Source of the DNA: an uncultured Clostridia bacterium
GTDB lineage: Bacteria; Bacillota; Clostridia; Christensenellales; Borkfalkiaceae
NCBI GenBank assembly: GCA_947629845.1
Contig: CANRFD010000001.1
Location: forward strand, 1 to 35,309
Reading direction: 5' to 3'
Length of the DNA stretch: 35,309 nt
How positions within the stretch are numbered: position 1 is the first letter of the stretch; every line of letters starts with the position of its first letter. This document shows, one piece after another, positions 1-35,309 of this stretch. Position numbers and translations under genes: made by a program. The notes below the pieces were generated by a model that worked only from the letters and a program-made list of their open reading frames with translations, was not told the origin of the DNA and ran no database searches.

Positions 1-3000
1 GATGATGGCCTGCACTTCGCCCGAGCTCAAAAAGGCGCCCTGCACGCGGAGGCAGTTGAACATGCCCTCGGTGCGGAAGAGCATATCGCCGTTGCCGAGC
101 AGCTTTTCCGCCCCCGTCTCGTCGAGAATGGTGCGGGAGTCCACTTCCTGAATGACGCGGAAGGCGATACGCGTGGGCAGGTTGCCCTTGATGACGCCCG
201 TGATGACGTCCACCGAGGGACGCTGCGTGGCGATGACGAGGTGGATGCCCGCGGCGCGCGCCTTTTGGGCGATGCGCTGGATGCGCTCCTCGATGTTCTT
301 CTTCTCGACCGACATGAGATCGGCGAGCTCGTCTACGACGATGACGATCTTGGGCAGTTTTGCCTCGTCCTCGGTGCGGACGCTGTTGTATTCGTCCACG
401 TTGCGGACGGTGATGTGCTGTTCCCTCGTCTTTTGTTCGAAGAGGCGGTATCTGCGCTCCATCTCCTCGATCGCCCACTTGAACGCCATGACCGCCTTCT
501 GCGCGTCGGCGATGATCTCGTTGATCATGAGATGGGGCAGCCCGTCGAACACAGCGAACTCCACCTTCTTCGGGTCGATGAGAATGAGCCGCAGATCCTC
601 GGGGGAATATTTGCAGATCAGGCTGATGAGCATCGCGTTGAGACAGACCGACTTGCCCGAGCCCGTCGACCCCGCGATGAGCAGGTGCTTCATCTTGGCG
701 ATGTTGCCGCACACGCTCTTATTTTCGACGTCCTTGCCGATGACGAACATCAGCGAGCCTTCCTTGGCGTTGACGTATTCGTCCGCCTCCAAAACGGAGC
801 GGATGCCGACGGTGGCGCGGTGCACGTTGGGGACTTCGATGGAGATGGTGCCCGACGCGGTGTTGGCGTACATATTCACGCCGTCGCGGGCGTGCAGGCG
901 AAGGGCGATCTCCTTGTCGCGCTTGATGACCGTTCCCACCGTGATGTTGCGGGGGATATCGATATCGTAACGGGTAACGGCGGGGCCCGTCGTCACCTTT
1001 ACGACCTCGGCGTCCACCTTGAAACCCGCGAGGGTATCCACGATGGTGGCGGTGTTGCGCTCGATCTCGTCCTGCGACATGTTTACGGTGTCGTCATACA
1101 CGCTGAAGTTCGCGGTGCTCGGCTTCACATACTCGCGGTAGATGTGCCTTGCGGGCGCGGGCGCAGGTTTTTCCTCCCCCGCGTCGAAGGACGAAGCGGA
1201 GTCGAACGAGCTGCGCGAAGAGGTGCGCGTGCGGGGCGTGCGGGGAGCGATCTCGGGTTCCTCGGCAAAGTCTCCCCCATCGGAAAAGTCATCGTCGTCG
1301 AAGAGGTCGGCGTCGCTGACGGGGGCGCGGAACACGCGGCTGTCGGGATCGGGCAGGTCGTTCTCCGCGGGGGCGCGGTAGCCGCCGTCGGGAGAGAGGT
1401 CGGACGGCGCGGCCGTGCGGGGGCTCTCCTGCGAAACGTCGGGCGGGATCCGCGACGCGGGCGGCGTCTCGGGTTGGTTAAAGCGGGAAGCCGGCGGGTT
1501 GTCGTCAAACGGGAGCGGCTTTTCGATGTGCGTGCGCTCCTCCAACGGGCGGGAGAACAGGCTTCTGAAGCCCGCCTCTCTGCCGGCGTTATCGATTTGT
1601 TCGGGCGGCGTTTCGGGTTGGGCGAAACGGGACGCAGGCGGCGTTTCGGGCTGAGCAAAACGCGACGCGGGCGGCGTTTCGGGTTGAGCGAAGCGCGAAG
1701 CGGGCGGCGTTTCGGGTTGGGCGAAACGCGACGCGGGCGGCGTTTCGGGTTGAGCGAAGCGCGAAGCGGGCGGCGTTTCGGGTTGGGCGAAACGCGAAGC
1801 GGGCGGCGTTTCGGGCTGAGCAAAACGCGATGCGGGCGGCGTTTCGGGCTGCTGCGGACGGGGCGCGGGTTCATCGTACACATTGGGCTGCGAGGAGAAC
1901 TCGGGCTCTACGTCGTGGGCGTAGTAGTTGCGGTTTGCGGGCTCCGCGGGTTCCTGCGGGGCGCGGTAGGAAGGCGTCTGGGTGTAGTTGGCGTCGTAAT
2001 CTTCCTGCACGGGGTAGGAATAGCCGCCGTCGGCGTGCGGGCGTTCCTCCGTGACCTTGCGCGGGAAGGCGGGACGGGGCTCCTCCGCATGGGCGGCGTA
2101 GCTCTCCGAATACCCAAGGGGCGCGGAGGGCGCAGCGGGCGGCGTATTTGCGGGCGGGGCGTAGGAAGTTGCGGGCGGCGTGTAGGGCGCGGGGCCGCTT
2201 CCGCCCGATCCCCCCACGACGTTGCTGCCGCGGGCATGGGTGTTGAAATAGGAGTCCCTATCGTAGATGAGATTGGAGCGGTAGTTGGAGGCGGGGTCGC
2301 TGCCGAACAGGATCTCCCGCCCTTCCGCCGCCCTGTCGTATGCGGGGCGCTGCGCTGCGGCACGGGGCTGCTCGGGAGCCGCATAGGGCTGCGGCGACTG
2401 CGGCATCTGCGCCCGCGCGGGATCGGGAAGATCGCCGAACTGCATCGCGCCGGGGTAGGGACGAGCCCCCTCCGTGCGAACGTCGGCGGCGGGCGTTTCG
2501 CTGTGGGCGGCCCTCGGGCGGGCGGAGCGCTTCATCCGCTCGCGAAGGGGTGTGGCGCGCAGGAAGAAATACACCGCAAGCACCGTGAGCAGCGAGAAGA
2601 ACACATAGGCGCCGACGTCGGTGACGAGCGCGCAGACGGGGAAGGCGACGATGCCGAGAATGACGCCCCCGCCCGTGGAATTTGCGGCACCGCTCTCCGC
2701 AGCATGCCAGCAGGCCGACATGTAGCCGCCGAAGCCGAGTTCGGCATAGGAGGGCGCCGTTGCGACGTGCACGATGAAGAACGCCGCCAACGCCACGAGG
2801 GCGCCGCGCAGCACGAGCTTCAAGTCGATGGGGCTCTTCCCGATGACGAGCGAAAGAGAGAGATAGGCGATAAGCAGCAGCGCCGGATAGGCGGCAAAGC
2901 CCAACGCGCCGCAAAAGAAGGCCGTGATCGCCAGCCCCACGTCTCCGAAGAGATAGGGGCCCGTGACCGCGATCAAGAAAGCGATCGTGGAGAAGAGCAG

Positions 3001-3084
3001 CAGCGTCATACCGACCGTCTCCCGCGAAATCATCTTGCTCTTTTTTTCTTTCTGTTCATCCTTTCCCCGACCGAACCCGTTCAC
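1..3084 (-). CDS. ftsK: DNA translocase FtsK/SpoIIIE, with the 3' end running off the window at position 1. N-terminal membrane domain, long Pro/Gln-rich linker, C-terminal motor domain.
   Basis: The minus-strand frame is open from 3084 to 1 (translated by eye, no stops); it is absent from the ORF track because it has no in-window stop. The N-terminus reads VNGFGRGKDEQKEKKSKMISRETVGMTLLLFSTIAFLIAV, followed by further hydrophobic helices. The motor domain has Walker A LLIAGSTGSGKSV (about 640-680), Walker B LPKIVIVVDELADLM, and IHLVIATQRPSVDVITG. The GTG at 3084 has GGAGG 7 nt upstream; in-frame ATGs at 3033 and 3009 are alternative starts. Confidence 0.9.
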   Translation of the reverse strand, partial: MNGFGRGKDEQKEKKSKMISRETVGMTLLLFSTIAFLIAVTGPYLFGDVGLAITAFFCGALGFAAYPALLLIAYLSLSLVIGKSPIDLKLVLRGALVALAAFFIVHVATAPSYAELGFGGYMSACWHAAESGAANSTGGGVILGIVAFPVCALVTDVGAYVFFSLLTVLAVYFFLRATPLRERMKRSARPRAAHSETPAADVRTEGARPYPGAMQFGDLPDPARAQMPQSPQPYAAPEQPRAAAQRPAYDRAAEGREILFGSDPASNYRSNLIYDRDSYFNTHARGSNVVGGSGGSGPAPYTPPATSYAPPANTPPAAPSAPLGYSESYAAHAEEPRPAFPRKVTEERPHADGGYSYPVQEDYDANYTQTPSYRAPQEPAEPANRNYYAHDVEPEFSSQPNVYDEPAPRPQQPETPPASRFAQPETPPASRFAQPETPPASRFAQPETPPASRFAQPETPPASRFAQPETPPASRFAQPETPPASRFAQPETPPEQIDNAGREAGFRSLFSRPLEERTHIEKPLPFDDNPPASRFNQPETPPASRIPPDVSQESPRTAAPSDLSPDGGYRAPAENDLPDPDSRVFRAPVSDADLFDDDDFSDGGDFAEEPEIAPRTPRTRTSSRSSFDSASSFDAGEEKPAPAPARHIYREYVKPSTANFSVYDDTVNMSQDEIERNTATIVDTLAGFKVDAEVVKVTTGPAVTRYDIDIPRNITVGTVIKRDKEIALRLHARDGVNMYANTASGTISIEVPNVHRATVGIRSVLEADEYVNAKEGSLMFVIGKDVENKSVCGNIAKMKHLLIAGSTGSGKSVCLNAMLISLICKYSPEDLRLILIDPKKVEFAVFDGLPHLMINEIIADAQKAVMAFKWAIEEMERRYRLFEQKTREQHITVRNVDEYNSVRTEDEAKLPKIVIVVDELADLMSVEKKNIEERIQRIAQKARAAGIHLVIATQRPSVDVITGVIKGNLPTRIAFRVIQEVDSRTILDETGAEKLLGNGDMLFRTEGMFNCLRVQGAFLSSGEVQAII
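1604..1868 (-). repeat. Eight tandem copies (last one partial) of a 33-bp unit inside the ftsK linker, encoding a QPETPPASRFA peptide repeat
   Basis: The motif ggcggcgtttcggg recurs at 1604, 1637, 1670, 1703, 1736, 1769, 1802 and 1835, an exact 33-nt period. In the ftsK frame this gives seven exact QPETPPASRFA units. A degenerate copy (NPPASRFNQPETPPASRIPP) lies near 1440-1500. Confidence 0.9.
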
Positions 3085-3138
3085 GATAATTCCTCCGTAT
3101 GTCCCCTTACGGGGACACCGCGTATTTTTTCACCTTAC

Positions 3139-3167
3139 AGTATAGCATTTCCGCGTGGATTTTTCAA
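3139..3167 (-). promoter_or_regulatory. Putative sigma-A type promoter of ftsK (TTGAAA-17-TATACT)
   Basis: The minus strand reads TTGAAAaatccacgcggaaatgcTATACT. A GTCCCCGTAAGGGGAC hairpin and the GGAGG SD lie between it and the GTG at 3084. Confidence 0.4.
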
Positions 3168-3291
3168 TGAATTTACGCAAGATTTTCTGCCGAAATTATT
3201 TTTCTTTGCACGGAAGCCATGCTCCGCCCGCCAAAAAGCGGGAAAATTCGCCCCATGGGGGGAATTTACAGGCGGCCGTACGGGATTTGCG

Positions 3292-3325
3292 GCGCCACCC
3301 CCTACCCCCCTCCCGCGGAGGGGGC
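3292..3325. repeat. Copy of a dispersed intergenic hairpin motif, GCCACCCCCT...CCCCCTCC-cgc-GGAGGGGGCAA
   Basis: An 8-bp G/C stem pairs CCCCCTCC (3306-3313) with GGAGGGGG (3317-3324). Nearly the same sequence with the same flanks recurs at 5811-5835. Confidence 0.6.
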
Positions 3326-3344
3326 AAGAGAGGGCGGGCGGCGG

Positions 3345-3381
3345 ACAAAAGCAAAAGCCGCCCCGAGGGAAACGGGACGGC
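3345..3381 (-). terminator. Rho-independent terminator downstream of the 3411-4514 gene
   Basis: The minus strand has GCCGTCCCG-tttccct-CGGGGCGGC (9-bp stem with one G-U pair) followed by TTTTGCTTTTG. Confidence 0.6.
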
Positions 3382-3410
3382 GAACTTGTGCTATAAAATA
3401 TTTGCGGCGG

Positions 3411-4514
3411 TCAGGCCTCGGGCTCGATCTTCTTGCCGGTGGCCTTGATCTCCTTCGCGGCGATGAGCTCGTCGCGGGTGAGCGCGGGCACTTCGGTATC
3501 CTTGGGCGCGGTCTTGCCCTTCTCCAAGCCGTTCTCCTCGGCAAGGCGGGCGATGAGCACCTTTGCGTACTTGATGCGGCGCGCGGAGTCCACTTTGAAC
3601 AGCATGGGGGTCGCGGCGAAGCGCTTCATGCCCGAAACGTCCTTCCCGCGGTACTTGGTGCCTTCAAATTCCTTGGGGTCGAGCGCGAGCGCGATGCACA
3701 GCTTCTTGCCCTTGAACAGGATGGCGGCGATGCGCGTTCTGCTGACGCTCACGTTCTGCTGGCGGCGGCTGTCTCTGCGGCGCATCTTCTTGTAGCTGCC
3801 GATCTCGGTGACGAGCTCGGAATAGTAGCTCTTGATCTCCTCGGGGGCGAGCACGAGGCGCGCCTTGAAGGAGTAGGAATAGCGCACGCTGTACACCTCT
3901 TCGTCGTGCTCTGCGCCCAATACGCCGAGCGCTTCGCGAAGCGCCGGGCTCATCTGCCTGACGATGAGCGATTCGCCCGCAACGTCGGGGCGGACGGACG
4001 GCGCGCTCTCCCTCTCCTCGGGCTCGGTGGCGGCGACTTCCGCATAGACAGGCTCTGTTTCGGGCTCCGCTTCGGGCTCGTTTTCCGCGACAGGTTGCTC
4101 TTCCGCGGCCTCTTCAACCACTTCAACGGCTTCCTCTTCTGCGGCTTCTTCCTCGATCTCCTCGGCAACCTCTTCGGTCTCCTCCTCTTCGGGTTCCGCT
4201 TCGGCGACCTCCTCGGTCTCCTCGACAGCTTCCTCTTCGGGCTCCTCGGCGATTTCTTCCTCTTCGCCCTCTTCCTCGGCTTCTTCAGCCTCTTCTTCGG
4301 CCGTCTCCTCGGCGACGGGCTCCGCTACGGGCGCAGCCTCTGCGGGCTCCTCGGCCTCTTCGGCCTCCTCTGCGGGCTCCTCCGCGGCCTGCGCCTTCGC
4401 CTCCGCGCGCCTCCCGGACGCCTTCTTCACGGCGTAAGACAGCGCGATCAGCCCCACGATCGCGGCGACTACGACGACGATGATGACAATGGAAATGATC
4501 GTACCCGTTTCCAT
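3411..4514 (-). CDS. Hypothetical membrane-anchored protein: N-terminal TM helix, a Glu-rich acidic linker of roughly 150 aa, and a basic C-terminal domain of roughly 190 aa
   Basis: The ATG at 4514 has AAGGGGG upstream. The TM helix is IISIVIIVVVVAAIVGLIALSY, followed by KKASGRR, which suggests the C-terminus is cytoplasmic. A long EEAEE-type tract follows. The C-terminal part (YSFKARLVLAPEEIKSYYSELV...LCIALALDPKEF...KYAKVLIARL) looks globular and is rich in K/R. I recognise no family. Confidence 0.75.
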   Translation of the reverse strand: METGTIISIVIIVVVVAAIVGLIALSYAVKKASGRRAEAKAQAAEEPAEEAEEAEEPAEAAPVAEPVAEETAEEEAEEAEEEGEEEEIAEEPEEEAVEETEEVAEAEPEEEETEEVAEEIEEEAAEEEAVEVVEEAAEEQPVAENEPEAEPETEPVYAEVAATEPEERESAPSVRPDVAGESLIVRQMSPALREALGVLGAEHDEEVYSVRYSYSFKARLVLAPEEIKSYYSELVTEIGSYKKMRRRDSRRQQNVSVSRTRIAAILFKGKKLCIALALDPKEFEGTKYRGKDVSGMKRFAATPMLFKVDSARRIKYAKVLIARLAEENGLEKGKTAPKDTEVPALTRDELIAAKEIKATGKKIEPEA

Positions 4515-4557
4515 GCTAAAAATACCCCCTTCGTTTGTTTTTTCGGATTATGGTACG

Positions 4558-4586
4558 ATTATATCGCTTTTTTGTCGAAAAAGCAA
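4558..4586 (-). promoter_or_regulatory. Putative promoter of the 3411-4514 gene (TTGCTT-17-TATAAT)
   Basis: The minus strand reads TTGCTTtttcgacaaaaaagcgaTATAAT, about 40 nt upstream of the ATG. Confidence 0.45.
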
Positions 4587-4649
4587 ACAAAATTCCCGTA
4601 TTTTTTGCATGTTTTCACAGCGTTTTACAATTTTTTTCAAAAAAATTCT

Positions 4650-5408
4650 CTATACCATGCTCTCGAGAATGAGCTTATCCGCGACAAGTGCGATAAATTC
4701 GCTGTTCGTCGGCTTCTCCGTGCCGATGTAGACGCGTGCGCCGAAGATGGCGTTCACCGCGTCGATGCGCCCGCGGTTCCACGCGACTTCGATGGCGTGG
4801 CGGATGGCGCGTTCCACCTTGCTGGCGGAGGTGTTGAACCGTTCGCCGATGATGGGATACAGTCCCTTCGTCACATTATTGATGATATGGGGGTCGTTTA
4901 CCGCCATTTTTATGCCCTCGCGCAGGTAGTTGTAGCCCTTGATGTGCGGCGGGATGCCGATGGAGATGAAGATGTTGGAAATGCGCTCGTCGAGGGAGCC
5001 CGGGCGGCGGCGTTCGAACTTGTCGTGGGTGCCGACCGCCTCTGGCCCCGCCGAAAGTTCCACCGCGCGGCTGCCCACGATCTCCGCGGAGACGGGCTTC
5101 ATGAAGTAGTACCGCGCCCCGAGGGCAATCGCACGGTTGATAATGGCGTCGTCGGAAAAGTTGCCGAGTACGATGAAGTCCGTCTTTTTGCCGCTGTGCT
5201 TTGCCTCTTCGAGAACGGTAAAACCGTCCATGTTTTTCAGGAACAAGCTGACGACTGTGACGTTGGGAGAAAATTTATCGAGAAGTTTGAGCCCCTCTTC
5301 CCCGTCGCCCGTCACGCCGCAGACCTCGCAGTCCTTCTGTGCCGTAAAATATGCCGCAAGTTCGCCGGCAAATTGTTCGTTGCTTTCCATGATCAAAATT
5401 TTTTTCAT
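4650..5408 (-). CDS. spo0A: Spo0A-family sporulation master regulator, with an atypical receiver domain that lacks the phospho-acceptor Asp
   Basis: The C-terminal domain carries the Spo0A signature IGIPPHIKGYNYLREGI...NTSASKVERAIRHAIEVAW...KPTNSEFIALVADKL. The N-terminal 120 aa align without gaps to the B. subtilis Spo0A receiver. Key residues differ: ADDN becomes MESN, and LVLDIIMPHLDG becomes TVVSLFLKNMDG. Confidence 0.9.
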   Translation of the reverse strand: MKKILIMESNEQFAGELAAYFTAQKDCEVCGVTGDGEEGLKLLDKFSPNVTVVSLFLKNMDGFTVLEEAKHSGKKTDFIVLGNFSDDAIINRAIALGARYYFMKPVSAEIVGSRAVELSAGPEAVGTHDKFERRRPGSLDERISNIFISIGIPPHIKGYNYLREGIKMAVNDPHIINNVTKGLYPIIGERFNTSASKVERAIRHAIEVAWNRGRIDAVNAIFGARVYIGTEKPTNSEFIALVADKLILESMV

Positions 5409-5440
5409 TGATTTTTCCGCCTTTTTTTGAGAGTAATCGC

Positions 5441-5469
5441 ATTATAATACACGAAAAAAGATTTGTAAA
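5441..5469 (-). promoter_or_regulatory. Putative sigma-A type promoter of spo0A (TTTACA-17-TATAAT)
   Basis: The minus strand reads TTTACAaatcttttttcgtgtatTATAAT, about 30 nt upstream of the ATG at 5408. Confidence 0.45.
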
Positions 5470-5529
5470 GTCATTTTTGTACAAAATTCAAATATTATTT
5501 TACAAAATTCATCGATTTTTGTACAAAAA

Positions 5530-5536
5530 TGTCGAA
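5530..5536 (+). promoter_or_regulatory. Consensus Spo0A-binding 0A box (TGTCGAA) upstream of spo0A
   Basis: There is an exact TGNCGAA match at 5530-5536, directly abutting a TTTTTGTACAAAAA palindrome (5516-5529). Confidence 0.4.
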
Positions 5537-5603
5537 AACTGCTTTTTTGCGCTTTTTTCGCCGCCTTTTCGGGGGGAGACGGGCGGGAAGAGCTCTTGGG
5601 TTA

Positions 5604-5893
5604 CGCGTCATTCTGACGGGAGCGCAGCGACCGAAGAATCCCGATATGGAGAGTTCGGACTTCGTTGTTCGGGATCCTTCGCGGATAGGCGATTGCGGAC
5701 TGCGTACAGCAGCTCGGCTCAGGATGACGCGTTCCCCCTTGCGCGCGGGGCAGAATGACACGGTTACCCGTGCGCTCACAGGCGGGGCTGCCCACCCCCG
5801 TCACTTCGTGCCACCCCCTCCCGAGGAGGGGGCAACGTGGGCGTTCTCCCACGGAGGGGGCGGTAAAACAAGCGCGCGGGGCAGGATGACGTG
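5604..5893. repeat. Mosaic of short dispersed intergenic repeat motifs
   Basis: CAGRATGACRYG occurs three times in direct orientation (5719-5731, 5750-5762, 5881-5893) and once inverted (5604-5617). The hairpin CCCCCTCC-cga-GGAGGGGG at 5814-5832 matches the one at 3306-3324. Confidence 0.55.
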
Positions 5894-5936
5894 ATTATAT
5901 GCCGCGGCAGAACTATGGAGGCTTCTTTCCGCCCAA

Positions 5937-5962
5937 GCGAAAACCCGCGGCGGTGCCGCGGG
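5937..5962 (-). terminator. Rho-independent terminator of the ABC-F gene
   Basis: The minus strand has CCCGCGGC-acc-GCCGCGGG followed by TTTTCGCTT, about 65 nt after the stop at 6026. Confidence 0.7.
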
Positions 5963-6025
5963 CGCGTGTCCAATATATCCAAATTATAAATATCCCTGCC
6001 AAAAAGCCGCGTTGCAGCCCCACAA

Positions 6026-7603
6026 TCAGGCGTTTACGAGGTCGATATACTCGTCGAAGGTGACGTTCTTATCGAACACCTTCGTCCCGTCGAGCGCGAT
6101 GATGCGGTTGCAGACGGTGTTCATGAGCTCCTGGTCGTGCGAGGTAAGCAGCATGCAGCCCTTGAACGCCGTGAGCCCGTTGTTCAGCGAGGTGATGGAC
6201 TCGAGGTCGAGGTGGTTGGTGGGCTCGTCGAAGATCAGGAAATTCCCGCCCTCGAGCATCATTTTGGCGAGCATGCAGCGCACCTTTTCGCCGCCCGAGA
6301 GCACCTTGGCCTCCTTCAGCGCCTCCTCGCCCGAGAAGAGCATGCGCCCGAGCCAGCCGCGCAGGTATTCCTCGTAATGATCCTTGGAGAACTGCGACAG
6401 CCACTGCACGAGGGTGAGCGACACGCCCTCGAAAAATTCGTTGTTGTTGGTGGGGAAATAGGACGTCTCGATGGTCTTGCCCCACTTCACCGTGCCGGAG
6501 TCGGGCTCCTCCTTGCCCATCAGAATATCGTAGAGCATGGTGACGGAGGTAGATTTATCGGAAATGATGCCGATCTTCTCCCCCTTCTGCACCGTAAAGG
6601 AGACGTTCTCGAAGTATCCCCGCTTGGTCAGCCCCTCCACGGCGAGGATGTCGTTGCCGATCTCGCGCTCGAACTTGAAGTCGATGAAGGGGTACTTGCG
6701 CAGCGACGGCTTGAAGTCGGAGATGGTCAGCTTTTCCAGCTCCTTCTTGCGCGAAGTCGCCTGCCGCGATTTGCTTGCGTTCGCCGCGAACCGTGCAATG
6801 AACTCTTTCAGCTCGGCGGCACGCTGTTCGGCCTTCTTGTTGGCGTCCCGCTGCTGCCGCGCCATGAGCTGCGACGTCTGATACCAGAAGTCGTAGTTGC
6901 CGAGGTAGAGGTTGATCTTGCCGAAGTCGACGTCGCAGATGTGCGTGCACACCTTGTTCAGAAAGTGGCGGTTGTGCGAGACGATGATGATGGTGTTCTC
7001 GAAATCCATCAGGTAGTTTTCCAGCCAGCGCACCGTCTTTAAGTCGAGGTTGTTGGTGGGCTCGTCGAGAAGCAGCACGTCGGGATTGCCGAAGAGCGCC
7101 TGCGCGAGGAGCACGCGCACCTTCTGCTTGCCGTCGAGTTCCCCCATCGTGAGATAGTGGTATTCGCTCGGGATATCCAGCTCGTTGAGAAGGGTCTGCG
7201 CCTCGCTCTCCGCCTCCCAGCCGCCGAATTCCGCAAACTCCGCCTCGAGCTCCGCCGCCCGCACGCCGTCCTCTTCGGTAAATTCGGCATGGGCGTAGAG
7301 GGCGTCCTTCTCGTCCATGATGCGAACAAGCCGCTCGTGCCCCAGCATGACGGTGCGAAGAACGGTCTCAAAATCGTACTTGTTCTGGTTTTGCGCAAGG
7401 ACGGACATGCGCTCGTTCTTATCCAGCGTGACGTCCCCCTTGTTGGGTTCGATCTCGCCCGACAGCACCTTCAGAAAGGTGGACTTGCCCGCGCCGTTCG
7501 CACCGATGATGCCGTAGCAGTTCCCCTTGGTGAATTTTAAGTTGACGTCCTCGAACAGTTTTTTGCTTCCGTATTGTAGACTGACGCCGTTGACCTGTAA
7601 CAT
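6026..7603 (-). CDS. ABC-F family ATPase with two ABC cassettes and no TM domain (YbiT/EttA-like translation factor class)
   Basis: The protein starts MLQVNGVSLQYGSKKLF. It has two Walker A motifs (GANGAGKST in cassette 1, plus cassette 2), LSGGEK signatures, LLLDEPTNHLD-type Walker B motifs, and an Arg/Lys-rich inter-domain linker (QQRDANKKAEQRAAELKEFIARF). The ATG at 7603 has GAGAGG 5 nt upstream. The track ORF start at 7690 adds 29 non-conserved residues. Confidence 0.9.
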   Translation of the reverse strand: MLQVNGVSLQYGSKKLFEDVNLKFTKGNCYGIIGANGAGKSTFLKVLSGEIEPNKGDVTLDKNERMSVLAQNQNKYDFETVLRTVMLGHERLVRIMDEKDALYAHAEFTEEDGVRAAELEAEFAEFGGWEAESEAQTLLNELDIPSEYHYLTMGELDGKQKVRVLLAQALFGNPDVLLLDEPTNNLDLKTVRWLENYLMDFENTIIIVSHNRHFLNKVCTHICDVDFGKINLYLGNYDFWYQTSQLMARQQRDANKKAEQRAAELKEFIARFAANASKSRQATSRKKELEKLTISDFKPSLRKYPFIDFKFEREIGNDILAVEGLTKRGYFENVSFTVQKGEKIGIISDKSTSVTMLYDILMGKEEPDSGTVKWGKTIETSYFPTNNNEFFEGVSLTLVQWLSQFSKDHYEEYLRGWLGRMLFSGEEALKEAKVLSGGEKVRCMLAKMMLEGGNFLIFDEPTNHLDLESITSLNNGLTAFKGCMLLTSHDQELMNTVCNRIIALDGTKVFDKNVTFDEYIDLVNA

Positions 7604-7628
7604 GTGTACCTCTCTTGATTTCGGCGAA

Positions 7629-7658
7629 ATTATACCATATGCGGTGGGGTTCGGGCAA
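7629..7658 (-). promoter_or_regulatory. Putative promoter of the ABC-F gene (TTGCCC-18-TGgTATAAT, extended -10)
   Basis: The minus strand reads TTGCCCgaaccccaccgcatatggTATAAT, about 25 nt upstream of the ATG. Confidence 0.4.
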
Positions 7659-7726
7659 GTAAATTGAGCTACTTCCCTCCGCGTCCGCAAAAAATTCTCT
7701 GCCCCACGGGAAGGGGAGGCTCGTGC

Positions 7727-9904
7727 TTAAGGCTCGGAACGCTCGTAAATGCGGCCGGTATCACCCGTGACGAGCGCGTCGCGGATGGTCTCCTGCGGGG
7801 AATCCCATTCAAACACGGTGTCGTAACGGAAAAATCCGAGCGTTTGCCACACGCTGCCCTCGGGCAGGCTGAAAGACGTGAGCCGCTGGCAGCGGGAGAA
7901 GGCGTTCGGCTCGATGCGTACGACGCCGCCGGGCACGGCAATGGAAGTGAGCGTCGTACAGTTGCGGAAGAGTGAATCGGCGATGACCTCGAGCGAGGCA
8001 GGAAGATGCACTTCCGCAAGGCGGACGCACCCCTCGAAGGCGCGTGCGCCGATCTCCTGCACGCCGTCCGGAATGTGGACGGAGCGAAGCGCCGTGCAAC
8101 CCGAGAAGGCGTCCTCGCCGATGCGAAGAAGCGAATCGGGGATCTCCACCGCCTCGAGCACGTTCCCGCCCCTCTTCACGGGAGCGGAGAATTCTGTGAC
8201 GGGCAGTCCGTCGAGCTCCTCGGGGATGTCGAGTTCGCGCATGTCGTATTCCCGCACATAGACGGCAAGAGAGCCGTCCTCCTTGACGTCGTAGTAGAAG
8301 CCGTCCGCATAGCCGTCGTTCGCCGCCTGCACCGTGTAGAGGCGGGCACAGACGATGCCGAATACCGACACGGCGGCGACGATGAGCGCGAGCACCTTGA
8401 TGGCCATCACGATCACGCCGTTCTCACGGCCGTTCTCACGGTTGCGCTCGACGTAGTTCCATTCGTCCGCCATGCTGTACATTGTGCCGAATCCCACCAA
8501 CAGCGAGAAGGCGAAGTACACCCACAGCCAGTCGTGCATGTTGTCCGTAAACCAGCCGATGAGAATGCAGACCGCCGCAAGCACACCCACCGCGGCGAGC
8601 CCCACGGCGATGAAAACCGTACTCTTCCCGCGGAATTGCAGGAAATCAAAGGCGAAATGCAATAGGATGATGGCCGAGAGAATGCCTGTCATGACAAGGC
8701 AGATTTTTTCTTCGGGCGAACCCAAAACGACGCGCACGGCGTACGGCTCGGAGAGAAGGAACAAAAGCACCGCAAGCTCGGCAAGCCCCAGGATGACATG
8801 CACGGCGACGGTGAACGCGATATGCTTCTTCAAATACTCGCTCGTGCGTTCCAAAATACTTGTTTTGGCGACGTGCGCCTGCGCCGGCTTCGTCTTTTGA
8901 TTTTGTGTGCGCGCCCGTCTCTCCGCTTTCTCCCGCGCCGCAGAAGCGCGCGAGGCGTGCGAACTTTCTTTGCGCCCGCGGGCGAGCTCGCAACACCGCT
9001 TGACGTGATTTAATACCTTGGGGTAGGCGTCGGGCTTTGTGAAGTCTATCCCCTCCACCCTGCCGTTGCGCTGCGGCAAACGCTCGATGGGCGTGCCCTT
9101 GAACACGATCGTGAGCGCGTCGCTCTCCTTCTGCCTGCCGTCCGCAAGCTCAAGAAAGCGCATGTATTCGTTCTTCACCCACTTCGTCGTGAGATATTCC
9201 TCGCGGAAACAGACGAGGATCATGGCGGGCGACTTCACGAGGGCGTACAGAATGCGCGCCTCGTAGTCGGTACCGGTGCTGTGCGCCATCTCCGCCTCCG
9301 AATAGAAGGGACGAAGCCCCTGCTCCTTGAGATAGTCATAGAGCTTGTAGGCGGCGTGGCTGTCGGGCGTGCTCTCTCCGTTGGCGTCCGTTATCTTGGC
9401 GGAGATGAACACGTCGTAGTCCAGTCCGCGCTTTTGAAATTCGAAAAATTTGTTGCGGATGTCGTCGATCTCCGCACCGCGCTCCAAGTAGACGGCGCGC
9501 TGCTCGGCGTCGGCAAGGGAGAGGGCTCGGCAGAATTCCTCGCTCTCCGTAAACCGCTTCTTCGTGATAAGGTGGCAGATGGGATGCAGACGGGTCTCGT
9601 CGACGTCGTCGCGCAGATAGCGCACGCGGAAAAGCGCTTGCGCCATACCGAAATACGCCTCGGGTTCCTGCCTATCTAACTCCGCCGCCTTTTGATATGC
9701 GGAATACGCCTCGTCGAAGCGGCACATATCTATCTCATGTTCGCCGAGACGGAGCGCATCTAAAACGGCGGAGGAAGTCCCCCGCCGCGGCAGCGTCCAC
9801 CGCGAGTTGCAGTAGCGGCACCGCACGATCCCGCTCGCCGTGGAAATATCGAGCGGGGCGCCGCAATTTTTACATTGAAACGTAGCGCTTACCCAATCCG
9901 ACAC
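7727..9904 (-). CDS. Multidomain membrane protein: N-terminal zinc ribbon, TPR-like helical region, TIR domain, 5 predicted TM helices, and a C-terminal BspA-type leucine-rich repeat domain
   Basis: The zinc ribbon is CKNCGAPLDISTASGIVRCRYC. The TIR-like core is YDVFISAKITD...GLRPFYSEAEM...ILVCFREEYLTTKWVKNEYMRF (about 9060-9418). Five hydrophobic segments lie at about 8331-8822. The LRR_5-like repeats read IPDSLLRIGEDAFSGCTALRSVHIPDGVQEIGARAFEGCVRLAEVHLP (about 7730-8330). The start is placed at GTG 9904, which has AAGGAGA 9 nt upstream. The track start at 9955 falls inside the predicted promoter spacer. Confidence 0.85.
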   Translation of the reverse strand: MSDWVSATFQCKNCGAPLDISTASGIVRCRYCNSRWTLPRRGTSSAVLDALRLGEHEIDMCRFDEAYSAYQKAAELDRQEPEAYFGMAQALFRVRYLRDDVDETRLHPICHLITKKRFTESEEFCRALSLADAEQRAVYLERGAEIDDIRNKFFEFQKRGLDYDVFISAKITDANGESTPDSHAAYKLYDYLKEQGLRPFYSEAEMAHSTGTDYEARILYALVKSPAMILVCFREEYLTTKWVKNEYMRFLELADGRQKESDALTIVFKGTPIERLPQRNGRVEGIDFTKPDAYPKVLNHVKRCCELARGRKESSHASRASAAREKAERRARTQNQKTKPAQAHVAKTSILERTSEYLKKHIAFTVAVHVILGLAELAVLLFLLSEPYAVRVVLGSPEEKICLVMTGILSAIILLHFAFDFLQFRGKSTVFIAVGLAAVGVLAAVCILIGWFTDNMHDWLWVYFAFSLLVGFGTMYSMADEWNYVERNRENGRENGVIVMAIKVLALIVAAVSVFGIVCARLYTVQAANDGYADGFYYDVKEDGSLAVYVREYDMRELDIPEELDGLPVTEFSAPVKRGGNVLEAVEIPDSLLRIGEDAFSGCTALRSVHIPDGVQEIGARAFEGCVRLAEVHLPASLEVIADSLFRNCTTLTSIAVPGGVVRIEPNAFSRCQRLTSFSLPEGSVWQTLGFFRYDTVFEWDSPQETIRDALVTGDTGRIYERSEP

Positions 9905-9945
9905 GTTCGCCCGTCTCCTTTTTTCGCATTCGTAGTTTTGAGATA

Positions 9946-9974
9946 AGTATATCACATCCTGCTTTTGAAGTCAA
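9946..9974 (-). promoter_or_regulatory. Putative promoter of the TIR-LRR gene (TTGACT-17-TATACT)
   Basis: The minus strand reads TTGACTtcaaaagcaggatgtgaTATACT, about 40 nt upstream of GTG 9904. Confidence 0.5.
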
Positions 9975-10012
9975 GTAAACGGCGCGAAAAGCGCCCTTCC
10001 CACCGCGGCGCC

Positions 10013-10040
10013 TTGACAAATTTCCTATGTTGCCTATAAT
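10013..10040 (+). promoter_or_regulatory. Near-consensus promoter (TTGACA-16-TATAAT) ending 7 nt before the ADH ATG
   Basis: TTGACA is at 10013-10018, TATAAT at 10035-10040, and the ATG at 10048. There is no SD between them. Confidence 0.5.
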
Positions 10041-10047
10041 AAGACAT

Positions 10048-11250
10048 ATGAACATATTCCGAAAAACCTATTGCAGAGTCGTTCACCTCGGGCTGAAGCT
10101 CGCGTCGCCCTTTTTGCCCTACCGCATGCCGCGATCTTGCACGTACGAAGCGGCGGCGCAGGCGCTCCGCAATGCGGGCAAGGGGCGGCTTTTGCTCGTC
10201 ACGGGGAAAAACGTCCGCGCACGCGGGCTGTGCGAACCCCTGCTTTCCGCCATGAAAACCGCGGGCATGGAGACGGAGATCTTCGACGCCGTGCCCGCCG
10301 ATCCCACCGTTGCCTGCGTGGAGGCGGCGGTTTCCCTCTACCGCGAAAGGGGGTGCGACTGCGTTGCGGCGGTGGGCGGCGGCTCCCCCATGGACTGCGC
10401 CAAGGGCGTGTGCGCGCGGGCGGCTTCCCCCAAGCGGCCGCTCAAGGCGATGAAGGGCGCGCTGAAGGTGAAGGGCAAAGTTCCCCCCTTCCTCGCCGTT
10501 CCCACGACAGCGGGCTCGGGGAGCGAGATGACGGCGGCCGCCGTGTTCACCGACGGCGAGGCGCACGAGAAGTTCGCCGTGTTCTCCTACAAACTCGTGC
10601 CGGAATTTGTGCGGCAGGATCCCGCGCTCACCCTCTCCCTTCCCCCCGCCGTGACGGCGGACACGGGCATGGACGCTTTGACCCATGCGGTGGAGGCGTA
10701 CATCGGGCGGGCGACGGCGAAAACCTCGCGAAATTATGCGGAACTCGCAGCGTTTGCCGTTTTTTCGCATCTTCCGCGGGCATATGCGGAGGGAAACGAC
10801 CTCGGCGCACGGCGCGAAATGCTTGTTGCGGCGGGCAATGCCGGCGCGGCGTTCACCCTCTCCTATGTGGGGTATGTGCACGCGCTCGCACATGCGCTCG
10901 GGGGCGCGTACGGGCTGCCCCACGGGAGGCTCTGCGCCGCCCTTCTGCCCCACGTCCTGCGCGCCTACGGCAAAAAGGCGCATAAAAAACTCGCGCGGCT
11001 CGCCGTCCGTTGCAAGCTGTGCGAAGAAAAAACACCCCGAAGCGAGGCGGCGGAACTGTTCATCCGCAGGGTGGAAACGCTCTCCCGCGAAGTCGGCATT
11101 CCGCAGCGGCTCCCCATCAAAAAAGAGGACATCCCGCAGCTCGCCGCCCGCGCCGCAAGGGAGGCCAACCCCCTCTACCCCGTGCCCAAACTCTTGGACA
11201 GGGGCGAACTTGAGACCGTTCTGCACGCCGTTCGGAAGAAGCGGGAATAA
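10048..11250 (+). CDS. Iron-containing (group III) alcohol dehydrogenase family protein
   Basis: Family motifs are present: GGGSPMDCAKG, VPTTAGSGSE, DALTHAVEAY and HALAHALGGAYGLPHG. The N-terminus MNIFRKTYCRVV is typical of the family. The ATG at 10027 lies within the promoter spacer and was rejected. Confidence 0.85.
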   Translation: MNIFRKTYCRVVHLGLKLASPFLPYRMPRSCTYEAAAQALRNAGKGRLLLVTGKNVRARGLCEPLLSAMKTAGMETEIFDAVPADPTVACVEAAVSLYRERGCDCVAAVGGGSPMDCAKGVCARAASPKRPLKAMKGALKVKGKVPPFLAVPTTAGSGSEMTAAAVFTDGEAHEKFAVFSYKLVPEFVRQDPALTLSLPPAVTADTGMDALTHAVEAYIGRATAKTSRNYAELAAFAVFSHLPRAYAEGNDLGARREMLVAAGNAGAAFTLSYVGYVHALAHALGGAYGLPHGRLCAALLPHVLRAYGKKAHKKLARLAVRCKLCEEKTPRSEAAELFIRRVETLSREVGIPQRLPIKKEDIPQLAARAAREANPLYPVPKLLDRGELETVLHAVRKKRE

Positions 11251-11257
11251 AAAAACA

Positions 11258-11278
11258 GCCGCCGGGATCGCCGGCGGC
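11258..11278. terminator. Hairpin between convergent genes, with a clear T-run only on the minus strand
   Basis: GCCGCCGG-gatcg-CCGGCGGC is an 8-bp G/C stem. An A7 run lies on its plus-strand 5' side, giving TGTTTTTTT after the hairpin on the minus strand, downstream of the DUF368 gene. Confidence 0.6.
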
Positions 11279-11283
11279 AACGT

Positions 11284-12264
11284 CTATTTGGCCTGTTTTT
11301 TCCGCACCAGCCAGACGAGCAGATAGGAGAGCGCGGCGCCGATAAACAGCATCAAAACCGAGACCGCCCAATACCACGGGCTGGAATAGAGGTGGGAAAG
11401 CGACGGGGGCGCGTTCTGCACCGTGGTGAAATACACCGCCACGACGGAGCCCAAAACAAACCCCAGTATGGCAAAATGGGTGCCGCGGGGGAATTTCTCC
11501 AGCAAAAATTTCATGACCACGGAGACGGCATAGAAGCCGACGAGCACCCCCACGCCCGTGCACGCGAGCACGGCAATGGAGACGCCGACGTTCTGCCAGC
11601 GCAGCAAGTTGTCGGTGATGAGCTCGACAAGCGGCGTATAGTAGCCGAAGATGAGCAGGAGCATGGAGCCCGAGATGCCCGGCACGACGAGGGCGCAAGC
11701 CCCCGCCATTCCCACGACGACGAGCAAGAAGTAGCCCCCCACATCGAGGTGGAAAAGGTCGACATTCGCCCCCGTCGGCAGGAACAGCATGCACGCCGCA
11801 ATGATGCACGGAAGGGCAAAACTCACAGCGTTATGCCATTTTGGCTTCCCCTTCAGCTTTTCGGTGATGGAAGGGAGTCCGCCGAGGGAGAGCCCGACGA
11901 ACAGCGTTACCGTGGGGATGGGGTAGTTCGCAAGCCCCCACTGAATGGGGAACATCAGCGCGGCGATGCCCAAGACCATGCCGATTACAATGGGCAGAAG
12001 GAACAGAAAACTCTCCTTGAACTTTTTGAAGATCCCGACGATGCTGCCCACAAGTCTTTCGTAAATGCCGAGAATGGCCGCCACCGACCCGCCCGAAAAC
12101 CCGGGGATGATGAACGCAACGCCGATCGCCGCCCCGCGCAGCACGTTTGCGAGAAATTCCACAAATTTATTGGGCTTTTGGGGTGCGGGCGCAGGTTCAC
12201 CCTGTGCGGAGGGCGCTTCGGAGGCGGTTTCCGCCGTCCCTGCGGACTGTTTGTTTTCTTCCAT
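11284..12264 (-). CDS. DUF368 family polytopic membrane protein (undecaprenyl-phosphate translocase family)
   Basis: It has duplicated signature motifs IIPGFSGGSVA and VVPGISGSMLL and about 8 hydrophobic helices. A low-complexity 30-aa N-terminal extension is present. Confidence 0.85.
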   Translation of the reverse strand: MEENKQSAGTAETASEAPSAQGEPAPAPQKPNKFVEFLANVLRGAAIGVAFIIPGFSGGSVAAILGIYERLVGSIVGIFKKFKESFLFLLPIVIGMVLGIAALMFPIQWGLANYPIPTVTLFVGLSLGGLPSITEKLKGKPKWHNAVSFALPCIIAACMLFLPTGANVDLFHLDVGGYFLLVVVGMAGACALVVPGISGSMLLLIFGYYTPLVELITDNLLRWQNVGVSIAVLACTGVGVLVGFYAVSVVMKFLLEKFPRGTHFAILGFVLGSVVAVYFTTVQNAPPSLSHLYSSPWYWAVSVLMLFIGAALSYLLVWLVRKKQAK

Positions 12265-12357
12265 ACTGTTTTAAGTATATCATAGCCCCCGCCAAAATAC
12301 AACAAAAAATCAATTTATCGGCGAAAAAAAATGGAGGGCCCGCCTTTTTGCGGACTC

Positions 12358-12573
12358 TCAATAGTTTTTTCTGCCGAGCAAATAATCGATATCTTCGTGA
12401 AAATAATCCGCTATTTTGCAGAGATTTTCAAGCGAGACCTCCCGTTGACACAGCAAATACCGCGAGATCGTCGGCTGCGGAATGCCGACCCGTTTGGAGA
12501 ACTCCCGAACGGACAGCTCCCCTATCAGCTCCTTCAAATTTTGCGCAAACGTCTCCGAATATTTGGTTGCCAT
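12358..12573 (-). CDS. XRE-family helix-turn-helix transcriptional regulator (about 71 aa)
   Basis: The sequence MATKYSETFAQNLKELIGELSVREFSKRVGIPQPTISRYLLCQREVSLENLCKIADYF fits the Cro/CI-type HTH pattern. The start is uncertain: ATG 12573 is preferred, with 12591 and 12648 as alternatives. Confidence 0.75.
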   Translation of the reverse strand: MATKYSETFAQNLKELIGELSVREFSKRVGIPQPTISRYLLCQREVSLENLCKIADYFHEDIDYLLGRKNY

Positions 12574-12605
12574 ATGATTTTCCCATGCCATTTTACATAA
12601 AATGC

Positions 12606-12635
12606 TTGACGTGATACCGTTCGGTATTATATAAT
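12606..12635 (+). promoter_or_regulatory. Promoter of the LRR gene (TTGACG-18-TATAAT) with a 14-bp palindrome ATACCGTTCGGTAT in the spacer
   Basis: TTGACG is at 12606-12611 and TATAAT at 12630-12635. The perfect inverted repeat is at 12614-12627. GAGGAGG precedes the ATG at 12672. Confidence 0.5.
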
Positions 12636-12671
12636 TTGAGTTAATCAATTATCTATCGAGGAGGAAAGAAA

Positions 12672-13928
12672 ATGGGAGATACCAACGGGTTCCGCATTGA
12701 AAACGGGAAACTCATAAGTTATACCGGTGACGATTTGGAAATCATCATCCCGGACGAAGTGACGGAGATCGGCAGCAGCGTCTTTGCAAATTCCGGCGTG
12801 CGCAAGGTCGTCATCGGCGACTCGGTCAAAATTATCGGCTTCTGTGCGTTCAGAAATTGCAAAACACTCATGGAGGTCAGCCTTACAAACGGTTTGGAGG
12901 AAATCGGCGCGTCGGCATTTGAAGGCTGTGTCGGTTTGCAAAAAATTCATATCGGAGACTCGGTCAAGGCTATCGGTTCAGAGGCTTTCAAAAGTTGCAG
13001 GACGCTCATGGAAGTTTACCTGTCAAAGGACTTGGAAGAGATTAGCGCATCGGCGTTCGAAAGCTGTGCCAGTCTGCAAAAAATCTATGGCGGTTCCAAA
13101 ATAAAGCGCATCGGCGACGCTGCATTTCAAAAGTGCCCCATCGCGGAATTTGATTTCAGCAGCGTGACAAGTATTGGCGCAGAGGCCTTTTCCGATTGCA
13201 AGTTGACCGAAGTCACGTTCGGGCGCGGCCTCGCTTTTTTGGGGCGCAGCGCGTTTTCGGGTTGCTCAAATTTAACATCGGTAATCTTCGACGCCGACTC
13301 ACCGTTGGAAACGATTGAGGAACACGCATTCGAGAATTGCTCTGTAACAAATTTGCAGCTACCGTCACATTTGAAAAAAATCGGAGAACGTGCATTTCAC
13401 TACCCCGACAACTATAGAGTCACTCGAAAAGAAATTATCCTTCCCGACTCACTGAAGATCATCGAAGAGTATGCGTTTGACGATTCTAAATTTGAGCTGA
13501 TAATCATACCTTACGGTGTAACGCACATCGGCGCCAAAAGTTTTGATGAAGCATGGAAAATCGTCCTACCGGAAGTCTTTCGAGCTCAAATCTCCAACAT
13601 CGTTGGCTCTAATACGAAAGTAATTTACTATCAAACCGAGGAGCAATATGAAAGGCTCAAAGAATACGGCTTTTTAATGGATGGCGGAGATCTGATAAAA
13701 GTTGTAAGGAAACTCTCCTTAATCAACTTTCCGGACTTTGTAACGCGGATCTGCCGCGGCGCAATTGTTGACTGCGGCCTTTACAGCACCATGATCCCCG
13801 AAGATACCGTAATAGAAGAGGGCGCCTTCAACTGCCCCACTCTGAAGTATGTTACCGTTTCAAAGCAATACAAGAAAAAACGGAAACTGTACTTCGGCAA
13901 ATACAAAATCAAATACACTTTCATATAA
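12672..13928 (+). CDS. BspA-type leucine-rich repeat (LRR_5-like) protein with no signal peptide
   Basis: Units such as IGSSVFANSGVRKVVIGDSVKIIGFCAFRNCKTLMEVSL and EEIGASAFEGCVGLQKIHIGDSVKAIGSEAFKSCRTLMEVYL repeat along the protein. A strong SD is present. The gene is noticeably more A+T-rich than its neighbours. Confidence 0.85.
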   Translation: MGDTNGFRIENGKLISYTGDDLEIIIPDEVTEIGSSVFANSGVRKVVIGDSVKIIGFCAFRNCKTLMEVSLTNGLEEIGASAFEGCVGLQKIHIGDSVKAIGSEAFKSCRTLMEVYLSKDLEEISASAFESCASLQKIYGGSKIKRIGDAAFQKCPIAEFDFSSVTSIGAEAFSDCKLTEVTFGRGLAFLGRSAFSGCSNLTSVIFDADSPLETIEEHAFENCSVTNLQLPSHLKKIGERAFHYPDNYRVTRKEIILPDSLKIIEEYAFDDSKFELIIIPYGVTHIGAKSFDEAWKIVLPEVFRAQISNIVGSNTKVIYYQTEEQYERLKEYGFLMDGGDLIKVVRKLSLINFPDFVTRICRGAIVDCGLYSTMIPEDTVIEEGAFNCPTLKYVTVSKQYKKKRKLYFGKYKIKYTFI

Positions 13929-13935
13929 AAAACTA

Positions 13936-13960
13936 CTCCCGGACGGAACATGTTCGGGAG
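13936..13960. terminator. Bidirectional rho-independent terminator between the LRR gene and gdhA
   Basis: The hairpin is CTCCCG..GAACATGTTC..GGGAG. It is followed by CGGTTTTTTAT on the plus strand and by TAGTTTTTTA on the minus strand. Confidence 0.65.
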
Positions 13961-13986
13961 CGGTTTTTTATATTTTTTTCGTTGCC

Positions 13987-15543
<1,557 letters not shown>

Positions 15544-18066
15544 CTATCCGTCCGATCGTAAGATGAACTTCACCTCCGCGTCCTCTTCCGCCTGTACGGA
15601 GAAGGTGACGGCGGCGACGTCCGCGTCGGGTGCGGAGAGCCCGGTGTTCAGGGGGAAGCCTCCGTCGCGCCGCTTCACTTCAAAGGGCACGCCAACGCCG
15701 TTCACATACACGCACACGACGCGCCCCGCCCCCTTTACGAGGTGATATTTCACGGTGATCTCGCGGCGGGCAACGGCACGGGGGCCTGAAAACCGCCCTT
15801 CCGCCCCCTTGAAGCGCACGGCATAGGCATTCTCCCCGGGCAAATACTGCGCCGAATACCCGCTCTTTCTGAACTCCCCGAGCTTGTACGCCGTGGTCTC
15901 GCCGTCGTCCTCGTAGAGGTAGCCTTCGTCGCCGTCCGTCCCGGACGGGTAGAAGTCATAGACGAGTTTGGAGGGATCCTGCGCCTTGGTGGTCTGCGCC
16001 GCCCCGATGAGCGGGATGAGCGACCCGAGCCGCACAAAGAGGGGCATCGACCTGAGCCCGTACGCCTTTTTGATGACGCGCCTGCCCGCATAGACGGCGC
16101 CGTCGAATACGTCCAGCCACCTCCCCTCGGGAAGATAGACTTCGCGGGCGTTTCCCTCCCCCGTCTCCGCGGTATACAGCCCGAGAAAGGCTTCGCCGCC
16201 CGCCTGAAAGTAGAAGATCTCCAAGGTGTGTTCCACGCCGGGCTCGAGGTCGGCAAGCGCGTTGAGCGTCGCCGAGTGCATATTTTCATCCTTCAAAACG
16301 CATTTGCCGTCGAGGTAGACGGTCGCGCCGTCGTCGTTGCGTATGTACAGCCGTTCGGCGGCGTCGAGCACGATCTTGGTTCTGATCTTTGCCGAAAAGT
16401 CATAGACGGGAACGCCCTCCATAGGCGGTTCGTGGCGCAGATCCATGAACACGCTCTTCCAGACGGCGTGCGCGATGGGTTCGCCCTCCCACGCCCTGCC
16501 GCGGTAAAATTCCACCTCCACGGGCGCGGTGTAGTTTTTCTCGGCCAGCCGCTTGGGAACGGCCCCGCAGAGGGGCGCGATGAGAAGGTCTCTGCCGAGG
16601 AGATATTGGTTCCTGCACTTTGCCGCCCGCCTGTCATCGGGGTATTCGAGCGCAAGGGAACGGAACATGGGCACGCCCGTTTCGTACCCCTCCCGCGCGT
16701 TTGCGTACATGTAGGGCAGGAGGCGGTAGCGCAGCAGCGCGTATTCCCGCACGATGTCGAGCGTCTCTTCGTCATACAGCCACGGTTCGCGGTAGCGCTG
16801 CACGGAGTTGGTGCAGTGCGGGCGGAACACGGGCGAGAGCGTGCCGTATTGCATCCAGCGGATAAATTGCTCCTTGTCGGGATTGCCCGTGTGGCCGCCG
16901 CAGTCGGAATTCATATACCCGATACAGTTTTCCGAGCAGCGGACGAGGTTCTCCACCTCCTGCGCGAGCGAATAGGCGCAGCTGCCGATGTCCCCCGTCC
17001 ACTGGATGCCGTAGCGGTGGGAGGCGCTGTCCGCAATGCCGCGGTAGATGCCGTTGGAGATATCGACGACGTTCCCCATCACGACGGGGCGGCGGTAGAC
17101 CTGCGGATCGCCCGCGGCCTCCCTGTAAAAGCGCTCCGTGACGTCGTGATAGAGGTAGAGCCCCAGCGTCTCCCACTGCACGCTCTTGGTGGGCGAGACG
17201 AGGTGGGTGTGCCAATTCCTGTCGTACCACCACGTATCCAGCCCCATCTTCAGCAGCCTGCGCAGGTGCTTTTCGCGATAGGCGATCTCCCGGGGGGCGA
17301 ACACGCTTGCGCCGCGGACGGGTTCGGGGTGGTCGTTGAACATCACCTCGACGCCGCGGCCGTGCGCGAACGCGAGAAACTTCTTCATGTCGGGGAACAA
17401 GTTCCTGTTGATCTCGTAGCCCGTGCCGCTCTCGGCGACGCGCCAGTCGGTATCGATCACGAGATTGTCGAGCGGAACGCCGTATTTCTCGTAGTCAAAG
17501 ATGACCTGTTTGGCCTCTTTTTCGCTGTAAGCGTAGTATTTGGAGTTCCAGCCGCCGAGGGTGGCAAGGCGCACCAGCTCGCTCCTGCCCGTCAGGGCGA
17601 CGTAGAGGCGGCGGAGCTTTTTTGCGTCCCCGTCCGCAAAGATCAGGTAGAGATCCTTCACCCGCTCATAGATGCGGAAGTTCCCCTCCCTCGCCGCGGA
17701 ATAGCCGCCCGCGGGAACGAGGATGCGCGGACAGTCGGAGAGCGCAAAGACGGACGGCGTCCGCTGCGGCGGCGGAAGTTCGCCGCTGTTTTTGATGCGC
17801 TTGTAGCGGTAGACGGTCTTGCCGTCCCGCTCGACGCGGAGCCCGGAAAAGGCCTCCCCTTCGGGAAGATACACCGTATAGTCGCCTATACAGAGTACGT
17901 TTTCCTCGAGGGCGTAGTCGGGCGTCTCCCCCGCGAGGCCTGCGCGGTCGGGGATGAAGAAGGTGTTTTCGTCGCAAAATCCGCCGCGGAAGGCGTGTTC
18001 TATGCGCAAAACGTCCCGCCCCAAAAAACTTATACGGAAATTTCCGAAAAACAAGGTATTCTGCAT
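15544..18066 (-). CDS. Glycoside hydrolase family 31 enzyme with a PA14-like insert, predicted cytoplasmic (no signal peptide)
   Basis: GH31-like blocks are present: LVIDTDW, GLDTWWYDRNW (nucleophile region), GIQWTGDI, MQYGTLSPVFRPH and YLPEGRWLDVFDG...MPLFVRLGSLIPL. The PA14-like segment reads GATVYLDGKCVLKDE...HTLEIFYFQAGGEAFLGLY. The SD is GGAGAG, and the start lies 1 nt after the upstream stop. Confidence 0.88.
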   Translation of the reverse strand: MQNTLFFGNFRISFLGRDVLRIEHAFRGGFCDENTFFIPDRAGLAGETPDYALEENVLCIGDYTVYLPEGEAFSGLRVERDGKTVYRYKRIKNSGELPPPQRTPSVFALSDCPRILVPAGGYSAAREGNFRIYERVKDLYLIFADGDAKKLRRLYVALTGRSELVRLATLGGWNSKYYAYSEKEAKQVIFDYEKYGVPLDNLVIDTDWRVAESGTGYEINRNLFPDMKKFLAFAHGRGVEVMFNDHPEPVRGASVFAPREIAYREKHLRRLLKMGLDTWWYDRNWHTHLVSPTKSVQWETLGLYLYHDVTERFYREAAGDPQVYRRPVVMGNVVDISNGIYRGIADSASHRYGIQWTGDIGSCAYSLAQEVENLVRCSENCIGYMNSDCGGHTGNPDKEQFIRWMQYGTLSPVFRPHCTNSVQRYREPWLYDEETLDIVREYALLRYRLLPYMYANAREGYETGVPMFRSLALEYPDDRRAAKCRNQYLLGRDLLIAPLCGAVPKRLAEKNYTAPVEVEFYRGRAWEGEPIAHAVWKSVFMDLRHEPPMEGVPVYDFSAKIRTKIVLDAAERLYIRNDDGATVYLDGKCVLKDENMHSATLNALADLEPGVEHTLEIFYFQAGGEAFLGLYTAETGEGNAREVYLPEGRWLDVFDGAVYAGRRVIKKAYGLRSMPLFVRLGSLIPLIGAAQTTKAQDPSKLVYDFYPSGTDGDEGYLYEDDGETTAYKLGEFRKSGYSAQYLPGENAYAVRFKGAEGRFSGPRAVARREITVKYHLVKGAGRVVCVYVNGVGVPFEVKRRDGGFPLNTGLSAPDADVAAVTFSVQAEEDAEVKFILRSDG

Positions 18067-18067
18067 A

Positions 18068-19027
18068 TCAATTTCTCTCCGCTTTGAGTACTTTTCCCTT
18101 CGCCGTCAGCGGGCAGATGCGCGCGGTGCGGCAATCGGGCAGCGACCTGTCTGCCGAATAGTCGCGGGCGTGGTATACGAGGTACAGCTTGCCGTCTTCC
18201 TCGATGACGCTGTTGTGCCCCGTCCCCTCCTCCTCGGAATTGCGGCACAGAAGGGGCGCGTAGATGTCTGCGGACGGCTGCTTTTCGAAGCGCAGCCTGC
18301 GGACGTCGTTCTCCCGCCCGTGGGCGTAGGCGTAGCCGAGGAAGTACTTCTCGTTCTGGTAGCAATTCCCCGAGTAGGTGACGTAGTGGTCGTCGCCGAC
18401 GCGGAAATAGAACGCGCCCTCGACGGTGTGCCAATTCTGCCCCTTTTTGAAGCGGTCGTACATGAAGATCTCCTCGTCGAGCGTGGGGACGACGATGGGC
18501 ACGGGCTTCCCCTCCGGGGTGAACATATCCAAAAGTTTGTCCGCCACAATATAGGTACCCGCACGCTCCGCCGTCCAATCGTTGACGGAGTAGAAGATGT
18601 AGTACGCTTCCCCGCTCTTCACGACGTGCGGGTCGATGGAGAAGGCGGGCAGAATGGTCTTGCGGTAGACGAAGGGGCCCTCGGGCGAAGAGCTCGTCGC
18701 AACTTTTATGGCCTGCTCGTGCATGTCCTCCGTGCCCGACGGTACCGACGAATAGTACATGTAGAATACGCCGTCCCGTTCGATGACGCAGGGCGCCCAA
18801 AATTCCGTCATGCCCGCTTCGGCGAGCGTTCTGCCGAGGTACTTCCAGCCGCCGAGCAGGCGGTCGGAGGTAAACGTTTCCACCCCGCAGATGCCCGTCG
18901 CGTAGATGTAGTATTTTCCGTTTGCCTTTAAGATGTAGGGATCGCCCTGCGATGCGGGCGCGCCCTCTTCGGGGTGAATGAGTTTCATGGCCGAATAAAG
19001 ATGTGCGCCGCGATGACTGCGGCGCAC
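18068..19027 (-). CDS. Glycoside hydrolase family 43 enzyme (five-bladed propeller type), predicted cytoplasmic
   Basis: GH43-like blocks are GDPYILKANGKYYIYATG, FWAPCVIERDGVFYMYYS, IDPHVVKSGEAYYIFYS and TVEGAFYFRVGDDHYVTYSGN. GTG 19027 has AAAGGAGAA upstream; ATG 18988 (MKLIHPEE) is an alternative start. Confidence 0.82.
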   Translation of the reverse strand: MRRSHRGAHLYSAMKLIHPEEGAPASQGDPYILKANGKYYIYATGICGVETFTSDRLLGGWKYLGRTLAEAGMTEFWAPCVIERDGVFYMYYSSVPSGTEDMHEQAIKVATSSSPEGPFVYRKTILPAFSIDPHVVKSGEAYYIFYSVNDWTAERAGTYIVADKLLDMFTPEGKPVPIVVPTLDEEIFMYDRFKKGQNWHTVEGAFYFRVGDDHYVTYSGNCYQNEKYFLGYAYAHGRENDVRRLRFEKQPSADIYAPLLCRNSEEEGTGHNSVIEEDGKLYLVYHARDYSADRSLPDCRTARICPLTAKGKVLKAERN

Positions 19028-19039
19028 ACGTTCTCCTTT

Positions 19040-22000
19040 TTAATCTTGCTTTGCCGCGTATTCGCCCGACGTGTAGATACCCGTACCGTCCACACAGGCG
19101 GGGTTGTTGTTGATGTGCTCGCCCTTCGGCATCCACCACGCGTCGCCGTCGCCGAGCTGCGCATTGTTGATGCCGTCGTTGTTGGTTTTCCATGCCACGC
19201 CGACCTGTATCATGCCGTTGCGGATCATGTAGTCGTATTCAAGGAACACCTCGTTGGGGATGAACACCTCGATGATCGTGTGCTCGGTCGCCTGGTTGTG
19301 CCCTTCCACCTTCTCGTGCACGAGCTTTGCCTGCATGCCCTCGGCGCTCACCGCACAGCCGTCTGCCGTGGCGTTCACCCAGAACTGGCGGGGCATCTTG
19401 TTGCCTTCGCCGCCCCAGTTCCTGCCGATGCGGAGCTCGAGGTTGGTATTGTCGTACCATATGCCCCCATTGGTGGTGAATTTTTCATGGTAGGCCTCCG
19501 CCGCGAGATAGAGCCCCTTATCGGTGAGCTTGCCGTAGAAGGTCACGCTCTTGCCGTCGTACAAGTCGGTGCCCTTGATGCCGAGGGTGTGAAGTTCGCC
19601 CCAGTCGGAAAGGCTTCCGTCCACCGTGATGCTGTTGTCGTCCTTGGCAGCGCTCTCCGCGCCGAACTTCCAGCCGGGATGCTCATACTCTTCGTTCAAA
19701 ACCAGCCCGTCGCCCGTGAGATAGGCAAACATGTTGGGATCGTCGGGCCATACACCGTAAGGCGTGTACCACGCGTCGCCCTCGAAGCCGACGCCGCCGC
19801 CGTTGATCGACTCGTCGCCGCCCGCCGACTTGACCGCAAGCCCGATGCGGACGACGCCGTTCTGCCTGTACTGGTCGATGATCGCATTGGGATAGAACAC
19901 TTCGAACACGCTGCAATACTTCGCCGCGTCGCCGCCGCTGTTATTTGTGAATTTGGCGGTCGCCCCGCTGAAATCCGTGCCGTTGTTCGAGCCCATCGTC
20001 GGCGTATCTATCGAAATCGCGTCTTTGAGATAGACGTAGAACTGCGCATTCGCGAAGTGGATCTCGAAGTTGGTGTTATCCCACCAATTCGTCTGCCCGA
20101 ACTTGGGATCGTTGTTGTGGTAGTACTCCACCGCGAGATAGATGCCGTCGCTGCGGAGCACGCCGTACCACGTCGCCTTTCTGCCGTCGGAGTAGCTGTG
20201 CGCGGAGAGCGTCTTGCTGTTGAGAGTCTTCCAATCGTCTACCCTGCCGTTGACGGTGAGATGCGCGCCCCAGTGCGCCGTGAGCGTAACATTCTCTGCG
20301 GGCATCTCGAACTTCTCCCCGCCGCCGTACACTCTGTCGTTGTAGTCCCAGCCGACGAGGTCGAAGCCCGTTCTCTCGGGAACTTCCGTGGTGACGACGA
20401 CGCTCTCGCCTTCAATATACTTCCTGCCCTCGGGCGGCGTGCCCTCGGCCTCGCCGAGCGAATAGGTGAGCGTATATTCCTTCGCCCAGACTGCGGTGAG
20501 CGTGATATCCTCTTCGCCGATGTCGCCTGTGCCCCCGGCCTCGTATGTCGTCTCGCCGTCGCTCCAACCCATGAAGCGGTAGCCTTCGCGGGCAAGGTCG
20601 CCCTTTTCCGCCACGGGGAATTCTTCGCCGGGCGCGTATTCGGCGTCGTCGACGGGAACTTCGCCCGTCACTTCGCCCTCGCCCTTCGCGTAGGTCACAT
20701 GGTAAGTGCCCGTCGCGTCGTTGGAGATCCAGATCGCCGTCATGGTGACGCCCTCCTCGGGCATGGTGTACGTGGCGCCCGCGCGATAGCGGTGCTCGCC
20801 GTCGTACCAGCTCAAAAGGCGGTAGCCATCCCGCGTGAAGGTGCATGCGGGAAGCTCTACAGTGTCGCCGCAGAATACGGTCAAAGGCTCCATCGTGCCC
20901 GAGCCGCCCTCGCCGGCATCGAATGTGATCTGATACTCGGCGCCGATGCCCTTTGCGACCACAGGCAGATGATTCTCCCTGGGGCTGCCGTCAAACGACC
21001 ACCAGTTGGTGCCGCCGAGCAGGTTTTCCGCAGAGGTGTCGCCGGAGGGCTTGAACGCAAACCCGACGGCAACAGGATCGCCCGCCTTGAAGCCGTCCCT
21101 CGTCAGGGAGGCGAAGGGAACGAAGATCTCGCCCACCGTATCGTACTCTCTGTTCTCGTCGCGCACGGTGATCATCACGGCGTCCATGTAGCCGCTCGTG
21201 CCGAACGATGTGAGCGCATAGTGATCCTTCTCCTCGGAGCCGTTGATGAAGAACTCGATGTTGGTGTTCTGCCACCAGCCGCTGCGGGCAAGGCTCGGGT
21301 CCTCGTCCCACTTGGCTGCGGGCGGATTGACGAGGTGGTGCACCTCGTAGGCCATATACAGGCCGTCCGTCCCGTAGAAGGCGCGAACCTTCATGCTGTT
21401 GCCGTTGGGGTCGTCGGTAAATTTGAAGTGCCTGTTCACCTCGTCGTTCTTCCAGTCGGAGAGGTCGCCGTCGATCTTCACGTCCTTGGCGGTGAACTTT
21501 TCGACCTCCGTCTTTACCTTTGCGGCGTCCGTCTCATATTCGTTGTTCTTGAACGTCGCCATCGTGTTGAAGCACATAAACCCGGGAACGGCGCCCTCCG
21601 CCGCAGCGAAGCCGTGCACCGTCTTTACGAGCGTGCCGTCGAGCACGAAGTAGAGATCGCCTTGGTAGTAGATGGTCTCCATCTTGATGCTGCCGTAACC
21701 ACCGATGGCGGTGCTGCCCCAGTGCCCGCCCATGGAGGTGGAGGCGTTGCTGTTCCACATCCAGTTGGTGGCGTCCTTGGTGGTGATCTCGGCGTGCACG
21801 GTGCCGAAGTTGGTGCCGTTTCTGTTCGCCGCGTCGATATGGAAGGACTGCAGCTCCTTCACCGACTTATTCACAAGCCCGAACTTGGGGTAATTGTCGC
21901 CTCCGAGGAAGGCATTGCCGTTGGGCAGAAGTTCGACCGTAGACTTGAGATAGTACGCCTTCTGCGGCGTATGGTCGAAGTAATAGAACTCGTTGCCCTC

Positions 22001-22801
22001 GCCCTCTTGCTCGATCGCCTTCGACGAAGTTGTAAAGCCCGCCGTGTGCGTCTGCATGCCGTTCTCGTCCACGACGTACCACGTCGCGGGGGCGTTGAGA
22101 TCGCAGCCGAGCATCATCGTCCATGTGGAGCGCTGCTCGTTCATGGGGTTGGCAAGGGTGTTGAAGGAGGGCGCACAGACGACCTTCCCCTCCTTGGGTT
22201 TTCCCTCGAGCCCGATGGAGGTATAGGGCAGGTACAGCTCGACGGAGTACCCCTCCGTGTCGCCGTTCAGCGTGCCGTTCACGTGCACCGCGCCCATGCT
22301 CGGGATGTACTTCTTGGAGTAGGAGTACCCGTCCCCCGAGCGGAAGCCCACCCACTGGTCGGGCGTGCCGTTGGCGCCGAGGCGGAGCTGCACGACGTTG
22401 CTGTTGAGCCGCTCCGTGCCGTAAGGCGCGACCTGTATCTCCACGCTCGTATTGTTGAATACGTCGTGGCTCGGGTTGTAGTTGACGTGCTCGTCGTCAG
22501 AGACGAACCCGAAGAACACTCCCTCTTCGCCCATGTGGGCGTACACCTTCATGTTGACGTCGTTCACGTCGGAGAAGTCGAGGTGCCCTTCGCCGTATTC
22601 CGACGTATTCACGAGGCCGTCCAACTCGATGTTCTCATCGGGATATTCGAGGGCGCGCCAGTCCTTTTCGCTCGTGCCTCCGTGGTTGTAGGTGTATTCT
22701 TCGAAATGATAATCGCTGTTCGAGCACCCGACGAGCCCCGCTGCGGCAAGTCCTGCAGCGAGCACCGCTGCGCCCGCGATGATCCATGACTTCTTTTTCA
22801 T
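19040..22801 (-). CDS. Large non-catalytic surface lipoprotein with several CBM9-like (DOMON-fold) modules and three Listeria-Bacteroides (Flg_new/InlB B-repeat) units
   Basis: The signal peptide carries the lipobox AAGLVGC. Blocks of the form DGxLSDW...GLY(L/M)A.E..H...W(W/Y)(D/Q)NTN(F/L/I)E recur, for example KIDGDLSDWKNDE, TVNGRVDDWKTLN and TVDGSLSDWGELH. The three Flg_new units (about 20270-20935) begin YQITFDAGEGG, YHVTYAKGEGE and YTLTYSLGEAE and end in (A/T)(I/V/H)W. I saw no catalytic motif. Confidence 0.82.
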   Translation of the reverse strand: MKKKSWIIAGAAVLAAGLAAAGLVGCSNSDYHFEEYTYNHGGTSEKDWRALEYPDENIELDGLVNTSEYGEGHLDFSDVNDVNMKVYAHMGEEGVFFGFVSDDEHVNYNPSHDVFNNTSVEIQVAPYGTERLNSNVVQLRLGANGTPDQWVGFRSGDGYSYSKKYIPSMGAVHVNGTLNGDTEGYSVELYLPYTSIGLEGKPKEGKVVCAPSFNTLANPMNEQRSTWTMMLGCDLNAPATWYVVDENGMQTHTAGFTTSSKAIEQEGEGNEFYYFDHTPQKAYYLKSTVELLPNGNAFLGGDNYPKFGLVNKSVKELQSFHIDAANRNGTNFGTVHAEITTKDATNWMWNSNASTSMGGHWGSTAIGGYGSIKMETIYYQGDLYFVLDGTLVKTVHGFAAAEGAVPGFMCFNTMATFKNNEYETDAAKVKTEVEKFTAKDVKIDGDLSDWKNDEVNRHFKFTDDPNGNSMKVRAFYGTDGLYMAYEVHHLVNPPAAKWDEDPSLARSGWWQNTNIEFFINGSEEKDHYALTSFGTSGYMDAVMITVRDENREYDTVGEIFVPFASLTRDGFKAGDPVAVGFAFKPSGDTSAENLLGGTNWWSFDGSPRENHLPVVAKGIGAEYQITFDAGEGGSGTMEPLTVFCGDTVELPACTFTRDGYRLLSWYDGEHRYRAGATYTMPEEGVTMTAIWISNDATGTYHVTYAKGEGEVTGEVPVDDAEYAPGEEFPVAEKGDLAREGYRFMGWSDGETTYEAGGTGDIGEEDITLTAVWAKEYTLTYSLGEAEGTPPEGRKYIEGESVVVTTEVPERTGFDLVGWDYNDRVYGGGEKFEMPAENVTLTAHWGAHLTVNGRVDDWKTLNSKTLSAHSYSDGRKATWYGVLRSDGIYLAVEYYHNNDPKFGQTNWWDNTNFEIHFANAQFYVYLKDAISIDTPTMGSNNGTDFSGATAKFTNNSGGDAAKYCSVFEVFYPNAIIDQYRQNGVVRIGLAVKSAGGDESINGGGVGFEGDAWYTPYGVWPDDPNMFAYLTGDGLVLNEEYEHPGWKFGAESAAKDDNSITVDGSLSDWGELHTLGIKGTDLYDGKSVTFYGKLTDKGLYLAAEAYHEKFTTNGGIWYDNTNLELRIGRNWGGEGNKMPRQFWVNATADGCAVSAEGMQAKLVHEKVEGHNQATEHTIIEVFIPNEVFLEYDYMIRNGMIQVGVAWKTNNDGINNAQLGDGDAWWMPKGEHINNNPACVDGTGIYTSGEYAAKQD

Positions 22802-22813
22802 CGTTCTCCCTCC

Positions 22814-24718
22814 TTATTTCCCGAGCACCATGATCTCCGAAAGCGCGCGTTCGTAGTTCACCTTCGGCAGCGTGATGCGGATGGTCTTTACGAGCATGGG
22901 CTTAAATTCGATGGCGAACGTTCCGCCCGAGACGTAATATTCCTCGCCGGGGTAGTACTTGTTGTAGTCGTATTCCAATTTTTCGGTATACGCCGTGCCC
23001 GTCGTCTCGCCGTCCTTGAAGTCGAACTCCACCTTGGCGATCTCGGCAACGGAGAGGTCGTAGCTGTAGCTGTTGGCGATGAAGAGCGCCGAGATCTCCC
23101 TGTAGTCCTCGAACTCGAGGGTGATGGTCGTCTCGCTCATGGTCAGCCCGAACTCATGGATATAGCTCACGTCGTCGTGGATCTTGATGATGCCGTCGTT
23201 GAGATATTTCACGTCGCTGCCCTCTCCCGCGGCCGAGCACGAGATGGCGGCGTCCTTTGCGATGTTCTTCCACTCCGCCGTCGTCAGCGGCATGTGCGAG
23301 AAGGTGGGGCCGTTGGCGTGGGGCACTTCCAGCCCCTGCTCGTTGGCCGTCCAAACGATCTCGTCGAAGGCGATGGCACGCTCGCCGCCGCCCAATCTGC
23401 GGTCGGTATGCGCATGGTATACGACGTATGTGGAACCGTTGGCGTTCACGAAACTGTGATGCCCCGTGCCGCTCGCCCACATGCCGCCGCTGTACAGCAG
23501 CCAGCCGCCCTCCTCCAAAGCCAGCTTTTTGAAGGGCCCCATCGGGCTGTCGCCCACGGCGACGCGCACCGAATAGGCGACCTGCGTGTAGCTGTTCGCG
23601 GAGTACATGAGATAGTACTTGCTGCCGTGCTTCACCATGAAGGGCGCCTCGTTGACGTTGCCCTCGTTGAGATCGGCGGCCGCCCCGCCGAGCTTGGTCT
23701 GGTTGGGATAGGTCAGCTTCTTCATCTGCGTGTAGTCGGGCGTCCAGTCGTCGTTCATCTTGATGACGCCGATCGACGACCTGCTGTGGTTCTCCCCGAG
23801 GTCCTGCACGAAGTAGAGATACTTTTCGCCGTTTTCATCGATGAACGGGCTGGCGTCGATGACCTTCATGTAGCCGCCCTCGCCCATCTCGTCCTGCGCT
23901 ACCCGCTGCGTCGCATGGCCGCTGTCGAGCATGAGATCGCCCTTCTTAAGGAGGGGTTCGCCTAGCTGCCAGCTCGGGTCGATCTCCGCGTCCGCGGGCA
24001 CCTTGGAGAAGTCGAGAAGGGGCATAAACACCTTGAGCTTGCCCTGATAGTCGCTCGGGTTGCTCGCGTCGGGATTATTGAAGTTGCCGAAGGCCTTCTT
24101 CGCCGCCTCGTCGTCCGTGACGGGCGCCCACTGCGCCTTCTCTTCCGCGGTGCCGTTGTCGTACTTCCACTTTGCGTACTGAATAAACGGCCCCTGCGGG
24201 TCCTCGCTCACCGCGACGTCGATGTAGAAGGAGAGCCCTCTGAAGAGGTACGCCGCGTTGTAGAACATGAGATAGAGCCCGAGATCTTCGTCGTAGATGA
24301 CTTCGGGTGCCCAGTAGTTGGACGTCGAGAAGGCGGAATACGTCACATCGCCCTCCACATACATGGTGGGATTGTAGGCGACGCCCATGCACTCCCAGTC
24401 GTTGAGATTTTTGCTGCGATAGGCAAGATAGCCCGTGGCGCCGATGGGGTCGGACGTATTGTACATGTAGTAATAGCCCTTCTCCTCCCCTTCCGTCACA
24501 TAGATGGCGGAGGGGTCTGCGCCCTTGACTTTTAAGTCGTTCTGATAGACGGTGCCGTGGTTATAGTCCTCTTCGGTGACATTGCCGTAGTCGTCGGCTT
24601 GGCTCTCGTAGTAGTGATAGGCCAGCGGGATGTTGTTTCCCCCGCAGCCCGTCACCATGCCTAAGGCGAGCCCCGAGACGAGCACCGTCCCCAAAAGGTA
24701 TGCGATCGGTCTTTTCAT
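22814..24718 (-). CDS. Secreted GH43 family glycoside hydrolase lipoprotein with a C-terminal beta-sandwich (CBM-like) domain
   Basis: The signal peptide carries the lipobox LGMVTGC. GH43-like blocks are GADPSAIYVTEGEEKGYYYMY, YWAPEVIYDEDLGLYLMFY, IDASPFIDENGEKYLYF and NEAPFMVKHGSKYYLMYSAN. The SD AGGAGG is present. Confidence 0.85.
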   Translation of the reverse strand: MKRPIAYLLGTVLVSGLALGMVTGCGGNNIPLAYHYYESQADDYGNVTEEDYNHGTVYQNDLKVKGADPSAIYVTEGEEKGYYYMYNTSDPIGATGYLAYRSKNLNDWECMGVAYNPTMYVEGDVTYSAFSTSNYWAPEVIYDEDLGLYLMFYNAAYLFRGLSFYIDVAVSEDPQGPFIQYAKWKYDNGTAEEKAQWAPVTDDEAAKKAFGNFNNPDASNPSDYQGKLKVFMPLLDFSKVPADAEIDPSWQLGEPLLKKGDLMLDSGHATQRVAQDEMGEGGYMKVIDASPFIDENGEKYLYFVQDLGENHSRSSIGVIKMNDDWTPDYTQMKKLTYPNQTKLGGAAADLNEGNVNEAPFMVKHGSKYYLMYSANSYTQVAYSVRVAVGDSPMGPFKKLALEEGGWLLYSGGMWASGTGHHSFVNANGSTYVVYHAHTDRRLGGGERAIAFDEIVWTANEQGLEVPHANGPTFSHMPLTTAEWKNIAKDAAISCSAAGEGSDVKYLNDGIIKIHDDVSYIHEFGLTMSETTITLEFEDYREISALFIANSYSYDLSVAEIAKVEFDFKDGETTGTAYTEKLEYDYNKYYPGEEYYVSGGTFAIEFKPMLVKTIRITLPKVNYERALSEIMVLGK

Positions 24719-24733
24719 CTCTCTCCTCCTTGA

Positions 24734-25714
24734 TTATTTTAATCCGGAAACGGCGATCCCTTCGATGAAATAGCGCTGCGCCACCAGATAGATGAGAATG
24801 GTGGGGATGAGCGCGATCACCGTGGACGCCATCAGTTTGTTTTTCTCGCTGAACTGCGTGGAAAACGCATACAGCGCGACCTGCAGCGTTGCGTAGTCCG
24901 TCCCTTGGACGTAGAGCAACGGCCCGAGGTAATCGTTGTAGCCGCCGACAAATCCCAGCACGCCCTGCGCGATGAGCGCGGGAACGGAGAGCGGGAGCAT
25001 CATCCTGAAGAACATGCCGAAGTATCCCAGCCCGTCGAGGCGCGCCGCTTCGAGCGTCTCCGACGGAATGCCCATGAAGAACTGCCGCAGATAGAACACG
25101 CATGCGGCGGCGCCGAACATGCCGGGGATCATGAGCGGGAGCGGCGTATGGTTCCAGCCGATGTTGTCGTAGATGACGAAGGACGGGACGAGCGTCACCA
25201 TGCCGGGGATCATCATCGTCGCCATCATCAGCCCGAACAGGATGTTTTTGCCGCGGAATTTCAGTTTTGCAAACGCATACGCCGAGAACGCCGAAGTGAG
25301 AAGCCCCAAAATGGTGGGCGGGAGCACGATCCAGAGGGTGTTGAAGAACCCCTTCATGATGGTCAGCCCCGAGCCGTCGTTCATGGGCTCGAACACGCTT
25401 GCGTAGGAACTGAAGTCAAACCCCTTCGTGGGCACCCAGGTGAACGTGGGCTGGATGACCTCCGCCGTCGTCTTGAAGCTCGTGACGAGGATGATATAGA
25501 ACGGCACGAGAATCCAGAGCAGGAAGACGATCAAGAAGAAGTAGACGAACACCTTCTTGGTGATGTTCACGGGGTTGCTTGCAATGGATTTGACCTTTTT
25601 CTTTTTGGGTGCGGGTATCTTTGCGCCGCCCTCGGTCTCTTCGGTTCCGAGCACGTTGAGCGGCTGTGCGATCTCCTCTGCGGGGAGAGATTCATTCATG
25701 ATCTCGTCATTCAT
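24734..25714 (-). CDS. Carbohydrate ABC transporter permease (CUT1, MalG-like)
   Basis: It has six hydrophobic segments and an EAA-loop-like sequence, PSETLEAARLDGLGYFGMFFRMMLP. Its start overlaps the upstream stop as ATGAATGA. Confidence 0.9.
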   Translation of the reverse strand: MNDEIMNESLPAEEIAQPLNVLGTEETEGGAKIPAPKKKKVKSIASNPVNITKKVFVYFFLIVFLLWILVPFYIILVTSFKTTAEVIQPTFTWVPTKGFDFSSYASVFEPMNDGSGLTIMKGFFNTLWIVLPPTILGLLTSAFSAYAFAKLKFRGKNILFGLMMATMMIPGMVTLVPSFVIYDNIGWNHTPLPLMIPGMFGAAACVFYLRQFFMGIPSETLEAARLDGLGYFGMFFRMMLPLSVPALIAQGVLGFVGGYNDYLGPLLYVQGTDYATLQVALYAFSTQFSEKNKLMASTVIALIPTILIYLVAQRYFIEGIAVSGLK

Positions 25715-26711
25715 CGTAGCTCACCCACTTTTTGGAGATTTTGAAGTTGGCGAACGTGACGAGGCCGATGAACAGCGCGAGCACCCAGCCGACCGCCGTT
25801 GCGATGCCGATCTCGTTGGACGTCAACTTGTTGTAGAGGTAGTAGACGATGGTGATGTTCGCCCCGCCGACCGCCGAAGTGTCCTTCCCCACCATCAGCT
25901 GGAAGCGCGTGAACTCCTGCAACGAGCCGATGATACCCGTCACGAGCAGGTAGAAGAGCGTGGGCGAAATGGCGGGCAGGGTGATCTTGAAGAACTTCGT
26001 GAACATGCCCGCGCCGTCGATCTCGGCGGCCTCGTAGCACGACTTGTTGATGTTCGTCATGGCGGCGGAGAGCAGGATGATGTTGAATCCCGTGCCCGAC
26101 CACGTCATCACGACGAACATGACGAAGCGGAAGAGATCGGGCGAGTACGTCGTCCAGTTGACCGATTGCCCGCCGAGGAGGCGCAAAAAGGAGTTGAGAA
26201 TGCCGTAGTCCTCCTTGCTGAAGATCCACTGCCACATAAAGGTGATGGCAACGAGCGAGCACACATACGGGATGAAGAACACCGTCTGGAACAGCTTTTT
26301 CCCGCGCTTGCAGTTGTAGAGCATCATGCTGATGAACACCGAGAGCGCGAGGGAAAAGACGGTCGCAAACACGGCAAACATCGTATTCCCGACCGCCTGC
26401 CAGAACTTCGGGTCGGAGAGCACCGTGCCGAAGTTCTGCAGCCCGACGAAGTCCACGATGTACGGGAAGAACTCATCCGAGAGGTCGGTCGTGAGCCGCA
26501 GTCCGGGGAAATGATGCAGCGCGACGTAGAACGAGAGCACGAGCGGGATCATTCCGAAGATCAGAAAGCCCAGCAGCGGGATGCCCGTGAACACCCAGCC
26601 CATCACTTCCTCTTGGTTCGTCCAATGTTTTTTGCGTTTGGGGGAAGGCGTCTCGGGGGCATACGCCTCCGTCTGCTCCTCCTCCTGCGCCGCAGCCTCG
26701 TATTCTGCCAT
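25707..26711 (-). CDS. Carbohydrate ABC transporter permease (CUT1, MalF-like)
   Basis: It has polytopic hydrophobic segments and the EAA loop YEAAEIDGAGMFTKFFKITLP. The SD AGGAGG is present. Confidence 0.9.
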   Translation of the reverse strand: MAEYEAAAQEEEQTEAYAPETPSPKRKKHWTNQEEVMGWVFTGIPLLGFLIFGMIPLVLSFYVALHHFPGLRLTTDLSDEFFPYIVDFVGLQNFGTVLSDPKFWQAVGNTMFAVFATVFSLALSVFISMMLYNCKRGKKLFQTVFFIPYVCSLVAITFMWQWIFSKEDYGILNSFLRLLGGQSVNWTTYSPDLFRFVMFVVMTWSGTGFNIILLSAAMTNINKSCYEAAEIDGAGMFTKFFKITLPAISPTLFYLLVTGIIGSLQEFTRFQLMVGKDTSAVGGANITIVYYLYNKLTSNEIGIATAVGWVLALFIGLVTFANFKISKKWVSYDE

Positions 26712-26722
26712 ACGCGCCTCCT

Positions 26723-28525
26723 TTACGGGTGTGGATCGGCCTTCGCGCCGGGATGCTTGCTGTAAGTGTACTTATACAGCTTGGTCTGCGTGGGATCGCC
26801 GAGCGTGTTGAACAGCTGCTCCACCGTCATCTTTCTGCTCTCTTCCACGTCGGGTTCGCGCACCTGGTTGTTGAGCGCGTCCGCCCAGTCGTCGATCCAG
26901 TTCCAGTCGGTGAGATACCACCAGTCGGCGGGCGTCTCGTACTGCGCCGCGTCCACGAACACCTGCGAGTTCTTGGGCGCCTTGTCGGGCTGCAGGAAGG
27001 TCTCGCTCTTCGCGATGTTTATCTGGTTGGGGATGCAGAAGCCTGCCTCTGCCTGCGCCGTCTGCCCGGGCACGCCCGCGATGTATTTCACGAGCTCCCA
27101 CGCCTCGTTCTTGTGCTTGGAGCGGCGGGCGATGGCGAGCCCCATAGAGCCGCTGTGCCCCGCCTGCACGCCGTGCACCTTCACGCTGCCGTCCGAGTTG
27201 TATTCCTTATAGAGAGGAAGCGGCGCAACGTCCCAGCTGTCGTTGTCGGACATCCAGCTGTTCTTCTTGCCGATCTCCTTGCGGAGGTGCGTCACTTCGG
27301 CGCGGAGGCCGACGAACATGCCGATGGTGCCCGCTGCGAAGCGGTCGCGTGCGGACTGCGTGCCGATGGAGGTCTGCCCGAGGGAGACCTGCTTGCCGAG
27401 CACCTTTTCCCACTTGGAGTTGGTGCCGACTTCCACGCCCGTCTTGGAGGTGAGCGAAACAAATTCGAGGAACGCGTCGTACATGGTGGGAAGTTTGTTG
27501 CAGCTATCCTGCCACGACGTATCCCCTCCCGCCGTCTTATCGGTGTAGGAGATGATCTCCCCCGCATTATACTTTGTGCCGTTTACGGTAACGCCCGCCG
27601 CACAGTCGTCCTTTACGATCCAGTTCGGCGTCGTGTCGTTTAAGGTGAACTTATAGTAGCCCATCGGGTCGCCGTTGTCGTCCTCGCCCTCGGGAACGTA
27701 CTCCACGCAGTCGCCGCCGATGCTCCAGCCGTAGTTGAACCACCACTCGGTGAAGTAGCCGTTGTTGCAGCTCACTTCCACGCCGTTGATGTTCACGTTC
27801 TTGATCTCGGTCTGCATGCGGATGCCGAGCGAAGTCACCTCGTCCCAGCTCATGGGCACTTTATTGTTGAAGTACCACTCGTTGTCCTTTTCAAAGTACC
27901 CCTTTTCGGGATAGCCGGCGGCCTTGGCCTCCTCCGCCGTCATGGAGATGTGCTTGATGCCCATCTCTTCGAGATATTCGCGGTTGTAGTAGAGCACGGA
28001 GGGGCCGATGTCCTTGGGCAGCGCCCAGAGGGTGGCGTCGGGCGTAGAAGTCGCCGTTGCCCTGTCGAAGCGGTAGCGGTTGATGCCCTGCTCCCAGATC
28101 GACCCGTTGGTGAACTCCTCCAGCCCTTCATATTCTACGCCGTCGGCGTGCGGGCCGGTGAGATTGTCGAGATAGCCCGCGTCCGCCCATTTCTTGAACT
28201 GGCGGTCGGGCACATACACGACGTCGGGCGGGTTGTTGCCCGAAAGCTGCATGGCGTTGGTGTCGTAGTCCTCGTGGCCGGACGTATATTCGACCCTGAT
28301 CTTCTTCTCCGCGCCGATCGTCCTGTTGAACTCCGCGACCATGTCGCCGAATACCGTCGTCTCGTTGGCGTCGCCGCCGCCCCAGAACACGACGGTGGTG
28401 TAGCCGCCGTTTCCGCCTCTGCCGCCGCCTTCATCTTCCTCGCCGCAGGCAACCAGCCCGAGTACCGACGTCGCCGCCAGCATCATTGCGCAGGAAACGG
28501 TGAGCGTTTTCTTGAATTTTGTCAT
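26723..28525 (-). CDS. ABC transporter extracellular solute-binding lipoprotein, unusually long at about 600 aa
   Basis: The signal peptide carries the lipobox LGLVAC and is followed by a Gly-rich tether, EEDEGGGRGGNGG. Family-1 SBP-like blocks follow (VVFWGGGD...FNRTIG...KIRVEY). The SD AAGGAGG is present. Confidence 0.88.
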   Translation of the reverse strand: MTKFKKTLTVSCAMMLAATSVLGLVACGEEDEGGGRGGNGGYTTVVFWGGGDANETTVFGDMVAEFNRTIGAEKKIRVEYTSGHEDYDTNAMQLSGNNPPDVVYVPDRQFKKWADAGYLDNLTGPHADGVEYEGLEEFTNGSIWEQGINRYRFDRATATSTPDATLWALPKDIGPSVLYYNREYLEEMGIKHISMTAEEAKAAGYPEKGYFEKDNEWYFNNKVPMSWDEVTSLGIRMQTEIKNVNINGVEVSCNNGYFTEWWFNYGWSIGGDCVEYVPEGEDDNGDPMGYYKFTLNDTTPNWIVKDDCAAGVTVNGTKYNAGEIISYTDKTAGGDTSWQDSCNKLPTMYDAFLEFVSLTSKTGVEVGTNSKWEKVLGKQVSLGQTSIGTQSARDRFAAGTIGMFVGLRAEVTHLRKEIGKKNSWMSDNDSWDVAPLPLYKEYNSDGSVKVHGVQAGHSGSMGLAIARRSKHKNEAWELVKYIAGVPGQTAQAEAGFCIPNQINIAKSETFLQPDKAPKNSQVFVDAAQYETPADWWYLTDWNWIDDWADALNNQVREPDVEESRKMTVEQLFNTLGDPTQTKLYKYTYSKHPGAKADPHP

Positions 28526-28564
28526 GATGATCCTCCTTTTTTATCGTTCGATCGAGGTTTCCCG

Positions 28565-28582
28565 CCCCCGACGGATCGGGGG
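28565..28582 (-). other. G/C hairpin without a U-tract between the Big_2 lipoprotein gene and the SBP gene
   Basis: CCCCCGA-4 nt-TCGGGGG is a 7-bp stem sitting in the 85-nt intercistronic gap. No T-run follows it on either strand. Confidence 0.4.
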
Positions 28583-28610
28583 AAGCCGAAGGGAGCGGGA
28601 AGGATGTCGA

Positions 28611-31600
28611 TCAGTCTGCCGCCGCGATGTTCGCCACCGCAATGGCCGCAAGGCCATAGTTGCCGTTATCCTGTCCGCCTTCTTTGTGAAGGACAAGGTA
28701 GAATGTGCCTGCCGCAGTCGCATTGAGAGTGATTTCCGCCTTGGTGCCGTTGTCGCCACCGTTGCCCTCCATGACCGTCTCATTGCTCATGATACGGTTA
28801 CCGTTCTCATCATAAATGTCGAGAATGATAGAAGGCTGCCATGCGGAAATATAGAGCGTGATTTTCACTTGCGCCTGCGCATCAAGTTTGACGGAAACCG
28901 ACTGCGGCCGTTTGCCCCACTTGATTTTGTTCGTTTTCGACGTATCGCCGTTGTCGCCGCTGGGCTGTTGCGTGCCGTCCGACCAAGTAAAGAACTGATG
29001 CTTTGTGCCGAAGCCGTCTCCGCCGCCGCCGAGCTCGCCCGATGTATAGAAGTCGCCGATGATGGTACCGCCGTTCTTTCTTGCGGGGCCGTTGTTGCCG
29101 TTATTGTTGATATACATCCAGTCGATCGTGCCCTCGGAGAGATCGATCGTGTTATCCTGCTCCGGCATGAGATTTTCATGCGTTGCGGATGCCGTTCCTG
29201 CGGCAGAGGCCTTCTGACTCCGAGGCGTATTGCCGACGACCGCGACCGCCACAAGGGAGACATTATCTGTCCACTCGTTTTGATTTTGTCCGCAGATAAT
29301 GGTGATCGTAAAGGTCTTTTCCTCGGTGCCGAAGTTTGCCATATCGGGCGTAAAGACGATTTGCTTGCACTTATTCTGCGAGTCGTCACCCGAGAATTTG
29401 TCGTTGCTCCCGTTGTTCGTGAACTCATAACTCGCGTACTCCACTCCGTCGTAGGAAATGGAAATGGTATTTTTCGCGTGATATGCGCCCGTGAAAATGG
29501 AGATGTACTTCACATCTTTGGTGACTTTCACGGTGAAGGAGACCCTGCCGCTGTTTTCGCCCTTAAATACGATGCCGTCGATACGGTCGATGAAGGACTG
29601 CTCGACTTCCGCGCCGTTGAGCCAATTCATCCCTACGCGATAATCGAAGAACTGCCCTTCGCCGTTGATCTCTTCATCGGTAATCAGGCTACCGCCCTTC
29701 ATCTCTTCCCTGAAGCCGTCCGCGCCGAAATGCCGCCAGTCAAGCGTGACATTGGCCTCGTCGAGCTCGTCGAGGTTGACCGTCTCGTTGGAGCCGTTTG
29801 CATAGTCGGTCGGGGTAACGGTGACGTTGAGTTTTACGGTAACTTCGCACTCAAGCACGGTGCCGTCCTTGGTCGCCTTCACGATCGTCTTGCCGAAGCC
29901 CTTTGCGGTGACGAGGCCCGAGTTCGCGTCGACGTCGGCGATCTTGTTGTCCTCGGTCGAGAACACCACGCCCTCTACGTCGGTGCCCTCCTCCCCTTCC
30001 GTCATTTTAAGGGTGTCCGTCGCCTGCTCGCCGCCCAGCGTCAGCGTCATCGTATCCTTGTTGAGTTTGTATTCCACGACGTTCACGGTGATGGTGAACG
30101 TCTTGCCGCCCACGGTCGCCGTCACGGTCGCTTCGCCCTTGGCTTTCGCCGTAATGGTGCCTTCGGGGCTCACTTCGGCGTACGTGTCGCCCGCCGTCAC
30201 CTTGTAGGTCGCGGTGAACGCGTGTGCGGGGTTGGCCTCGATCACGATCTGCGAGGTCTTTTCCACGGAGATGGTCACACTCGTCCCGCTCTTCAGCGTG
30301 TATTCGGTGACGGTGACAAAGGCGCGGAGCTTGACTTCATCGTCGATCGTCACGGTGATGATCGCCCTGCCTGCGCCGGCCGCGGTCAGCGTGCCGTCGG
30401 AGCTGTCAACGGTGACGACCTGCGAGTCGCTCGAAGCAAACGATACATTCGTCGTGTACTCCTCGCCGTCCTTCTTCACGACGACCTTGCCCGCCGCGTC
30501 GCCGTCCTTCGTGACGTCGAACTCCGTCTTTTCGAGGGTGTATTCCGTATCATAGCCTACGGCGATCGCCGCCCAGCCGTGGTTGCCGTCGCCTTCCTTG
30601 CTCATGCTGAAGGTGAACGTGTCCTCCGTCGTGACGTTGATGGCGATCTTCACCTCCACCGCCTTGTTGCCGCCGTCGGCGACGCCATCGGCGGTGCCGT
30701 AACCCGTGACGACCTTGGACGCCGCGAGAATGGTATTCGCCTTGCCGTCGAGAACGGTCACAAAGTAGGAAGCCTTCCAACCGGTGAGATAGAGCGTAAC
30801 AACATGCTTGCCCGCGGTAAGGTGAATGGGCACAGACCATGCGTTGTCCACCCAGTGCGTGTTGTTCACGCTGCCGCCTTCGGGAGCCGCCGAGCTATCC
30901 TGTTCGTACCAAGTGAACCTGCCGAACGTCGGTTGCAGGCTATCCGTTCCGTCGCCGCCCGTGTATTGAATGTCGCCGTCTTTGATGACGTTATCAACGC
31001 CCTTGCGGCGCACGAGGTCGCCGTTTCCGTTCTTGGCATACACCCAGTCCTCGGTGCCGATGACGGAAAGATTTCTCGTCTCGCTCGTGAGCGCCTTAAC
31101 TTCGGGCGCAACCGCGGTGGCGGAAGGCCCTTCGTCCACTCTCTCGGTGTTGCCGACGACCGCGATCGCCACAAGGCTGACGTTGTTGGCGTTGTCGCCG
31201 TCGCCCTTGAAGCCGATGGTAACGGTGAACGTCATCTCGGTGCCGATAAAGTGCGTCTGATCGGGCGTAAAGATGATCTGCTTGTTCTTGTCGCCGTTGC
31301 CGCCGTCGTTGGTGAACGTCCTGCTCGCGCACACCACACCGTTATACGAAATGGAGATGGTGTTCGTGGCGTGCCATGCGCCCGTGAAGATCGCGACGTA
31401 CTTCGCGTCCTTCGTGAACTTCACATCGAAGCTGATGTTCGTCTTGAAGGTGATGCCGTCTTTGCGGCCGCCCAACTGCTGCGCCGTCGTCGTGCCGTCC
31501 GTCCAGCTCATGTCCACTCTGTAATCGTAGAAGTCCGAAGCCTTCTGGTCATATTTATCGACCTCGCCGATGAGATTTCCGTCCTTCTTGCTGTCTTTGT

Positions 31601-33047
31601 AGCCGCTCTGGCCGAAATACGCCCAGTCGAGGGTGACGTTCGTCGCGTCGAGCGCGTCGAGGTTGACGGCCGTCCTTTCGCTGTCGCTGGGATAGTCGAC
31701 CTCGGTCTGCACCACGTCATACAGCACATTCACGGTGATCTCAAAGGTATCCGCGCCCTCGATCGCAACCGTCACGGTCGTCGTGCCGACGCCCTTCGCC
31801 GTAATGAGCCCGTTATCGCCCACCTGCGCCACTTCGGCGGATTCCGAGGTGTACGTCGTCGTGGGGATCTCGCCCGCGGGATCGCGTTCAACGGTGAGCT
31901 GCAGCGTGCCGCCGAGCTTCATCGTCACGGTCTCGTCCTCGATCTCCTCGCCGTCCGCCTTCAGGGTATACTGTACCGCCGAGGAGACGGTCACGGTCGT
32001 CGTGAACTCTCTGCCGCCCACCGTAACGGTGACGGTCGCCGTGCCCGTGCCCACCGCGTGGAGCGTGCCGCCCTCTACGGTGACAACGCCCGCGTTGCTC
32101 GTCTTATACGTCGCCTCTACCGCATGGTCTGCGGGGTCTGCGGTGACGGTGATGTGCTTGTCGGGATCGCCCATGCGGAGCGCCGTTTCCGACCCCATTG
32201 CCGCATTATCGATCTTCACCGTGTATTCGGTGACGGTGACGTTCGCCTTCACTTCCTCGCCGTCCACGCTGCAGGTGATAACGGCCGTGCCCTTTGCAAC
32301 GCCCGTCACTTCGCCCGAACCGGCGTCCACGGTCGCAACATTGGTATTGGAGCTCGTGAAGGTGTGCGGCCGTCCGCCTGCGGGCAGCTCGGGGGTCGCC
32401 TTCAGCGTGAGCCTCGCCCTTGCGCCCGCCGCGATGTCGAGCGAAGCGGGATCGAGCGAGAAGGCATAGCTCTGCGCCACGGTCACGCTGCAGGTGAGCG
32501 TCGCTGTTCCCACCTTCGCCGTGATGTCCGTCTCGCCCGCGGCGACCGCCGTCACAAGTCCCGTCTCGGAGACGGTGGCGATGTCCGCGTTCTTGCTCTC
32601 ATAGGTGACGCCCGAAGTCACCGCCTTGCCGTCCTGATCGGAGACTGAAAGCTGCTTGGTCTCGCCCGTTTTCAGCGCGAGCGTGGTGAAGTTCAGGGCG
32701 TATTCTCCCGTAGTCTCACCCCCCCCCTGCTGGGTCTTGACGGTCACGCTGCAGGAGAGCGTCTTATCCGTTCCCCCGATGGCGGCCGTCACGGTGGTAG
32801 AGCCCGCTTGCACGGCAGTCACGGTGCCGCCGTCCACGGTCGCGACCGCGGGATCGGCAGACGTCCATGTGACTTCGCCTTCGGGCTCGGGCGAGATGGT
32901 GAGCGTCTTGGTTCCGCCGACCGTCAGTTCGATCTGCGTCTCGCTCAGCGCGTATTCGGTCTCTTCGCCTCCGCCACAGCCGGCGAGCGCAAACGTCAGC
33001 GCCGCCACGAGGAGTCCGAGTAAAACCCAAATGCTTCTCTTCTTCAT
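28611..33047 (-). CDS. Giant surface lipoprotein (1478 aa) built as 5 Big_2 Ig-like domains, two uncharacterised modules, 3 Big_2 domains, and two more uncharacterised modules
   Basis: The signal peptide carries the lipobox FALAGC. Eight roughly 80-aa units carry the Big_2 pattern, for example LTISPEPEGEVTWTSADPAVATVDGGTVTAVQAGSTTVTA. The two bi-modules lie at about 30549-31721 and 28614-29826. The SD GGAGG is present. Confidence 0.85.
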   Translation of the reverse strand: MKKRSIWVLLGLLVAALTFALAGCGGGEETEYALSETQIELTVGGTKTLTISPEPEGEVTWTSADPAVATVDGGTVTAVQAGSTTVTAAIGGTDKTLSCSVTVKTQQGGGETTGEYALNFTTLALKTGETKQLSVSDQDGKAVTSGVTYESKNADIATVSETGLVTAVAAGETDITAKVGTATLTCSVTVAQSYAFSLDPASLDIAAGARARLTLKATPELPAGGRPHTFTSSNTNVATVDAGSGEVTGVAKGTAVITCSVDGEEVKANVTVTEYTVKIDNAAMGSETALRMGDPDKHITVTADPADHAVEATYKTSNAGVVTVEGGTLHAVGTGTATVTVTVGGREFTTTVTVSSAVQYTLKADGEEIEDETVTMKLGGTLQLTVERDPAGEIPTTTYTSESAEVAQVGDNGLITAKGVGTTTVTVAIEGADTFEITVNVLYDVVQTEVDYPSDSERTAVNLDALDATNVTLDWAYFGQSGYKDSKKDGNLIGEVDKYDQKASDFYDYRVDMSWTDGTTTAQQLGGRKDGITFKTNISFDVKFTKDAKYVAIFTGAWHATNTISISYNGVVCASRTFTNDGGNGDKNKQIIFTPDQTHFIGTEMTFTVTIGFKGDGDNANNVSLVAIAVVGNTERVDEGPSATAVAPEVKALTSETRNLSVIGTEDWVYAKNGNGDLVRRKGVDNVIKDGDIQYTGGDGTDSLQPTFGRFTWYEQDSSAAPEGGSVNNTHWVDNAWSVPIHLTAGKHVVTLYLTGWKASYFVTVLDGKANTILAASKVVTGYGTADGVADGGNKAVEVKIAINVTTEDTFTFSMSKEGDGNHGWAAIAVGYDTEYTLEKTEFDVTKDGDAAGKVVVKKDGEEYTTNVSFASSDSQVVTVDSSDGTLTAAGAGRAIITVTIDDEVKLRAFVTVTEYTLKSGTSVTISVEKTSQIVIEANPAHAFTATYKVTAGDTYAEVSPEGTITAKAKGEATVTATVGGKTFTITVNVVEYKLNKDTMTLTLGGEQATDTLKMTEGEEGTDVEGVVFSTEDNKIADVDANSGLVTAKGFGKTIVKATKDGTVLECEVTVKLNVTVTPTDYANGSNETVNLDELDEANVTLDWRHFGADGFREEMKGGSLITDEEINGEGQFFDYRVGMNWLNGAEVEQSFIDRIDGIVFKGENSGRVSFTVKVTKDVKYISIFTGAYHAKNTISISYDGVEYASYEFTNNGSNDKFSGDDSQNKCKQIVFTPDMANFGTEEKTFTITIICGQNQNEWTDNVSLVAVAVVGNTPRSQKASAAGTASATHENLMPEQDNTIDLSEGTIDWMYINNNGNNGPARKNGGTIIGDFYTSGELGGGGDGFGTKHQFFTWSDGTQQPSGDNGDTSKTNKIKWGKRPQSVSVKLDAQAQVKITLYISAWQPSIILDIYDENGNRIMSNETVMEGNGGDNGTKAEITLNATAAGTFYLVLHKEGGQDNGNYGLAAIAVANIAAAD

Positions 33048-33096
33048 AATTTTCCTCCCGGTTTTGTTTTTTATTTCGATCTCCGCAAAACGGCGA

Positions 33097-33126
33097 TATC
33101 ATTCCGCACTTTTGCACGGAATGATA
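33097..33126. other. Perfect 10-bp inverted repeat TATCATTCCG-N10-CGGAATGATA in the gap upstream of the Big_2 lipoprotein gene
   Basis: The arms are at 33097-33106 and 33117-33126. A second palindrome, CGGGAATTTCCCG, lies at 33138-33150 and abuts the upstream stop codon. Neither is followed by a U-tract. Confidence 0.4.
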
Positions 33127-33150
33127 CGTTCGCCCTGCGGGAATTTCCCG

Positions 33151-35309
33151 TCAATTTGCCTTGCCTATTACCTGCACCGCCGAAAGCGACGCATTGCCGT
33201 TGTCGTGTGCGCCCGACGAGGTGATGTGCACCGAGATCGTCGTCTCGCCCGTCACGGAGATGGGGATGACGACCCGTTTGCACGCCGAAGGGTCGTTCGC
33301 CGAGAAGCTCACCGACTTCTTCTCTTTGCCCATGTAGTTGTGGACGGAGACGGTGTTCGTGCCGTTCCACACGCCTACATACAGCACGATGTACTGCGTA
33401 TTTTGGTCAACGCTGAAGGAGATGGCGTAGCTCTCGTTGGAGGCGGTGTGATAGCCCATCGTCGAACCTGCGCTCGTCGCCATCTCTTCGCCGTCCGTCC
33501 ACGAAAGTTTCGCCTTGTAGTCGTTGAACGAATTGAACTTGGAGCCCGACACGTCGCCGATGACCTCGCCGTCCTGCTTGTGCACAAAGCCGCTGCTGCC
33601 CTCGTTGGTCTTGAGCCAGTCGAGCACAACGCCCTCCGAAATGCCGTTCGGCAGCTGCGAGAGGTTGGCGTCGGCTGCGTCCGTCACCATGAAGTCGGTG
33701 GGCACCGTAAGGTCGGGCAGGTTGACCGCCTGCGCCTCGGCGTCGCCGTACACGATCGCGTCCGAGCTCTGGCCGTTCGTCCGCGAGGAGTGCATGCTGT
33801 AGCGGACGTAAATTTCGGTGTCCGCTTCCGCCGAGACGGCGATCGTCACCTTCCTCGCCGCCGTGCCGTTGAAGTTGTTGTTGAGCTGCGTGCTCGAAGT
33901 GAGGTCGGCTGCGGGCTCGTCGAAAATGACGGTATAAACGTTCCCCGCCCTGTCGCGCACGGTGAGTTTGCTCACGCACTGCGTCGCGACGAGGTAGAGG
34001 GTATACACCTTCTGCGCCCCCTTCTTCACTTTCAGCGTAACGTTCACATCCACCTGTCCGCTCGTGGCGGTGGAGATGCCCTTCGCGATGTCCTGCCCCT
34101 CGCCCTGCGTCCAGTCCGCGCAGACGGCCGCCGTCGTACCCGACCACATCTCGAAGTCGCTTGCGATGTCGCCGATGACGTGCTCCGCATTCAGCTTCCG
34201 CGAGGTGAGATTGCCGAAGTACGCCCAGTCGTCGTACGCTTCGCTGTCGAGATCGAGGTAGCCCTCCACCTCCGCCGCCTCGCCCACGCTGAAGTTTGCG
34301 GGGGTCGCGTCGTAATCTGCGTTCTTTTGCGCCGTCGCAAGTTTTGCGTTGTCGGCGAAGTCCACAACGATGGTCGTCTCCTCGTCGACGTCCCCCGAGA
34401 AGGAGAACATGTACACCGCGGTGTCCGCCGAGGCTCCCGTAAAGGAGAAGGGCGAAGCGAGGCTGTCCTTTGCATAGTAGCTCATGCCGGTGACGAGCTT
34501 CCCGTTCACGGTGATGCTCTTCACGTCGCCGAGCTCGGCAAAGGCATGCAGGCGGACGTTCCACTTGCGGGAGGTAAACGCCCTGTCGCCGTCGAACTCC
34601 CCTTCCGCCGCGCCGATCTTGATGGTATACTTGCCTTCCGCGGCCTCCGCCGTGATGAGCGTCGTGCGGTACTTGCCGTACTTGTACGCCTGCGTCACGG
34701 TGTCGTCCTCGTAGAGCGTGGTCTGCGCCTTGCTCGCGGCGGGATAGGCGTCAAGGGTGAGCTCGCTCCAATCCTTTTCGCTCAGGTTGCTCATGTCGGG
34801 CGCGAGCACGTTGAGCGTGCCCTTGCGCACGAAGATGGGCGAAGTCTCCAGCGGGTGCGTCACCGGATAGGTGTACGGCCCCACGTATTCCTTGCCCGAC
34901 CACACGTCGATCCACGTCCCGTCGGGGAGGAACACGTCGCGGGTGTCGTAGCAGGAGGAAGCTCCCTTCACGGGTTTCTCGATGGCGTACATGTAGAAGT
35001 GCGCATAGTTGCCCTCTTCCACATATTTTATCTCGATGGAGTGCTTCGTGCCCGCCGCGTAGTAAGGGGTCTCGAACAGCGTATCGTATTTGTTGGTGCC
35101 GTCCGACGCGCTGTTTACGACCATGCTGCCGTCGATGCGCACCTGCACTCTGTCGTCCGCGAAGAAGGTCAGGCGGGTGTCTGTATCCCCCACCGTGAAG
35201 TCGCCCTTCCAGATGATGGTGAAGTTGTCGCGCGGCAACCCCACGGGGCCGGACTGACCCCAGTCGAGCACAAATCCGGTGTCCTGACGGTCGAACACGG
35301 GCTCGTCGC
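33151..35309 (-). CDS. C-terminal part of a GH31-type glycoside hydrolase (5' end outside the window): PA14 insert, GH31 distal domains, then two uncharacterised CBM-like modules
   Basis: The frame stays open upstream of the track start, which is a GTG; the sequence reads ..DEPVFDRQDTGFVLDW. The PA14 pattern is LDWGQSGP...FTIIWKGDF...LTFFADDRVQVRIDG...IEIKYVEEGNYAHFYMY. The GH31 C-terminal block VFLPDGTWIDVWSGKEY...SPIFVRKGTLNVL parallels the 15544-18066 paralogue. The C-terminal modules lie at about 33154-34340. Confidence 0.85.
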   Translation of the reverse strand, partial: DEPVFDRQDTGFVLDWGQSGPVGLPRDNFTIIWKGDFTVGDTDTRLTFFADDRVQVRIDGSMVVNSASDGTNKYDTLFETPYYAAGTKHSIEIKYVEEGNYAHFYMYAIEKPVKGASSCYDTRDVFLPDGTWIDVWSGKEYVGPYTYPVTHPLETSPIFVRKGTLNVLAPDMSNLSEKDWSELTLDAYPAASKAQTTLYEDDTVTQAYKYGKYRTTLITAEAAEGKYTIKIGAAEGEFDGDRAFTSRKWNVRLHAFAELGDVKSITVNGKLVTGMSYYAKDSLASPFSFTGASADTAVYMFSFSGDVDEETTIVVDFADNAKLATAQKNADYDATPANFSVGEAAEVEGYLDLDSEAYDDWAYFGNLTSRKLNAEHVIGDIASDFEMWSGTTAAVCADWTQGEGQDIAKGISTATSGQVDVNVTLKVKKGAQKVYTLYLVATQCVSKLTVRDRAGNVYTVIFDEPAADLTSSTQLNNNFNGTAARKVTIAVSAEADTEIYVRYSMHSSRTNGQSSDAIVYGDAEAQAVNLPDLTVPTDFMVTDAADANLSQLPNGISEGVVLDWLKTNEGSSGFVHKQDGEVIGDVSGSKFNSFNDYKAKLSWTDGEEMATSAGSTMGYHTASNESYAISFSVDQNTQYIVLYVGVWNGTNTVSVHNYMGKEKKSVSFSANDPSACKRVVIPISVTGETTISVHITSSGAHDNGNASLSAVQVIGKAN

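Follow-up and report, generated by a model that had tools for sequence, protein, structure and literature searches.

The window analysed here is a 35,309-nt stretch of DNA (contig CANRFD010000001.1 of assembly GCA_947629845.1) from an uncultured Clostridia bacterium of the Borkfalkiaceae. On its minus strand, at 4650-5408, lies a gene whose product matches the NCBIfam Spo0A equivalog profile TIGR02875 over its full length (residues 3-250, 243.3 bits against a cutoff of 200), a score that bears out the first-pass annotation of the gene as a spo0A orthologue. Pfam Response_reg (PF00072; residues 4-109, 49.1 bits, cutoff 30.2) and Spo0A_C (PF08769; residues 143-246, 133 bits, cutoff 25) are both matched, and relatives of the protein are named Spo0A by NCBI. 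The product is thus Spo0A, the master regulator of sporulation, from a gut Clostridium of Borkfalkiaceae type, and its receiver has turned into an aspartate-less receiver (ALR). The features of the gene and its surroundings are as follows.

4650..5408, minus strand: spo0A coding sequence, 252 amino acids, ATG start, TAG stop included (open reading frame list, TIGR02875, PF00072 and PF08769)
5055..5408, minus strand: aspartate-less receiver (REC), residues 1-118 (Response_reg, AF2, Foldseek, dN/dS 0.19)
5382..5387, minus strand: codons E8-S9 (GAA AGC) at the acid pair D10-D11 (alignment to 9phz and 1dz3; VADDN to IMESN)
5247..5249, minus strand: codon S54 (AGC) at the phospho-acceptor D56, C-terminal end of strand beta3 (alignments, AF2)
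5160..5165, minus strand: codons G82-N83 at the Thr-Ala switch (B. subtilis T86-A87), end of strand beta4 (alignment)
5094..5099, minus strand: codons K104-P105, the kept pocket Lys-Pro (B. subtilis K108-P109; alignment, ILKP to FMKP)
4671..4982, minus strand: Spo0A_C DNA-binding and transactivation domain, residues 143-246 (PF08769, 1lq1, Foldseek, dN/dS 0.07)
4779..4823, minus strand: recognition helix SKVERAIRHAIEVAW, residues 196-210 (alignment to B. subtilis)
5441..5469, minus strand: predicted sigma-A-type spo0A promoter, TTTACA, 17-nt spacer, TATAAT (consensus scan, 11/12 matches)
5475..5528, no strand assigned: three TTTTGTACAAAA palindromes at 21-bp intervals, immediately upstream of the -35 element (sequence inspection)
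5530..5536, plus strand: consensus 0A box TGTCGAA, a putative site about 125 nt upstream of the spo0A start (motif scan)
4570..4581, plus strand: extended 0A box TTTTGTCGAAAA, a candidate site in the promoter region of the downstream gene 3411-4514 (motif scan)

In the window, as in most of the loci compared, an ABC-F ATPase gene lies upstream of spo0A and ftsK/spoIIIE downstream, within a recurrent chromosomal order of ABC-F, spo0A, ftsK-spoIIIE, miaB, pgsA, cinA and recA. The short minus-strand frames listed in the ftsK/spoIIIE region do not reflect a frameshifted gene; a single tblastn HSP spans 3105..1, and the gene thus simply extends past the window edge. The acidic membrane protein encoded at 3411-4514 matched no family and is ruled out as a conserved partner, being present in only 3 of about 84 loci. 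Neither a kinase nor any other conserved regulator adjoins spo0A in any locus examined, and an Rfam scan of the window matched nothing.

The receiver aligns without gaps to those of B. subtilis (9phz) and Geobacillus stearothermophilus (1dz3/1qmp) from residue 3 to about 72 by HMMER, which confirms the gapless alignment to B. subtilis Spo0A originally described for the N-terminal 60 residues. In this register, B. subtilis D10, D11, D56, T86 and K108 correspond to E8, S9, S54, G82 and K104. The substitutions reported from the initial reading are all present: Glu-Ser stands at the acid pair in the 9phz/1dz3 alignment, the AGC serine codon lies exactly at the acceptor position (B. subtilis VLVLDIIMPHLDG against VTVVSLFLKNMDG in the window), and K104 (codon 5099-5097) is the only one of the canonical pocket residues retained, position 8 still being acidic. 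The switch threonine is likewise replaced by glycine (MLTAF to VLGNF; G82, codon 5165-5163), but its number needed correcting, since by sequence count the B. subtilis residue is T86 and T84 belongs to the G. stearothermophilus protein. What remains of the pocket of a typical Spo0A, with its acceptor Asp and acidic residues, is thus the Lys and an acidic first position. An alternative alignment that would restore an Asp can be discarded, as HMMER against two PDB receivers and three MAFFT runs concur; the motifs flanking S54 (PxV...L.L....DG) are in register and residues 50-60 contain no Asp. With the acceptor Asp and the Mg2+-binding Asp (D11) missing, established response-regulator chemistry predicts that neither a histidine kinase nor a phosphorelay can activate this Spo0A. 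As judged from its sequence, Asp phosphorylation would therefore be excluded on chemical grounds.

The rest of the protein retains the architecture expected of Spo0A. In the AF2 model, the receiver adopts the (beta-alpha)5 fold, from E2-7 to H108-118, with pLDDT of about 85-95; S54 sits at the end of strand beta3 (residues 50-54), and Foldseek superposes the model on the Spo0A receiver 1qmp with a TM-score of 0.90. The DNA-binding domain matches 1lq1 with an E-value of 2.9e-39 and is about 57-59% identical to it over the Foldseek alignment, its predicted structure superposing on known domains with TM-scores of 0.87-0.92. According to the models, both folds of Spo0A are intact. The first-pass annotation also called the DNA-binding domain almost canonical, and this holds: the recognition helix SKVERAIRHAIEVAW differs from B. 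subtilis SRVERAIRHAIEVAW by a single conservative R to K change and is invariant in 50/50 clade members.

We compared the protein with its 120 closest relatives and with the 81 spo0A genes found in 80 species-level MAG loci. Among the 120 proteins, E8 and S54 are each present in 118, N83 in 119, and G82 and K104 in all 120, with K104-P105 invariant; position 9 is Ser in 105 and otherwise Gly or Ala. All 81 locus genes are Asp-less, with Ser (75), Asn (5) or Gly (1) at the acceptor position, although the locus scan used patterns derived from the window protein, which most canonical spo0A copies would escape. A sequencing error at codon 54 is ruled out, given that over 190 relatives, each assembled independently, share the residue. 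In a comparison of about 1,900 pairs, the receiver has a median dN/dS of 0.19, while the linker has 0.35 and the DNA-binding domain 0.07; when the protein is set against its four closest relatives, the receiver value is 0.07-0.10. Within the receiver, the pocket positions are the most conserved part, with a mean entropy of 0.30 compared with 1.01 domain-wide. Pocket residues E8, N10, S54, L55, L57, G82, N83, K104 and P105 show no or almost no variation, and the beta4-to-beta5 stretch FIVLGNFSDD.IINRAI.LGARYY.MKP is the most conserved region. The receiver, its degenerate pocket and the DNA-binding domain are thus under purifying selection, which is not the pattern of gene decay. The alignment of orthologues proposed earlier as a check accordingly finds the substitution lineage-wide and selected, on the evidence of the 120 proteins, the 81 locus genes and dN/dS.

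The relatives are MAGs from the guts of rabbits, chickens and mice and comprise Candidatus Gallimonas and its allies, with Gallimonas taken here to lie within the Borkfalkiaceae of GTDB. Borkfalkia itself has been reported from humans too. In a rough NJ tree, the proteins with the signature E-[SGA]-[SG]-G-N form a monophyletic clade, whose sister group lacks D11 and for the most part retains D56; deeper relatives also retain D56 with D11 already gone. Deep members P0138 and P0224 carry Gly at the acceptor position, and Asn stands there in about 80 of 120 proteins from Candidatus Coproplasma, the sister clade. D11 thus appears to have been lost first, followed by at least two losses of D56, one giving Ser in the present clade and one giving Asn in Coproplasma. 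The placement of Coproplasma in the Borkfalkiaceae is documented (PMC8035907). Its Spo0A shares family, architecture and the loss of D11 and D56 with the window protein and differs in having Asn as acceptor, a retained switch Ser/Thr and the signature E/D-S-N-S-N; the Asn form is an independent resolution of the same Asp loss. Among Spo0A-like cluster representatives of full length, the 120 nearest to the window protein include 31 without the acceptor Asp.

The promoter region is conserved to an unusual degree. The predicted sigma-A promoter is conserved across 77 loci, and the block from -130 to -33 has a mean identity of 72% over 2,926 pairs, whereas four-fold degenerate sites reach 47.5%. 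In 44 of the 77 loci an exact 0A box lies between -160 and -100, at a fixed position, where 0.007 would be expected per window. The three palindromes lie at 5475-5486, 5496-5507 (imperfect) and 5517-5528, and the 0A box together with its neighbouring palindrome reads TGTACAA-AAA-TGTCGAA. Allowing at most one mismatch, TTTTGTACAAAA is found upstream of spo0A in 69 of 81 loci, with 6 matches in the remaining ~840 kb; outside spo0A promoters the palindromes hardly occur. They resemble the 0A box at 9/11 positions of the extended box. In one MAG, promoter and gene have been duplicated as one unit, and both copies are Asp-less and 97.5% identical. Locus L084, which encodes P0121, a protein that groups with named Coproplasma proteins, has a similar, more degenerate layout. 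The conserved promoter is also present in the D56-bearing sister-clade locus L083; it is therefore older than the disappearance of the acceptor and not tied to it. Downstream of spo0A, no 0A box was found within 250 nt in L001 or L004.

In Bacilli and Clostridia, spo0A usually has spoIVB as its upstream neighbour. At every locus examined here spoIVB is absent from beside spo0A, and Peptidase_S55 is absent from L081 and L082; apart from spo0A, no sporulation gene occurs among the window's open reading frames of at least 150 aa. However, within 5 kb of Asp-less spo0A genes we find SigE (358 bits against a cutoff of 339) with SpoIIGA in four related loci (L006, L011, L013 and L027) and SigK (289 bits against 252) in two others (L025 and L045), and spoIIGA, sigE and sigK are intact open reading frames across these six divergent genomes. 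Upstream of spoIIGA in L006, L011 and L013 there is no exact 0A box, a relaxed TGCCGAA and a conserved hairpin being found instead. From gene content, sporulation by these organisms is supported only indirectly. For Borkfalkia ceftriaxensis, 40 sporulation genes from stages II-V are reported (supplement of PMC6839795), while the machine-learning survey SpoMAG assigns most MAGs of the Christensenellales and Borkfalkiaceae to the non-sporulating class (PMC12536801) and Coproplasma genomes are small, at 1.4-1.7 Mb (PMC8035907).

In terms of known systems, the protein shares the REC and Spo0A_C architecture of the B. subtilis and G. stearothermophilus proteins (1qmp, 1dz3, 9phz; 1lq1, 1fc3) and of clostridial Spo0A, and like B. 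subtilis-type Spo0A it has a consensus 0A box upstream of its own gene. Unlike B. subtilis Spo0A, it carries E, S, S and G at D10, D11, D56 and T86, which should make the defining mode of activation, Asp phosphorylation by a phosphorelay or orphan kinases, impossible; furthermore, the spoIVB neighbour is missing and the promoter holds three phased TTTTGTACAAAA palindromes. Receivers of the ALR type are known from RitR, ChxR, HP1043, FrzS and AmiR. In Clostridioides difficile, CmrT of the CmrRST system is a DNA-binding regulator with a pseudo-receiver, and its activity is set by expression, from a phase-variable promoter, and not by phosphorylation. CmrT thus resembles the window Spo0A as a clostridial pseudo-receiver regulator and differs in its output domain and in having no link to Spo0A or sporulation. 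The window receiver shares with the surveyed ALRs a REC fold without acceptor Asp (Maule et al. 2015, PMC4395418) and follows their trend: the first acid is kept (as Glu), the second is lost, the Lys and the aromatic switch (Y101) are kept and the Thr/Ser is lost. Ser is a common replacement, taking the acceptor position in 15% of ALRs (PMC4395418). Unlike the surveyed ALRs, the output domain here is Spo0A_C. For Response_reg~Spo0A_C in Firmicutes, a supplementary table gives the values 7 and 391, which we read as 7 ALRs among 391, and in the main text Spo0A appears solely to illustrate Asp to Glu mutants (PMC4395418). Beyond that one line, we found no description of an Asp-less Spo0A in the searchable literature. 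ALR domains are a known class; unlike in the surveyed ALRs, the ALR form is fixed here throughout a family and atop a developmental programme.

How, then, is this Spo0A controlled? The proposal that control must be other than by Asp phosphorylation stands, since the substitution is lineage-wide and selected; with the acceptor lost family-wide and sporulation sigma factors retained in related genomes, Spo0A would have to be switched on another way. Of the options named in the first-pass annotation, control by expression level gains support from the unusually conserved promoter. We propose an ALR Spo0A that works without Asp phosphorylation and is probably governed by transcription of its own gene and by autoregulation, an account to which we give an even chance. 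The receiver would be locked in a fixed, probably active-like conformation and may be kept as a dimerisation or inter-domain module, so that 0A boxes can be bound through the canonical DNA-binding domain. Activation would then be decided by the quantity of protein made and no longer by phosphorylation. Transcription would start from the conserved sigma-A promoter, with the consensus 0A box and three phased TTTTGTACAAAA sites upstream, a layout that suggests cooperative autoregulation, possibly with another DNA-binding regulator.

Other explanations have to be weighed. First of all, the pseudo-receiver may still sense, with the pocket or the alpha4-beta5-alpha5 face binding a small molecule or partner, so that binding and not level gates DNA binding. 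Sensing ALRs have precedents in AmiR-AmiC, in JadR1 with its antibiotic ligand and in WhiI-BldM. The near-invariance of the pocket above the rest of the domain and the conservation peak from beta4 to beta5 fit ligand or partner sensing as well as they fit a fixed receiver, and ALRs generally keep the first acid, Lys and aromatic switch, several of them sensing ligands or partners (PMC4395418). However, a pocket that merely locks an active-like conformation predicts the same conservation, and no conserved neighbouring gene offers a partner, as the flanks vary and the downstream acidic protein is confined to 3 loci; we regard sensing as rather unlikely. Second, the lineage may not sporulate at all, Spo0A being a phosphorylation-independent regulator of stationary-phase, surface or metabolic genes and the sporulation genes relics. 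The SpoMAG classification, the small Coproplasma genomes, the missing spoIVB neighbour and the lack of further sporulation genes among the window's larger open reading frames agree with this, but spoIIGA, sigE and sigK are intact in six divergent genomes, with SigE and SigK above NCBIfam cutoffs, 40 sporulation genes are reported for Borkfalkia, and the DNA-binding domain has scarcely changed (dN/dS 0.07); this reading is unlikely. Third, S54, or another Ser, Thr or Tyr, could be phosphorylated by a Hanks-type kinase as a replacement on-switch, in line with Ser at the acceptor position in 118/120 close relatives and 75/81 locus genes. Phosphorylation of the substituted Ser, also among the options first raised, is disfavoured as an obligatory switch because otherwise unchanged clade members have Asn (5 loci) or Gly (1 locus), the deep members P0138 and P0224 have Gly and most of the sister Coproplasma proteins have Asn; furthermore, a kinase gene adjoins spo0A at no locus, and we consider such a switch very improbable. 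Finally, that the gene is a paralogue modulating a canonical phosphorylatable Spo0A, for example by 0A-box competition or heterodimers, is scarcely credible, for although Asp-less copies are common among the cluster representatives (31/120, some of which may be paralogues) and one MAG holds two spo0A copies, the protein passes the equivalog cutoff and has relatives that NCBI calls Spo0A, the chromosomal context recurs, both copies in the two-copy MAG are Asp-less and all 80 loci are Asp-less, albeit in a scan that would miss most canonical copies.

To our knowledge, sporulation in all Bacillus and Clostridium species studied is accepted to be triggered by phosphorylated Spo0A (Spo0A~P), and an input from kinases or a phosphorelay counts as universal for its initiation. 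Genome surveys take the presence of spo0A alone as a marker of spore formation. Control through transcription and autoregulation leads to a broader and more tentative proposal, in our judgement a possibility more doubtful than probable: that the Borkfalkiaceae as a family, with Ser in the Gallimonas type and Asn in Coproplasma, enter endospore formation by way of a Spo0A that at no time carries a phosphate, the input being a transcriptional and autoregulatory switch at the spo0A promoter, built of the 0A box and three phased operator palindromes. With about a quarter of the nearest Spo0A-like cluster representatives lacking the acceptor Asp, phosphorylation-independent Spo0A could be common in uncultured Clostridia. 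The presence or absence of spo0A alone is an unsafe predictor of kinase-controlled sporulation in MAG surveys. The family would offer a natural experiment in which a response-regulator switch has been rewired into a dosage or autoregulatory one, and the conserved spo0A promoter provides a concrete, testable handle on it. These abundant bacteria of the animal gut must decide on sporulation through a different input, or use Spo0A otherwise.

By sequence and by predicted fold the product of the following gene is a Spo0A, and it lacks the functional hallmark of that family, the phospho-acceptor pocket.

4650-5408, minus strand: spo0A, an ORF call of 252 codons

The first-pass annotation had named a Spo0A orthologue here, which is borne out by a score of 243.3 bits on the NCBIfam Spo0A equivalog TIGR02875 (curated cutoff 200; residues 3-250) and by Pfam matches to Response_reg (49 bits, residues 4-109) and Spo0A_C (133 bits, residues 143-246). 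HMMER alignments to the receiver structures 9phz (B. subtilis) and 1dz3/1qmp (G. stearothermophilus), gap-free over the first ~70 residues, place E8-S9 opposite the acid pair D10-D11, S54 (codon AGC, 5249-5247) opposite the acceptor D56, G82 opposite the switch Thr and K104 opposite the pocket Lys. The Glu-Ser pair, the acceptor Ser with its codon and the retained Lys are thus as first described; Gly for the switch Thr also stands, and only its number does not, T84 being that of G. stearothermophilus and T86, by count, that of B. subtilis. The DNA-binding domain, earlier called almost canonical, indeed matches the Spo0A domain structure 1lq1 (E 2.9e-39), with a single R to K change in the recognition helix relative to B. 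subtilis. On the established chemistry of response regulators, a receiver without the acceptor and metal-binding aspartates would be closed to phosphorylation, whether by a kinase or through a phosphorelay; this domain falls within the definition of an aspartate-less receiver (ALR).

The suggested check shows the substitution to be lineage-wide. Among the 120 closest proteins in a collection of 5.8 billion (70-90% identical, from many independent assemblies), S54 is kept in 118, with one Asn and one Gly in the remainder, and E8 likewise in 118; position 9 is Ser, Gly or Ala, G82 and K104-P105 are invariant (120/120), N83 is found in 119 and Y101 is carried by the relatives. Each of the 81 spo0A genes obtained from genome loci of species representatives has the same signature, the acceptor position being Ser in 75, Asn in 5 and Gly in 1. 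With ~1,900 gene pairs compared by the Nei-Gojobori method, dN/dS comes to 0.19 in the receiver, 0.35 in the linker and 0.07 in the DNA-binding domain; for the receiver it falls to 0.07-0.10 in comparison with the four nearest relatives. Conservation within the receiver is highest at the positions of the degenerate pocket (mean entropy 0.30 vs 1.01 for the whole domain). An AlphaFold2 model built with 50 clade members (mean pLDDT 81, receiver ~90) preserves the (beta-alpha)5 fold: S54 ends beta3, G82 ends beta4 and K104 follows beta5. In Foldseek the model superposes on Spo0A structures, both the phosphorylated receiver (1qmp, TM 0.90) and the complex with DNA (1lq1, TM 0.91). Sequencing or assembly error and gene decay are rejected, given the signature in many independent assemblies, the low dN/dS, the conserved pocket and the intact predicted fold. 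That the receiver and its pocket are under selection indicates a domain that still works.

Upstream of spo0A, a 98-nt block (-130 to -33) has a mean identity of 72% over 2,926 locus pairs, against 47.5% at the four-fold degenerate sites of spo0A; beyond -130 the sequence is essentially unalignable. In the window the block contains:

5530-5536: consensus 0A box TGTCGAA, the Spo0A target motif
5517-5528, 5496-5507 (imperfect) and 5475-5486: perfect palindrome TTTTGTACAAAA, three copies at 21-bp spacing
5469-5441: near-consensus sigma-A promoter TTTACA-17-TATAAT

This promoter block (5441-5536) has equivalents in the spo0A loci L001-L080, L083 and L084 of related metagenome-assembled genomes (MAGs). 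An exact 0A box lies at -160 to -100 in 44 of 77 loci, against 0.007 expected, and the palindrome, with at most one mismatch, precedes spo0A in 69 of 81 loci (134 copies), with only 6 matches in the other ~840 kb of related loci. Two central bases distinguish the palindrome from the extended 0A box TTTGTCGAAAA, and with the adjacent 0A box it forms TGTACAA-AAA-TGTCGAA, two 7-mers 10 bp apart, the tandem geometry on which two Spo0A domains sit in 1lq1. Two loci of the sister group have a comparable layout, L083 (D56 present, D11 gone, perfect palindrome) and L084 (Asn at the acceptor, D11 gone, more degenerate copies); since L083 has D56, the layout is older than the loss of the acceptor, D11 being already absent from both. 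One MAG, Lapin-008__bin9, carries the promoter and spo0A cassette twice (L060 and L061, 5733-6742 in each; 97.5% identical over 1,010 bp, unrelated flanks), through a recent duplication or because two strains were binned together.

In the mechanism we favour, to which we give roughly an even chance, the receiver would be locked in one, probably active-like, conformation and would act as the dimerisation or inter-domain module of a protein whose DNA-binding domain is otherwise canonical; activity would be set mainly by the amount of Spo0A made, through the conserved promoter, by cooperative autoregulation and perhaps another regulator. Conservation of the pocket is equally compatible with a pseudo-receiver that senses a ligand or partner, a possible if doubtful reading; no kinase or other conserved candidate partner was found adjoining spo0A.

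The window's gene order is popT-like transporter, 442-aa ORF, TPR-TIR-LRR protein, ABC-F ATPase, spo0A, acidic membrane protein and ftsK/spoIIIE, the last extending past the window start. Features flanking spo0A are:

6026-7690: ABC-F ATPase gene
3411-4514: acidic membrane-protein gene, downstream of spo0A
4570-4581: TTTTGTCGAAAA, a perfect match to the extended 0A box, within the acidic membrane-protein gene's promoter region

The order recurring over loci is popT-like, ABC-F, spo0A, ftsK-spoIIIE, miaB, pgsA, cinA and recA; spoIVB, which commonly sits upstream of spo0A, is not found beside it in the window or the compared loci. The acidic membrane protein occurs in only three loci, all from the closest relatives, and there is no 0A box within 250 nt after spo0A in L001 or L004. 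The ABC-F/spo0A intergenic region measures 617 nt, against ~180 nt in the closest relative (L001); ~300 nt of it (5598-5897) consists of GC-rich direct and inverted repeats (units such as GGGCAGAATGACACG), which may be a small repetitive insertion. The TPR-TIR-LRR protein (7727-9955, minus strand, 742 aa) has TPR repeats together with a TIR_2 domain (36 bits) and an LRR_5 region of BspA type (90 bits); the TIR domain may hint at a defence or NADase function. A low-GC island at 12001-14000 (0.47 vs ~0.60 for the window), probably horizontally acquired, holds on the opposite strand an ORF (12672-13928, plus) for a BspA/HupY-like leucine-rich-repeat surface protein. The long minus-strand block at 15544-35298 encodes glycoside-hydrolase-like proteins and permeases of sugar ABC transporters, and resembles a cluster for polysaccharide utilisation; its very large 1,253-aa and 1,478-aa proteins have no family match.

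Sporulation genes lie near the Asp-less spo0A in six related genomes, spoIIGA-sigE 3-4 kb upstream and the pro-sigma-K gene ~5 kb upstream:

L006 1555-3076, L011 970-2440, L013 1486-2950, L027 3-1137: spoIIGA-sigE
L025 241-942, L045 1569-2270: sigK

SigE scores 358 bits (cutoff 339) and pro-sigma-K 289 bits on NF004471 (cutoff 252); SpoIIGA, at 90 bits, is under its own cutoff, yet this is its sole match. Genomes with such a Spo0A thus retain sporulation sigma factors of the mother cell in intact form. In L006, L011 and L013 a conserved perfect 10-bp hairpin, GGCATATTCC-GAC-GGAATATGCC, lies about 90 nt before spoIIGA, preceded by TGCCGAA (a relaxed 0A box), followed by T6 and TATAAT and kept even with a different upstream gene; it may act as a terminator or contribute to the control of spoIIG. 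In the window, no sporulation gene besides spo0A was found among ORFs of at least 150 aa and no spoIIGA-sigE or sigK counterpart was seen, the low-GC LRR gene standing in its place between the popT-like gene and gdhA. Forty sporulation genes of stages II-V are reported in Borkfalkia ceftriaxensis (Hildebrand et al., PMC6839795 supplement), whereas a machine-learning survey classed the majority of Christensenellales and Borkfalkiaceae MAGs as non-sporulating (PMC12536801). A repurposed regulator in a lineage no longer sporulating seems to us unlikely.

The genome loci derive from MAGs from guts of rabbit, chicken, mouse, sheep and others, labelled uncultured Clostridia, Candidatus Gallimonas (presumably a member of Borkfalkiaceae in GTDB) or 'Christensenellaceae'; L001 is 90% identical, so the window represents a further species of the same group. 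In a rough neighbour-joining tree of matches among 1.84 billion 50%-identity cluster representatives, the E-[SGA]-[SG]-G-N clade (positions D10, D11, D56, switch Thr and next residue) is monophyletic, its deepest members having Gly at the acceptor. Its sister group includes Candidatus Coproplasma, placed in Christensenellales/Borkfalkiaceae by Gilroy et al. (PMC8035907), and has the signature E/D-S-N-S-N, with acceptor Asn, in ~80 of 120 proteins. Further relatives (E-S-D-S-G or E/Q-R-D-S-E/D) have the acceptor Asp with the second acid residue already gone. In the simplest history, the metal-binding Asp would have been lost first and the acceptor then at least twice (to Ser here, to Asn in Coproplasma). 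Since some clade members have Asn or Gly instead of Ser, and the sister clade has Asn, control by phosphorylation of Ser54, an option raised in the first-pass annotation, is disfavoured and we think it very unlikely.

Outside this group, of the 120 full-length Spo0A-like representatives ranked nearest to the query (among P0121-P0270), 31 have no Asp in the acceptor column, the ranking being biased toward sequences resembling the Asp-less query; the replacements are 9 G, 9 E, 6 S, 4 N, 1 Q, 1 L and 1 Y. As the 31 are dispersed over the rough tree, Spo0A-like proteins without the Asp seem to have many separate origins. Some of them may be paralogues; that the window's gene is itself a paralogue coexisting with a canonical Spo0A copy is highly improbable. 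Four metagenomic proteins (P0122, P0127, P0133 and P0155; 390-450 aa) have 3-4 tandem Spo0A_C domains and no receiver, P0122 reaching 404 bits on TIGR02875 in 4 stretches.

The window's Spo0A follows the general ALR trend set out by Maule et al. (PMC4395418), with acid-1, Lys and the aromatic residue retained and acid-2 and Thr lost. For the Response_reg~Spo0A_C architecture, the supplementary table of that study has the figures 7 and 391, which we read as 7 ALRs among 391, and the main text cites Spo0A only as an example of Asp to Glu mutants. No description of a natural Asp-less Spo0A was found in the searched literature. What the sequences suggest is that a Spo0A without its aspartate would stand at the top of the sporulation programme and that this form is apparently fixed across an entire gut bacterial family.

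Follow-up and report, generated by a model that had tools for sequence, protein, structure and literature searches.

Can a bacterium join, in a single polypeptide, a leucine-rich repeat (LRR) domain on the outer face of its membrane to a TIR domain on the cytoplasmic face, as the Toll-like receptors of animals do? The question is raised by a gene of an uncultured Clostridia bacterium, found on contig CANRFD010000001.1 in a stretch of 35,309 nucleotides (the window), which had been predicted from the DNA letters to encode such a protein (the original prediction). The TIR proteins known from bacteria act in anti-phage systems, in which they sense or generate signals in the cytoplasm. In a survey of bacterial TIR systems the combination of transmembrane (TM) and LRR features that marks Toll-like receptors seemed to be absent (PMC11350192); with the 725-residue protein described here, and with the roughly 9% of its family that share the layout, a surface-sensing version would close this gap.

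The gene and its surroundings

The coding sequence on the minus strand is intact, and its product is identical, at 100% coverage, to the database entry P0001. The open frame runs from 9955 to 7727; the GTG at 9904 is preferred as start. The alternative start at 9955 (an open frame of 742 residues) was rejected because it is overlapped by a promoter-like site and because the homologues begin at the zinc ribbon. The promoter-like site, which lies some 40 nt before the GTG, would place the transcript start downstream of 9955. The features are, in the order in which the minus strand is read:

9974..9946, minus: sigma-70-like promoter, TTGACT-17-TATACT with TG extension (10/12 matches; a consensus match only)
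9919..9915, minus: ribosome-binding site AGGAG, 10 nt upstream of the GTG (direct sequence reading)
9904..7727, minus: coding sequence for zinc ribbon, TPR, TIR, five TM helices and LRR_5 (725 residues and stop)
9880..9797, minus: N-terminal four-cysteine zinc ribbon, residues 9-36 (conservation, model)
9772..9632, minus: TPR-like helical repeat with conserved EPEAYFGMA motif, residues 45-91 (profile, PDB matches, model)
9631..9428, minus: family-specific beta-hairpin and helices connecting TPR to TIR, residues 92-159 (alignments, model)
9427..9005, minus: TIR domain, residues 160-300 (TIR_2, Foldseek, phmmer)
9169..9167, minus: codon of Glu246, the putative catalytic residue of KWVKNEY (translation, alignment to RUN1 and Roq1)
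9004..8825, minus: long basic helical linker to TM1, rich in K, R and E, residues 301-360 (AlphaFold2 model)
8824..8330, minus: five-helix membrane domain, residues 361-525 (hydropathy, AlphaFold2, orthologues)
8317..7835, minus: predicted extracellular BspA-type LRR, about 5-6 repeats of 23 residues, residues 530-690
7716..7689, minus: weak terminator-like element, a CCCC-7 nt-GGGG stem-loop followed by a T6 run (sequence reading)

The single-polypeptide layout of zinc ribbon, TIR, five helices and LRR, as originally predicted, was borne out by profiles, hydropathy and the structure model. The gene had also been credited with its own promoter and a terminator-like hairpin. The promoter stands as a consensus match, whereas the hairpin has only a 4-bp GC stem before its T6 run and was not reported by a terminator scan.

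The gene is monocistronic and, as expected, stands alone between housekeeping genes, with an ABC-F gene downstream and an Fe-ADH gene and a DUF368/VCA0040-like gene upstream; GDH and Spo0A are encoded nearby. Another gene, 3 kb away, encodes an LRR_5 protein that stands alone and has no signal peptide. The position beside ABC-F is syntenic in at least five species. Compared with the syntenic genomes the flanking ABC-F is 88-91% and GDH 83% identical, as compared with 46-49% for the N-terminal module of the protein, 28-36% for its TM domain and 43-50% for its LRR. The rate of divergence of the protein is about five times that of the neighboring genes.

A link to defense islands, which had been suggested as something to look for, was not borne out at this locus with its conserved housekeeping position. 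The window contains carbohydrate-use and housekeeping genes and no defense genes, PADLOC gave no match for the protein, no ThsA-like effector (SIR2, SLOG, Macro or TM) as in Thoeris was found among the neighbors, and a search of phage, plasmid and IMG/VR collections returned no relatives.

The cytoplasmic module and its TIR domain

The N-terminal approximately 330 residues form one compact module composed of a zinc ribbon, one TPR-like repeat, an insert and the TIR domain. The zinc ribbon is present as predicted, but with the spacing CxxC-x14-CxxC rather than x13; its four cysteines (C11, C14, C29 and C32) each reach a conservation of 90% or more across the family alignments, and the AlphaFold2 model has beta-hairpins at residues 26-28 and 35-37, while Pfam matches are weak. 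The TPR-like stretch was likewise recovered, with a TPR_11 match (5e-5, below the Pfam cut-off), consensus TPR proteins as matches in the PDB and a pLDDT above 90. In the insert P108 is invariant and C110 conserved. For the module as a whole Foldseek found no counterpart in the PDB, and designed TPR proteins were the sole PDB matches of its profile. The region that follows is modeled as two helices (293-338 and 347-391); residues 301-360 are poorly conserved (11-29% identity with the orthologues).

The predicted TIR domain was confirmed by both the Pfam and the structure-model checks. TIR_2 (PF13676) scored 36.3 bits against a cut-off of 28 (E = 9e-9), which lies above the superfamily threshold, and homologues score 28.7-43 bits. 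The AlphaFold2 model (pLDDT about 90) has the flavodoxin-like five-strand alpha/beta fold of TIR domains. Foldseek assigned this fold with a probability of 1.00, finding the TIRs of MyD88, MAL, SARM1, TIR-STING, SPARTA, L6 and RPP1 at TMt 0.6-0.7, and TcpB; the SARM1 structures 7cm7 and 7djt were among the top matches, as were the non-catalytic MyD88 and MAL, and the model superimposed on the SPARTA TIR with an rmsd of 2.9 Å over 144 columns.

At the sequence level the domain resembles solved NADase TIRs only weakly (E = 0.067 with a single sequence, 0.0014 with a profile). With phmmer, the full protein retrieved only LRR and TPR proteins and no TIR from the PDB sequences. A profile of the TIR domain searched against the PDB was dominated by spurious matches to designer PPR repeats, with RUN1 at E = 0.0014, and after trimming of the PPR-like stretch it gave no match in the PDB. 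The single-sequence TIR query displayed alignments to RUN1 and Roq1, in which phmmer paired EEYLTTKWVKNEY with ENYARSRWCLDEL of RUN1 and KNYASSTWCLEEL of Roq1, so that E246 falls without gaps in the motif on the Glu of WCLDE (RUN1) and of WCLEE (Roq1). We take these plant residues to be catalytic, that of RUN1 being E100, and the catalytic motif of SARM1, presumably WVHKE, resembles the WVKNE found here. W242, N245, E246 and Y247 are invariant in the 12-, 18- and 41-sequence family alignments, and E246 is so in all the family alignments that were built. The Glu of WVKNE thus lies, as had been proposed, at the alphaC catalytic position (W-x-x-x-E) of NAD+-cleaving TIRs and is conserved in the relatives. 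Upon direct reading the RDxxPG box 2, the BB-loop motif that defines signaling TIRs (PMC7075850), is not present; the BB-loop region reads FYSEAEMAHSTGTDYEA. From its sequence the domain is a candidate NAD-cleaving enzyme, and probably one.

The membrane domain, the LRR domain and their likeness to known receptors

Hydropathy, the AlphaFold2 model and orthologue conservation agree on the five hydrophobic helices that had been counted (TM1 about 362-385, TM2 401-422, TM3 429-452, TM4 459-479 and TM5 497-523), although the model of the membrane domain is of low confidence (pLDDT 40-65). TM4, WLWVYFAFSLLVGFGTMYSMA, is marginal at a strict Kyte-Doolittle threshold and passes in the orthologues. 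All five helices are kept in the orthologues L024, L063, L073, L074, L042 and L045, with the conserved motifs SYPFA, CILIGWF and WLWVYFAF.

An odd number of helices (1, 3 or 5) is found in 20 of 22 (strict) or 21 of 22 (relaxed) members of the family whose TIR and LRR are separated by helices, as compared with 46 odd and 51 even counts among the LRR-less members with helices that served as control (Fisher p = 2e-4, uncorrected for phylogeny); one member, P0142, counts four. The counts of Lys and Arg favor an N-in orientation in nearly all members with TM helices and LRR (here 8 inside and 3 outside). An independent three-helix subgroup has the same parity and a strongly basic second loop. The odd count and the positive-inside bias on which the predicted topology was founded are thus kept in the orthologues and in this subgroup. 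The short loops had been described as positively charged, which for DEWNYVERNRENGRENG is true of its three Arg and yet not of its net charge, which is acidic. Helix parity, hydropathy and charge bias together support an N-in/C-out topology, which would place the LRR outside the cell.

The LRR domain was found as predicted. LRR_5 (PF13306) matched with 90.4 bits against a Pfam cut-off of 27.7 (E = 1.1e-25), the best PDB sequence matches were 4fs7 (3e-54), 4gt6 and TpLRR 6mlx (3e-27), and the model (pLDDT 83-97) is a TpLRR-like solenoid that Foldseek matched to 6mlx at 9.5e-11. The best NCBIfam match was the LRR adhesin HupY/LrrG, the other NCBIfam matches being spurious zinc ribbons. The domain is a clear member of the BspA/TpLRR group of surface proteins from gut bacteria and spirochaetes (4fs7, 4gt6, 6mlx). 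Those are secreted or lipoproteins and, unlike the protein described here, have no cytoplasmic enzymatic module.

Of the proposed likeness to animal Toll-like receptors, the topology stands (a single chain with its LRR predicted outside the cell and its TIR in the cytoplasm), and ligand-induced clustering of the TIRs is a plausible shared logic of activation; the order, the number of spans, the LRR class and the TIR motifs do not agree. Toll-like receptors are type I single-pass proteins with an N-terminal LRR and a C-terminal TIR, whereas here an N-terminal TIR is followed by five helices and a C-terminal LRR. There is no signal peptide and there are no LRRNT/LRRCT caps; the repeats are 23-residue BspA/TpLRR repeats, a zinc ribbon and a TPR are added, and the TIR has the NADase-type W-x-x-x-E. 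The resemblance is a convergent analogy, and topological only.

The best TIR sequence matches are plant receptors (RUN1, Roq1, RPP1 and L6; weak, with E = 0.001-0.07). They share the gapless alignment Y-x-x-[ST]-x-W-[CV]-x-x-E and the order of an N-terminal TIR and a C-terminal LRR, but the protein described here lacks an NB-ARC/STAND ATPase, has a membrane domain inserted and belongs to another LRR class. With Thoeris ThsB, TIR-STING, SPARTA TIR-APAZ and AbTir it has in common the TIR fold and the logic of a sensor-effector fusion, and single-gene TIR-TM and TIR-TPR systems of E. coli defend against phage (PMC11350192). It differs from the bacterial TIR defense proteins in having no PADLOC model match, partner effector or defense-island context, and there is no precedent among them for an extracellular sensor. 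With SARM1 it shares a helical-repeat domain packed N-terminal to the TIR, which suggests an auto-inhibition that would be released on activation. In contrast to SARM1, it has no ARM or SAM domains, gives no sign of an octameric ring and is membrane-embedded.

The family and the possible functions

An exhaustive search with a profile of the N-terminal module yielded 3,816 cluster representatives (50%-identity clusters) at E ≤ 1e-30, the representatives numbering 7,092 in all; the family size is taken from this search, a word-indexed query with the module having returned fewer matches than the full-length query. The protein scores 553 bits against the family profile, its module is 45-55% identical to that of more than 50 members, and it carries every motif of the family module (four Cys, EPEAYFGMA, P-I-C, YD-F-x-x-K, PF-SE, G-x-x-YEA-x-ILYAL and W-V-x-NEY-x-R). 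The C-termini vary. Of 243 members sampled, 41% carry a fused LRR but no membrane helix, which makes their LRR cytoplasmic, 40% have helices and no LRR, and only 9% have the TIR-helices-LRR layout. In one member a 4Fe-4S ferredoxin domain lies between TIR and LRR; this member and the 41% with cytoplasmic LRRs indicate that the LRR of the family is not inherently outside-sensing. The protein is therefore no one-off but a rare variant of a large family.

Paralogues of the family have multiplied in Christensenellaceae-like gut Clostridia, several metagenome-assembled genomes holding at least 3-5 each. One paralogue lies inside a purine-biosynthesis operon. At about 16 of 76 genome loci a member has as neighbors a double-AAA ATPase resembling IetA (PADLOC 1.4e-36), together with a trypsin-like protease and a protein of the SPFH/zinc-ribbon type, company that hints at biological conflict. 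The clusters that were looked up are unnamed by their sources, apart from one generic "hypothetical protein" label, and in the literature that we searched neither a bacterial LRR-TM-TIR protein nor a zinc ribbon-TPR-TIR family is described; this very large family is apparently unstudied. Two leads turned out to be unrelated, one on a Christensenellaceae peptide and the TIR of human TLR4 (PMC13114140), the other on a CesT/Tir chaperone (PMC11237479).

The protein is thus a syntenic, fast-evolving member of a very large family, specific to gut Clostridia, that pairs one TIR module with many C-terminal sensors or anchors. We propose that it is a polytopic membrane receptor-enzyme whose surface LRR controls a cytoplasmic TIR NADase in conflict or surveillance, a reading to which we give about equal belief and doubt. 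An extracellular or cell-surface ligand would bind to the LRR and change how the membrane domain and the linker helices pack or cluster, which would bring the TIR domains together. This step would matter because the active site of TIR NADases is formed through self-association. The clustered TIRs would then cleave NAD+, either depleting it or generating an ADP-ribose-derived signal. The most likely role, which is also the least secure step of the proposal, lies in biological conflict or in surveillance of the envelope, with phages, competitors or surface damage as the threat. The wider view, that the protein is an outside-in TIR receptor, a convergent analogue of Toll-like receptors, and the family a lineage-specific, germline-encoded and diversified sensory or immune repertoire of Christensenellaceae-like bacteria with cytoplasmic and surface members, we put forward tentatively, as possible rather than probable.

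Conserved synteny and several paralogues per genome resemble a signaling family more than a typical mobile defense gene. The protein could be an ordinary signal-transduction receptor, the surface-sensing paralogue of a network in which the TIR makes a nucleotide second messenger, for instance an isomer of cADPR, and the sensors vary as in GGDEF or histidine-kinase families. This would explain a constant enzymatic module with highly diverse sensor and anchor modules, the number of paralogues, the fixed chromosomal place beside ABC-F, the paralogue in the purine operon and the lack of any mobile-element link or PADLOC match. Yet neither the window nor the inspected loci contain a receiver (SLOG, Macro, SAVED or similar), the fivefold faster divergence fits conflict better than housekeeping signaling, and every bacterial TIR enzyme characterized so far acts in defense, as is well established (PMC11350192); we consider a signaling role rather unlikely, if a serious candidate. 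Clearly less probable is a non-catalytic TIR scaffold in a membrane-anchored surface LRR adhesin or envelope organizer, whose cytoplasmic part clusters or localizes it. The scaffolding TIRs MyD88 and MAL among the top Foldseek matches, the NCBIfam adhesin match, the cell-surface nature of the nearest LRR structures and the association of paralogues with an SPFH/Band_7 membrane scaffold would agree with it. The invariance of Glu246, Trp242 and about 30 further residues of the TIR module despite the fast divergence of the family fits an active site instead, and an adhesin role leaves the 41% soluble members with cytoplasmic LRR unexplained.

The two remaining readings concern the architecture itself. 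If TM4 were non-spanning or re-entrant, the count would be even, the LRR would be cytoplasmic and the membrane domain would tether an intracellular TIR-LRR sensor. The subthreshold hydropathy of TM4, the low model confidence, the prevalence of cytoplasmic LRRs in the family, the stand-alone LRR_5 protein without signal peptide nearby and the four helices of P0142 speak for this. Against it are the conservation of TM4 (WLWV[YF]FAF) and its passing the threshold in orthologues, the parity of the TM-LRR members relative to the control, the three-helix subgroup and the three Arg in the loop after TM4, so that we regard a cytoplasmic LRR as improbable. True homology of the whole architecture to animal Toll-like receptors, by ancestry or transfer, has in its favor only the shared domain types and the topology. 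It is effectively refuted by the reversed domain order, the five spans in place of one, the BspA/TpLRR-type repeats, a TIR that is nearest by sequence to plant RUN1/Roq1 and has the catalytic Glu and no box 2, and the origin of the layout, a minority form, through the shuffling of domains in a bacterial family.

The family amounts to a series made by nature, with one TIR module combined with a cytoplasmic LRR, an extracellular LRR, anchors or other domains, and is useful for learning how TIR enzymes are switched on. It is concentrated in Christensenellaceae-like gut commensals, of which at least one host, Pumilibacter muris, is in culture, making experiments feasible.

Domains, fold and family of the TIR-TM-LRR protein

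The TIR-TM-LRR protein belongs to both the TIR_2 and the LRR_5 family, as the original prediction had expected: Pfam matched LRR_5 (E 1.1e-25, 90.4 bits, cut-off 27.7) and TIR_2 (E 9e-9, 36.3 bits, cut-off 28); the TPR_11 match (E 5e-5, 23.2 bits) did not reach its cut-off of 26.8. In an AlphaFold2 model built with 41 family sequences, residues 8-330 and 530-680 had a pLDDT of about 90 and the membrane region one of 40-65. The N-module (the first ~330 residues with zinc ribbon, TPR-like repeat, hairpin-helix insert and TIR) is predicted to be one compact unit, because modelled alone it reached a pLDDT of 89 and a pTM of 0.83. Foldseek paired the C-terminal domain with TpLRR (6mlx, 9.5e-11) and other BspA-type LRR structures, and the TIR part with the TIRs of MyD88, MAL, SARM1, TIR-STING, SPARTA, RPP1, L6 and TcpB (probability 1.00, target TM-score 0.6-0.7); for the complete N-module it found no similar solved structure.

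A glutamate had been proposed to sit where TIR NADases carry their catalytic one. In phmmer comparisons of the TIR region with PDB sequences, EEYLTTKWVKNEYMRF aligned with segments from the TIRs of two plant proteins, RUN1 (ENYARSRWCLDELVKI; E 0.067 for the sequence alone, 0.0014 for the family profile) and Roq1 (KNYASSTWCLEELVKI), which puts Glu246 (codon 9169-9167, minus strand, from the translation) in the column of the plant glutamate known to be catalytic (E100 in RUN1). The glutamate is conserved, as the proposal required: E246 is invariant, together with W242, N245, Y247 and R249, in family alignments of 12, 18 and 41 sequences; all four zinc-ribbon cysteines are at least 90% conserved in the family. 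The TIR plausibly belongs to the NADase-type TIRs.

The protein is not unique but one of a large family sharing the N-module, the Zn-ribbon-TPR-TIR family. An N-module profile matched 3,816 representatives of 50%-identity clusters at E<=1e-30; with the limit relaxed to E<=1e-3 the number was 7,092. When one genome per species was scanned, 110 encoded relatives came up, nearly all in uncultured gut Clostridia (annotated as Christensenellaceae or Christensenella), Candidatus Coproplasma and the cultured Pumilibacter muris, with 3-5 or more copies per genome in several MAGs. The family appears undescribed so far; no description was found in the literature searched, none of seven clusters looked up had an informative source name, and one member from the homologue search was labelled with the generic 'hypothetical protein'. 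The N-module is constant across the family (45-55% identity) and the downstream part varies, with four architectures in a sample of 243 members; the TLR-like layout is therefore one product of domain shuffling round a fixed TIR module.

Architectures after the TIR domain (243 members)
LRR_5 without membrane helix: 100/243 (41%)
Membrane helices, no LRR: 98/243 (40%)
Neither helices nor LRR: 23/243 (9%)
Helices, then LRR (the layout of the TIR-TM-LRR protein): 22/243 (9%)

In P0005 (913 aa), one of the members with LRR_5 and no membrane helix, the LRR must be cytoplasmic, because a 4Fe-4S dicluster ferredoxin domain (residues ~393-453) separates the TIR module from the LRR_5 repeats. This ferredoxin domain hints at redox sensing.

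Membrane topology and likeness to TLRs

The five helices and odd count originally proposed were recovered as five hydrophobic segments by hydropathy and five helices by AlphaFold2. The fourth is weak under a strict threshold; it is conserved as WLWV[YF]FAF, and the orthologues pass. Lysines and arginines number 8 in the linker before TM1 together with the loops that follow TM2 and TM4, versus 3 in the presumed outer loops. An independent, family-wide test of helix parity used a sample of 243 distinct members.

Helix parity
Helices between TIR and LRR (n=22): 5 in ten, 3 in nine, 1 in one, 4 in two; odd:even 20:2 (strict threshold)
Helices without LRR (n=97): counts 1 to 12; odd:even 46:51

The difference gave a Fisher p of 2e-4, uncorrected for the relatedness of members. 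The TIR-TM-LRR protein is one of the two four-helix cases and has five helices at a relaxed threshold, which changes the ratio to 21:1. Because of this parity, the loop bias and a strongly basic second loop in the three-helix LRR subgroup (e.g., KGKRKT), the predicted position of the LRR outside the cell, also part of the original prediction, is well supported.

The likeness to animal TLRs is one of topology only: of the proposed TLR arrangement the LRR-out/TIR-in topology is predicted here too, and the type I single-pass order and the TIR box 2 motif are both lacking, so that the protein should not be classed as a TLR homologue.

The five-helix membrane domain (8330..8824, minus strand) keeps its own motifs (SYPFA after TM1, CILIGWF in TM3, WLWVYFAF in TM4) in the orthologues L024, L063, L073, L074, L042 and L045. 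It had no significant Pfam match (best E 0.15-0.6, all under cut-off) and could be a transducer domain in its own right, as yet without a name.

Gene, locus and evolution

The ORF as called runs from 9955 to 7727 on the minus strand, and the product from GTG 9904 has 725 aa. The originally chosen GTG is the better start because of the following two features and because all homologues begin a few residues ahead of the first Cys pair.

9974..9946, minus strand: promoter-like TTGACT-17-TATACT, overlapping the longer start at 9955
Ten bases upstream of GTG 9904, minus strand: AGGAG, read from the sequence

Of the promoter and terminator-like hairpin once claimed, the promoter-like site was thus found; 3' of the stop codon stands only a weak hairpin (4-bp GC stem, then T6). 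Since ABC-F, the next gene, has its own promoter-like site, the gene is probably monocistronic.

The window reads Spo0A, ABC-F, TIR-TM-LRR gene, Fe-alcohol dehydrogenase, DUF368/VCA0040-like membrane protein, stand-alone LRR_5 protein and glutamate dehydrogenase (GDH), then glycoside hydrolases with a sugar ABC transporter. The gene does stand alone between housekeeping genes, with ABC-F on one side and the dehydrogenase and DUF368 on the other. Neither defence genes nor mobile genes were found within the window, PADLOC models did not match the protein, and no relatives were found in phage, plasmid and IMG/VR collections.

The order GDH - DUF368 - TIR-TM-LRR - ABC-F recurs in another MAG, and in four MAGs (loci L024, L063, L073, L074) five-helix relatives lie immediately upstream of the ABC-F orthologue; counting L001 as the same locus as L024, synteny covers five species, window included. 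Between these genomes ABC-F is 88-91% and GDH 83% identical, yet for the TIR-TM-LRR protein the figures are only 46-49% (N-module), 28-36% (membrane domain) and 43-50% (LRR). The gene is therefore vertically inherited at a fixed site, with a rate of evolution roughly five times that of its neighbours.

Other features of the window:
4650..5408, minus strand: Spo0A orthologue (Spo0A_C 4.5e-39), two genes downstream of the TIR-TM-LRR gene, marking the source as endospore-lineage Clostridia
12672..13928, plus strand: stand-alone LRR_5 protein, 418 aa (Pfam 1.2e-75), no signal peptide or TM helix
~12370..12575, minus strand: small XRE-type HTH ORF beside it
15544..35298: carbohydrate-utilisation region with two GH31/PA14 enzymes, one GH43, an ABC sugar transporter (SBP_bac_1, two permeases), a 1,478-aa Big_2 surface protein and a 1,253-aa Listeria-Bacteroides-repeat protein

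The gene for the 418-aa protein resembles a cytoplasmic BspA-type LRR gene gained by horizontal transfer; the low-GC patch round it (45-49% vs ~60%) is an insertion between the DUF368 gene and GDH relative to the syntenic L001. Long ORFs at 241..3396 (plus), 3219..5411 (plus), 9952..11280 (minus) and similar were rejected as shadow ORFs, being without Pfam matches, antisense to real genes and typical at ~60% GC.

Mechanism, role and paralogue contexts

Computation established which domains are present and their fold, as well as the conservation of the catalytic-type motif and of the five-helix domain. In a mechanism built on the predicted N-in/C-out topology, the LRR would bind a ligand, the signal would pass through the membrane helices and along the long basic linker, and the TIR domains would self-associate and cleave NAD+.

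The physiological role is the most speculative part. The bacterial TIR enzymes characterised so far have roles in defence; for this reason, and because of the fast evolution and the IetA-like ATPase and protease near some paralogues, we favour conflict or envelope surveillance. Ordinary second-messenger signalling by the family fits almost as well, given that the gene keeps a fixed housekeeping site, that paralogues are numerous and that the sensors are diverse, and we consider it possible, if rather unlikely. Since TIR sensor-effector fusions are already known, a further one will not astonish the specialist; what is unusual is that a bacterial TIR is joined to a predicted surface-exposed sensor and that gut commensals have a TIR repertoire rich in paralogues, both directly testable.

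The conflict or surveillance reading draws in part on a cluster with a family member that recurs at ~16/76 genome loci (among them L081 3175-10784, L002 5267-13546, L021, L022, L051, L068, L072, L075).

Genes of the recurrent cluster
SPFH/Band_7 protein with double zinc ribbon
Small 1-TM protein
Two proteins of unknown function, 195 and 187 aa long and conserved between species (68-79% identity)
Double-AAA ATPase (best PADLOC match IetA, 1.4e-36; TRIP13, 2.5e-22)
Zn-ribbon-TPR-TIR protein
Trypsin-like protease

Three-helix LRR members directly follow the SPFH gene. P0011 (L083 8001-9764), a soluble TIR-LRR member, lies between purM (AIRS) and purN (Formyl_trans_N) in a purine-biosynthesis operon. 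Both contexts, absent from the window, are hints that part of the family may work close to the membrane, in conflict or stress, and the Band_7/AAA/protease/TIR cluster is a candidate for an uncharacterised multi-gene system. Two paralogues often lie within a few kb of each other (L002 13568-16294, L081 1-3143, and L018/L060 on one 26-kb contig), arranged in tandem or on the flanks of the AAA/protease cluster.
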